From Vitrella brassicaformis CCMP3155 (lineage: Eukaryota; Protista; Chromerida), in contig CDMY01000246.1 of NCBI GenBank assembly GCA_001179505.1, forward strand, positions 1 to 64,000: DNA of 64,000 bases, given 5' to 3'. The notes beneath the pieces are model-generated. The model had not been told where the DNA came from. It searched no databases and saw nothing but the letters and a program-made list of their open reading frames with translations. This document shows, one piece after another, positions 1 to 64,000 of the stretch; positions within the stretch are counted from its first letter, which is position 1; each line of letters begins with the position of its first letter. The position numbers were made by a program, and so were the translations under genes.

Positions 1-143
1 GCGTGTGTGTCCTGCCTGAATCCTCCGTCGCATGCTTACGTGTGGTCTGAGTCCCCTGTGGTACGCCCCCATGACCTCCAGCGTCTGACGCACCTGACGC
101 TCGTCGGCGTCATTCCTCACCTGACCACACACACACACACACA

Positions 144-177
<34 letters not shown>

Positions 178-945
178 GACCGCAGCGGCAGGCACCACAC
201 ACACGCCCCGCCAATGGTCTGTCTGTCTGTCTGTCTGCCTGTCTGTCGATCTTGCCTGTGTGATGACGTATAGGGCGAAGAGGCTGCAGAGGTCAAGTAT
301 CGGGTTGACGGATGAGTCCACCACATACAGACCGCCGTCAGGCCCGCGACGAAATAACACCTAATCGGACACAACACAGCCCGTCACGTCACACGGCAGC
401 AACATCTGTTATTTTCATGTGTGGGTGTGTGGGTGTGCCCAGTGAATGGCTTAAGCTGATGTGCTCACGTCGTTGAGTGCGCAAGACACCTTCGGCTTCC
501 CCTGTGGCCTGTCCACACACACACACAGACACACAATGACACAATGACAAGTAGTGGACAAGGGATGAGCCATCGAACCAAGGCATCCGGACTGACCTAT
601 GCGCGTCGGCTGACGATGAGGCTGCCGCCGACGAGAGGGCCTGACACAGGCCAAGGACCGCATCATGAGAGAGAAGCACACCACATCAGTCAGTGCATTC
701 AATGCCATTCATCCACTGCCCAAGGCGCCTGTGTCTCCCGGGTGTGTGTGTATGGTTCTCACGGCGTGATCTCTCTGCTGCGTGCGCCTCTGCTGCTGCT
801 GCCGCCCATTATTGTTGTGGTGCTGCTGGCGGGTCAAGAGCACATAGACGCTGATGAGGAGGAACAGGGCGGTCCACACGATGGCGGACAGCGTCGACTT
901 GTCGGCGTTCTGCAGCCACCGATGCAGATCTGCTGCCAGCGACAT
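1..945 (-). CDS. PEX22: PEX22-like peroxisomal membrane anchor, 5' part; runs off the left edge; multi-exon
   Basis: ATG at 945 gives MSLAADLHRWLQNADKSTLSAIVWTALFLLISVYVLLTR (N-terminal TM anchor). Joining downstream exons gives PILDLCSLFALYVITQ|VRNDADERQVRQTLEVMGAYHRGLRPH. From memory this resembles the plant PEX22 core (LEITKFCDLYLMERVLDDESEKKVLLALE). Middle exons are uncertain. Confidence 0.5.
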
Positions 946-1108
946 CGAATCACTCACACCGTGGGGCTCCTATGTGGCACGAGCGAACAACCGTTTGCTC
1001 CGTGAAGAAGATCATCCTTCAAGCTCGCAATTTTAAGCTCGCGCGTCTCGAAGGAAAAGAGGAAAAGAGGCAGAGGGAGCCTCCCCGCAGTGTTTGGCCA
1101 TCGCAAGA

Positions 1109-2780
1109 ATGTCGATGCAGCTGACCTTCATCAACCAAGTGACGGGCCAGACCGGCGCCCTTGAGCTGCCCGACGACATGGCCGTGTCAGCTCTGCCTAC
1201 CCTCCTGGAGGACCAGCTTGCCATCCCCGCAGCCCAGCAGGCCTTCGTCCACAACGGGAAGCCGCTGGTGCCCACCCAGACGCTCAAGGAGGCAGGATTG
1301 AGCAACGGGGAGCTCGTCATGGTGGTCGATAGGCGCATGCTGATGGCCCAGAGACCCGCCAACCCCCCAATGGCGAGGGCAGGCGCGCCAGCTGCAGCTG
1401 GTGGTGGTGCTGGTGCATCCTCCTCGGCCTCATCAGGTAGGTACGGGCACACATACGGGAATGGACGTATGTGTGTCCACCGTTTCCCCTTGTGGTGGGT
1501 TCTGTCTGTCAGGGTCTGCCGGTGCCAACCCGTTGGCGGCGTTCGACTTCAGCCGGATCAACGTCAACCGACAGCAGCAGCAGCAGCGACAGCAGCAGCC
1601 CCAGGCGCCGCAGGAGCTGCCCCCCGAGCACTGGGAGCAGCTGGCGCAGCGGTTCATCCAGGCCAACCACCCCCGCAACGACCCCCACGCCTACGGGACC
1701 CTCGTGTCGATGCACCCGCCATTGGCCGACGCCGTCAAGAGGGATGACCTCAAGGAGGTCTCGCGGTTCATGCGCGAGAACGCCGAGCGTCATTTCAAGG
1801 CCGAGGAGGAGCGGCTGCGTCAGATGCGGCTGGCCGCCGAGGACCCGTTCAACCTGGAGCTGCAGCACCGGGTGGAGCAGGAGATTTTGGAGAAGCGCGT
1901 CGACGAGCAGTACGAGATGGCGCAGGAGCATATGCCTGAGGCCTTCGGGCAGGTCTTCATGCTCTACATCGACTGCGAGATCAACGACATCCCTTTGAAG
2001 GCCTTCGTCGACAGCGGGGCGCAGAGCACCATTATGTCGGTCAAGTGCATGGAGCGCTGCCACCTCGGCAAGAACCTCGACAAGAGGTTCGCTGGCATCG
2101 CCAAGGGCGTCGGCACCTCCAAGATCGTCGGCCGCATCCACATAGTCAAGATGAAGCTCGGCAATGGATACTTCCCCTGCTCCATAACCGTACTAGAGGG
2201 TCAGCTCCCTGCCTCCCACACATGACACACACACACACACACAGACACGCTGGATGGATGGATGGATGTGTTTCTCTGTTGTCTTCCTGTCTGTGTCTGT
2301 GTGTGTATCTAAGATGACAAGGTGGATTTCCTGTTTGGCTTGGACATGCTGCGTCGGCACCAGGCCATCATCGACCTCAAGGCCAACGTCCTGCGGGTCG
2401 GCGACGAGACCGTCCCCTTCCTCTCCGAGGCAGAGGTCGGCGGCACCGCATTCGGCGGATGGGACAGCCCCACCCAACGAAAATCGGAGGGAGGCGGGCA
2501 GCCCAGCGGCGCAGCCAACACCACCGGTGGTGCGGCCGGTGGCCCGTCCACCAGCAGCACCACAAGTGCATCGGCTGGGGCCGCCCCTCCAGCCGCCGCC
2601 GCCGCCGCTGCTGGAGCTGCTGGAGCTGCAGGTGCTCAAGGGGGCAGTGCAGTAGAGCAGCTGGTGGGTTTGGGTTTCTCGCGCCAGGACGCCGAGAACG
2701 CGTTGAGGAGTGCGGGGGGCAGTGTGGAGCTCGCGGCGGCCCTGCTGTTCGAACAGCTGCAGGCTAGCACCATGCGATAG
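1109..2780 (+). CDS. DDI1: DNA damage-inducible protein 1 (UBL - helical - retroviral-like aspartyl protease - UBA), 3 exons
   Basis: N-terminal ubiquitin-like domain ([11 protein letters not shown]...FVHNGKPL). RVP motif [30 protein letters not shown], then [10 protein letters not shown] and [19 protein letters not shown]-terminal UBA ([33 protein letters not shown]). Introns ~1438-1512 and ~2210-2313. Confidence 0.95.
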
Positions 2781-4441
2781 ACACACAGACAGATCGATGC
2801 ATGTGGATGGAGGGAGGGACCAGACAGGCAGACAGACAGACAGGGAGGGAGGGAGGTATCCATCCCCTTCCCCTGCCCTCCCCAGGATCGAGCTTGCACG
2901 TGGCTGGTGGCATGGCATCAGTATGTGGCTGTGGTGCCTGAGTGGTTGGCTGTGAATTGGTCGGCCGGTGACTGACTGTCTGGCTGGCTTGAGTGAGGTT
3001 CGTGAGCGTGTGTTGTGTTGTGTTGCGCTGTGTTGCGCTGTGTTTGAGTGACCGGACGACAAGACAGGACAGCCTTATTTGTCAAGGGCAGACCAGACCT
3101 CGCGCATCTTCATGGGACCACGATGTTGTCTGTCTCCACGAAAGGGACGCACTGGCGCCTGACACTTCACGGCGATGCAACGAGCCGTGTCAGAGTCCTC
3201 TTTGTGCGATGAATGCAGCAGCTGATGATTGCTAGCGCGAGGGCCCCGGCCGGGCCCGAGCGCCGTCTGACTCAACCGGTGCGGGATTCACTGCAATGAC
3301 CCAGCTCTCGGAAGTTATGTAGCCCAGGTCGACACACAGCCTAGGTCAGCTGCAGATGGAGGCAGCCATCGTGCCAAGACTCACATTTGCCACTGTTCCT
3401 CTCACTGTTCCTCAGGTGTCGTCCACTGAGTCTATCGCGGGCCCATGTGCAGCTTAACGTTATCGCATCGCCCGTCACTTGTGGGGATGCGGCAGGGGAT
3501 TAATTAAATGAGCTGTGCTCACGTGATGCGTGCTGCGATTGATCAGCAAGGAGTGGGCCCCGGCTGCTCTTAGTCTTTGTTGCGGTGGAGGCAGGCGGGC
3601 TGTGTCTCGCTTCACCCATTTCTCTCTCATGTGTGTGGATGAGATGAGAACACTGATTCCATGTAGGCACAGAAATCCTGCTTTGCTTTGCTTTGCTTTG
3701 TCGCCAGCCAGAAGATACCTACGTACCTTACGGCAAACACTTGTCATTTCGCATGAGTGTGGTGTGGATGGCCGGAAGGGTCCTCTCTCTCTCTCTCTCC
3801 ATCCATCCATCCATCCAAATGAGGATACACCACCCTCCACAGAACCACACCACACACATACGCCCACACGCACACACACACACCTAAACGACAGACCCAC
3901 GCAACGTGACAGACCGACCTCTATCTCTCCAGCTATAGGAGCCTTAGCTATCTGTCCACCCTGAGACACGCACAGGGGAAGAGTTGGGACGAGCCGATGC
4001 TCAATAGAGCATTCCATTCATGTGAGTGATTGACCATACTGACTGATAATCAGACAGACAGACAGACAGGCAGGGAGGGAGGGAGTCAGGGAGGGAGGGG
4101 GGTAAAATGGCACACACAAGAGATGCCGCGCCCCGGTGCGTTGGGTCGTCATCCACAGGTACTACAGACGACACGACAGACAACATTGCGATCGACCTAC
4201 GCACGCTCACGGTCACGGGGTGGCCGGGTGGGGAATTAGTTACATCAACAAACAAACAAACAGCAGGATATATGCGATGATGCATTGCGATAATAATATA
4301 CTGGCCACACACTGACTGACTGACTGACACGGGGTCGGTCGGTCGTTTAAACACATTCCATGGCATCCATCGCACGTACACACATACGCAGAAAACATGA
4401 AAAGGCGGACAGACAGACAGGCAGGCAGGCTGACTAAAGAA

Positions 4442-7400
4442 TCACTCGCTCTGGTAGAGGTACCTGCAGTCAACGCACACAAACCACACACACCGACCAT
4501 GGAGACTAATCGCCCCATATGTGTGTGCGTGTGCGTGCTGACCCATAGTAGACGAGCTGTTTCTTGCTGCCGCACTGCTTGTCAGTCCCCGGCACACGCA
4601 CGGCCCTCACACGGAGGGTGGCGTCAGTGCCGCCACCAATGGTGCACCTCTCCTTGTTGTCCAGCACAGCCTTGCTCTCCGTCACGGCCTTGTTGCTGCT
4701 CTTGTCCACGCAGCTCAGGTCAAGGTTAGCCCACGTCTGACCCTTCTCCGCACGAGGATCAAACCTACACAATCACACACACACACACACACGAGGATAC
4801 CTCTCCCTGTGTCTCTCTCTCTGTGCGGTAGCAGACAGACTCACCAAAAAATGACGGCAGTGAGTTTGCCGACGTCCTCATCCAGTGGGCCGACTTCGAT
4901 GTCCACCTCCTCGCCATCCGCCACACACATGGTTCCGAGCGCCACGCCAGCCGGCTCCTTGAGCTTGTCGAATCGCTCTGCCTTGAGCACGCCGCCGCCG
5001 TAGAGTCGGTCGAAGCCGTGGTCGAGGAACTTGTCCTTGCCGGCCTTGAAGTTGGTCTGCAACAGGGTGGCCACCATCATGACGCCGGGGTCGTGGACGT
5101 CTTTGCCGAAATCAGACGACAAATACCTGGAAGGGGAAGGAGACACACACAACACAACACATGGATCTAGGTGTCATGTGTGTGTGGTTCGACCCCACCG
5201 ACCAGTCTGAGAAGAGGGCAGCGTATCCGGCCATGACAGGTGAGGCGAAAGAGGTGCCGCCGCCGTCAGCGAGGTACTTGCCGTCCTTATCGTACATGGA
5301 CGTGTACAGCCCCTGGCACACCACATCAACGATCGACCGATCCGTCTCGTAGTCGCCCTCAGACGAAAAGTAACTAAGTCACACACACGCAAGCAAAAGC
5401 ACGTCCGTCTCTGAGGGAGGGCATCCATCGTGTGCTCTCTGCTGCGCTGTGTGTGTCGGGTCAGGCGTACGAGATTTCCTCGCCGACGCAGTTGGTGCCT
5501 TCTTCGAGGTCCTCGAATCCTCCCAGGCTGCCGACGGTGAGGACGGCGTGTGCCATGCCGGGCGAGGCGGCGCTGCAGGTCTCGGCGTCCACCGCGTCAC
5601 GCTCGTTGCCGCTCGCCGCGATGAGCAACTTGCCGTTCTTGAAGAAGGAATTGCCCACCTTGCTGCCGCCGTCGGTGCCCAAGCAGTCCTTCTCGTAGCC
5701 ACCGGCCGAGAAGTTGATGATGTTCGGGCACTGGGCTGCATTGCAGCCAAACCAGACACATCCGTGCAGACAACAGACACCGTGTGTGTATTGTGTGGTT
5801 GGGGGGTGAGTAAATGAATACTCACTGTGTTTTTTGTCGCAGGCGAGCGTGGCGTCGAGTGCAGCGGCGAGGGACGAGTCGAATCCGCTGGTTTGGTAGT
5901 GACAGAGGGAGCACTTGGGGCAGACCCCCGTGTGCGCCTTGTTCCAGTCGTCGTCGACCTCCTCGTACTCGCTGGTGGCCTGGCCATTCATGGCGTCCCC
6001 GGCAGCCAGGCCCATGACGTTGGTGGCGTGCTCCGACTCGTCCTTCTCGTCGTAGGTCTTGACCTCCTTGCAGCCCTTCTCTTCGTCGATGCAGTTGTAG
6101 AGGTACCCGCCCTTGGGCGCCGTGAAGCGGAAGGGGCCGCCAGCGCTCGCCCGGAAACCCATGTGCTCGTTGTTGACGCCACTGTCGCTGATGTAAAAGG
6201 GCACCTGAGCGACAGACATGACACATTGGTCTCATCTCATCCTCTGCGTGTCGTGTTTGTGTCACCGGCGTACCTCTGCAATGCCGAGAGGGACGTTCTC
6301 CCTGCCGTAGTAGGTGCCGGCTCCGTTGTAGTCGGGGTAGAACTTGTCGAAGTGGTGAATTTCATTGCGGTGGCGGCCGTCACACACCAGCCGGCGACGG
6401 GGGGCGCCATTGGCGTCGTCTTTTCCCGCTGAGAGCTGCCTTCGGTCCTGGCTCATGGCGACTTCATCTGTTGGGGTGGCTGGCGTGATGATCTCCCTCT
6501 TGACGTCCTCGGCGATGAAATCGATGTCGGGGTGGGCTGTCAGCAGCTCCTCAATCTTGCCTGACGCACACAGATACATAGAGGAAGGACATGAGGGAGG
6601 GAGCACTCTAGTGTGTGTGTGTGTGTATGGGCGGGGCGGGTATGGGATGGATGTACTTACCGATTTTGAGGTTGGCCACGACGATGGGAGTGTACTCGCC
6701 CGACTGCAGCACCTTCCCCTTTAGTCTGTCGATGCCGTACTTGATGGAGGCCACCCGCATGGCGGTGTCGTTGCCCCTCCCGTCCATGATCCTCTCCTTG
6801 CAGTCCCGCAAGTCCGCCATCGTCCTCACCTCCCCCCTGCCCATCGAGCGCTTCAGCTGGTGCTGCACGTCCATGCTCGTGTCGGTGCGGCCCCCGAACA
6901 CCAGCAGCTTCAGGGCGTGGCCCTCGTCACTCGGACTCCGCTTGCCGTCCTCATGCTCCTGCCGGAACTGGTTGAGCTTGGCCTGCAGCGATGACGCCAC
7001 GCGCATCTCGTCACCCTCCTCTGCCAGGGAGAAGGCAGCGCCTTTCTTGGCAGCGAATGGCAGCTGCTGAAAAGCGGCGGCCTCAGCCGCCAGCCACTCG
7101 GCCTGCTCGTTCTTGTCGGCCTGGCGGAAGGGGAGCTCCACGATGGTCTGGGTCATGGTGGTGTCGCCCTCCTTGCTGATGGTAAGGCCCTCCATGCTGG
7201 CATAGCGCAGGCCACTGGGGGAGTCGACCGCCTCGTACAGAGGCACCTTCGGCGGCGTGTCCAGCACACCTGCAACACACGGAGAGTGTCGGGGCTGTCA
7301 CTCACTGCCTCTCTCTCGGCCCTCCCTCCCTCCCTCCCTCCCTCCATTTCACCGTTTGCCACCATCTCCTGCTGCGACACGTAGAAGTTGACAAACGGGT

Positions 7401-7536
7401 GTTTGAAGGGCGCCTCTCCCTTCTGCTGCTGTGCCTCCCCGGCCCGGAGAGAGGCGTCATCTACTGCTTGTGCCCGGCAGCAAGGTGATGACGCGAGTGC
7501 GATAAGGCAGCAGCATAGCAGGGCTGCCCTCGTCAT
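4442..7536 (-). CDS. Secreted subtilisin-like serine protease (family S8) with signal peptide and prodomain, multi-exon
   Basis: Signal peptide MTRAALLCCCLIALASSPCCRA. Catalytic motifs: FYISDSGV (Asp), EHATNVMGLAAG (His), LIAASGNE (oxyanion Asn), GGTSFASPVMAG (Ser). Also SYFSSEG...VDVVCQG. The last exon reads YGYLYQSE* with the stop at 4442-4444. Confidence 0.9.
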
Positions 7537-7867
7537 CTATCTGACGCCTCACAGGCTCCCTGCTCACTACCGCGGCTGTGACGTCGGCGTCTGCTGGGAG
7601 GGAGGGAGGGAGGGAGGGAGAGAGAGGGAGGGAGAAAGAATTTGTCCGATTGCCGTTGTGTGTGTGAGATCATCATCCTGGCCAGAGGCAGCTTTCCATG
7701 CCTTCGTTGGGCAGTGTTGATACTGGTGAAGCTGCTGTGACAGAGGGAACTCAGATCCCGACACGTCACCTTGCAAGTGCACTCGCATCCCGCTGGTTCC
7801 TCCGTCTGCGAGCTGAGCTTGCAGACGAAAGATCCTCCCCCGCAAGGCACAAGGTTCGCCAGGCAGG

Positions 7868-8044
7868 ATGTTCGACGATTTCGATGGCATCGTCCCCCCT
7901 CCCGACCCCACACTCAAAACCCACGAGAAGGACGGAATCGATGTCAATGCACCGCCTCCTCTCGCCCTCACCTTCTCCACCGGCACACTCATGGTCGTGG
8001 CCGCCCTCATCAGCATATTCCTGGCGTGGTGGTTCCACCGATAG
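7868..8044 (+). CDS. Putative 58-aa small ORF/uORF with a C-terminal hydrophobic segment
   Basis: MFDDFDGIVPPPDPTLKTHEKDGIDVNAPPPLALTFSTGTLMVVAALISIFLAWWFHR*. It is just below the ORF-track cutoff and ends 16 nt before the WDR13 ATG. Confidence 0.35.
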   Translation: MFDDFDGIVPPPDPTLKTHEKDGIDVNAPPPLALTFSTGTLMVVAALISIFLAWWFHR

Positions 8045-8060
8045 ATAGCCATAGATATCA

Positions 8061-10866
8061 ATGCATCTCGAGAGGCACCAGGCAATGGTGGGTGAGGGCG
8101 GCGGTGCTTTGGTGGAGCCGCAGATGGTGTGCCGCATCTACATGGAGCAGAGGAGGATGCTGCTCAGGGCCGTGCACACCACAGGGGAGGAGAGAGGAAC
8201 CTCACAAGCACAGGTCAGCTTCGGACACACTCAGCAGACAGTCAGGGACTGACTGCCTGACCCTTTCAACCCATGTGTGTGTGTGTGTGTGTGTGTCGAT
8301 TTCAGGCCGCTCCTGTGTCGGTGTCCAACCGGGTTGACCCTCAGAGTGCCTATAGCATCCTTAGGCAACAGCTCATCCAAGGTAGGTCCGTTCACTCGGC
8401 TCTCGAACGTACAAGCTCACACCGGCCACTGTGCCACTGCGATCTCTCCCGAATGTGGCGGCCACTGTGCCACTGTGATCAGCCTCCCATCGATGGCGGC
8501 CTCATGACGAGTGTCTGCAGCGTCCAGCGAAGGGCGGCAGAGATCGGGATATAAGTGCCGATACCGAGTGGGTGGATGTGGCGCCGTCCGAGGTCGAGGG
8601 CGAACCTGTAGCCGCACCATCGTCTGGTGTGGTTGGAGACCCCACATCCACCTCGACATCTAGCGACTCGGTGGAGGGGCAGACGGTGAGTGACATAGAG
8701 CAGAGAGCAGAGAGCAGATGGCAGATGACACCAGAGAAATCAAGGGCCAAACACCTTGGGGTGTATGTGTGTGTGTGTGTGTGTCTCAGAGTGCATCTTC
8801 GTCTTCGTTTTACCTGGTTGGCGGCATCCACCACATCTTCCACGAGCACAGTGACGCCATCACGGCAGTCGCATTCGCGAGGGAAAACCCAGACCTACTC
8901 GCAGCTGCTTCCAAGGTAGGATAATGGTCTGTCTATGCCTGTGTTGGTTGGATGCAGCCAGCATGACTTTGGCCCTCATCTGTGTCCGTGTCCGTGTCGT
9001 GTGTCTTAGGATGGGTGTGTGAGTCTGTGCACCGTCTTACGCGACCCCCGTATGCTGCACCGACTGGAGGGACACGACAGCGGTCAGTAAGATGGGATGG
9101 ATGCGATGCGCCTTGGTTGGTTGCGTACGTGTGGCTGTCATGTCATGTCATGGGTGTCTGATCTGAATGTGCAATGTGCAGGCGTCTATGACGTCGAGTT
9201 CAGTGCCCAGAATGAGTATCTAGCCACGGCTTCCGACGACCACACCGTCCGGGTGTGGAAGGTGTCGTCAGGACACTGCCTCCGGATCCTCCAGGGCGAC
9301 GCGGTGCGGTGGGCAGGAAGGAATGCTCTAACTAAGGCACAGCACACACCACACGCATTGCATTCTTTCTGTCGATCTGTCTGTCGCGTTGTCATCCCAT
9401 CCACCAGCCGTTTTGGGTTTTGCGGTTCCATCCAGTCAACTCGAACATACTCGCTGTAGGCACAGGCAGACAACGGACACAGACACACACAGACACAAGG
9501 TGTTTCTGTGCATATTGCTTGCAGTGCGGTGACGAGCGGGGCCTCGTTCGGCTCGTGAACGTCAGCACTGGACTCGCCATCTGCAGATACGCGGTGTGCA
9601 CCCCGCCCCCCCCTTCCCCTCTTCCCCCCCCCCACACACACACATGTAGAGAGATTAATAGACGCGAGCAGACAGCATCCGTCCGTGTGTCATGTTCTGT
9701 TGCTGGTGCAGACATCCTGTGCTGTGACGGCCATGACGTTCGACCACACGGGGAGCTGTCTGTTCGTCGGCAACTCCAAGGGCCGCATACACGTGGTGCT
9801 GCTGCACACCGTGTCTGACGCCAGAATTCTGCAAAACGTCAGCCTCACTAAGGTTGCCAACGTCACCATCACCCCAGCACCGCCACCATCACCATCGTCG
9901 TCAGGAAGAGGGCAGCGGTGCTGCGAGTCCGCTGCCGCCGTCCCGATGTCATTCACCTATACGCCGTGGCTGCCGTCACGTAGGCCAGCAAGACAGGCAC
10001 ACGTGTGCCACCCCTGTAATTAATGATGGTCCATCGGGTGTCCTGCCTGCCTGTGGGTGTGGTGTATGTCTGTGCACTGCAGTGAGCAGCCCTGCCGTCC
10101 TCGCCCCCTGCCGCGACCAACAGGTCCGCGTCTTCTCTGTGACGTCAGCCAAACCCCTTGAAGCACAGACCTCCTCCCTCGATGTGCGTAGCATGAGCAG
10201 CGCCAGCCCATCATCGGGATCGTCCCGTGATGTCCGTCAGGCCGCCCCCTACTCGGGCGTGGTTGGCCGCGTGCGGCTGGCCCTCGACACTCCCGAGGAC
10301 GGCAGGGCCAGGTGGGACTTTTGTGCCAGGGCGCCTTGCTGCGGTGAGCGATACATGACGGGAGGGAGGGAGGGAGGGAGGGCGGTGGATGGCCACGTGT
10401 GTGTGTGTGTTGTGCAGTCGGTGGTGGTGCGGACGGGACAGTGTATATCGTGGACTTGCTGAGGCACCGCACCGTCACTAGTGTAAGTGGGTGACATGAG
10501 GGAGGGAAGGGGCTGGCTGGGCGACTGGAAGGTGGGATGGATGGCCATTGTTCATCGGTGTGTGTGCGTGGACTGGACAGCTGTCTGCCCACAGCACCTC
10601 CGTCTCGTGTGCTGCGTGGTCATTCGGCGAGAACATCCTCGCCACGGGAGATGCTTCCGGGGTAAGTAACCTATGTGTGTGCGCATCTTTCTATCCATTC
10701 TGTCTGTCTGCTCGGGTGTGTGTGTGTGTTCATTCAGTGTGTGATCCTGTGGTCTCGCTCGGCCCAGTACTCCCGCCACCTGCGTGACCCCTGCAGCTTC
10801 ACCCACCCCCTGACCATGACAGATGAGGACATCCACACCATCACGGAGGAATCGGTGGCCGAGTGA
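8061..10866 (+). CDS. WDR13: WD40-repeat protein, WDR13 orthologue, multi-exon
   Basis: N-terminal IYMEQRRMLLR and YSILRQQL match the WDR13 N-terminal helices. WD repeats: GGIHHIFHEHSDAITAVAFARENPDLLAAASKDG; VYDVEFSAQNEYLATASDDHTVRVWKVSSG; FHPVNSNILA; AHSTSVSCAAWSFGENILATGDASG|CVILWSR. Confidence 0.85.
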
Positions 10867-11807
10867 TGGATGGATTGATTATCGGGGATAGGGCGGGCGG
10901 GCGGCGATTTGGTAGTTGGGAATCTAAGCTTTTTTTTGTTGTGACATTGGCATATTGGCACTAGCAGCTACTAGCGAGCTGCGATAGTGATGTACGGTGC
11001 GGTGGTGCGTGCCTTGAGGCTGGTTGGTTGACACACATAATAAGTACTTACACGCAATGCAAGTCACTGGCTTCACACATCGATCTCAGAGCCACGCAGG
11101 CATAGCTGTCACCTGGCACCCATCCATCCTGTGATATCAAAAACATCACCTAAATGCCGCCCGTCAGTCTTTCTCGCTCTCATTCACTCATTCAGGCCGG
11201 GAAGGGAAGCTACAGAGAAGGAAAGAACGAACGGCGCATTGCAATGCGTGCATTGACTACGGACAAGGAGGGAGGGAGGGTGGAAGGAAAACTCACTCAC
11301 CGCGACCCGTGCCAAGTAAGAGTCAGCACGCCTCATGCAATCGAATCAACCAACAGCTGGGCCCTCTCCTCTCACACACCCAGTGAGTCGATCGGGATCA
11401 CGCTCGTCCACCAGATGTTTGCGCACCCGCCCGACGAAGGGCAGCTGCGCGAGCGTCTCGAAGACAAACTCGATCACCTACCACCCAGCAGGAGGGAGAG
11501 GGCACGCGAGCCACGAGCAAAAGGGGTGAAACCGCCAGGTATGAAACAAGCAAGCATAGAGGGAGGGAGGTCATTCCGGAGTTGCACAAATAGCCGACAA
11601 AACATTGTGTGCCCACGAGGGACGGGGGGAAAGGAATCGAATCAAGCCAAGAGAGTCCATGGACGGAGGGAATGGGCGAGAGAGACAGCAGCCAGCCAGC
11701 AGGTACGGTACGGTACGGTACGATAGCCCGACAGCCCCCCTTTACAAAAAAAGGAACTCAAAGTCAAAGAAGCCCCCAAAACAACACCCCGCCCAGCCAG
11801 TAAGCAA

Positions 11808-11860
11808 TGCCCCTCCCCTCCTTGCCCTCCCCGCCCTCCTTGCCCTCCCCGCCCTCCCCT
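11808..11860. repeat. Short tandem repeat (~18-nt unit CCTCCTTGCCCTCCCCGC, about 3 copies) just past the ABHD17 stop
   Basis: Visible tandem copies in lines 11761-11821. Confidence 0.7.
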
Positions 11861-13792
11861 ACCCCCCCTCCACCTCTGTTGCGTCATGCTCACACCCCTC
11901 AGATATGCACGACCGCACACCGTCATCATTGTCCCCTCCTCCAACGGAACCCCGACCGTTCAGCAGCAGCCCCTCCTCACCCGTACACACCGTCGCACCA
12001 GGTAACGCCATATGCGCCCGATGTTCGTGGTCATCGTCCGCTGACGCCGATGCAGCTGCAGTAGCTGCAGTAGCTGTTGCTGCTGCAGCTGCCTGTGCGC
12101 GGTGGGAAGGGCCGCCCACACCGACATCGGTGATGCGGGCGTGCATCCCCATGCCCAGGTCAATGGCGGAGGGCTCGTTGGGGGGAATGGTGGCGCCCGT
12201 CGATGCGGCGTCGTATGCGTCCGTGGCGATGTTGCTCGTCTGCACACTGATAGCCGACAGGGCGTCGACAGATGCCGGCACCGAGGGGAGGTTGACGCGC
12301 ATAGAGGTTGGCGACCGGCCGCTGGTCGACGCGACGGCAGCCCTCTCGCCCACAGCCACCAGGGCGCTCCCGCTGCCCCCGTCCTCATAGCTGTTGGAAT
12401 GGGCGTAAACAGGCAGAGCCACGTGCGCCGAGCTCAGCTCCACCTCTCCATAAGCGTCGGCGGGGAACCGTGTGCCCTCTGACGGCGGCCCACCCGGCGG
12501 CAGCACCCCAGACACCGAGAAAGACACCTCACCGTCATCTGCCGGCACGTCCGACCGCGGCATGTCCCCTCCGTCCCCTCCCTCCGTCACCGAATGCACC
12601 GTCAGCGCCAGGTGCGTGTGGATCGACTCGGGCGGGTCATGCGCACCCGTCACGGGCGACTCGATGACCGGCGAGGGCGGGTCCCTCTGCGTCACTTCTG
12701 AGGGCGGCCCGGGGGGGCCCGAGGGCGCCGAGCTGACAGAGAGGGCGTCTGTGCCGATGGAGAGGGAGAGGGACGGCGGGGGGCGGGGCATGCGCAGGCA
12801 GAACGAGACGAAGTCGAGGACCCGCCTGGCGTACTCGCGCCGGAACCTGACCTCGATGTCGTTGTGCTCTGCGTTGGGCACCCACCATGGCCTGATGGAC
12901 TTGCTACCCGCGGCCTCGTGCAGCAGTCGGCCGTGGTGGAAGGGCACCTCCCTGTCACAGGTGCCGTGGATGACCAGCACGTTGCACCGGATCCGCTTGA
13001 GCTTCTCCACATTGCGGTAGAGGTCGAACCAGGGGCCGCGCTTGAGCGGGCGAAAGATGCGCAGCCCGCTGGCAATGGCCGAGTGCAGAATGAGGCCGGC
13101 CACGGGGCACTTGGGGTCGGCAGCAAGGTCGCATGAGGGGCCGGAGCCAACCGACTGGCCGTAGAGGATGATCAGGGAGGGCGCCACGCTGAGGTCCTCG
13201 GTGGCGTAGCGGTATGCGAGCCGGATGTCCCTGTAAGTGGACTTCTCGGATGGGAGAGGCGCGGCAGAGAGGCCGTACCCGCTGTACTCGTACGCCAGGA
13301 TGTTGGCCTTGACGTTCTTGGACAAATTGAACAAGTTGGGCTGACGTCAGTCAACACACAGCACACAGCAAAGTACACACACACAGAGATACATGGCGCC
13401 TCTCTCTCTCTCTCCCTCCCTCTCCCCCTTGTGTGTGTCCCTGTCCTCACCGTCATGAAGCCGATATCAGTCGAATTGCCGTGCGAGAAGATGATGAGCG
13501 GCGTGTTCTGGATGTCCCTCTGCGTGTGCCTGAAGAGGAAGGCCGGTATCCTGTGCCGCCCCTTGCCCAGCCACACGTGGTGCAGCTGCACCTTGGGCGC
13601 GTCCGACAGCGACAGACCCCGTATGTCAATGCGGTTGACCCCATGCACCAGGTACACGACGTCATCGTCGCCGTCCTTCTCCACTGCATAGCCCTCCGGC
13701 CTGGGGGGGAAGTATGCGAGGCGTCGGATGATGCGGTTTCGGCATCCCGTGACTGTGAGGCATCCGAGGCAGCAAAGCAGCCCACTGGACAT
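11859..13792 (-). CDS. ABHD17: ABHD17-family alpha/beta hydrolase (putative protein depalmitoylase) with a long low-complexity C-terminal tail, 2 exons
   Basis: N-terminal Cys cluster MSSGLLCCLGCLTVTGC followed by LAYFPP. FSHGNSTDIG; YEYSGYG; nucleophile elbow YGQSVGSGP; IHGTCDREVPFHHG; NAEHNDIE. An upstream in-frame extension is possible. Confidence 0.88.
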
Positions 13793-14412
13793 GGGCTCGG
13801 GGGGATGGCCGAGGGAGAGGCCGTCGTCCTGCTCGACCACCGCTGCCTCCTCCAGCCGCTGCCGCGGTAAGGATGCTGGGTCCAATGTACGGCGGGTGAC
13901 GTAGGCCTACCGAAAGAAAAAAGTCACCTAGGTCACAAGAGTTCGGTGGGTGCAAAGGCAACTTCCTTACGTGAGTCACAGGGATAAGCGCCAGGAAGAG
14001 CCGTCAGGGAGATGATGGTCTTCGGTATTGGTGCTCAGATCTGCAGACAGAGACAAGGACACAGCCATTGGGCGTTCCCATGCCTTGACGCCCCTCAGAA
14101 GGCTCTCTGCAGGGCATTCACAGGGTTTTTCCCCTTCTTTCGCCCACACCCTGAATGCCCTGAGGCTTCACCTTTCGCCTGTCAACCTTGAATCTCCCCT
14201 GATGCTTCGGTTCGGTATGCAACTCCTGTGGGCGAAAAGGTGGAGAAAACACCAAACCAGCAGAGTGCTGATCGATTTGCAGGCACAGACAGCCTGGCAT
14301 TGTGACCCACCTGGGACAGTTCCTTCTTGCAGCCTTCACGTATGGAGGAAACGGATTCCTCCTCACTGCGAGCTATAGAGCTCGCACACGCCGGTGGTTC
14401 CAGATCTCCCTG

Positions 14413-17400
14413 ATGATGAGGGCGGGGCATCTTCTCGTGGCTCTCCTGGCCACGCTCTGCCCATATGCATCATCATTTCGGCTGCACACTCCCGCCGGGC
14501 TCACTGCGAGGGCACCAATGGCCCGCGGCAGCGTCCATCGCAGCGGAAGAGTGCGGTGGGTGTCCATGCAGGGCGCATCGACGGCGACTGTCGTTGCGCA
14601 CGACATATTCATGCCGGCCCTGAGCAGCACGATGAATGAGGGCAAGATCGTGCAGTGGACCAAGGAGGAGGGTGATTTCATCGCCAAGGGGGACATCGTC
14701 ATGGTGGTCGAGTCGGACAAAGCCGACATGGAAGTCGAGAGCTTCTCAGAGGTCAGCACCTCATGACACACATAACATAGTGAGTGCAGCTGCAGATCGA
14801 GATCTTCTCCTTCTTCTTGTGTTTGCCAGGGTTATCTTGCAAAGAAGCTCGTGGATGCGGGCGGGACGGCCAATGTGGGCGAGACGGTCGGCCTCATAGC
14901 CGAATCCAAGGACGACATCGCGGCCGTGGCAGGCGGGCTCGGCTCCATCCCATCTGGCGATGCCAACCGGCACGACGGCACCACGACCGTCCGGATCCCC
15001 CCATCGCCCACCGCCCCATCGGACAGCGCCGGTGTGCCCGAGACCTTCATGGACGAGGCCGCCATCGCACAGATCGGCGCGCGAGAGGTCTTCATGCCAG
15101 CGTTGAGCAGCACGATGACTGAGGGGAAGGTGGCCAAGTGGCTCAAAGGGGAGGGCGATCGGGTGGAGGTGGGCGACGTGGTGATGGTGGTCGAGTCGGA
15201 CAAGGCCGACATGGACGTCGAAAGCTTTGAAGAGGTTGGGGGGGTGTGGCACCACGCACATGAGAGGATTGACGTGATTTCTGTGATGATTGATGATCGA
15301 TGGATTCAGGGATACCTTGCGAAGATCCTGGTGCCTGAGGGCTCGACGGCTCGCGTGGGCGAGACCTGTGCTCTCATCGCCGACACACAAGAGAAGATCG
15401 ACGTCGTCCGTTCAGCCGGCGTGCAGGCCATCGCATCAGGCTCCGGCAGCCGACACGACGGCACGACGGCCGTGTATGACCGGTCCGAGTCGCCCGCAGC
15501 GCCCGCCACCCCTGTGCAGGCGGCCCCTGTGGTGCTCGCCCCCTCGGTGCCGACCACTGATTTGTTCATGCCAGCCTTGAGCAGCACCATGACGGAGGGC
15601 AAGGTGACGCAGTGGCTCAAAAAGGTGGGTGACAAGGTGAATGTGGGCGAGATGGTCATGGTGGTCGAGTCGGACAAGGCCGACATGGAAGTCGAGAGCT
15701 TTGAAGAGGTCGGGGGGCCAATAACATGTCACGGCCAGGCATTCCTGGAATATTTCGTTCGTTGATGTCATTCGTTGTGTGTCGTTTGGTCGTTCAGGGG
15801 TATATTGCCAAGGTGCTGGTCGACGCGGGCGATGTGGCCAATGTGGGTGACCCAGTGGCACTGCTTGTCCAGTCGCCAGAAGACATCGACAAAGTCACAG
15901 CCGCTCCCAGGACCGGTGCACAGCCGGCCGTCCCACCCCCTGCTGCGCCCGCGGCAGCCGCAGCAACAGCAGCCGCAGCGGCCGGCCTCCCCGCCCCCTC
16001 CCGCCCCGTCATCTCTTTCGCAGCAGTCGACACGGGCAAGTACGCCAACGGCTTTGTGCCACCAACGTCTCTCGACCAGGATGTGAGGGCGCAGCTGCCC
16101 CCAGGGTATGACCCCGACACGGTGGCGGCGGTCTATCTCGACCAGCTCAGGTCAACGGCGCAGGGCCGGGCCTTCCTGGAGGACCTTGACTCGACCCCCA
16201 GGGGCCAGAAGGAGCTGCAGCTGATGCTGGAGCGGGTCAAGATCAGGGCGCCGCCACTGGGGGCACTGGTGCCACCAGATCAGGCCATTTCGGGCAGTCT
16301 CTTCCGCGAGAGCCCCCACGTCCGGGATCTGGCCGACAAGGCCGGCATCGACCTGTCGACGGTCAGCGGCTCAGGTCCGGGCGGCAGGATCCTCCCGCAA
16401 GACATCGCTGAGGCGGCATCGGGGAAGCGTGAGCACTGGGGCAAGGATGAGTACTACCAGCAGAAAAAGGCAGTATGGACGCCCGCTGAGGGTGTGGTGG
16501 CGGCCACACCGATGGCACGGCGGCTGGCCAAGGAGAAGGGCGTCGATCTGTCGAGCGTCAGAGGCACGGGCAACTTCGGCAGAGTGACTGGCGACGACGT
16601 CAGGAGGGCTCTCGGCATGCCAGTGGAGAAGGAGGAGCCAAGGCCAGCAGCGCCCCCCTCCAAACCAGCACCACCAGCACCAGCCGGCAGGCCATCAGCA
16701 GCCAAGGAGACGGCTCCCGTGAAGCCGATGGCGGCTGGTTTGGCGGCCATGGATGGCATGCAGAAGGCCGTGGCGCGCAACATGGAGGCGACGGTGTCTG
16801 TGCCGGTCTTCCGGGTGTCGAGGGCGATCGTCACGGATGCCTTCGATCAGCTGTACAAGGTGACGTGACTGATGACGGCTGCAGCAGACAAGAGATAAAT
16901 ACATGTCTGTCTGTCTCTGCGCGTTGCGCGTGTGTGTGTCTGGTCCAGGATGTGAAGGAGAAGGGCGTGACGGTGTCTGCATTGCTCGCCAAGGCTGTCG
17001 CCCTCACACTCGAGAAGGTGAGGAAGGAAGTCAACACACATCCACACACACATTACATCAATACACACGTATTTCGTGTGCAGCATCCCATCTTGAACGC
17101 CGCATATGACGTTGCCAATGGCGGCAGCATCAGGTGGGCCGCACCAACCACAGAGACACACACGAAAAGGCGAGAAAGGTACGCAGGAATCTCTTTTGTT
17201 GGTGCACACTTGCAGGCATCCTGGTGAGGTGAATGTGGCGATGGCTGTGGCTCTCGATGGCGGCCTCCTCACCCCCGTGCTCAAGCAGGCCAACGCGGTC
17301 GACATATTCCAGCTGTCAAGAGACTGGAAGGTGACACACGAGACACGCAGACATACATCCAATCAGGACGACCCAATTTGTGATGCTTGTCTGTGTGTGC

Positions 17401-18020
17401 TGCAGGAGTTGGTCAACAAGGCCCGCGACAAGAAGCTCGGTGCGGCAGAGATGAGCACCGGCACCTTCTACATCTCAAACCTGGGCATGATGGGCGTCAA
17501 CCAGGTGGGTGCGCTGCACTCGCAAGCTCTGCCGCACCAGTGGCTGTCTATGTCCTGATGTTGGTTCGCGTGTCGTGATGATCAGATGGACCCCATTTTG
17601 CCCCCGGGTGTGGGCGCCATCATGGGTGTCGGCGCCGCAATACCAAGGGTCACTGTGCAGGTGAGTGTGCGGACACGACCCGCATCGTGTACCATCTCTG
17701 TCGGTGTGAATGAATGTGTGTTGTGTTGGTTTGGTTTGGTTTGGTTGTTGGCAGGGTAATGGCTTCATCGGGGTGCAGAAGGAGATGACAGTGACGCTCA
17801 CATGCGACCACAGGCACATCTATGGCGCAGATGCAGCCGCATTCCTACAGGTGACAGACAGACAGCACACTCACCGAACAACCGATTGACGGGCCGACTA
17901 ATACGCACTTATTTCTCTGCCTGCCTGCCTGCCTGCCTGCCTGTGTGTTGTTGACTGACTGACACGCAGGACCTGGCCCATTTAATGGAGAACGATCCAC
18001 AGAGGCTCCTGATGGGGTGA
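14413..18020 (+). CDS. pdhC: Plastid-targeted pyruvate dehydrogenase E2 (dihydrolipoamide acetyltransferase): 3 lipoyl domains, 2 subunit-binding domains, catalytic domain
   Basis: Signal peptide MMRAGHLLVALLATLCPYASS followed by F and an Arg/Ser-rich transit peptide. Three copies of FMPALSSTMxEGK...VESDKADMxVE. Two PSBDs (SPHVRDLA...GSGPGGRI; TPMARRLA...GTGNFGRV). Catalytic GTFYISNLGM and LTCDHRHIYGA. Confidence 0.95.
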
Positions 18021-18433
18021 TAGATGATGCAAGAATGGGCGGTGACTGTCTGTTGACGTACCAATGAGCGTTGTCTGCGAACGAAGCGCTTTCTCGCCGG
18101 CCAGGAGAGGCTGATGGGGTTTTTTGAAATGATTTGCAATTGGCCGAACATGATGATCGCATCGTTACTTACTGCATGCACTCATACACTTGTGCGTTTG
18201 TGCCGTGTCTTGTTGTTGTGTGATTGCTGTGATGGATTTTGACGATGAGACTGCGTATGTGCGTGGTGATGGGTGATCAATCAACATCATGTACAGACAG
18301 TGCACAGACACCGCACATGCGTCAAAAAGACGCAGAAGCGACCCATGCCGCTGCCCGCGATCAGTCCCCTCCGCCCTAGGCAGATTGCGAAAAGGCAGTG
18401 AACGTGGTAAAGTCGACTTCCTTCCCTCCATAA

Positions 18434-18504
18434 GCATCTGTGGTCTAGTGGTAGAATACGCCGTTGCCATCGGCGTGACCCGTGTTCGATTCACGGCAGA
18501 TGCA
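18434..18504 (+). tRNA. trnG-GCC: tRNA-Gly (anticodon GCC)
   Basis: Acceptor stem GCATCTG/CAGATGC plus discriminator A. A-box TGGTCTAGTGG. Anticodon arm CGCCG-TTGCCAT-CGGCG. T-arm CCGTG-TTCGATT-CACGG. Length 71 nt. Confidence 0.96.
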
Positions 18505-18638
18505 CTTATATACTGTGCATGGATCCATTGCCAAACATTCCCTTACCGCCTTTTCCGCTTTCCCGCCTTTGCCGCTTTTTCCTCCCTTGCCACCCTTGCC
18601 GCCACCGCTTCTGCTTGACACGCCTCCTTTCGGGAAGT

Positions 18639-18677
18639 GGGTTTAGGGTAGGGTTTAGGGCTCAGGGTTTGGGGTTC
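18639..18677 (+). repeat. Short degenerate interstitial telomere-like repeat (TTTAGGG-type)
   Basis: gggtttagggtagggtttagggctcagggtttggggttc. Confidence 0.55.
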
Positions 18678-19069
18678 AAAGCGTGGGGTTGTGTCCAAAA
18701 TGCGAGATGCGGCAGCGGCGGTTTGTCCATGAGTGTTTTGATGCGCGTTGTGTGTGTCTGTTTCGTTTTCGCCTTGGTGAGAGTGGACAGAATGAATGAT
18801 GGCACGAAGAGGAATGCATAAAATGAGCGTCACCAAGTATCAGACAAGCATCAAAGTAATTCATCCATTCACCGATGCATCAATGAATCAATCAATGAGA
18901 GTCAATCAATCCATCCATCTCGCTGAGACGCGCGGCTGATTTGTTGCAAAGCCGTGACGCACTCGCCCTTCTCAGTGGGTTCTGGCGTGTCCGGCGCACT
19001 GTCATCCGTCGCTGCCGACTCGCTGGCCAGTCTGGTCGACGGCAGGGATATGTGGAGGCGGCCCGGTCC

Positions 19070-19705
19070 TCAGTGTGGCTGGTTGACGTTGACGCTGGCC
19101 ACCTCACCTCCGTCAGTGGGCACCGACGGGGCGGACGCCTCGTGTGTGTCACAGACTCCTCCATCATCCCCTCCACTGGCGGGGTGCGGCTGCTGCTGCA
19201 TGGAGCCGCTCGCAGAGTGGTCGTTCTGGTATTGGAACACGATGCCCTTGAGTTGGCCGTCAGTGAGCTCAGCCTTGATGCGCTTCCGCGTGATAAAGCC
19301 GCTTGTTGTCTTGGGGATGGTCCGTGGGGCGAGAAGGATCACCCTGGCGACCAGCAGGCCCACCTGCGTCTGAACCGTCCGGCAGATGGCCTGACAGATG
19401 GCCGTGTACTCGTCCTTCTTCCACCGCGGCAGATGGTGATGGAAGAGCCGCCTGTACCACGACGCCTCGGCGTTTCTGACCTCGGCGACCACCACGAGGA
19501 GCTCACCCTGGCACTCGCCCGCTGCCGCTGCTGTTGTGGTGGTGCCGCCGTTGGCGTCGGTCGAGAAGGCGGCGCAGCACCCTGGCCTGACGGCCTCGTG
19601 GCATCCCTCCACTGCCTCCTCGATGTCCTGAGGGCGGTAGTTTCGGCCGCGGACTATCACCATGTCCGGAACCACCAGCTGCGGATCCACCAGCTGCGGA
19701 TCCAT
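19070..19705 (-). pseudogene. Isolated C-terminal subdomain of a fatty acyl-AMP ligase (FAAL)-like adenylation enzyme; intronless fragment or truncated duplicate
   Basis: DMVIVRGRNYRPQDIEEAV, VRPGCCAAFS, LVVVAEV and IPKTTSGFITR match the FAAL C-terminal lobe. No N-terminal lobe is present upstream. The A10 Lys (SGK) is replaced by Phe. Confidence 0.65.
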
Positions 19706-20273
19706 CGCCTTTCCCGCCTTTCCCGGCTCTTCGCTTCTCTGGGAAGCTGCGAGCTTAGCTCGCAGTCCGGTCCCAGGGAAACGACAAAGGTTTAGTGCTG
19801 AATGAGGCGCGTGCACATCCCAATGGCGTCATGCAGGTGAAAGGAGCGCAAACCAGTGACGAAGCGTTGAAGCATTGATCTGTACGTGTCGGTGTGTGGT
19901 GTGTCAGATTCAGGCAGATCCCATCTTTCAGCCTGTGCGGTGTCCGCAGCGGCCCTGAAGCGCCGCCCTTGACACGTACAACACCATCAGAGAGGGCGCG
20001 GGGTGATGATAGAGAGAGCTCTTTGGATCTCTCGCTTCCTTGGTATCTCTCCTGTACGGCTCACCTCCTTCGCTCGGCTAAAGGACACGGCAGGCTGAAA
20101 GGAGGGCAGCGGGAGACCATCCATCCCTAAACCAACTCAGCCAGCCACAGCAAAGCAAACACTTCCCTCTCCCAAGGAACTACCAGATCATCGCCATCTT
20201 CTTTGCCGCCCTCCGCCTACTGCATCTCTTCGCCTGCTGACCGCTCGTCAACCAACAGCCCCCTCTGGCAATA

Positions 20274-21797
20274 ATGAAGGCTGCAATCGTCCTCTGCGCA
20301 TCGGCCATTCTACTGTCGTGTCCGACCCCGGCCGCCTCGCAGACCCCTGACGGCTATCAGCAGCAGCATGGTGTGTGTCACAAGAAAGAGAATGTCCATT
20401 ACGAGTGCCCTCGCGGCTACACTTATGACGATGAGAGCCTCAAGTGCATCAAACACGACCACATGGAGCCCTATACCTACTGCCCAAAGGTGGGTTAAAC
20501 GCACAAGGGAAAAGTACAAGCTGACATGAATGTGAATTGGTTTCCCTCGTGTGTGTCTGTGTGTTGCGTGTGCAGGGCACCAAAGAGACTGCCGATGGCT
20601 GCGTTAAGTATGTGTATCAGAAGAAGACGCCCTACTGCGAACACGGCAAGCTCGAGGGCCACAAGTGCATCCATCGCAAGTACACTGACGCCGAATACCA
20701 GTGCAAAGACGGCTACTCGTTTACTCATGACAAGAGCAAGTGCTTCGCCGACAAGTACACGGCCAAGCTCCACAAGTGCCCCGGTGGCTATGAGCTGACC
20801 AAGGACAAGAAGAACTGCATCAAGCACATCTATGCCGATCTCAAGTACTACTGTCCGAAGGTGAGTCATCACACCACACACACGACATTGAGCAAACAGA
20901 GGTGTGCATTGCCTTCTGTGTGTGTCTGTCAGCATTCGTATGCGACGGCCAAGGGCTGCAAGGTGACCACATACGAGGCGAAGGTCCCCTACTGCCACCA
21001 GGGCTACCTGGAGGGCGGCAAGTGTGTGGTCATCAAACACAGCTACCACTCCTATTACCCCAAGTGCAAGCAGGGCTACTCGTTCCGACGCCACAAGTGC
21101 GTCCTCGAGAGCTACCATGACGCGCGATACAAGTGCCCCCGTGGCTTCGCCTTCACTGACGACCAGAGCAAGTGCTACGTGGACAAGTACGTCGCCAAGC
21201 TGCGCGAGTGCCCCCACGGCTACAAGTGGAGCAGACACGACAGCAAATGCGTCAGATACGAATACGCCGACCTGAAGTACTACTGCCCAAAGGTGAGCGG
21301 ACAGGACAGATCAGCGGATGCACACTTGCAGACAGAATGCATGTGGCAGTTACGTTACCCATCTGTTCTGTTGCGTGTCTGTGTCTGCGATTCAGCACTC
21401 GGTGCTGACGCACAAGGGGTGCAAGTCGACCATTTATGAGGCCAAGGCACCCTACTGCACACACGGCAATCTGGAGGGCGACCACAAGTGTGTCGTCGAA
21501 GAAGCCTTCCTCGTCGACTATGAGTGCCCTGACGGCTATCAACTGACCAAGGACAGCAGCAAGTGCTATGCCAAGACGTTTGTGGACATCAAGTACTCGT
21601 GCGTGGACGGCTACAAGCTGTCCGAGGAGAAGGACAAGTGCGTCAAGGCGCTGTATGCTGACGTGGCCCACAAATGCCTTAAGGGCAAGCTGACTTTGAT
21701 AGCTGGCAGCTCTGGGTATGCCCCCGTGTGCTGCATCGACCTCTACTATGTTGGCAACGGCAGCAAATCCATCCGGGGCGGCAACACATTCCACTGA
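20274..21797 (+). CDS. Secreted Cys/Tyr/His/Lys-rich repeat protein, oocyst wall protein (COWP/OWP)-like, 4 exons
   Basis: Signal peptide MKAAIVLCASAILLSCPTPAAS. Many CPxGY/CKxGY...KC repeats. All three introns fall in phase 0 after YCPK. Confidence 0.75.
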
Positions 21798-22370
21798 TGA
21801 ATGGATTAGCGGGGGGTTCGTGTGTGGCTTTGTTCGTAGTGCGGCAGCCAGTGACAGCCCTGTCGATATGTAGCAACTGTAGATAGTTGCCTGCTCTCGC
21901 CTTAACTGCCCTGGCTTGGCCTCCCTGTCAGGCAGATATCAATGAATGGTGTTTGGTTGAATGAATCTCTCCCATAGTGTGGGTGGGGTGTCTGTCTGGT
22001 GGATGACCCAGTGAGTCATGTAGCTATTACTTCTCTTTGGTCAGTGGACGGACATCTTGAAGCCCATTCAGCTCATGTGTGAATGAGCACAGTTACTGTG
22101 TGCGACACATCCGACGAGTGACGGGTATGCACCTCAACAAAGGTGAGACATCCAAATTCCCCCGACAGGTCCCGTCCACTCCCAAACGCTTACACACATC
22201 TGTGCTGTGCAGCTATGGATGGATGGACGGATGGATGGATAGAAACTCAAGCAGGTGTGTGTGTAGTGTGTGTGGAGTACTTTGTAAGGTATAGGATGTT
22301 TGTGTGGCAGAGAGACACATTGAACCGCAGTCAGCCAGCCATAAGCAGGTCACCAACGCAAACACACATG

Positions 22371-22401
22371 CTCGAGCCGAGTCGAGCCGAGTCGAGCCGA
22401 G
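22371..22401. repeat. 10-nt tandem repeat (TCGAGCCGAG)x3
   Basis: ctcgagccgagtcgagccgagtcgagccgag. Confidence 0.75.
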
Positions 22402-22654
22402 CAAGAAGGTGTCTACACATGTACAGCATGGCGTTGCAGCCGTGGGTGGGAGCTGCCTGTCTGTCTGTCTGTCTGTCTGTTTATCCGCCATCTGTACATC
22501 ACGCCACCAGTTGCTTCTTCATGCGACATCCCTCCACACCCAGCGACAGCTGCTCTATCCTACAACACACGCAGGGAGGAGGGAGACCCTTGGTGACGCG
22601 CCCGTTTGTCGTTCGGTGTCCTCACCTATGCTGAGCCATTCATCTGAGAGATGG

Positions 22655-25422
22655 TCACTTGCGGCGCTCAACTACCAGCGTGTTCACGCGAGTGAGGCTG
22701 ACCTTGTACGGCCCACCGCTGAAGTTGAGGGCGGCCTGCTCAGCCAGGAAACGCCGCTTGAAGTCGGCCGCTACCTCCTCGTCCCACAAGAACACTTCGG
22801 TCCTCTTGTGACCCTGTCCATCCAACCAACCGGACAGTGGGCACACACACATCGCCCCGCAGCTGTCTGTGTGTGGTGTGGTGCGAGGCGCACCTTGAGC
22901 TCGTTGCTGAATGAGGCCACCGTGCCCATCACGTGCCGGTAGAAGGTCTCCAACTCGTCATCCTCTACACCGCCTATAATGAAGCAACACAGACACCACA
23001 CACACAAGACGCCGTGCCTGCTGGTTCTCTAATGGACTCCCACCCCCTCACCGAACACGTAGATCGTCAACTCCTCGATCGGCGGCAGCTTGTCGTTGGT
23101 GCGCCGCCCTCACAGGCAGGGGCTCTGGTCGTCGTCAGCGAATGCGTTTGCCGGCAGACACAGATCCACCGCCAGGCATCTCTCTCTCCCCTCCCTGATC
23201 AGCACCGTCTGCAGCCGCTCGAGGAACGTCCACACCTCACCAGTGGGGGCGTCTAGCACCGCCTCGATCTCGGCGTCTCCTGCCTCGATCCACCACAAGC
23301 TGGGCATGTGGGAGGCGATCTCGATTGCGCGCTCCTGCTTGGCCTCGTTGGCGAGGGCATCCCTTGTCAGGCGCAGTTTGATGGCGGTGGGGAATGTGTC
23401 GTTGGTGATGGCCACACGATGCGCCTCGTCGCCTCCGTACACCACGATGTCGGCTGTCTTGGCGAAATCGTGGACGATCCTCTGGAGGGTGGGGGTACTG
23501 CTGCTGGTGCGCGAGAGGGTCTCGGCGGCGATCTCTCGATCGCCACTTCCCCCCTGACGCACAATGGGCTGCGACAACGCCTCACGATGTGAGACGGCGG
23601 CACTGCAGAGAAGCACAAAAGACGAGCACATCAGTGTGCGTCACCTGTACTTGACCCCTTCATCCCTTTCATGTGTTCACTTACACGAGTTGTGCGGCCT
23701 TCTGCAGCAGTATCTCCCAATCGTCTGTATCCCCCAGCAGATACTCGCCTAGGTATATCTCGAGCTCGCGAATGGACCGCCGGGCGCCCCTCGCCACCAT
23801 CACCTCACGCAGCCGGTCGATGCCGGCGGGGCTGCTCCTCAGCGGGAGGCATCGCAGTGTGCGAAGCGCTGCGAGCGACTGCCCGTCGGCGGGCAGCGCA
23901 CTCAGCACACTGGCCGCACCGTCGGGCTGCGAGATTGCTTCGAGGTCCAGCACTTCAACAATGGCCCCGCAGTCCGCCAGCCATGCCCTCCCGCCCTGCA
24001 CCTCTGACGCAGCACCGAAACGGCCGCGGGTGACGAGCGTCTTGATGGCGGGCGTCCGCCACTGGCGGCCTACGCGAGCAGCCATGCACTCGCCCGGGAT
24101 GTTGTCTACCGTCGTGAGTGCGGGCAGGTGGATGAGGCCGTCGGGGGCGGGGGGCAGATCAGATGAGGGGGGAGGGCGGGGGATGTCAATGCTGGCACCG
24201 AGCTCGACGGCCTCGAATGACAGCACCTCCAATGTGCCCTCATGCGCCGGCTGCCCGTCGCCATCATCACCAGCTGTCCCCTCCCTCTGTCGTACCTTCT
24301 TCTCCCAAATGGCCGCCCTGCCGATGGCGTGACCCTCCACCACGGCCACCCACGTCCCGCGACACCAGCCCTCTCGCCACTTGGGGTAGCGGTGCTTGAT
24401 CTCTCGCACGTTGGTCGCCCTCTTGCCCCATCTGTGTGCCACGGCCAGCGGCATGGCCGCCCACATGCGCCGCGCCGTGTTGTCCTCACAGTCGATGACC
24501 AGTTTGGTGTAGTTGGCCACCGACTGATGGAAGAGGGGCGTGCCAAGGGGCCGGCGGTGGCGCGCCAGCTCCCATGGCTGCAGGTGGCCGAACATTTTGG
24601 AGAGCTCATCGCGGGACAGACGGAGGCGAGCCTAAGGCCGATACATATGCCACACGTGTGACTGGTGGAAAGGGGATGCTCGTGTGTGTCATCACTCACC
24701 GGTCTATCAGTGATGGGCGGGCGGCCACTCTGGTAGATCAAACGATAAGACTTCTCAGCAATAGCAGCCTGAACCACACAATGGAAGCAAACACGTCGCA
24801 CAGACCACGTGCAGGAATCCTCTCTGCAGCATGGAGGTCTCTGTGCTCATGAAGGTGTACCTGTGGCTGCTCGTCTACGGTGTCTACTGGTGCCTCCTCG
24901 GCTGGCGGCTCAGCTGTCGTCGGCATGAGGCTCTCCGCTGCAGTGGCTAGCAGAGGCTCCAATGTCGACAGCTGGGTGGCGGCAGCATTGAACTGGGCTG
25001 TCAGGAGGGACAGCTGGACACGCAACTCGCGAGTTGACGCCTGCATGGACAACCAGAGAGCAGCACAGAACATTCATCAGAAGAGAGAGAACGTGAGCCG
25101 AAGGTGATGCTTGATACCACTGTGCTATGATTCGCAAACTCCGTCCGCTGCTTGATCTGCGTGAGGTGTTCATCAACCTGAGAGAGAGGAAGCAGTGGCA
25201 GCGGTGAGCGAGTGAGACCATGTGTGGCTGCTGTGTTTGGCCGAAATCCTTTGTCTGAAGTTGCATGAGCTGTTGCAGGCTCTCCCTCGCCGACTGAGCG
25301 TCCTCCCGAAGCTGCCGCTGCTGCATCAAACACCCGAGCAACACGCAAAGCAGCCGAAAGGTGAAAGGCGCTGCGTGTGTTTTGACGCCTGCTTTCATCT
25401 TCCTCACCTCGTCTGCATCCAT
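22655..25422 (-). pseudogene. Member of a lineage-expanded hypothetical family (coiled-coil N-terminus, F-box-like LSRDELSKMFGHLQPWEL segment, long conserved body), interrupted by an in-frame TGA at 23110-23112
   Basis: The exons splice in frame across the locus. The frame continues past PCL*GRRTNDKLPPIEELTIYVF into two more spliced exons ending VVERRK*. The family assignment is from recollection of chromerid hypothetical proteins and was not verified. Confidence 0.55.
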
Positions 25423-25643
25423 TGTGTTGGCCGCCGTCAGTGATCAAGGCCCTCCAAGGCTCTCATGGCACAATAGGCGGCATCTCTTGCGATCGAATGA
25501 CGTCTGCCGCTTCTGCCGTGACCATACAGAGGTTCCGCAGCAAGGTGGGCCTCGTCTGATGCAACATCTACGGCATTTGATGGAAAAAATGGACGCCCTT
25601 TCCAGCTCGCAGTTTTTTGAAACCGGCTGCCGGCGAATTAGAG

Positions 25644-27712
25644 ATGATGTCGGGGTTTAAGAAGCGCAAGGGGGCGCCTGACGGCGACAGCGATGATCAG
25701 CTTCCCTTTCGGTCCACTCGGCCAGCCTTTGTCACAGATGCTCTCCACTCTGTCGCTTCCAGCTTCGATGACGCCGGACGAGCCCTCGCATTCAAGCGAC
25801 AGACCCTCGAGGAGCTGCAGAAAGACCAGCAGCGGCTGCTGAGCGAGATCAGCTGGCAGGAGGATGCCGCTGGTGACGCCAACGAGATGCTCCCTCTGTC
25901 GGCGGGCGGAACCCTTTTCAAGGTTCCTCGCGGTTTGCTGACCAAGAAGGCCGACAGTCTGCTGGCGTTCATCTTCAGCGGCCACCTCGATGGGCGACTG
26001 GTTCGGTGCACCGACGGATCCCATTGCATCTTCATGGACCTCGACGGAAGCATCTTCGAGAAGATCATCCACACGCTGGCTACATCCGACGGCAGCAGCA
26101 GCGCGAGTCAGGCGCAGGGCACTGCTGACCCTGACGAGGCCTTCTTCTTCGACGTGCTGGTCAGCAAGCCCCTCCCCACCGTCACCACCTCCCCCGGCCC
26201 CCCTCCCCCACACATGGACGCACCAGCCATGCCTCACACCACCGGAGTTCAGGAGGCCATGCCGTCAAGCGCGGCACTCATGGACAGCATCAAGTCGGTG
26301 TGTGTGGGATACATGAAGAAGCATGCGGCCGTTGACGCACAGATCGATGCCGTCAAGCGTGTCATGCGGCAGCTAGAGGATCGCATGAAGCTGGCCGAGC
26401 CCTGGCTGCAGCCGTCGACGGGGGGCGGGGTCGGGGTGGTGAGTGTGAGTGTGATGGGGATGACTCTTAGCACGACCACGGCCACTGTAGAGGCGTGTGG
26501 CGGGGGCGACTCGCCGTTCGCAAATCGCTTCAACGGGTGGGCACGCACAAGACACATTGTAGCGGGAACACACGTGTGAGCGCTTGTTTGCTCTCCCTCA
26601 GGGCCTCGTTGGACGCCACATCCCCTGGGCTCGTACGCAAGGCCATCAACTTCGCCCGCCGACACCGTATTGCCCCCTCTCAATCCCTCCCAATCACTCC
26701 CTCACAGCAGTCATCGGCTAACGACACACTGGAGCTGCGCCGGACACTCGAGATGTTCGGCCTAGTCGGTTCTCATGCGCACTGTGTGCAGCGCATCGCA
26801 CCGTCGATGGGAGGGCCGGGGAAAGGGCTGTTAGCGGGGCGGGCGGAGCTGAATCGGCTTGTGGGCTGGCTGGAGGAGGAATGGAACAAACCTGTAGAGG
26901 ACATACAGTGCACATTCACGTCCGCAAGAGTATATGTGGGTCAGAGGAAGTAAGCTGGCAACATGGATGTCTTTGTTCCTCAGTTGTTCGTTGGCAGCTG
27001 CGTACGATCGCGCTGCCTTCCTGGCGAGCATCCCAGCACCCGAGGCGGAGAAGGGCTGGGTGAGTACGGCAGACGACGGCAATGGCCACAGTTGACACAC
27101 GGTGCATCGCTGTGTCTGGATGTGCAGGTGTTGCTGTTGAAGAAGGGTGAGCAGGTGGTGGGTGGAGCCAGCCCCAAGGGGTTAAAGACAGACACGGAAT
27201 GGCTCCGTGCGGCGTCTCCGAATGGCCCTCGCATCGAGTAAGTCTGGACGCTATCGTTCTGTTTGTGGCGTGAGCAAATGTCATTTGCTTGCTCTCTCTT
27301 GATCCCCGTCAGGGCGTATGGATGACGTTGTGTGTGCGTGTGTGTGTGTGTGTGTGAATGTAGTTGTTACGAGCGCTCTTCACAGGAGCCGATTCCTTTT
27401 CTCTTCAAGCTGACCGACGCACACCACCCCGACACCGTCGCAAAGAAGACAGGGGACACATCTGCTGTAGCCGCTGGCAGCCGACTGTTGTCTCTTTGTA
27501 TCATGGCAGGGGTGGATATCAGCCACGCTCTTTGGGTCGAGCTGGCATCGCCATTTCACCATGGCGCACGGATCCTCACTAGCAAGGAGGCAGAGAGGCC
27601 CCTCATGAGCGGCCCAGCAAGGGTCGAGGGGGGCTTTCACACTGTGTGCGGTGGGTGGGATGTGGTGGAGGTGTGGCAGGTGGCCTACATGGGCCAGAGA
27701 GCCATGGGATAG
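25644..27712 (+). CDS. BTB/POZ (KCTD/T1-type) x2 plus TLDc-like C-terminal domain protein, multi-exon
   Basis: LSAGGTLFKVPRGLLTKKADSLLAFIFSG...IFMDLDGSIFEKII is a T1-type BTB. A second degenerate BTB reads VSVSVMGMTLSTTTATV...FANRF. The C-terminal DVVEVWQV resembles a TLDc terminus. Confidence 0.65.
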
Positions 27713-28232
27713 CTCGATATCGCGTGAGGTGGGATGGGATGGATGGATGTACCTATGTGTGGACGTGTCTTGTGTACAGTGTTGGTGTACTATCTATCCA
27801 TCAAACGGATGTACAAATCAAATTGCCTTGTTTTGCCTGATATCGTCTCCGTCCCTTCGTCTCTGTCCACGTCTGGGCAACATGAACAGCAAGACACAAA
27901 CCAGCCCCCAAACAGAAGAGTAGGGCAGAAAGGAAAGCCTTCCGAATAAGAAGGACTGTATTCTATTCTACAACGCTGTAGTCAGTCCTCTGCCTCACTC
28001 ACTACTGAAAGCCCTGGCTGCCCTGTCTTTCGACCCTCCTGCTCACACTATGTAGTATACAACACACCGACAGATGACAGACAAACGGAAGACAGACAGA
28101 TGGAGAGGCACCGGATTAGACAGACAGACAGAGAGACATACAGCACCCGGCCACGTCGGATCCTGCAGTTTGCACGGCGATGAATGCGTACCGGACAGGA
28201 CGCCACGTCTCGTCGCCTGCTCGATTGACCGC

Positions 28233-30429
28233 CTACCAGCCGCCACTGGCCCCTCCCCCGTCATCGACGGAGCCCCCTCCAAAGCTCCCCGATGAGCTTG
28301 TGCCGCCACCCCTGTCATCAGAATCGCCCCTGCACGAGCACATCACAACCGAATGAACATTACTGCATGAATGCATTTGTGCCTGCCTACCATCCGCGGC
28401 TGACGCCTCTCCCGCCCTTGAACCAGCCCCCTCCAAAGCCGCCCGATGAGCTCGTGCCGGGATCAGAATCATCGCGGCGAGTCGGTTCTTGGCGGCTTTC
28501 AAGGCCTCGATTTGTTCCTGCTCGGCTATGATCTCCTTGCACCGTTGGATCTCGTTTTGCTTTGCCAGAGTAGGTCCTGCCTCCCGATGAGCTGATGCCA
28601 CCAGAATAGCCACCACCACCATTATAGTCGCCTCCAGAGTAGGTGGAGCCATAGCTATAGCTTGTGTAGCTGCGTCTGCTGCGGGTCGCCGTCTTTTTCG
28701 GCTCCTTCGGTTCAGCTGTGTCGTCGGGCGGCTTTGGGCCGCGATGGAAGCCGCTGCCAGAGTAGGAGTGCTCATCAATGCCCCGTGAAGCGGCGTCATT
28801 GTACTGAGAAGCCTCCTTGTGTTGCTCTCGGTGCGGCAGTGCCTGCCGCAGGCTGTCGGTGCGCCCCTGTATGCGATAGTAGCTGGGGTCATAGCTCGGG
28901 GTATAGCTGGAGTAGCTGGTGGATCGGCGCCTTGGGCTCTTCGGTTGCTCTGGCTTGCCGCTGTTCGCATACCAAATGATCCACCTGCATCCATCCATGT
29001 AAAGGGCAGACATGCAGATCCCTGTGGGTGACGTTTCTGTATCTTTTGTCCTCACATGATGAGGGTGAGGATAATGGCGGCAATTAGAAGGGCTGGCAGT
29101 GCCTCATCGCTGATCTGAACACTCACGGCGATCGCAGACTTGGACGAGGGGTCCTTCAGCTTGGCCTCCAGCAGGGTGAGGCCCTTCCGTATGGCACCGC
29201 TGTAGTCCTCTCGTCTCAGGGCAGGCCTGCATTCATCCATCCATGCGCCAAGAGAGCCAATCATTGTCCCTTCAGCTGCTCCTCTATCTCACTCAGATCA
29301 CTGACTCTCACTTCATCGCATCGATGATCGTGGTCAGGTCCCGGTTGCTCACTCGCAGTTTCGCCTGCTTTGCCGCTTGGATATGCACCACTCGGTCGTC
29401 TCGGCTCAGAAAGAAGATCACCCCGTTGCCGCACCCCTTGTCGCCTACGCCCCACTGGTTGCCAATCGATGTCGCCCACCTACAGACAGACATACGGCCA
29501 AGGAAACAACCAGCCGAATGCACCATGGACAGCATCGACACACTTACTTCGCCGCGAGACTGTATTTGTTTTCCCCTTCGCGCAGCAGCATCTTTCGGAC
29601 CAGTGCCACGCTGACTTGGAAGCCCCTTTCCTCTCCGTCAGGGCAGGTCAGTCTACAATTGTCGCGGATGTCGTTGAGAATCCTCTGAATCATCTCTCGG
29701 TCATAGACACTCGGCAGCACACCGTCAGGGTCACATACCCATCCCTTGTTGCGCAGGCCGCACTGCAGCAGGTCATACTGAGGATTGGGAAACGGGCCGG
29801 AAGGCAAGGCTGCAGACCACACCACACCACACCACACCACACCACAGCACACACGAAATACTGTGTGTGACTCATGGCCAGCTTTGTGGCTGCATTCTCG
29901 TGCTCATTTGCCGACAGCAGGGCGAGGAGGGCTGAACGGCTGAAAGTGAAGAGACGCCGGAGAGGGAGAACTTGTCGTTTTGCTCGCCGCCGTCGGGCAC
30001 CGTTATGGTGCTCTCGTCATCCTGAACACACACGTACGTGCACAGTGACAGATACATCCTCTTCCCTTTGTGGGCATGCCCACTCACCGTGGCAATCTCT
30101 GCAGCCTCAGCAGACGAGAGAACCCTTCGGCTACCCCGCTTGCCAGCCTGGTGTCCGACCAGCCGACCCGGCTGGACAATCGCTGGAGCCGTGAGTTTGA
30201 AGGGGTCCAGCGTCGAGAGCGACGGCCGCATGAAGATGCCTGGCAGTCGGAATAAAGCGAAAAGGGAGGTGGCGCTTGCATCACGTCGCTTGTCAATGGC
30301 CGTTGTCGGGGGAGAGAATCTTATCGGCGCCACGAAGGCGCCCGGCCGGACGGCATCTGTGCCTGCCATGGCGAACAGTGCTGTTGTGAAGGCGTACAAC
30401 GCACCCGCCATCCTTGCTGACGTACTCAT
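28233..30429 (-). CDS. TPM/MOLO1-like domain protein with N-terminal targeting leader, TM helix and Gly/Ser/Tyr-rich tail; multi-exon; 5' exon junctions uncertain
   Basis: FPNPQYDLLQCG...WVCDPDGVL; QVSVALVRKM; WATSIGNQWGVGDKGCGNGVIFFLSRDDRVVHI; PALRREDYSGAIRKGL. TM segment ALPALLIAAIILTLI. Tail ends GGGASGGW* or GVSRGW*, typical of TPM-protein C-termini. Confidence 0.75.
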
Positions 30430-30720
30430 TCAGCAGCACGGGCGGGATAATCTACAGCGAAAGACAGGAACGGCGTCGACAAAACGGGATGAATCCCAGG
30501 AAGTGAAACGCAATTCAGGTGGGAGGCCTGCTGACGGCCGATGTGTGTGCACAGAATGCCACACGAGAGAAGCTTCCTTCGGCTCCTCGCCGACCTGAGC
30601 TCGCAGATCTGGGAGCAGTTGGTCTGTGAGCTTAGCCGGAAGACGAGACCTGGATGCAGCTGCGCCCTTGCATCTTCTGATGAGTGCAGGCCACCACGTG
30701 GGAGTCCCCTGTCATCACTG

Positions 30721-32316
30721 ATGAGGTCTGCCACCGCCAGCAGGACCGACGGCGATGCAGATGCGTCATCGAGAGCAGCCAATCACCTTGGCAACATTTG
30801 GTGTGCGCCGATCATTGCCTGCTGCCAAGGTGTCATCACTGCCGACGAGAGAAGACCCTCTCCCGTCCCCTCTCATCGTCCTGAGGACTCGCATGCGACC
30901 CCGGAAAGCGCGTTTGCTCAGAGGCAGCCGTGCGCCGCCGCGAAAGAGTGGAACTTTGATATGTTCGGGCCTCGTGATTTTCGTGTGGATCTGCCGCTGA
31001 AGACGGACACAGAGGCCGAGGAGCCCGCTGGCGAGCTGACGCTGTCGAACTTCATGACTACCTTCAGCAGCTCGTCGGTCAGCTCTGGGCCGTTGGAATC
31101 GTCGTCGAAATGCCCACCGGCAACTTTATCGACGGCCATCGGCACGAGCAGGTCCAGCACCTCAGCTGCGTCCATCTTGAGCAAGCCCAACCGGTGCATT
31201 GATGACGACGGTGATGTTGAGTGGGGGTGGTACACGCTGGAGGTGGGACCGATGAGGCTGTGGATGACGGACGGGCCCGCGCTCTTTGGTCTGTACTGGC
31301 TGTGTGCTATCGGCTACTCCGTCTACATGGTGTTGGGTTTGCAAACACTTATGCCGGTGTCGGACAAGATGCCGGTGTGGCTGTATGTGCTGGGTATGCT
31401 GGACCCCGTCGTCGTTCTCGTCACGTGCGTCTACTTCCTCTCTCTCCCGCCGCGGTCGCCTAAGGTCCTCAAGGCCTTCAACATCGTTGTGCCGCTTGGG
31501 CTCACCTTCTCCGGCCCCCTGCTCTTCTATGTGCCTCTGGGAACACTGTGGACGTACCTCTGGCTCTTCGGGGGCCTGATCCTCATCTCCTTCATGTTCA
31601 TCATGGTAGCGGTGCCGCGGGCCTACCCAGCCACAATCGACACGTGCACCTCGCAAACATCGATCATTTCCCGGCCTCAGAGGAAGTTCGTGGTACAGTA
31701 CAGAGTCCGTCCGGTGCCTGGAGCGGCAGACTGGGGCCTGCCTGTCTATGAGAAGCTTGCAGCCTACGTGTGGCTCTCCAAACAACGGAAGGTCGACGCT
31801 GTGCTGCTGGAGCGGCTACTCAAATTCTGCGGATACCTCCTCATGGTATGGGACTTCATCTCAGACGTGGCTGTGGGCACCCAGCTGATCAAGCACGGTC
31901 GGATACTGCCGGGGGTGGTCATCCTGGTCCTCAGTCTCTCGGACGCCGTGTCGATGAACGTGCAGTATGAATTTAGGACCCTCGGCGGCCTCACTCTCCG
32001 GCAGAACGCGCTGGTCTTTCTGCTGGCCCTGCTGGAGCTGCCCATCATGGCCTTGACGCTCGCCTACTCGTCTGAAGGCGACCCCAGGATGCACATCGTC
32101 TCGGCAGTGCTCACCTCGTCGGTCGTGCTGGTTCGCGGCGGCATCTTCGCATTTGTGGCGATTCGTCATCACTGGCGACGGCAGAAACAAAGGATGGCCG
32201 ATGGGGTTGGTGGCGAGGGGCCAGCGAGTGCCGAGCTGATGACGCCGCGGCTGTGTCTGTCGGAGCCGTGTGACAGAGATGAGGGGAACGATGAACAGTC
32301 CAACTGGTCTGTCTGA
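30721..32316 (+). CDS. Intronless multi-pass membrane protein of unknown function (start codon uncertain: 30721 or 30961)
   Basis: Long ORF with a Ser-rich N-terminus and about 7-8 hydrophobic segments (e.g. LFGLYWLCAIGYSVYMVLG; LLMVWDFISDVAVG; ALVFLLALLELPIMALTLAY). Confidence 0.7.
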   Translation: MRSATASRTDGDADASSRAANHLGNIWCAPIIACCQGVITADERRPSPVPSHRPEDSHATPESAFAQRQPCAAAKEWNFDMFGPRDFRVDLPLKTDTEAEEPAGELTLSNFMTTFSSSSVSSGPLESSSKCPPATLSTAIGTSRSSTSAASILSKPNRCIDDDGDVEWGWYTLEVGPMRLWMTDGPALFGLYWLCAIGYSVYMVLGLQTLMPVSDKMPVWLYVLGMLDPVVVLVTCVYFLSLPPRSPKVLKAFNIVVPLGLTFSGPLLFYVPLGTLWTYLWLFGGLILISFMFIMVAVPRAYPATIDTCTSQTSIISRPQRKFVVQYRVRPVPGAADWGLPVYEKLAAYVWLSKQRKVDAVLLERLLKFCGYLLMVWDFISDVAVGTQLIKHGRILPGVVILVLSLSDAVSMNVQYEFRTLGGLTLRQNALVFLLALLELPIMALTLAYSSEGDPRMHIVSAVLTSSVVLVRGGIFAFVAIRHHWRRQKQRMADGVGGEGPASAELMTPRLCLSEPCDRDEGNDEQSNWSV

Positions 32317-33371
32317 GGCTTTGCCGACCGTGTGTGCGCGCACGTATGCCGGCAGCTCCGCACGGCGGCTTATTCAGTGTAATCAAGGGAGGAGCTGTAT
32401 TGTACTTTCGTGTGTGATGGCGTGTGAACGACTGAAGGGGCGACACACATGCGTCGCTGGAGTGGTGGGTAGGTGGGAGGGTGAAGTTTTGTGGTCGATG
32501 GAAGTACATGCATCTATCTGTCTATCTGTAAGGGCACGTTTCTTGTATGGGAGGGTCCCTGGGGAGGTGACTGTGTCTCTTTTCGTTGGCAGTGACTGAG
32601 TGAGGGAGGGGCTCTTTAAGCTTGCTTTGTAAGGGGCTGTTTAAGCTCTGTCTCTCCTGCCTCTTCGCCTTCTTTCCTTCCTGCCTGGCTGCCTTCCTGT
32701 GATGTCGGTCTGCAGCCGGTAGGCCACAGAGGGGCGCATATGTGTCGGCAGGTGTATTTATCGGTGCGTGCAGTCCCTGTTTCATCCATTTGTCCGTTAT
32801 TTGCGCTGTCAGGTGTTGCGTGATTGCGTGTAGAAAATGCGTCAACTGGCCGAGTGCCATCGATGCAGAACTTTTGTGTATGATGAAGGTGCAGTTCTCT
32901 CCCTCTCTCTCTCTGTGTGTGTGTGTGTGTGCGTGGCAGCCCATGTGCACATTCGTGTGCCATCGTGACACATGTCTATCCGTATATCCTCGCGTGATGG
33001 TGTGCGTAAGTGTGTGTATCTGCCTGTCTAACGCTGTACGGTAGCTTCATGTGTCTGAGACTCCGTCCGACCATCGATATATCCATGCTGCATCTCTATG
33101 GATGCTGTGTGTGGCCGGCCATGTCTGTGTCACGAAGACCACTCGTGGGATGACAGCCTTTTCTGCACCATTCAATGACGGGAAGGTCACATTAGTACTG
33201 TCTCGAGGGCGCGTCGGTGCGCTCGCTCCGAATGCAGCTGTACACACCAACACATAGCCGCCATGCGTCAGAATCCTCAGATGGATGAGGAGGGACACAC
33301 GCCCTCAAAAAAAGAATGTCACGAAACCAAGAGTTCACGAGAGCGAAAACCGCACCCCAGCCAGCCATCCA

Positions 33372-35391
33372 TCAATTTCTTGGTTTGACCTCCATCCCCA
33401 TGTTGGGGATGCGGTCGTCGCCCACGATGCGGCCCTTGCTGTCCACCCTCTGAGACTTGAAGCCGGTCCGCGGCACCGGGAACAGAATGTGGGTGACGCC
33501 GCGGTAGTAAAAGGGCGTGGGCGGAGGCTGACGGTCGGGCGCTGCCGGCTCGCCCGTCGACTTGTGCACCTGCACCACACAAGGAGGGTGTGTGTTCCCT
33601 GCTTGTTGTTGGTCGTTGGTTGTGTGTGCGGGTCTTACGAGGAATGGGTTTGGTTTGAGGCATCTTGCTGGTCTCCACATGAAGCGGCGAATCGAGTTGC
33701 GGTACATGACCCCCATCCGACGGGTCACCGAGTGGTGCTGACAACGGACAGCATTCAACGACACATAGAGTGTGTGTGTATCGAGGCAAAATCTCGACTC
33801 TGCTCACCCGTTTGAATGAGATCTTCTCCTTGCGTCTGTTGCCCTCTTGGAAGAACTTCTTGGCAGGGATCTCCAGCACACGCTTGGTCTTGTCCGTGTG
33901 ATACGTCTCGTAAGGCACCAACTGACACACATGACACATACACCAACAACATTCGATGATGCTGTCTTGCAGGCAGGCAAATCGCTGTCTCTTCCCCCCA
34001 CCTGTCTCTCAGGCACCCACTGCTCGGCCAGGTCATCTAGAGCTTCTTTCAGAGCCCTGGCAGTGTTCGCGTCCTTGTCGCAGAAAATGACCTTCTCGAG
34101 CGTGTATCGGGGGCTCTCGGCCTCAACCTGCACACACAGCAGATCAAATGAACGTGTTTGTGTCTGCCTGTGTCAACCACTGACGCGTACCTGCAGTAGT
34201 GCCTCCATGACCTCTTCCATGAGGATGTGTGTGTGGCGCGCGGGCTGGTAGCCATAGAGGCCACAGCCGATGTGGGGGAGGCAGAGGGTGCTGATGAAGG
34301 GCAGCTCTGAGGTCACTTGCGAGAGGGCCTTCTTGATAGTGTACCGCAGTCGCCTCGCAGCGTCAGTGGGGCCACCCTCTGCACACACTCACACCGACAC
34401 CAGCAACAGACAACGTCCGATGGGTCGTCAGCTGCTGACGTGACGCCGTGTGTGTTGGTTGCTTACGCCAGTAGTAGGGCATGACGCAGAAGAGCAGCAG
34501 CTGGCTCCTGCCCACACCATGGCTCGCTGTCACAAACACCTGGCCTGGACAACGGCACCACACACATCAATGGATGGATACGCGCGTGACTTGAAACCGG
34601 TCAGTTTGCCGTCTGACTCACCGATTTCGACATCAGCGGCGAGTTGCATGTGCGATGCGGGGTCGACCTGCTGGCCCTCCTGCTTGGCCTTCTCCTCGCG
34701 TCTCTTGAACTCCTTGAGGATGTACTGGTTCTTGACCTGGTAGAAGGCATCCCGCACCAGCTTCTTCCCGCCACGATCAAACACCTCCAAACCTTAATGG
34801 GAGGCAGGCACAACACAGCACAGATGAAGACCCATGTGCACCCTCCTATGCACCCTCTTGTGTTTTGTGTGTTGTTTCCCGCTCACTGAATCCGCGATAG
34901 GGGAGGAAGTTGGGCACCATCGGGACGAGTATAGCGTCAGCCTCACACTCAAAGATATCCCCATGCACCACTGACATCTTGCCGAAAGGCTCCAGGTCCA
35001 GATCGTTGATGAGTCCCTCATACTTGGTGGTCCGCAAGGCCTCCAGCAGCACCCCCTCGCCCACACCCTCTTCCCCGCTGACGGCCGCATCTTTCTTCTC
35101 CTGCTCCTCTATCTCCTTCTTCAGAGCGTTCGGCATGAACCGGGCGTTGATGCGCTCGTAGGTGTAGCGACTCTTGAGGTCGGGCTCCCGCCGCGTCATG
35201 TCCTTGGGATGTGCGAAGCGCTTGAGGTACTCTGACGTCTGCAGCAGCGCCCTCTCATAGGTCTTCTCGACCTTGGCCTTCTGATAAGAGCCGAAGCGGC
35301 GCCGCTGATGAGTCAGATGAGGCGGTGCAGATACAGATGAAGCCGCCACTGGTGCGCTCCAGGGGACGACTGGAGGCGCCCGACGAAGCAT
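33372..35391 (-). CDS. Macro-domain-containing protein with putative mitochondrial presequence and basic C-terminal extension, multi-exon
   Basis: Presequence MLRRAPP...QRRRF|GSY. Macro-fold motifs MSVVHGDIFECEADAILVP and TLCLPHIGCGLYGY, plus LEKVIFCD. Arg/Pro-rich C-terminus (RRMGVMYRNSIRRFMWRPARCLKPNPFL). Confidence 0.75.
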
Positions 35392-35513
35392 TCTGCAGAT
35401 CCTGGTGCAATGCTGGAGATCGACTGCCAGTGCGAGCTCAAAATCATCAGCTGCTCCTTCGTTCGCAGTTTCGTCCTCCCCGCCGGTAGTTCACATCGTA
35501 CGAAGCTCTTGCA
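35392..35513. promoter_or_regulatory. Inferred bidirectional promoter/5'UTR region between the macro-domain gene and MCU (122 bp between ATGs)
   Basis: Two divergent ATGs at 35391 (-) and 35514 (+). No specific motif was identified. Confidence 0.5.
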
Positions 35514-37056
35514 ATGAATTCGTTCGCTCGTCAGCTCTTCCGCAGCCTCAAAAGAATGCCCCATTCATGCAGGCCCCACCAGACGTGGCAAGGCCATCCG
35601 GCCTATCTCACGGCTTTCCTCGGCTCTCGAGGCTTTGCATCGACCACACAGAAGTTCATACCGCCCCTCAGTAAGCACACGTGGTCATCTATGGTCAGAC
35701 AGATGACTGCTTGACAATGTCTCTCCCTGCCTGTCTGTCTGTCTGTCTGCCCGTCGTCGTTGTAGGTGTCCAGCTGGCGTTCAAGGATGGGCGTGATCCC
35801 GTCATTCAGTTCGTGTTCGACACGACGGTCGCACAGCAGCCCATCATGGTGCCAATCGCCAACAAGACCGTCGGCACACTCAGCAAAACCCTGGGAGAGC
35901 TGCCCTCCTCGCCCGACAAAGTCGACATCCACAGCCCCGACGGCCTGCCTCTCGCCCCGCACACACCACTGGATCAGCTTGTCAAGACCGGCCTCTTGGT
36001 GTCTTTCCCTGACGGCAGCACCTTCCCAGTGCCGCCACTCATCCTCCATGTCTTCCCTCCCCGTGTGGCTGACGACAATGCAGCAGAGCTGCCCGCACCA
36101 TCGGCAGGTCTGGAGGCCAGGGCCATGACGGATGTCGACTATCTGAAGGTGCAGGCGAGGGCAAAAGCGTTGGTGCCCGTCAGCTCGATGGTCGAAAGGC
36201 TGCGGACGGCTGTCTCTTCGGTGGCCAAGGTGCCGGCCACATCTGGTGAGCTGGAGCGGGCTATCGAAAGCGCATTGGTGGCCGAGAGGGCCGAGAGGGC
36301 TGCAGCCATTCACCAGCTGAGGAATGAGGCCCGAACTCTGCGGAACACTCTCGACCCGATGAGGGAGCTAAAAGTGAGCGAGACACTCACATGTGCATGA
36401 GCACGGATCCCATCTTTCCTTGCTTTTTCAGAATCGCCTTGACAGACAGGCGACATGGACTGTTGGTCTCTGGGCGTGGGGTTCGGTGGCTTTTTTCTCG
36501 CTGGAGTTCACGGGCATCGCATACGGCACATTTTGGTTGTACAACTGGTCGGGCGAGAGACAGATAGATAGATGCACCTGAAAATGAAGACAGATGGGGA
36601 AGATGGGCATGTGCTGCTGCTGCGTGTGTGTGTGCAGGGATATCATGGAGCCCCTGACATATCTGCTGGGCTTCTTCGATGCCGTGGCTGCATACACCTT
36701 TTATGCATTTGTGCGGACCGATTACTCTGCGGGGTCGTTCATCGATGCAGTAGTGGCACGGAAACGGAGGAGGCTTTACAGGTCGGAGGGCTTTGCATAT
36801 GTAGGTTCCTGCCTGTCTGTGGATGCATGGACGTGTGTCTCTCAGGCGCCACAAGTTGGATTTGACAAGTTTTGAGGGCCTCGAGATGCAGCTGCGACAG
36901 GTGGAGCTGCAGCTGCAGGTAGCTGAGACACACGTTTTCGCATGCCTGGTGATCGAGTGCTCTGTATGTCTTTGATGGCACTCATTGCTTGTGCAGGCAC
37001 TGAGAGACACAAATCGCCTCGAGATGGATGCATTTGAAGACAAGAAGACGAAATGA
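35514..37056 (+). CDS. MCU: Mitochondrial calcium uniporter pore subunit, multi-exon
   Basis: Presequence MNSFARQLFRSLKR...RGF|AS. Coiled coil (IHQLRNEARTLRNTLDPMRELK|NRLDRQA). TM1 WAWGSVAFFSLEFTGIAYGTFWLYN, then the signature W|DIMEP assembled across an intron (tg|gtcggg...tgcag|g gat atc atg gag ccc). TM2 LTYLLGFFDAVAAYTFYAF, followed by a C-terminal coiled coil. Confidence 0.9.
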
Positions 37057-37221
37057 GTCAGACAGGGCCGCATGTGGCTCTGTGGCTAAGGAATGTGTGT
37101 GAGTGTGTGTGAGGGGGCGGGAAGGAGGCGGGAAGGCGGATCAATTTTGCATGCCTGCATGAAGAGCATTCATGGCTGGCTGCATGTGCGAGACGTCAAG
37201 TCTTTGCATGTTTGACTGCGG

Positions 37222-37288
37222 CCCCGACTCACCACACTATATAGTGCACGCTACGATATATCCACATGCGTGCATCGATGAGTCGGGG
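37222..37288. other. Compact nested inverted-repeat element downstream of MCU
   Basis: Outer 10-bp inverted repeat CCCCGACTCA/TGAGTCGGGG encloses the palindrome CACTATATAGTG and the inverted pair TGCACGC/GCGTGCA. Confidence 0.5.
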
Positions 37289-37833
37289 TACCCGTCCCAA
37301 AGCCCCTGTCTCATTCCCTTCCTTCGTAGACTGACTGCAGCAATGTGTTGATATCACAAGAAGGCGAGGCTGCTGCTGCAAGACTGAGCGCGTGGCTGGC
37401 TAGCTGGTGCTCCTCTCTCTCTCTCTCTCTGCTCTCTCCCCCCTCTCTCTCTCTGCGATTGGGAGCCATGTACCTACGCACAGGCAGAATGCGCATAGAC
37501 ACATCGCTTCGGCAAGCCGCGAGAGAGAGGGAGAGAGAGGGAGAGAGATGGGGCGGGGGTTGGGCAAGCATGGCTGTGGACTAGCTGCTTCATACTGCAC
37601 GCAATCAAATACACTTCCCAGCCCCAAGGCAAGGCAGCACGTCGCACATCATCATGCATCAATGACACAAATAGCACCGGACCTAAGGCATCATCTACTC
37701 TACGGCACTCTGCTCTTCTGCTGCTGCTATGGTGTGTGCATGATGGACCGCAAAATTTGGCTCTGCCCCTCCCTCTTTCCCTTGCCCTCCCCTCAAAGGC
37801 CAGTGAAAGAGTGAGTGACTGATTCTTGCCTCC

Positions 37834-40800
37834 TTATGGGTATCCTCCTCCTCCATAGGGACGCCGGCCGTGCGGCTCGCCGCGATTGACGGAGCCGTGG
37901 CGGCTCTCCACCTCACAGTCACCATACCCACCGTACCCCCCGTCGATCCCCTCCCCCTGTCCACCCATCAGGCGACGGGCACGATCGGTGTTGCGATAGA
38001 CGTGCTGGTGGTAGTGGTTGTGGCTGTGGAAGTGCTCGGATGGACGGTCCTGCGCCAACCTCGCGCGAAGCTCCGCATTCTGCACGCACACACAAATCCA
38101 AGAGGACATGTGAGTGAGGAGAGGAGAGCAGGTGGATTGTGTGCCCTCTGCCTGACGTACCTCCTGCATCAGTTGGTGCATGCGCATGCTCGTCTCTGTC
38201 GGAGGGACGACACTAATGTGGATGTTGGCGTTGTTGTTGTTGCCCCCATCCTGGCCTCGCTGCTGTCCCCCTCGCCCGCCAGGGTTTCCCCCCACATACC
38301 GATCAGCAGCCAGGCCCTGCTCAATCGCCCCCCGTGCTCGGTCGTCACGCTGCATGTCACGATGTCGGTCGGCCTCCATGAGGTAGCGATTGTCTCGGCG
38401 GTCGTTGCCTGCATTGATGCCGGGCACACGGCGCGGCAGGCGGGGCGGTGTTGGCGAACGGTGGCTGGAGAGCGATGGGCTGCGGGGACGGTGTTGCTGC
38501 GGCAGACGGCCTCTCACGGGTGAAAGGGGACGGCTGCTGCCAGAGTAGCGGCCCTCACGGCCACGCGGCATCGGTGGATGGGCCAGATCATCCATCCGGC
38601 CATGCCTACCGGCACCACGAGACGACTCACGAGACAAGGACGAGGCCGCGAGGTCGTGTCTGCGGAGGCCGGGTGTGTGACGAGGGGGGAATGCGATGCG
38701 GTCAAGATGGCCGGTGTTGCGGTACGTGCGGTCGCCTCGATTGTCATCATAATCACGCCCACGGTGGTCGTGCTCGCGGCGCTCCGGCCCCTCCAGCTGT
38801 CTCAGGCCGTCCCCCCGGCCCCCTCCCATCCTGTACCCCCGCCTCTCATGTCGCTCTTGTCTGCGGAGGGGTAGGGGCGACTCGTCCTGACGGTCCACAT
38901 GCAACTGGCCGCGCGTGCTCGGGCGCATGGCTGCGCGGCTGACAGACGGGCCGTCGAGAGAGGTGGGCCAATCTGAGGGAGAGATGGCCGGCTGGTGGCC
39001 CCCCAATCGCCCATCACCGTCACGGTCGCGGGCGACGCCAATATCATGGTCCAGACGGGTGTCCGCAAAGGTGTTGGCCGCAGGCCGGCTGGCGCTGAGA
39101 CGCGGTGGTGCGGGAGTCCTTGCTGGCGTGACTTGGGCAAGAGAGGGACTGGGCTCCTCCACTGGCTGCGGGGCCACAGAGAGAGAGCCTGGTTGACGAT
39201 CGTGGGCAGCGGGGCTCTCAGGCACCGACACGAGCGAGATGGGGGACGGCGGATGAGGTTGGTTTCGGCTCTCCTGCGACGGGGGCGGTGCGACAGACGG
39301 CGGCTGCTGGATGGACCGCTGTGATGTCATCGACGGCAAGACACTCTGCCATGCCTGCTCGAACTCGGGGGTACCAACCACACCAGATCGCGGGGCAGCT
39401 GGCGCTGGTGACGAACCGCCCAACCCGTTGCCGTTGCTGCCAGCAATGAGGGACTGCCAGAGATCCTCATCCTGGAATTGTGGGGCTGCTGATGACGCCT
39501 GAGACACCGTGCGGGTGGGCTGGGAGGGGGGCTGACCCTGAGCAGAGGGCAGGCCACCAACCGATCTGCCCAGATGAGTGCGGACAGCCTGCTGCAGCAC
39601 GCTCGTGTTGGGGCGTCGGGCTACTCGGGTGCTGACGGCGTCTCCGTCGACAGTGGGGCGATGCTGCACCTGGGCATGGGCAGCAGCACCAGCAGCAGCA
39701 GATACTTGTCGGGCCACAGGTGATGGGTTGGCCCTCTGCAGCGACGCAAAAGGCGTGTGCTGCGGCCCCGGCTGTTGCTTGGGGGCTGGGACCACCGAAG
39801 GACGTCCAGCCGGTGCAGCAGATGAGGTGCTCGGCCGCGGACCGCTGGGGCGCTGCTGCTGCTGCTGCTGCTGGTGGCCTCGCTGGTGAGTGTTGGGGAC
39901 ACGTGGCTGTGGCTGTGGCCGTGGGTCGGGAGGGCCGAGTGGCTTCAGCCTCCGGATGGGCGTGGTAAGCTGGCCGGGCGACAGTTGGCTGGTGGCTGTG
40001 GTGATCATGTGATGGAGCCGGGAGACCTCGAGTGAATCGTAGTGGCAGCCAAACAGGGGCAGGGAGGCGTCGGAGGTATCTGACAGACACACACGACCAA
40101 CCAGCCAACAATGAGACACGAGGGTAGTGGAGCCGCAACGATCGGCCTGGCTCGTGCTCATGGTTCACCTGATATGACGTCTGGAGGCGTGACGGTGTCG
40201 TCCATGAGTGCGTTCGACAACTGAGGCCGCTTGGCGTGGGGGTAGCTTCTGAGAGAAGACGGTGAGGTGAGACAGACCAGATAGTGCTGCGTGTGCTGGT
40301 TGGTCGCTGTGTGTGTGGATGTGTACGCACCTGTAGAAGTGGATGTAGCGGTCCTGCAGCTGCAGAAGCTCGGCACCAAAGATGGCTGCACCGAGCCATC
40401 CATTCATCCATCCATCCAGACGTCGATGACTCCATGCTTGTCTTTGCTCACTCACCCCAGGGGAAGCTCAGAAACGACTCAAATGCTACGTTGCCACCCG
40501 ACATGCGACACGAACTGCACACACACACACGGTGCAGCCAACAAGCCAGCCGGTCACCAGTGCAGTCTTGCGCCTTACCGATACTGCTCGTATGCGGCGA
40601 TGTACGCGGCGGATGCGAGCGCCACCTGTTGCTGCTGATCGACGCCGCCATCTGCAGCCGATGGCACGATGCGCAGCAGGTTGGCACTCGTCAACTCGAT
40701 CAACTTGCGCACTTCAAACGTCATCTGACATCCAGAGATGAGAGGGCGTGTGGTTGTGTGTGGGTGCGGTGCTTTCTGTGTGTGGGATGTGGGTACCCTT

Positions 40801-43800
40801 GAGGCGACGTCTTTGTCCTTCCGGCTTCGCTGTCGGTCCCTGTCGGTGGCGCGTACGATGCCCGTCAGCAGCTCTGACTCATCCGTCACACCATACTGAG
40901 TCCGCAACGTCTTCAACTGGACCATCACATACACACACATGCAAAGAGAGACGGTGCATGGCATGAGACCCCACTGCCCTCAGCCAGTCCGTCCGTCTGC
41001 CTTTGTGCGTGCGCCACCCACCGAGTTGATCCATTTCGTGTTCTCCTCCGCCATCTGGCGGACATAGCGTCCCGCATCGCGGTGCAGGAACTTGGGTTCC
41101 AACACCCCCAGAGGGACGGGCTGGTCAGCCTGCCAGCGCCACAGCTTGGCCTCCTCGTCGTCCTCGCCGTCGCAGACCTCCTCAGACGCACTGCTGCCGC
41201 ATGAACCGCCCCCACTGTCAAAGAACACGTCGCGAAGCACCATTCGACCACCGAGCGGCTGCATCTGGCTCGGGCGCTGCTCGCTGCCGCTCAGACGAGC
41301 CAGCGCCAATGATGTGTAGGCCCGGGCCACAGCGCCAATGTCCGACACAGCACAGGTTGACCCGCACTCGAGCTGGCCGGCTCATCCTCGCCTTCTCGCT
41401 CCAGCTGTTGATTCTCTGCCTCTTGGTCATCTGCCGCATCCTCATCGATCATGTGTGTGGCGTGGCGGGGGATGGGCCGATTGTGGTAGGGCTGGGGGGA
41501 GGGGCCGCCAGACGATGGCGACGGGGACACGGGGCCCCGGCCCCTGGCAAAGGAGTGGTTGCGGTTGGGTGGCTGCCGTGGCGTCTTGTTGAGTGGTGTA
41601 GGACGCTTGAAGATGCTGCCGTCGCCGGCCACATGGCGCCAGGGCTTGATGAAGTGGAGGACGGCATCGAGCGATCGGAGAGACACGGAGTATGAGGTGG
41701 GCTTGTTCTCGGCGGGCTGCTCAGCGGGGTTGATGGCAGGCTCACTGCCGCACAGACAAATAGCGCATAACGATCCAGGTGTGTTGGCCTTGAACATCCT
41801 TCAGCCCTTACCGAACGTTTCGGTGGTTTAGTCTGTGTCGAATTGGGGTGATGCGCTCGATGGGGTACAGCGGGGATGCCTCGCCGGAACGCGCCGCCTG
41901 CTGCAGGTGGTCGAGGGGGCTCCCCGCCAGGCTCGTCAGGATGTAGTCCTTGAGCTCGTCCTGCGGCCAGCCAATACACAGACACCAACGACCACACTGA
42001 ATGAACCACATTGTGGATGGATGGACACCTAACCCAACGACTCTGACCGACCTGGCTCCATTGCCAATCGAACACCGATATCTCGTACCTGCGGCCAGAC
42101 CCACACGCACACACACACACACATACACACACACACACACACACGAGGCCGTACGGTGCTGCCTGTAGGTCCCCTCTGTCTGTCTATCTGTCTCTGTGTG
42201 TGTGTGGATTGGTGCATTCATAAGGTCTGAGATAGAACTGCTCGAAGTGAGCCACAGCATCGGGCGCAGGGGGGCTGCTCTCGTCGCCCGACGCCCGACG
42301 CCCTTGGTCGGGCCAAGGGTTCAACGGGCCGACCAAGCCGGCCAGCAGCGGGTCGTCGGCACTGTGCTGCGCCCAGTGGCGGTCGAAGGCGTCGGCAATC
42401 GCCTCGCTCTGCGAAAATCCAGCGATCCACCCACACACACACACAGACAGAGGGAAATGGATGGATGGATGGATGGAGGCATTGCGCGTGTTGTGTTTGT
42501 CTTGCCTCAAACAAGATGTGAAGAGATGAGGTTGGGGCGGTGCCCCTCCCACGCTCAGAGGGGAGGGCGAGGACATCCACCACGCCGTCACTCGTGACGA
42601 CCCCGAGGGCCAGCGACTGCAGGAATCTCCTAATGGCGGCCATCTGGTCGGCAAGGAAGCCCTTGTTGTAGAAGTCTGCACGCTCGCCGTTCTCTGAATG
42701 AATCCCACCCACATCCCACACACACACACACACACAGGTGCATCGCATCATGTGATGTGCTCTAGTTGGCTGGTTGCTTGGTCGGTACGGTACCGGGGTA
42801 GTTGACGCCGTGCAGTCCTTCGATGCGCCTCATGCGTCCGAAGACAGGCGGGCCGAACAGCTTCTCCTCTCTGCTGTTGTCCTTGCCGTACTCGTGGGAC
42901 AGCGACGACATGCGGTTCTCGTAGGCCTGGATGTAGGGGTCCTCCACTGATGGATGGATGGATGGACACACACACACACACACACAGGCAGCACACACAA
43001 CGGTTGGTGTGTTATGGGCTTGCCTTCCTCCCTCCCTACCTCCTTCCCTCCCTCCCTCCCTGTGCCTCACCGTAGTCGACGCGGACAAAGTGGTGCTGTC
43101 TGCCGTCCTTCTCCCTCACACCCATCAGCCGTCGCCCGTTGCCGCCACACTCCATGTGCAACGCACTGACACAACAACAACAACAACAACCACAACAACC
43201 ACACCAGTGAGTAGCACATACCGTCATCGAGTAATGGATGGATGGATGGGTGGGTGGATGGATGTGTGAATGCGGTCAGGCTGCCGCTCACGTACGTCAT
43301 GAAGGCCCTGGCGGTCTTCTCGTCGACGAAGCGCACCATCACGCTCATCCTGCCCACGCCCACGTCGAGCTCCTGCAGAAACTGGGTCGTCGGCTGCACA
43401 CACACATGGGCGCACACACGAAAAACAGGCATGAAGTGGGTGTGTGAGCGCGGCTTGTGTGGGCATCTGTTGTGTGTGTGTGTGTGTGTGTGTGTGCCGA
43501 CGTACTATGACAGGCCCAACGACATGGGGGCCTGGGTAGCCGAGAAGAAGCGCGGCTTTGACATCCACCTGTTTTCTGCAGTAAGAGAGAACGCACAGCC
43601 ATCCAGCCCTCCATCCAGCCATCCAGCCAGCGCACACACATACAGTCTCTATCTTTCACTCTCTCTCTCACTCACTCTAGGTCTGTGACGGTGACGCCCC
43701 TCGTGAAGCGCACGCCTTGGCCGTTGTCGAACTCGCGACAAAACAGCACATCCTTGAGCAACACGGTGTCACGGTACACTGCGCAAACCAACCAAACCAC

Positions 43801-44397
43801 AGGTGCGAGAAGCCTGTTCTCCCTCCCTCCCTCCCTGCGTCCCTCTCCAACGTACGTGTGGGCGCGGCGGTCTTGTACTTGTCCTCGACATCGATGTAGT
43901 TGGGCGGGGAGGGGGCCGAGGGGTCGCTGAGGCTGCCGTTGGTGAGCCTGCACTGCACCTGGAACTGGACGGCCTCGACGTGCAGCGGAATGCACAGCTT
44001 GGCGGTGGTGGCGGAGCTGTGGGTGTTGTGCACCAGGTCCTTGAACCGCACGGTGCACTTCCGCAGCTGGTCGCACACGTGATGGCGATCCATGTGCTCA
44101 GGGCTGATGTTCACACAGCACACATAAACACACACACACACACGGACAGGGAGCGATGAATGGATGGATGGAGTGTGGTGTGGTGTTTGTTGGCTCACTC
44201 AGGGAGGTATCGCCATTTGATGATGTGGCCTTCAACGAGGCCTGTGAGTGTGCAGGGCAGGACCCACCGCAGCTGCACCAGCCGCCACATCGGCTGCCCG
44301 TCGGCGTCTGTGCGCACCTCCACACCATCCACCACCTCCACGCGCATCGGGCAACGCTCATCTGCAACAGGACACACACCCACAAGAGCCTCCGTGC

Positions 44398-44430
<33 letters not shown>

Positions 44431-46145
44431 TGTGTGCATGTGTGTGAATCTGTCTGTCTGTCTGCCATTGGTGTCATCCGCTGACCTTCCTCCTCGAAGC
44501 GTCGTTCCTCCTGTTTGGCCTGGCGGCATATGTCGCCAATCACACTGTTCGACACAAAGATCCTCCCACGCTGAGCAAACACCGACAAACCAACGGAACA
44601 CGCGCACAACGAACGGTTGGATGTCCTCTGTCTGTCTGTTTGTCTGTCTGTCTGTGTGTCTGGGTGTCTGTCTGACCTCTTCGTGATACGCCGTGGCCAG
44701 GAAGTCCGGCCGCAACGGTGGAATCAGCGACGTGGAAAGAACCACAGGCTCGCCTGCACACACAAGCACATAACACCACACCACAGCGCACCACAGCGCA
44801 GCAGCGGCCACATTATGCCCCAGATGCACCCACTTGACCGCATAAGTAAATGGCCTACCGGTCTTTGCGAAGTCGACAGCATCGCTGTGCAGCTCAGCGA
44901 GCTCGAGGCACGTCGGATGGCGGGCCTATGTGGTTTGGTGCGATGTGAGAACACAACAACACAAGACAAGACAACCAACACTCCTAGGAACGTGTTTGTG
45001 TGTGGGTGCAGACTTGCCTTCTGTTCGGCGTAGATGTCGGGCTGGTGGCACTGGTTCAGCCAGGCCACAGCTATCTTGCCCAGCGTGTCAAACCTGAAGT
45101 AGTCGATGAAGTAACTCTGCACACAACACAACACAACACAACAGCAAACGACACACAGCCATCCATTCTCCCCTCCCCTCCCCTCCCTCTCAGCCCTCCC
45201 GGTTTGTCACACACACTTGCGTGTAGTGCCCGTTGCCTGACGGCCGGGTCACGGAGGCCCACCTCGGGCAGTCTCTTCGGCCGCGGCTTGTAGTACTCCG
45301 CACCCGGCGGGTTGGTCGTGGGCGGAACGCATCGAGGGTCCCAAATCGCGTGGTACATGTCACCTGACACACACAAAAAACATATCCACACACACAATGA
45401 GATACGTCTGTGATGTGGCGGCTGAAGGAGTGAGAGTGGGNNNNNNNNNNNNNNNNNNNNNNNNNNNNNNNNNNNNNNNNNNNNNNNNNNNNNNNNNNNN
45501 NNNNNNNNNNNNNNNNNNNNNNNNNNNNNNNNNNNNNNNNNNNNNNNNNNNNNNNNNNNNNNNNNNNNNNNNNNNNNNNNNNNNNNNNNNNNNNNNNNNN
45601 NNNNNNNNNNNNNNNNNNNNNNNNNNNNNNNNNNNNNNNNNNNNNNNNNNNNNNNNNNNNNNNNNNNNNNNNNNNNNNNNNNNNNNNNNNNNNNNNNNNN
45701 NNNNNNNNNNNNNNNNNNNNNNNNNNNNNNNNNNNNNNNNAGGGGTCGGTGGCTTCCGTACCGTCTAGGTCAGAGCCGCTGAGTTCGTTTGGGTGCGGCC
45801 GGGGGCCCTTGACGGGGAAGACTATGACGTTGACACAGTGGCGCAGCCGCGGCCTGTCCACCGCCTCGAAGACGCGTGTGTCGCCGGGGTCGAAGGCGGG
45901 GTTCTTGGTCACTACCACCTTGCCTGAAACACCACACCACAACACACCACAACACACCTCACAGGCCTCATGTGATCGACAATCGGACGCTCTGGAGCGC
46001 CGCACGCCCTCTCGCACCTTTGACGGTCTTGACGGCTTCGTCTGGGCGCTGTATGCGCAGGTGGATCTCACCGTAATTGAGGACGCCGGTCTCGTCGGGC
46101 ACGCCGAACAGCACTGCACCCTCCTGCACACACACACACACACAC

Positions 46146-46180
<35 letters not shown>

Positions 46181-46223
46181 TGGAGGAGAGGAATCGGCTG
46201 CGTGTGTCCATACGCATTTGCTT

Positions 46224-46257
<34 letters not shown>

Positions 46258-49200
46258 TGTGTGACCTACGTTGACAAACAGGTGTGTCTTGGTCTCGATC
46301 ATCTTGCAGTCCAGCCGACGGATCTCCCGCAGGCATTTCAGCACAAAGGGATCCCTCATGCTGCGGTCGCCGTCCAGACGCCTCGTCTGCGTCAGCAGCT
46401 TGACCAGTGTGGGCCCGATGACGCTCTCACGCCCGACGCTCCGAAGCATCTGGAGTGCGGCATCTGACAGATGGATGGATGGATGGACGGCACACACATA
46501 TATTTGCTGTGGTGGGGTGTTGTGTGGTGGGTGGCTGGGTCGGGGGGTCTCTACCTTTGTCGGTAGTGGCTTTGTTGAGTACGCCCATGGCGTCGCGGAA
46601 GATCTCGTGGAAGACGCGAGGCGGCACCTCACGCGTGAGCAGCAGAGTGATGATCTCTCGGTTCAGGTGCAGTGGGATGAAGCGACTGACACACCACACA
46701 CATACACATACACACGGATGCGATGCGGCACTGGGTGTCCTCGTGTGTGGTGTGGATGTGGAGCATGATGTGGTGTGGATGTGCGGTGAGGTGGTGCGGA
46801 CGCGTAGCCGTTGTCGCAGACTTCAAGGATGTTGTGCTGGGCCGTGAACTTGGTCTGCGATGGGCGGAGAGCCAGGCGATAGCTGCAGCGATCACACACA
46901 CACACACACACATCCACCATCCGGCCTCGACACATTTGCACACACACCTTGGCCTGTCTGGCGCCTCTCTGGCTGTCTGTGTGGTTAGCTAGCTTACGGG
47001 CGTGGGTGTTTGTCTCTGAAGTTGAGGTCGACCTGCAGCATGCCCTTGGCGCCGTTGAACCGGATCTGCACACACACATCAAGACACACATCAGGCCAGG
47101 CCACACACAAACACACACACACACACACACGTGTGGTGTGGATGGGGTGACCTGACGCGGCCCGGCTCACCTGAAAGGCGTGTGGGACGAAGTCGAGCTT
47201 CAGCTGTGTCGCCAGATCCTCAGCTACACTCTCGTGGCAATATCCCGCACCATCTGCACACATCGACAACAACACACCACACACACACACACACAGATGG
47301 ATGGATGGATGGATGCCTGACCCCCATTGCTGTGCTGACCAGTGAACTCATACACGGCGTCATTGGCATGGTCGCCTGGGTCCACTGCTCGAGCGATGTC
47401 GTCCACACGAACCACCTCGCTGGGGTGGATGCAGATGCCCCGCTGGGTGGCCGAGAAACACTGCCCCATGCGGGCAGCGAACTTGCCTGCAGACAGACAT
47501 GACACACAGCACAGCACAGACACACCGGACGACACCACGCAGGTCTGTCTCCCTCTCTCTGTGTNNNNNNNNNNNNNNNNNNNNNNNNNNNNNNNNNNNN
47601 NNNNNNNNNNNNNNNNNNNNNNNNNNNNNNNNNNNNNNNNNNNNNNNNNNNNNNNNNNNNNNNNNNNNNNNNNNNNNNNNNNNNNNNNNNNNNNNNNNNN
47701 NNNNNNNNNNNNNNNNNNNNNNNNNNNNNNNNNNNNNNNNNNNNNNNNNNNNNNNNNNNNNNNNNNNNNNNNNNNNNNNNNNNNNNNNNNNNNNNNNNNN
47801 NNNNNNNNNNNNNNNNNNNNNNNNNNNNNNNNNNNNNNNNNNNNNNNNNNNNNNNNNNNNNNNNGGGGATGCGCGGGGAGGGGGGAGGGGAGGGCCTTAC
47901 TGGGTTGTTTGATGTGTGAGAAATCGCCCATGAAGGACCAGATCTGCTCCAGCGTCAGGCCCTTGTCCTTGTCTGACGTCACACACACACACACACACAC
48001 AGGTGTCGGTGTGTGCCCACCACGATCGATTGACTTGGTTACTGTACCAGGTCTGAGTAGCCAGGCCGATTGCTCCCTCACTTGGCTGCTGCTGAAGCCC
48101 AACAGCACGTAGGGCGGCAGATGTCCCACACGAACACCTGACGGACGGACGGACGGATGGATGGATGAGTGGATGGATGGATGGATGGATCACATATGGG
48201 AGGGAGGGAGGGAGTGTGTGTGTGTGTGTGTGTCGAGCGAGCTTACCCTCCTCGAGTATGCGTTGGATGCGGTCCTTGACGAGGGGCGCTACCGTCACGT
48301 GATAGTGGAGTTGTTTGCCGTCCTCGTCTGCACACACATACACACACGAGCGACAGAGTGGGGACGAATAAATGCATTCGATGAGATGGACGCGCCATCG
48401 CCGCCGTCCGCGCACTTACCGGTGAATCTGCCGCGTACGAAGTGGTCGGTGTGCTGCCGATACCGCCGAAGCACTCTGAACCAACACGACAAACACACCA
48501 CACACATACACACAGAGTCTCTCTCTCTCTCTCTCTCTTGATCCCCGTCAGTGTGTGTGGATGACGTTGTGTGTGTGTGTGTTTTGTGTTGCATACCGGT
48601 TGGACTGCTCGACGAAGGGCCCCCTGACGTACATCTTGAGTGGCGTGACGTCGACGTGCAGAATGCGCATGCAGTGCTCGGGGTACTCCATGAGGGTGTG
48701 GACCAGGCCCAGCTGCCGCTGACCACGGGCAGCGATCCTCTCAAACTCTGATGAGCACCCGACACACCACACCACACCACACACAAGGGGAGGGAGGGAG
48801 GGAGGGCATTGTTGCGCTGTGTGGTGTGGTGTGGTGTGGTGACCTTGTTTGGGGTTCATGATGGGCTTGCCGGGCTTCTCCATCTCCTACATCGGTCAAA
48901 CATGCGCCGCCATCGGTCTCATGTCATATGATTCGTGTGATTGGAATGGACCACACCCTTCCCTTGTGTTATGTTCAGTCAGTGTGGTGTGAAGCCGACC
49001 GTCAGGCAGTACAGCTTGACTTTGACCGAGTACGAGGGGCTCAGCAGACACTCTGACACAAACGATGGCTCAACCTGACCACACACACAACACACAACAC
49101 ACAACACAACACGTCAATCGCCTGTCCGCCTGGCTTGTCCAAGTGTTGGCTGCACGTACCGCCCTGGTGCCCTGGAGTATGCCTGCAGGGCAGCACAGCC

Positions 49201-51389
49201 ACACAGACACACACACAGAGAGAGAGAGAGAGAGATCAGGTGTGTGTGTGTGTGGGGCGGTCGGCGAGAGGGTGACCGACGCGACGCACCGTTAGTAATG
49301 AGCACTTGGTACTGAGTGCAGAGGAGGAAGTGAGCACCGGGGGTGTCCTGGCCGCGGCTGCGACCCTCACACAACTCCAATGACACACTGACAGCCGCAC
49401 ACGGAGATAGAAAACAAGATCAAAAGTGACTGAGGAAGCATCACATCGTGGTCTCGCCGCACCGATGTATGTCATCCAGCCAGCGGTCGTTGGTTATGCT
49501 GTCGTACTGGATGGTGGGCAGCCTGCAGCCAGTCCCGTCGAGACGCCCAACACACAAACACAGCTTGATGCGATGCGATCCAGTGGTGCAGGCCGCGCCT
49601 CACGTGGTGTTGTGCTGCAGGATGCCGGCCTTGACGAGTGACGGCGCCACCTTGTCGAGGAAATGCGCGCGGCGGCCGGGACACACCAGACTCACACACC
49701 AGCTGACCTCCAGCGCCTGATGGATGGATGGATGGCACACCACATACGAAATGACTTCCCGTGTAGATGTGTAGACGCCCCTTCTTCCTCCGTGTGTATG
49801 TTGTGTATGTGTGGAGCGCACCGTGGCGCCCTTGCGTACGCCCCCCTGCCCTCCTCCGAATGCGCGCGGATCGCTGATCTTCCATGGGTCAGTGATGCGG
49901 ACGTAGTCGACACGGTTGGCCTCCTCGTGGTCGCATCCAGTGGCGTTGCGCAGCAGCTGCACACAACATAGGCAGGGAGGCAGGGCGGGAGGGAGGGAGG
50001 GACACACACGCCTTTGTTTGCCTCATGCCACCCACTCACCACCCACAAGTGTGTGTGTGTGTGTGTGTTTGTGTGGCAGCCTGTGTTAGTCACCTTGGGC
50101 GCGTGTGTGAAGTTGATGGCCACGTGCAGGTCGTCATCGTCGGTGGCGTACAGGCGGAGCGACACGTGAGCGAATGGCCACTCCATCCGGTAATGTGTGC
50201 CCGTGCCCGTCCTGCCCAGCCCACACATAGAGAGGGAGAGTGTGCAGATGTCTCACGGAAAGGTCGTGTGTGTGTGTGTGGCACTTGAACTCGAGGCGGA
50301 TTTTGCGATCCGTGAGGCAGAAGAAGAGCCCGGCTGGCCCGTGCTTGACCAGGAGGGCGCCAAACGAGTTGACGGTCTGCAATCCAATCAACACATCCAA
50401 CCAGACAACACACGCACAGGTACGGTACACACATCCGGTGGTGTGGTGTGGTGTGGTGTGGTGTGGTGTCCATCCCATCTTGGGTTAGGGTACCTCATGC
50501 GCCAGTTGGTCCGGTCCCCCCCACTGCCTCTCCACGCCCACCAATGTCTTGTACGTCTCCATGTGCACCCCAACGCCACTCTCACACACCTGCAGCCAAC
50601 CAACAACCGCACACATACACAGCCAGCCAGCCAGCACGTTGCCTTCTATGTGTTCCTTGTCCCCTCCCCTCCCCTCCACCCACGATATTTCCAAAGGAGA
50701 TGCGATTTCCGAAGATGGCAGCGGTGCGTTTGGGGGGCTTGCCGCGGTCTATCTCCACTGTGATGCCACCCTGCCCATTCAGTTTCTCCACCGCCCGACG
50801 CGCCGAATCTTCGCTGCACTCACACACACGCGCGCGCGCACCCACACACGGAGAGAGAGAGAGCGATGCAACACACCGCACACGACACACCGTCGCATAC
50901 GGACCTGTAGAAGCAGATCGTCGCTCCCCGGTCGCCCGTGGAGGCCCTGCAGCGAGCCACACACACACACACACACACACACACACCACCACACCGACGG
51001 AATGCACTGTTTGTCCATCTCGTTCCCTCTCCTCTCCCATCCCCTCGCTCTCGCTCTCTCTGTGTGCTTACTCGTCGACCAGGCCGGCGTATTCTTTGCA
51101 TTTCACGATGAGGTCCCACAAAGACTGACCGGAGTTCCGCACAAACACCGTGCCAGACGTCTGTTCCACACCCTGCACTCACACCACACACACAACGCGG
51201 GAACAGAACACACTCACACACATGACTGACATGGTGCAGTGCATGTCAGTCACTGTGTGTGAATATGTAAGTCCCCACCTCTCGTCGAGGCTTCGTGCCG
51301 TAGCACTGGTGGTCATCTGGCCTTATCCCCACACCGTTGATGTCGCAGGACTTCAGCTCCGACTTCTCGGCGGAGGACGCCATGGCCAT
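37834..51389 (-). CDS. RDR: Cellular (RNAi-type) RNA-dependent RNA polymerase, DLDGD clade; ~40 exons; very large, with an internal insertion and a disordered C-terminal tail
   Basis: Motifs in canonical order: [18 protein letters not shown]|VLRRY; [14 protein letters not shown]; [11 protein letters not shown]; FTDGAG; [11 protein letters not shown]; LRPSQTKF; [14 protein letters not shown]; [23 protein letters not shown]|DMYHAIWD; LGKIAVAWL; [11 protein letters not shown]; RPDFL; [14 protein letters not shown]; ASAAYIAAY; LSFPW. Exons at ~40400-40330 and ~40251-40170 splice in frame into the 37834-40087 ORF. Confidence 0.9.
45441..45740. other. Assembly gap (300 N) inside the RdRP intron that splits the DLDG|D codon
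   Basis: Run of exactly 300 n. Confidence 0.99.
47565..47864. other. Assembly gap (300 N) inside an RdRP intron
   Basis: Run of exactly 300 n. Confidence 0.99.
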
Positions 51390-51908
51390 GGGTAGCCCAG
51401 GGTGAGTGGAAGGGCGAAGCTGTCAGTTGGCCTGCTCTCTGGCTGACAGGCTTATCAGCCGCCGCATGCACGCAGATCTCTCATCTCATCTGCGCCGTCC
51501 TGCTGCGGCGGCACACGCGCGACTGGCTGCGGGTGTTCTGCGGTCCTGTTGCTGCACACTGCGCCAAATGCTGTTCTCGGGCATACGCTGCCCTTCAACG
51601 TGGCGAAAGCAGCGAAAAGACGGCAAAAAACAGGCGACGAGGTCAGATCGACTGCGAGCTTAAATTAGAAAGAGACCATTTCGTTTGAGTTCAACGAAAG
51701 CCGAGTGCAATCTTGCCAACGCTGAGGAGAGAGGTCGTGCTGTCGTCGTCTATGAAGCGCCTCTGAGATCTTCTCCTCCTGTGTGTTATTCGATGACGGG
51801 ACCGCCCTGCCCAAGATCAGCAGCAACAGCCTGTGCAAGAGCGGCACGACGAGCCGCCGCGTGAGGTCTTATCTTACCTCATATAATCTCAGCTCAGCCG
51901 AGCCGCTG

Positions 51909-54223
51909 ATGAGGAGTGGGGTTGTGTTGCTGCTCCATGCTGCTGTCAACGCGGCCCTCGTGTGCAGCCGGAGAGCCCCGTCCCCCCACCATGCCATCAA
52001 CCACCCATCGCCGCGACGAGTCACTCAGAGAAGGAGCGACCACCCGCCACTGCCGACAGCATCATCAGCCGCACCAGCGCTATCCCTATCGCGAGCAGCA
52101 GCGGCCTTCGTCTCCCCCCTCAATGTGCGTCATCCCCCCCTCTCGCCACCGGGACCTCCAAGAGACTTCCGGTGCGCTGACGAACTCTCGCCCTGTCTGC
52201 CCTCTGCAACAGCAACGCCTTCGACGCACACACGACTGCCCTGCACCCCCCATCGTCCCCGGCCATCCCTCTCTCGCCCCCAGCGCCCACCCGATGGCCA
52301 GCGCGGCTCGTCCAGGTGGCCGCTCACGAGGCTGTCGCACACGTTTCGCCACCTGGATCGAAGAAAAGACGCCGCGTGGCAGCGGCTTCCTTCACGAGAG
52401 GTGCTGGTGACGTATGCGCTTCATGCGCTCAGGGGTCTGTCGGTGCTGGCGGTCATCGGGCTGCTCGTCATGGGCGGGGCCGCGGCTTTCGCGGCAGGAC
52501 CCGCAGCCCCACCCAAACCACTGGCCTTTGGCAAAGGTAAGGCACACACGCGGCGGATACGACTGCACACCACACGGACTGGCCAGTACATCACCACATC
52601 GTGATTTATGTGTTGTGTGTGGCTCACAGTGTTGGACGCGAATATGTCGCCCGTGACGACCATGAGTCCCAGTGAGTTCGTGCGGTTCGCTGCGGCCGGC
52701 GCCATGTGCTGCGGCATGACTCACCTGGCTGTCGTCCCCATCGATGTCGTCAAGACCAGCGCACAAGCCAACCCCAAGAAATACAACAAGTGTGTTCGCT
52801 ACGCTCACAAGTCAGTCGGAAGACGGGCACATTGTGGGGTGTGTGGGGTGTGTGTGTGTGTAGGGGCTGGCACGGGAACACGGCGATGCTGTTAGATGAG
52901 TTCGGTCCGAGTGTGCTGATGCGAGGGGCGGTGCCGACGCTGACGGGGTATTCGATCCAGGGGATATTCAAGTTCGGCGGCAACGAGCTCATCAAGAGGC
53001 TGCTCATCGGTGAGGGTGAGAGGAGGAGCCAGGCCAAAGCAATGCAGGCCAAGGCTTCGGTGGTGGGGGATGTATGCGACCAAAGATGCGTTCGGTCTTC
53101 CCTCTCTCCTTGCTTGTATTGTACGCCTGTCCTGTGTGTGTCAGGTGCGTTTGGGATGGAGTGGGCGTGTGGGCATCGCTTCCTCCTCGTGCTCATGGCA
53201 TCATTCCTAGCCGAGGTAGGTGAAACAACACCACACGCAGAGCAGGACAGGAGCAGCATGGACACCCTGATTTCTCTGTCTGTCTGTCTGTGTGGTGCCA
53301 TTAGGTGGTAGCTGATCTGTTCCTGTGTCCGTTCGAGGCGACCAGGATCCGCATGGTGGCCGACCGCACAATGCCCAGAAACCAAGTCGAAGTCCTCGGC
53401 AAAATCGTCCAACAGGTGAGTGACCGGACACACCAGCCAGGGTGGACACACCAGCAGACAGGGTGCATTGTCATTATCATGTGGTGGCCGGTGGGTCAGG
53501 AGGGTATCTTGGCGCCCTGGAAGGGTCTCGTCCCCCTGATGTGCCGACAGCTCCCCTACACCATGGCCAAATTCGCCACACAAGTAAGCTGAGCCACTCA
53601 CTCGTGGCGTGGCGGAGAGGAGGTCACTCCTCTCCTCTCCTCTCCTGTCCTGCATGATATTCTTTTCCCCTTCTTCGCGCTCCATGTCCCTCCCTTTGTG
53701 TGTGCACCCGTGTCAGGATTACCTCCAAAAGACGGCCTACCTGTCCTTCTCCTTCCTGACGCCCCCCAACCTATGGATCTCGGTCGGCAGCGGAGTGGTC
53801 GGGGGCATCATGGCAGGTGCGACACCAGTACAATAAATGGGTCGACCTGAGAGATGCGTGTGGTGTGTTCTGTTCTGTTCGTGTGCAGCGATAGTGTCCC
53901 AGCCGGCCGACACGGTGCTGTCGACAGAGCTCAAGAAGGAGGGCCGCTCGCTCAACAAGGCCATCAAGAGCATCTACACCTACAAGGGACTGCCGGGATT
54001 CTTCACAGGCGCGCACATCAAACCAGCACCACAGCATAAACACGATAGACGTCTCTGCGTGTGTGAGGTGAGATAGATGTGTTTGGCTGGTGTGTGTCTC
54101 ACTCACTCAGGTCTGAAGGAGCGGAGTGTGATGGACGCCATCATTGCGGGGGGGCAGTTCTTCATTTACGACTCGCTCAAGATCCTGTTGAAGATCGCAC
54201 CCAAGGACATCGTCGCCAGATGA
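51909..54223 (+). CDS. Mitochondrial carrier family (SLC25) phosphate-carrier-like protein with a ~200-aa N-terminal leader, multi-exon
   Basis: CCGMTHLAVVPIDVVKT; GYSIQGIFKFG; LAE|VVADLFLCPFEATRIR; WKGLVPLMCRQLPYTMAKF; AIVSQPADTVLS; QFFIYDSLKI. All are phosphate-carrier-type signatures. Confidence 0.88.
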
Positions 54224-55828
54224 GACAAAGAACAAGAGAGAGGCGGAGCGGGAGAGACGCAGAGCGGTGTCTGTACAGTCAGAGAGGCCATGCATGTGAT
54301 GGTATGGGGTGTGCGAGTGCAGTGGGCGGCGATCGGTTCACGTCACGTCACCCCATGTGGTGCTCACTGCACTGCTGGGAGGATCGGATCGCTGGATGGA
54401 CTTATTTTTATCCCACACGGCGCATCCGAGGAAGCGCCGGTGGTTTCATTCATGTGCTCGCCTAGACGGTCCCATACACTCACGCACGCACACACACATT
54501 CCCGTGCACATGACATGAATGAGACGTCTACCCATGCCTGGCCTGGTTGCGGCCTTTTGCCGGCCTATGCACACGTGACGTGTACCCACCCATCGTCAGT
54601 CAGTGTCTTCCTGTCTGTCTGTCTGTCTGCCTTCTTGTCTGCCTGTCTGTCTTGGATTTTGCATCCTTATCGCCACCCACCTTGTGCGTGTACAGTCCCC
54701 CGAGCCACCACTTTTTCTCGCCCGCCTTGCCTCCCATACTGACATACAAACAAACCTCTCGGCCTCTCTACCTCTATCGGTCTCTGTCTCCTTTCTTCTC
54801 TCCTCTTCCCCTTTGTAGTTGTCTGTCTGTCTGTCTGTCTGTCTGTGGGTGAGTGGGGGCGCTCTGTGTGAGGCCTCTGTACAGACCAGACGAGGGGGGG
54901 GGGAGGGAGGGCAGTGATGCGATGCTATGCGGCGACCCAACACGAGTAAGTACGCTTGTGTAGAGCTTGGGATGGGAGGGCAGATGAGATGGCCGGACAA
55001 GTGAGGCTAGTCAGTGAAGTGATCCGCTCGTTCCTGTAGTCCTTCACTCACTGACAGACAGACAGACAGACAGGCAGGCAGACTAGGTAGGTGCGTACGA
55101 ACGTGAATGCGGCTCGGCATATCCAAGGGTCCACACACGATGCGATGGATGCATGGGTGTGATATCGGTACCTGGTGGCTGGTGGGGCTCGGGAACGGAG
55201 CGACTCATTCACCTTTGGCTGAGAAGGGGTGGGTGGGATGGCTGTGGCTGGCTGGCTGGTTGGGTGAGAGATGAGATGGAGATGAACTCACAGCCGTTGT
55301 AGAGTGAGATAGCCTGTGGTTGGTGTGGTGTGATGTAAGGCTGATTCGCCTTGATTGGTTCATGCCTGAAGCATTCGTGTCAACGTAAGACAATTCGGTT
55401 TACGTGGCCTGGCGTGGCGGTGGTGTGAATGTCTCTCTCGTCAATTAGTTCCCTATATCTGCCTCTCTGGCAGGCTGCTCATTGCTGTCGGGACTATACA
55501 CAGATTTATATAATAGTCACCACACACACACACACACACAGGTCCGTCGCGACAGCATGACACAGCACAACACATGGAGCACCACACAATGCCATCAATG
55601 CAGTCTCACGATGGGGGTCCGGTCCAAGGACACCACACCACCTACTCGTACCTACCGTGCCGACCAACGAAACAAACGGACGTACACACCCGTCTGTCTT
55701 ATCACATCAACCAGCCCATGTTTTCTCTCTCTCACACGTACCCTACACCACACCACACGGCGAAAAACTGCCGATCCAATCCAACACCCATCTCACCCTC
55801 TCTTCTCTCCCCCTCTCTGTCTAGTCTA

Positions 55829-57145
55829 CTAGACATGACCGTGATAGCTGATAGGGCTCGGCGGCCGGTAGTTGTCTTCCCTGGAGCCAATCTCTACAGA
55901 GCTCTTGGCGCGCCCCACATGCGTCGATAAGCCCATCCGCATCTGCTGCTGCACGGGGTGGTGTCGAGCCGGATACGGCGCCATGGTCGCCATCCTCGGC
56001 GGCGGGTCGATCAAGGGCGGGTAGGTGGTGATGTCCGGCGGCCCTGCGCCCATGGGGGACGTCCGGCGAAACACAGCAGGAGGGGGAGGGTGCCGCCGCA
56101 GGCACCGCCAGCACAAGTAACACCCCACCAGGTTGACGGTCACCAGCGCTATAACCACCACGCCAAAGGCCATCAGCAGGTCGTGCCACTTCTGCCAGAA
56201 GGGCCGATGGTGCGGTGCAGGGGTGGGCTCGGGCGGCTCGGGCGCATTGTGCTGTGCCGGGCCATCCCCGTCAGGTGCCAGCTGTGGACTGGTCACGTTG
56301 GCCGTGTGTGGGGGTCGGCTGCCCGCCCGCTTCCCAGGTGGCTGGGGGAATGGGGGGAGGGGCTCGGTGGGCAGGGCGTGGTGAGAGAGAGGGGAGAAAG
56401 CGGCGACGGTCTGGTTCGCTGAGGGCGGCGCAGCGCTGCCCTTCTTGGCCTCCTTCCTCTCGTTCGCCTCGCTCTGTCTGGCGGTCTTCTCCGTCGTCGA
56501 GTAGTGGACGAACTCCCGCCGCGCATCGGTGAGCTGCAAAAACAGGTGCACCTGCACCAGCCGGTTGGTCATGGACCGCACCACCAGATAAAAGATGTCG
56601 TCGCTCATGTCGGATGCGTCGAAGTCCACCCGCTTCTCGCACCTCCGCACCCCCACACTCATCCCCGGCAGCACCATGCCGCACGAGCCGTCATCGAGAT
56701 ACGAGAAGACCTCCCCCTCTCTCGCCAACCTGTAGTCGGGCTCGCGCATCAGAAACGCCTGGATGCTGTCATAGCGGTCGGCGAGCACCTCGAAGGACAG
56801 GGACGTCGCTGTCGTGCCGCGACCGGCTGTGTGGGCGAAGAAGCTCATCCATCCAACGTCGCCTGTGTGCCGCAGTGCGAGTGTGGTGGAGCACTTGATG
56901 AGGGCGCCCGGCCGAGGGCATCGCACGGGCACCTGCCGCTTGAAGAAGGGCTTGGCAGATGCCGTGTGGACGAGAAGGTGGACCAGCAGCCGGGCAAGGA
57001 CGGAGGATGGCCGTGAAGGTCGTCGATTTGCAGCCGTTTCTGGTGATGAACATGGCGATGGCACATGGTCAGACGGTCCTGTGCAATCACCAGCAGGCTC
57101 CTCCATCTTCGTGGTGCCAGCCATGTCGGTCTGCACTGCATCCAT
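55829..57145 (-). CDS. Intronless hypothetical membrane protein (recessed hydrophobic leader, globular middle, one C-terminal TM, Pro-rich cytosolic tail)
   Basis: Long ORF with SSVLARLLVHLLVHTASA|KPFF and TM LLMAFGVVVIALVTVNLVGCYLCW. No family recognised. Confidence 0.65.
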   Translation of the reverse strand: MDAVQTDMAGTTKMEEPAGDCTGPSDHVPSPCSSPETAANRRPSRPSSVLARLLVHLLVHTASAKPFFKRQVPVRCPRPGALIKCSTTLALRHTGDVGWMSFFAHTAGRGTTATSLSFEVLADRYDSIQAFLMREPDYRLAREGEVFSYLDDGSCGMVLPGMSVGVRRCEKRVDFDASDMSDDIFYLVVRSMTNRLVQVHLFLQLTDARREFVHYSTTEKTARQSEANERKEAKKGSAAPPSANQTVAAFSPLSHHALPTEPLPPFPQPPGKRAGSRPPHTANVTSPQLAPDGDGPAQHNAPEPPEPTPAPHHRPFWQKWHDLLMAFGVVVIALVTVNLVGCYLCWRCLRRHPPPPAVFRRTSPMGAGPPDITTYPPLIDPPPRMATMAPYPARHHPVQQQMRMGLSTHVGRAKSSVEIGSREDNYRPPSPISYHGHV

Positions 57146-57291
57146 CTGCACTTCTTGATTCCCCCAGATCTGTCCTCAACAGCATCAGGTGAGCGCCGTG
57201 TGACTGGGATCAGCTTAGGAAAGGGAACGGCTCGAGGTTGAAGCAAAGCTCGCGCGACCCGAAAAGCCGCTGAGAGGCATTCGACGTGTTG

Positions 57292-58105
57292 ATGCGCTGC
57301 GCAGCATCGATCTTCGTCGTCCTTGTGCTTTCTGTCCTCGCCTGTGGTCCCGGGTGTTGCATGTCAGCTGTCCTTCGCGGCGCAGGCAAGAAGATGCGCG
57401 AGGTGATCAAGACGGCCAACGCCCCAGCGGCCATGGGTCCCTACAGTCAGGCCATCAAGGCCAACGGCATGCTTTTCTTGGCGGGCCAGCTGGGCGTCAA
57501 ACCTGACACGGCAGACTACGAAAGCACCACTGACGTCAAAGTGCAGGTGTGCAGCAGCGCCGCACAGCCACTCAGGCAGATCAGATCTGACGTTGAGTTG
57601 ACGAGCGCATTCCTTTGTGTGTGTGTACTGTAGGCCAAACAAGCGTTTGAGAACATGAAGGTCCGTGCGCTGAGATGCTGAGAGAGAGGATGGCCTGGCC
57701 ACATGCATTTAGTGCAGTGCAGTGCATTGGCAAAGAAAGCATCATGATGCGATGCGTGCGTGTGGAACTCCCTCTCCCTGTCGTTGCTGTTGGTGTGCAG
57801 GCGGTGCTGGAGGCGGGTGGCTCAGATCTGGAACACGTCGTCAAGACCACCGTCCTCCTCACGGTGAGGCAGGCAGCACGGCACAGCCAGGCTGATAGCT
57901 CAGCCGACACACACACACACCCCTGCATCCACCCATCCATCTTTGCAACGTGCAGGACATGAAGGATTTCGTGGCCTTGAATGAGGTGTACTCGAGCTTC
58001 TTTCCGCCCGACAAGGCTCCCCCCGCCCGCACCTGCTATGCCACCAAAGAGCTGCCAAAGAAGGCACTCGTCGAGGTCGAGGCCATTGCAGTGCTCAAGG
58101 AGTGA
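57292..58105 (+). CDS. ridA: RidA/YjgF/UK114-family reactive-intermediate deaminase with N-terminal signal peptide, 4 exons
   Basis: APAAMGPYSQAIKANGMLFLAGQLG; VVKTTVLLT|DMKDFVALNEVY; PARTCY (catalytic Arg); LVEVEAIA (conserved Glu). Confidence 0.93.
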
Positions 58106-58844
58106 ACAGGAAGCTGCTCCACTGGGTTGGGTCAGGTCTTTTGATTGCTGAAGCTGGACAGGCAGACAAGGTGCGCGTGTAAGTGTGATGTATGTCGTTG
58201 CCGGTGATGATGGGCGTTGCGGTTGGCTGCGGGACATACGCAAAACGAGCCACCTCTCGACTTGCTGCTGTCTCTCTCCCAAGCGCGACGGCCACTACCA
58301 GCGGCAGGCAGCATCCTGCGTGATGAGTTGATGTGGGAGACTGCTCGGATGGATGTTTGATGCTCGTGTCTTGCCATTGTGGGCGCCTTTTTTGGCCAGC
58401 GGGGCGGATGACGCACATGAGGCTTTCTGGGTTCGTCCTCATCTGTGTGCCTGCCAGCTGTTGGGCTGTGTCATTATTGCGTCACTGACAGACTACACGC
58501 GTGTGTATCTTATGTTGAGAACCGTTTGACACACGGTGCGGTGCGTTCAGCCATCCACGTCGATTCATGGACCAATACGCTACGCTCTCACACACATCAG
58601 ATCACCACATAGGCGAGGCAGCTCTTCACAGCGCGACATCTGTCATGTGCCGACCGCACCCACGCGCCTGCACCCGTCTGTCTGTGCATTGGCGGGCCGT
58701 GCTCCATTCCATTGGAATGGAGGGCCAGGCCAGGCCAGGCCAGGCCAGATCAAGACAAATGGCCCGCCACCCGGTCCATGCGTCTTGGCTGACTTCACTT
58801 CATTAGCAGACCACAAGGGGTCCCGATCCCATCGGCTGGCTATG

Positions 58845-60158
58845 CTATGCTGTGATGGCCGGTTGGAAGGACAGGAGGGTCTCCTGGAAGGTCGACTGCA
58901 TCTTCGGCCACCTGTGACAGACACATTGTGCGACACACAGAGCAAAGCGGTGCATGGCGGGGATGACTGTGCAGGCGGGGAGACCAGATCAGCCGTATAA
59001 TATTTACCTCTTTTCTGAGGTGATGCAGTTGATTTGCCACAGCTTGCCCTCAAAGATGGATAGCGCCACCAGCTCGTGGACGGTCTCGCCCTGCAACTCA
59101 AAAGTGTAGTAAACATGGTCGCCTGCACACAAACATCACAAGACACACACCGCGACACACAGAAAGACTGGTCCATTTCTTGCCCCTCCTCCCCACCCCT
59201 CCTCCCCTGCTCACGTGTTCGTCTGGCGGATGCGCCGATGAGGTTGCAGTTTCTGATTTTGGCGAGCTTGGCGCCGACCTCAGCGGGGTCGCCCAATGAC
59301 TCCACTGAGCTGCTCTTGGACACCGGCTGCATTGCATGCCATGGAATAGACAGACAGACATACGCACACCGCAATGCATTCAATGCCCCCGTACTGTACT
59401 CGCCCCATCCATTCCGTTCCATACATTCCCCGCCCCGCACCGCCCCGCCCTGCGTGCCTTTGATGCGACTGTGATTTGTTCGAGCTTCTCCACGACGTCC
59501 TGCCACTTGACCACATACTGATTCTTGCAACGAGCAACCTGCACACACATACAATACAGACAGAGGTGAGGTGGCCAACCCACTTGCTCTCAACCCCCCC
59601 GGTGTCGTCTGTCTGTCTGTCTGTCTGTCACTCACCTGGTCCTCTGTTCCCACACACTGGAATTCGTTCCATCCCGAAGGCCGGTTGAGCTTGAAGCCCC
59701 GTTGGATGTCGTTGTAGGGCTGCAGCTGTCCCCCCATCCTGTTGGTCGACGGTGGCACCTCAGGGATGGTGGCGATGGCCTCACCAGCCGCCCACGCACT
59801 GCCAACACTGCCTCCTGTCAGCACGGCGGCACTAATGGCGGGCACCAGGGCGGCGAGGCGGTCGATGAGAGCCCGCCGAGACTCCTCTGCAGAGGGAGAT
59901 GAGGACAGTTGCCAAGCAGACGAGGGAGGGGAGTGGGAACCAGGGCTGAGAGATGAACGAAGGACAGATCTCCTGAAACGAAACACACACAGCAAGATGG
60001 TACACAGACGAGTGCAGTGCAGTGGATGGCTTGGATCTGGGCAAGACTGCACACCTGGCGCTGCTGGGGAGTACAGTGCGGGAAAAGGCTGCGGCGAGGG
60101 GCAGAAGAGTCACGGCAGCTCCCAAGCACATCGCTCTCAACCGATTTGAGCCTGCCAT
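58845..60158 (-). CDS. psbP: PsbP-family thylakoid lumen protein with tripartite targeting leader, multi-exon
   Basis: Signal peptide ...CLGAAVTLLPLAAA|FSR. Tat-type SRRALIDRLAALVPAISAAVLTGGSVGSAWA|AGE. PsbP-fold motifs YNDIQRGFKLNRPSGWN, SVESLGDPAEVG, YYTFEL, GKLWQINC...EKRW. Confidence 0.85.
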
Positions 60159-60370
60159 CGGGAAAAACAAAGAGCAATCCTCTAGGAAGCTCAGCTCGCA
60201 AATCGCGATCTGAGGCATTCCGTGAAACTGCTCGCGATCTGAGGCAGAACGGAACGTCGGGTGCTCTCCGCTTCGTTATTCGACGTTCTGCCTCGCCTCG
60301 AGCGGTTCTCTGTCCTCATCGAGAATCGGAAACCATCATTTCGTGAAGATCTGCCTTTGACGGAACTAGC

Positions 60371-61951
60371 ATGGCGGAAGACGACGAAAACCATGACCGA
60401 CACTTCGTCTGTGACATCTGCGACGACCAAGGCACCATTACAGAGCTCAAAGGGTGGCGACAAACTAAACAGGAAATGGCCATTGCACCTGACACTGATA
60501 CATGTATGTTGTGTGTTCTGTCTTTCTGCATCTGCAGGTACGACTGCTTTCTGTGTGGCATTCGGTCTTGCTGGACGTGCTTGCAGCAGTGGATGAGGGG
60601 AGGACAGATTCGGTGCCCCGGTCTGTGCCCGCAGGTCATCCCCAGAGACCACATCGCTGAGCACATGGGGTCGACCACCCCTGCCTCAGACTCCTCTGAC
60701 GTGTCCACGGACGCGGGCGAGGAGAGCGTGCCGAGCGGCTGGTCTTTTCTGGATCGCTATGACAAGGCCCTCCTGAAGATGGCCCTCAAAGGTTGGTTGG
60801 TTAGCCATGGGAGAGGAGAGAGGTCCCGACAAGTGATGTGTTGCGTCGTACTATGTATCTATGGTTCGGCTGTGGGTGGCTGTGGCTGTGTGTCTTTTGG
60901 TGGTGTGCAGGTATGCGTGACGTCCGGTTCTGCCCTCGGTGTGATGTGGCATCGTTCCGGTCAACCCCCCTTCATGTCGACCGCGGCCTCACCGGTCCCT
61001 GGACGCTCGTCGTGGAAGGCAAACACATGCCCGTACTCTCCACCAAAACCAAGGTGGGTGGGCTGGTGGCCGGCTGACACGCCCATGCCAAGCGACAACT
61101 ACACATCACAGGTTTTGCTTTTCGTCACACGCCCATTAGGCCCCCGTCCCCCTCCCTCCCTCCGCCCCCCTCCCCCCAATAAAGTACCGCCCTCACGAGC
61201 TGTTCGCGGCGCTGCGGTGGCACCACGACAGCACGTCCATCCACCCCATCCCCTCACCCGAAGCATGCACCAGGATCGTGATGGCGTGGCGAGAGCACCA
61301 GCCGCCGGACAAGGAGGTGCTGGCGGTTCTGGACGAGATGCAGAATGGCGGGTGCGCTGAGGGGCGGGAGGCTCGTGAGGCGGTGATAGCCAGCCTCGAG
61401 GGTGGGGGAGGGGAGGAGGACAATGCTGAGGGCCCGAAGGACAGTGACGGCGGGAGGATACCGTGCCCATATGTCGTCTGCCCTGCTTGGTGAGCGAGCG
61501 GGTGTTTGTCCTGACAGCCACCAAGCGAGCATTCACACCTGGGTTGATGTGTGTGTGTGTGTGTGTGTGTCGACCAGTGATCATGAGTTTTGCTTCATGT
61601 GCACGTCGTCGTGGCATCCTGGGGTGACGTGTGAGGTCCACGAGCGGGAGAAGCGTACCGATCTCGCCTCAGCCTATGACACGGGGGAGACCAGACGGTG
61701 CCCGACGTGTGCCGCCAAAGTCGAGAAGAACGGTCGGTGCACATCTATGGCTGGATGGATGGATGGAGGGAGGGAGGGAGGGAGGGAGAGGTGTCTGCAG
61801 CCACACCACCCAAGCAGCCACATGGATGGTCATTTCTCTGTCTGTCCATGTGTGTGTTGGTGCAGGTGGGTGTGACCATATGCTGTGCACCGAGTGTTGG
61901 ACGGACTGGTGCTGGGCGTGCGGACGGCTGGACAGCGAGTGTGCATGCTGA
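60371..61951 (+). CDS. RBR (RING1-IBR-RING2) E3 ubiquitin ligase, multi-exon
   Basis: RING1 CDIC...CFLC...CWTC...CPGLC. IBR RFCPRC...VVCPA|CDHEFCFMCTSSWHPGVTC. RING2 RRCPTCAAKVEKNG|GCDHMLCTECWTDWCWAC with the catalytic Cys retained. Confidence 0.88.
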
Positions 61952-62710
61952 CATGACACGACATGCTGACATGACACGTTTTGGTTGGCCGCAACTGATG
62001 GCGGTGCGGTTTTTGGGGTGGGGGCTGCGGTGGATTTTGACAGTCACCGAATCGATCAAGATTGGCAGCGAGCGAAGGGTAGCCCTTGCTTAGGCGAAAC
62101 CCGTTTTGTGGTGCTGTGCTGTGCTGTTCTGTGCCCTCTTCTCTTGTTTGTAAGAAAGACTGACTGCACGTGTCGTGTCGTGTGCTGCTGAGAGTGCTGA
62201 GAGCTCGTGTGGCTCCTTGTCCTTGTGGCCCTTGCAAGCTCATCGTCATTCTGCCCACCAGCCAGAGCGAAAAAAGAGCCACGGGGCTTCTCTGACCGAC
62301 CGAAAAAGCGACGCACTCTCTGCAGACAGACAGACAGACAGACAGACGTGTGTGTATTTGTATATGTGTTATGGGACATGCCAATGAACAGTGTAATGTG
62401 TGTGTAGAGACCTGCTGGATCAACAGGCTAAATAGGCTGTGTGTGAGGTTACTCCTGTGACCGTAATCAATCCGTGGATTGAGCCAAGCAAGTCGCTGCT
62501 TCACATATCATGCACACATGCCATGTCTGTCTGTATGTCGGTATGCATCCCGTCTCGAGTCCATCCATCCATCCATTCACCAGTTTGTCCATCCATCCAT
62601 CACGCACGGCCATTGTCCCCTCCCCCCCTCTCTACATCCCACCCACCGCCCAGCAGCTCAGTGTACGCAGCTATCCACACTTTACTGTGGTTTGTGTGCG
62701 CGAGGGGCAG

Positions 62711-64000
62711 TTAGGCCACCTTGCGCTTCTTGCGCTTCCTCTCCACCTCATTAGCCCCACCGTCCTGTCCCTTGTCCGCCTGCAGACGGCCCTTCTTGGC
62801 CTCGCCCGCCATCACCAAACCCCCGCCCTCGCCGTGCTGCACCCCGCCATCCACAGCACTCGGGGCCGCCCGCTTCTTATTGCGCCGGGGGCGCATGCGG
62901 TATCGGCGGCCGTTGTCCTGTGGCTGCTCTTGCACAGCAGCAGCAGCAGGGACCACAGCAGGGACGACGGCAGCGGCAGCGATGGCAGCAGGGGGAGGTG
63001 TCTGAGCATGGGGTGCCTGAGCTTGGGGCGCCTCGATGGAGGGCGGCTCGTAGACCGGCTCCACCTCGATGCGCGGCGTGTAGGGCTGGATGAACTGGCC
63101 GCCGACGTCAGCCGCCCAGTGCTGAAACTCCTGCACCCAACACACACACACAAATGAATGGGCCAGGAGAGGTGGAGGTGGTGCGTGTGAGGGTGATGGA
63201 GGCACTCTGCTGGTGGTGTGAGTTGGCTGGGTACCTGTTTGTCCAGATCGTCAAAGTAGGGGTGATTAACCGCCTCCGCCGCCGTCAAACGCTCAGCGGG
63301 GTCAAACCTAATCAGACTGACACACACAGTTGACAGAGGAATGCAGCCATGGGAGGGAGGGAGGGAGGTTGCTGATGGGCTGACGTACTCGTAGAGAAAG
63401 TCGAACTTCTCGTCGGTGATGGTCACGCCGTTCTCGCCCTCGGCCAGGGTCTTCTGGAACTTGGCGCGCACCTCGGCCTTGCTGCGCTGCGGAATCCGCG
63501 GCAGGGTAAGGCACTGCACAGACACACAGCCGGACGGACTCGTGTTTGTGCTTTGTGTGTCTGTGGTGCTTTGGTTCCATACGTGTGAGTTATACAGCGG
63601 CAGGTTGAGCGCCCGCAGTCTGCTGTGCGGCGGCAGCCCCAGCAAATCGATCATCTTAATCAGCGAGCCATAGTCAGAACCCATAGGACACTAACACACA
63701 CAGACAGACAGAGAAGTACACACACTTATCTCTGTCTGTGTGTGTGTGGCTGTGTGTGGCTGTGTGTGTGTGCATGGCTCGGTCGGTCGGCGAGTGGCTG
63801 ACTCACATCGAAGGGCGAGCGACGGCATCCGAGCATCTCAGCGAATATGCAGCCTGCACACACACAGACAGACAGACACACAAAAAGCATCCCGCAGGTG
63901 CCATGTGTGAGTCCCTCCCTCCCTCCCTCATACCAGCAGCCCAGATGTCCACGGCCGTCCCGTGTGTCCGCTGCCCCAGCACCATCTCGGGCGCCTTATA
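62711..64000 (-). CDS. CMGC/CDK-like protein kinase, 3' part; runs off the right edge; Pro/Ala-rich tail with basic NLS-like end
   Basis: YKAPEMVLG...AVDIWAAG|CIFAEML; LIKMIDLLGLP; RFDPAERLTAAEAVNHPYF; C-terminal RKRKKRKVA*. Confidence 0.88.

What the first reader, a model, noticed from the sequence alone, without database searches (positions are those of the whole stretch)
41130..44370. RdRP contains a roughly 600-aa insertion inside its C-terminal head domain
In RDR1/2/6- and QDE-1-type enzymes, the segment PDF...S.SVIG.I.R is followed within tens of residues by the L..l...YG...E.E...G helix. Here [17 protein letters not shown] (~44570-44490) and [21 protein letters not shown] (~40920-40860) are separated by about 13 additional in-frame exons. 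Much of the insert looks globular and beta-rich (e.g. [26 protein letters not shown]; [21 protein letters not shown]; [20 protein letters not shown], faintly RRM-like). I do not recognise this architecture. It may be a new accessory domain for template selection or partner binding in an alveolate RNA-silencing system.
Basis: partly seen in the sequence, partly recalled or inferred. Interest (0 to 1): 0.75.

Follow-up and report, generated by a model that had tools for sequence, protein, structure and literature searches.

The report
RdRP with FN3 and RRM-like insert
An RNA-silencing-type RNA-dependent RNA polymerase gene of the alga Vitrella brassicaformis really carries about 730 extra codons (one fibronectin-III-like plus three RRM-like domains and a disordered linker) between its catalytic core and its C-terminal head, but in this copy the reading frame is broken twice inside that block.

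Summary
On the minus strand, the RDR motifs ...[11 protein letters not shown] (exon 44570-44486) and [15 protein letters not shown] (exon 40916-40797) are 3.6 kb apart. Three transcript contigs confirm that the exons between them are spliced into the RdRP mRNA.

The block is about 730 codons. About 130 other RDRs have 22-106 residues at this site. The three other Vitrella RdRP genes checked have 611-745 and Chromera velia Cvel_14927 has 1118.

AlphaFold models with structure searches give one FN3-like domain, three RRM-like domains without RNP aromatics, and an acidic disordered linker. The block sits at the neck-3/head junction of RDR2. No Pfam family matches it. Sequence relatives of the FN3-like part were found only in chromerid RdRPs.

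New here: this copy is interrupted. A 164-nt intron-like piece (TT..AG ends, in-frame TAG) stays unspliced in all three transcripts. A frameshift lies between 41381 and 41297. The mRNA therefore reads as three ORFs and the head is out of frame. A paralogue cDNA carries core, insert and head in one ORF.

Function (template or partner binding near the cleft) is inferred only. The scan reached the same FN3+RRM reading earlier on two paralogues (s1-242746, s1-248726).

The parts
44486..44925 (-). Last three exons of the PF05183 RdRP core: AVDFAKT, ...[29 protein letters not shown]... They correspond to the trigger-loop and neck-3 region of RDR2.
   Evidence: The paralogue P0002 aligns to RDR2 up to residue 970.
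43881..44350 (-). FN3-like beta-sandwich, encoded by exons 44361-44199 and 44103-43856.
   Evidence: Model residues 9-133 match Robo3 FN1 (Z 10.1, rmsd 2.6 A over 94 residues) and titin Fn3 domains. A profile of this module weakly hits fn3 and I-set repeat proteins. Colinear matches lie in three paralogues.
42924..43865 (-). RRM-like domain A, encoded by the end of exon 44103-43856, exons 43778-43676, 43575-43506, 43393-43296 and 43165-43071, and the start of 42946-42794.
   Evidence: Model residues 139-271 match U2AF65 RRM1 (Z 9.8, rmsd 3.3 A over 91 residues) and hnRNP A1/A2 RRMs. Junctions confirmed by cDNA.
42316..42851 (-). RRM-like domain B, encoded by exons 42946-42794, 42693-42506 (GC donor) and the start of 42408-.
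   Evidence: Model residues 296-408 have the strand-helix-strand-strand-helix-strand order. Foldseek hits to tandem-RRM proteins (DND1, IMP3, U2AF65) span domains A and B. This domain has the weakest support of the four.
42089..42252 (-). Intron-like piece of 164 nt left unspliced in all three transcript contigs. Its ends are TT..AG and it carries an in-frame TAG at 42186-42184 that ends ORF1.
   Evidence: Transcript block 42410-42048 is contiguous in L018 and L019, and L020 runs contiguously from 42410 to its end at 42136, inside the piece. ORF1 ends ...[12 protein letters not shown]. None of the seven in-frame boundary placements gives canonical splice sites (read). Paralogues have one continuous exon here.
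41591..42087 (-). RRM-like domain C, encoded by exon 42088-42052, exon 41960-41812 and the start of 41744-.
   Evidence: The 117-aa model (pLDDT 67.8) matches U2AF65 RRM1 best (Z 8.2, rmsd 2.5 A over 76 residues). Almost all of the top 50 are RRMs in both Foldseek and the Foldseek-independent search.
41140..41590 (-). Pro/Ser-rich then acidic low-complexity linker. It holds a frameshift somewhere in 41381-41297; the old frame stops at TGA 41293-41291.
   Evidence: Transcript block 41745-41019 is colinear with the genome without any gap. Frames are shown. The same region is one open frame in paralogues L014 and L016.
40579..41139 (-). Start of the RdRP head: [10 protein letters not shown]...HRD...TKWINS | [21 protein letters not shown]... 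| ...[12 protein letters not shown]. Exons run to 41022, then 40916-40797 and 40724-40579.
   Evidence: A precomputed PF26253 RdRP_head hit lies on transcript ORF3. P0002 1888-1974 aligns to RDR2 1009-1089.
37834..40515 (-). Rest of ORF3: small exons, then a long Pro/Gln/Arg-Gly-rich low-complexity tail ending at 37834.

Best explanation
This is one of at least four paralogous cellular RdRP (RDR) genes of Vitrella brassicaformis CCMP3155. The four examined share a lineage-specific block of 610-750 residues with Chromera velia, where it is 1118 residues. The block is inserted at the junction between neck helix 3 and the first helix of the C-terminal head.

The block consists of an FN3-like beta-sandwich, three RRM-like (ferredoxin-like) domains and an acidic disordered linker.

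Shown: the block is transcribed, spliced into the RdRP mRNA, conserved at protein level among paralogues, and absent at this site from other RDRs sampled.

Inferred: the RDR2 head tip faces the template cleft. An array hung from the head base is therefore placed to hold single-stranded template RNA or a silencing partner next to the template entry, acting as a built-in recruitment arm. The FN3-like domain would serve as spacer or docking surface.

In this copy the frame is broken twice after RRM-like domain B. One break is an unspliced intron-like piece with a stop codon; the other is a frameshift. The locus most likely yields a head-less 1476-aa product or is a transcribed, decaying paralogue. 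The intact form of the architecture is represented by the paralogues.
For: - The PF05183 core and an intact DLDGD motif are present.
- cDNA contigs confirm all junctions.
- Colinear matches to the insert exons lie just downstream of the core in three paralogues.
- The paralogue cDNA L021 has core, insert and head in one 1189-aa ORF, with PF05183 and PF26253 on the same product.
- P0002 has 744 residues where RDR2 has 39, between RDR2 residues 970 and 1009.
- Spacing between the two anchor motifs is 22-106 residues in about 130 other RDRs and 611-1118 in the chromerid proteins.
- A profile search of 1.84 billion representatives with the FN3-like module returned only four Vitrella and one Chromera RdRP at strong or specific scores.
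- The position of the RDR2 head and neck 3, and the suggestion that the head tip guides template RNA, come from PMC8713982.
- The frame breaks are shown.
Against: - No Pfam family reaches threshold on any part of the insert.
- The models rest on alignments of five sequences. Mean pLDDT is only 62-68 and Z scores are 8-10.
- The RNP1/RNP2 aromatic positions are not conserved, so RNA binding cannot be assumed.
- Beyond the FN3-like module and the pre-head segment, the Chromera insert is not detectably similar to the Vitrella ones.
- The survey of other RDRs is a sample of about 225 proteins. In about 75 of them the second anchor could not be located, including two gregarine RDRs.
- A minor correctly spliced or frame-restoring isoform of this copy cannot be excluded from assembled contigs alone.
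Confidence: 0.8

Rival explanations
1. The RRM-like domains are pseudo-RRMs used for protein-protein contacts, as in UHM-type or raver1/vinculin-type binding. Together with FN3 they would dock a partner such as a Dicer, an Argonaute or a helicase rather than bind RNA.
For: RNP1/RNP2 aromatic residues are missing in all three domains. FN3 domains are typical protein-interaction modules. Structural neighbours include RRMs known in protein complexes, such as raver1 RRM1 with vinculin and PID-3/TOFU-6.
Against: The fold alone does not separate the two uses. Many RRMs bind RNA through non-canonical surfaces. No partner is known.
Confidence: 0.35
2. In this window the gene is a transcribed pseudogene or a truncated paralogue. 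Here the insert and head have no function as one polypeptide, and only the paralogues make the full enzyme.
For: An in-frame TAG lies in an unspliced piece with TT..AG ends, and a frameshift follows. Both are present in the genome and in transcript contigs from two independent sources. In Arabidopsis, nonsense mutations that remove part of the head of RDR2 or RDR6 abolish silencing (PMC8713982).
Against: ORF1 (1476 aa) is otherwise intact with DLDGD and a full-length PF05183 match of about 489 bits. More than 50 introns are correctly removed. The downstream frames stay open for 208 and 983 codons, which suggests the lesions are recent. A weak GTTCTA donor used in the NCBI model and 15 hypothetical GT-AG pairs could restore the frame in minor isoforms.
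Confidence: 0.5
3. The exons belong to a separate or nested gene, are normally skipped, or reflect a misassembly that separates two halves of an ordinary RDR.
For: None was found. Two 300-N runs lie in the gene, but both are inside introns that the transcripts bridge.
Against: Transcript contigs from two independent sources join the core, the insert and the head region in one molecule. The same order is seen at three other loci and in Chromera.
Confidence: 0.02

Closest known systems
Plant RDR1/RDR2/RDR6-type cellular RdRPs (Arabidopsis RDR2, PDB 7EU0/7ROZ)
   Same: The whole core aligns: P0002 551-1144 to RDR2 378-970, E 1e-86. The DLDGD motif, the AVDFAKTG / PDF / S.S.lG.lyR motifs and the head helix L..LM..YG...E.E..TG are kept. 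Paralogue P0001 has an N-terminal RRM_1 match.
   Different: The neck-3 to head-helix spacing is 39 residues in RDR2 and 610-750 in Vitrella (about 730 codons here). The extra block holds four folded domains. There is also a C-terminal low-complexity tail of about 700 residues.
Neurospora QDE-1 (PDB 2J7N)
   Same: Same two-barrel catalytic core; P0002 861-1029 aligns at E 1e-21.
   Different: Only the catalytic part aligns. No relation between the QDE-1 head and the chromerid insert was detected.
Other domain-accreted RDRs: helicase-RDR fusions in gregarines, green algae and Paratrimastix, and the ankyrin-bearing RDR P0121
   Same: They also show that RDRs pick up accessory domains in protist lineages.
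   Different: Where measurable, the spacing at the neck-3/head site stays 36-57 residues and the additions lie outside it. In P0121 the head motif follows the core after 44-47 residues and the ankyrin repeats come after the head.
Tandem-RRM proteins (U2AF65 RRM1-2, IMP3 RRM12, DND1 RRM12) and FN3 domains (titin, Robo3)
   Same: Predicted fold and tandem arrangement.
   Different: Sequence identity is 10-20%. There is no Pfam match and no RNP1/RNP2 aromatics. The domains sit inside a polymerase.

Membership tests
Eukaryotic cellular RdRP (PF05183, RDR/QDE-1 type) | Full-length match to the RdRP core profile | tested here: met
   The transcript-derived ORF1 (P0003) matches PF05183 positions 1-581 at 489.5 bits.
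Eukaryotic cellular RdRP (PF05183, RDR/QDE-1 type) | Catalytic DxDGD loop | tested here: met
   [15 protein letters not shown] at P0003 residue 884.
Eukaryotic cellular RdRP (PF05183, RDR/QDE-1 type) | C-terminal head domain (PF26253) present | tested here: met
   A precomputed PF26253 hit lies on transcript ORF3. The motif aligns with the RDR2 head helix through paralogue P0002. The local Pfam copy returned no PF26253 match, so this rests on the precomputed hit.
Eukaryotic cellular RdRP (PF05183, RDR/QDE-1 type) | Core and head encoded in one open reading frame | tested here: not met
   In this copy a stop at 42186-42184 and a frameshift in 41381-41297 are present in both genome and transcripts. 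The feature is met in paralogue cDNA L021.
Fibronectin type III (PF00041) | Sequence match to the family profile above threshold | tested here: not met
   No fn3 hit on exon pieces, on paralogue open frames or on whole proteins. The only sequence link is weak hits of the module's profile to fn3 and I-set repeat proteins, E 2e-8 to 1e-3.
Fibronectin type III (PF00041) | Seven-strand beta-sandwich of FN3 topology | tested here: met
   This is a predicted model only. Residues 9-133 have pLDDT mostly 70-83, Z 10.1 with rmsd 2.6 A over 94 residues to Robo3 FN1, and TM 0.6-0.7 to titin Fn3 domains.
RNA recognition motif (PF00076) | Sequence match to the family profile | tested here: not met
   No RRM_1 hit inside the insert.
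RNA recognition motif (PF00076) | Strand-helix-strand-strand-helix-strand fold | tested here: met
   Predicted models only. Domain A: Z 9.8 to U2AF65. Domain C: Z 8.2 to U2AF65 RRM1, with nearly all top hits being RRMs. Domain B: supported by secondary-structure order and tandem-RRM hits only.
RNA recognition motif (PF00076) | RNP1 and RNP2 aromatic or basic consensus on strands 3 and 1 | tested here: not met
   The strand 3 sequences are [15 protein letters not shown] and SYSVSL. The strand 1 sequences are [17 protein letters not shown] and EISVF.
RNA recognition motif (PF00076) | RNA binding | not testable with these tools
   Needs EMSA or CLIP on recombinant domains.

The most novel reading that the evidence does not exclude
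The FN3 plus triple RRM-like array is a built-in template-selection arm. Hung at the base of the head next to the template cleft, it would capture particular single-stranded RNAs, or their bound partners, and feed them to the active site. It would do in cis what separate cofactors such as SGS3 do for other RDRs. This would also give the first handle on what the poorly understood RDR head is for.
Probability: 0.25. Interest if true: 0.65.

Novelty: new variant of a known kind. Interest (0 to 1): 0.5.

Why it matters
The role of the RDR head domain is unclear, although head truncations abolish silencing in plants (PMC8713982). A lineage that has grafted four folded domains onto the head base offers a natural experiment on how RDRs choose templates or partners. 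It also points to a distinctive RNA-silencing apparatus in chromerids, the free-living relatives of apicomplexan parasites. The broken frame in this copy, next to intact paralogues, gives a ready comparison of head-less and complete forms.

Tried and rejected
- **Exon-by-exon scans.** Pfam scans of the insert and of long open frames in the paralogues gave no family.
- **PDB sequence searches with exon pieces.** Only the AVDFAKTG exon matched RDR2.
- **Word-index search with the P0002 insert.** It returned only P0002 itself because the candidate list was saturated. It says nothing about absence.
- **Look-up of a Chromera P0006 contig.** Not on record.
- **Is the unspliced 164-nt piece a repeated element?** Its only genomic matches fall on its (GT)n/(AC)n part, so there is no element family.
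- **Is the ankyrin-bearing RDR P0121 an insert at the same site?** No. Its head motif follows the core after 44-47 residues.
- **Apparent 1097-residue spacing in Penstemon P0137.** Probably a gene model that fuses two tandem RDR copies; this was inferred from its length and anchor positions, not checked.
- **Nested gene or exon skipping.** Rejected by the cDNA.
- **Can a hidden intron explain the frameshift?** Fifteen GT-AG pairs would restore the frame, but all have poor sites, several would delete conserved residues, and none is used in the transcripts.
- **Literature.** Searches found nothing on chromerid RDRs or on an insert at this site.
Full report
**Origin and gene**

The window is contig C246:1-64000 of a 72.7-Mb, 1064-contig genome. 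Exact look-up of the encoded proteins names it Vitrella brassicaformis CCMP3155. A many-exon gene on the minus strand matches Pfam RdRP (PF05183) exon by exon between about 48.5 kb and 44.8 kb.

**Observation**

I read the minus strand and built a GT-AG exon chain by hand.
- The core ends with exons 44925-44859 (AVDFAKT), 44753-44677 (...[12 protein letters not shown]) and 44570-44486 ([17 protein letters not shown]...).
- The head motif [21 protein letters not shown] lies in exon 40916-40797.
- Between them the chain runs through exons at 44361-44199, 44103-43856, 43778-43676, 43575-43506, 43393-43296, 43165-43071, 42946-42794, 42693-42506, 42408-, 42088-42052, 41960-41812 and 41744-41022.

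A profile search then recovered the transcript-derived protein of this gene, P0003. Looking up where P0003 is encoded returned three spliced transcript contigs: L018 and L019 from JGI sample 3300017148, and L020 from Logan run SRR646408. They align to the window at 98-100% identity and confirm every junction listed above. This includes a GC-AG intron after 42506.

No hand-joined spliced model was handed to any search or folding tool. Exons were searched by reference, and longer stretches were taken by reference from natural transcript contigs (L018, L021). One script joined sequence in memory only, to test whether hypothetical introns would leave an open frame. Nothing from it was printed, saved or searched.

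**Size and place of the insert**

The closest intact paralogue, P0002 (CEM03318), aligns to Arabidopsis RDR2 in two pieces. Residues 551-1144 match RDR2 378-970, and residues 1888-1974 match RDR2 1009-1089. That leaves 744 residues where RDR2 has 39.

According to the RDR2 structure paper, position 962 of the maize orthologue MOP1 lies within neck helix 3, which leads through a flexible loop into the head, and the head tip faces the cleft (PMC8713982). The insert therefore sits at the neck-3/head junction.

I built two small anchor profiles, one for AVDF...S.S.lG.lyR and one for l..LM..YG...E.E, and measured the spacing between them.
- It is 22-106 residues (median about 40) in about 130 RDRs of plants, fungi, animals, algae and two gregarines in which both anchors were found.
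- It is 611 residues (C91 paralogue), 735 (C246b), 745 (C338) and 1118 (Chromera) in the chromerid proteins.
- One plant outlier is probably a gene model that fuses two tandem copies. This was inferred from its length and anchor positions, not checked.
- In about 75 proteins the second anchor was not detected, so the survey is a sample and not a census.

In this window the cDNA distance between the anchors is 2366 nt. Minus the 164-nt unspliced piece, that is about 730 codons.

**Conservation**

Exon 44103-43856 finds colinear matches of 41-58% identity directly downstream of the RdRP core at three other loci of the genome: C338, C91 and C246 near 116 kb. Other insert exons match in the same order.

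A profile of the first module was searched against 1.84 billion representative proteins. Strong hits were only four Vitrella RdRPs. One specific hit was Chromera velia Cvel_14927, positioned just after its core. The weak hits were fn3 and I-set repeat proteins.

phmmer searches with the four inserts against all of the roughly 225 RDRs collected hit chromerid proteins only. The cDNA contig of the C91 paralogue (L021) carries PF05183, the insert and PF26253 RdRP_head in a single 1189-aa ORF.

**What the insert is made of**

No Pfam family matches any part of it. Two AlphaFold2 models were made from transcript references, each with an alignment of five sequences.

*Model 1* (441 aa, mean pLDDT 61.7, domain cores 70-83):
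- Residues 9-133 form an all-beta sandwich. It matches Robo3 FN1 (Z 10.1, rmsd 2.6 A over 94 residues) and titin Fn3 domains (TM up to 0.70).
- Residues 139-271 match U2AF65 RRM1 (Z 9.8, rmsd 3.3 A over 91 residues).
- Residues 296-408 have the strand-helix-strand-strand-helix-strand order. Hits to tandem-RRM proteins span this domain and the one before it.

*Model 2* (117 aa, pLDDT 67.8):
- It again has the RRM topology.
- U2AF65 RRM1 is the best of 48,161 chains (Z 8.2, rmsd 2.5 A over 76 residues).
- Nearly all of the top 50 are RRMs, both in Foldseek and in the search that does not rely on Foldseek.

The Z scores are middling and the alignments shallow, so these are fold assignments, not proof of homology. 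The RNP1/RNP2 aromatic residues are not kept. After the third RRM-like domain comes a Pro/Ser-rich then acidic low-complexity linker, followed by the conserved W.WP...HRD...W segment that leads into the head helix.

**State of this copy**

Two features separate this locus from its paralogues.

*An unspliced intron-like piece.*
- Block 42410-42048 is contiguous in L018 and L019. L020 runs contiguously from 42410 to its end at 42136, inside the piece.
- It holds a 164-nt piece (42252-42089) that looks like the local introns, with AC and GACA repeats and an ending in CAG.
- None of the seven in-frame boundary placements gives canonical sites. The placement that restores ...FYLRP|YEISVF... has TT..AG ends (read).
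- The three paralogues have a continuous exon at this point.
- Reading through gives TAG at 42186-42184, which ends ORF1 at 1476 aa.
- The NCBI model CEL96779 avoids the stop by using a weak GTTCTA donor that deletes five conserved residues. The transcripts do not support that splice.

*A frameshift.*
- Block 41745-41019 is colinear with the genome without any gap.
- The conserved reading nevertheless changes frame between 41381 and 41297, and the old frame stops at 41293-41291.
- Paralogues C338 and C246b read this region in one frame.

The mRNA thus holds three ORFs: transcript nt 246-4676, 4785-5411 and 5354-8305. The head lies in the third. The catalytic DLDGD and the full core are intact.

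Most likely this copy makes a head-less protein or is a recently disabled, still transcribed paralogue. Minor frame-restoring isoforms cannot be excluded from assembled contigs.

**Mechanism**

Shown: a conserved, expressed, multi-domain block sits at the head base of chromerid RDRs.

Inferred: the RDR2 head tip is thought to contact incoming template. The array is therefore well placed to hold template RNA or a partner protein at the cleft entrance. The missing RNP aromatics make protein docking a serious rival to RNA binding. Neither was tested here.

**Comparison and novelty**

The enzyme is an RDR of the RDR1/2/6 kind by every core feature. The insert is a new variant of that kind, made from common folds.

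Other accessory-domain RDRs turned up in the searches, such as helicase fusions and one with ankyrin repeats. Where measurable, they keep the short spacing at this site.

Literature searches found no description of chromerid RDRs or of an insert at this site.

Earlier notes of this scan (s1-242746, s1-248726) reached the same FN3 plus RRM reading on two paralogues. My results agree with them. They add the Chromera homologue, the spacing survey and the two frame breaks of this copy.

Noticed in passing
window 42505-42409 (minus strand): The intron after exon 42693-42506 has a GC donor (GCAAGA...AG). All three transcript contigs confirm it, and the paralogues keep the same exon end (...IVFE / ...ILFQ).
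   Followed up: yes
window 42252-42089 (minus strand): An intron-like 164-nt piece sits where three paralogues have one continuous exon. Short similar words flank it (TTATGA upstream, GTACGA downstream). This would fit a recently gained intron whose donor G became T. Its only genomic matches fall on the microsatellite part.
   Followed up: partly
window 40161-37834 (minus strand): A long low-complexity tail rich in Pro, Gln and Arg-Gly (RG/RGG-like, ending in GGYGGYG) continues the head-containing frame. The paralogues have similar tails of about 700 residues. No family was assigned.
   Followed up: no
window 36992-35879; L018 9072-9959: The transcript contigs run past the end of the RdRP gene into the neighbouring gene on the other strand, the MCU-like gene noted in s1-233381. 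Either the 3' ends overlap or the unstranded assembly merged two mRNAs.
   Followed up: no
window 45441-45740 and 47565-47864: Two runs of exactly 300 N lie inside introns of the RdRP gene. The transcripts bridge both, so no coding sequence is missing.
   Followed up: yes
G000:C379:26550-26966 (L017): A fifth, weaker PF05183 match (E 3e-8) shows no similarity to P0002 or to the insert. It may be a divergent RDR or a fragment.
   Followed up: partly
proteins P0143, P0152, P0157, P0159, P0164, P0170: A class of 2200-3100-aa RDRs fused to DEAD/Helicase_C domains occurs in gregarines (Porospora), green algae (Ostreobium, Bryopsis) and Paratrimastix. They keep the short neck-3/head spacing.
   Followed up: partly
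P0001 residues 43-98 (C246, near 118 kb): The paralogue CEL96798 has a borderline N-terminal RRM_1 match (E 3e-4), as plant RDRs do. Chromerid RDRs may therefore carry RRM-type domains at both ends of the core.
   Followed up: no
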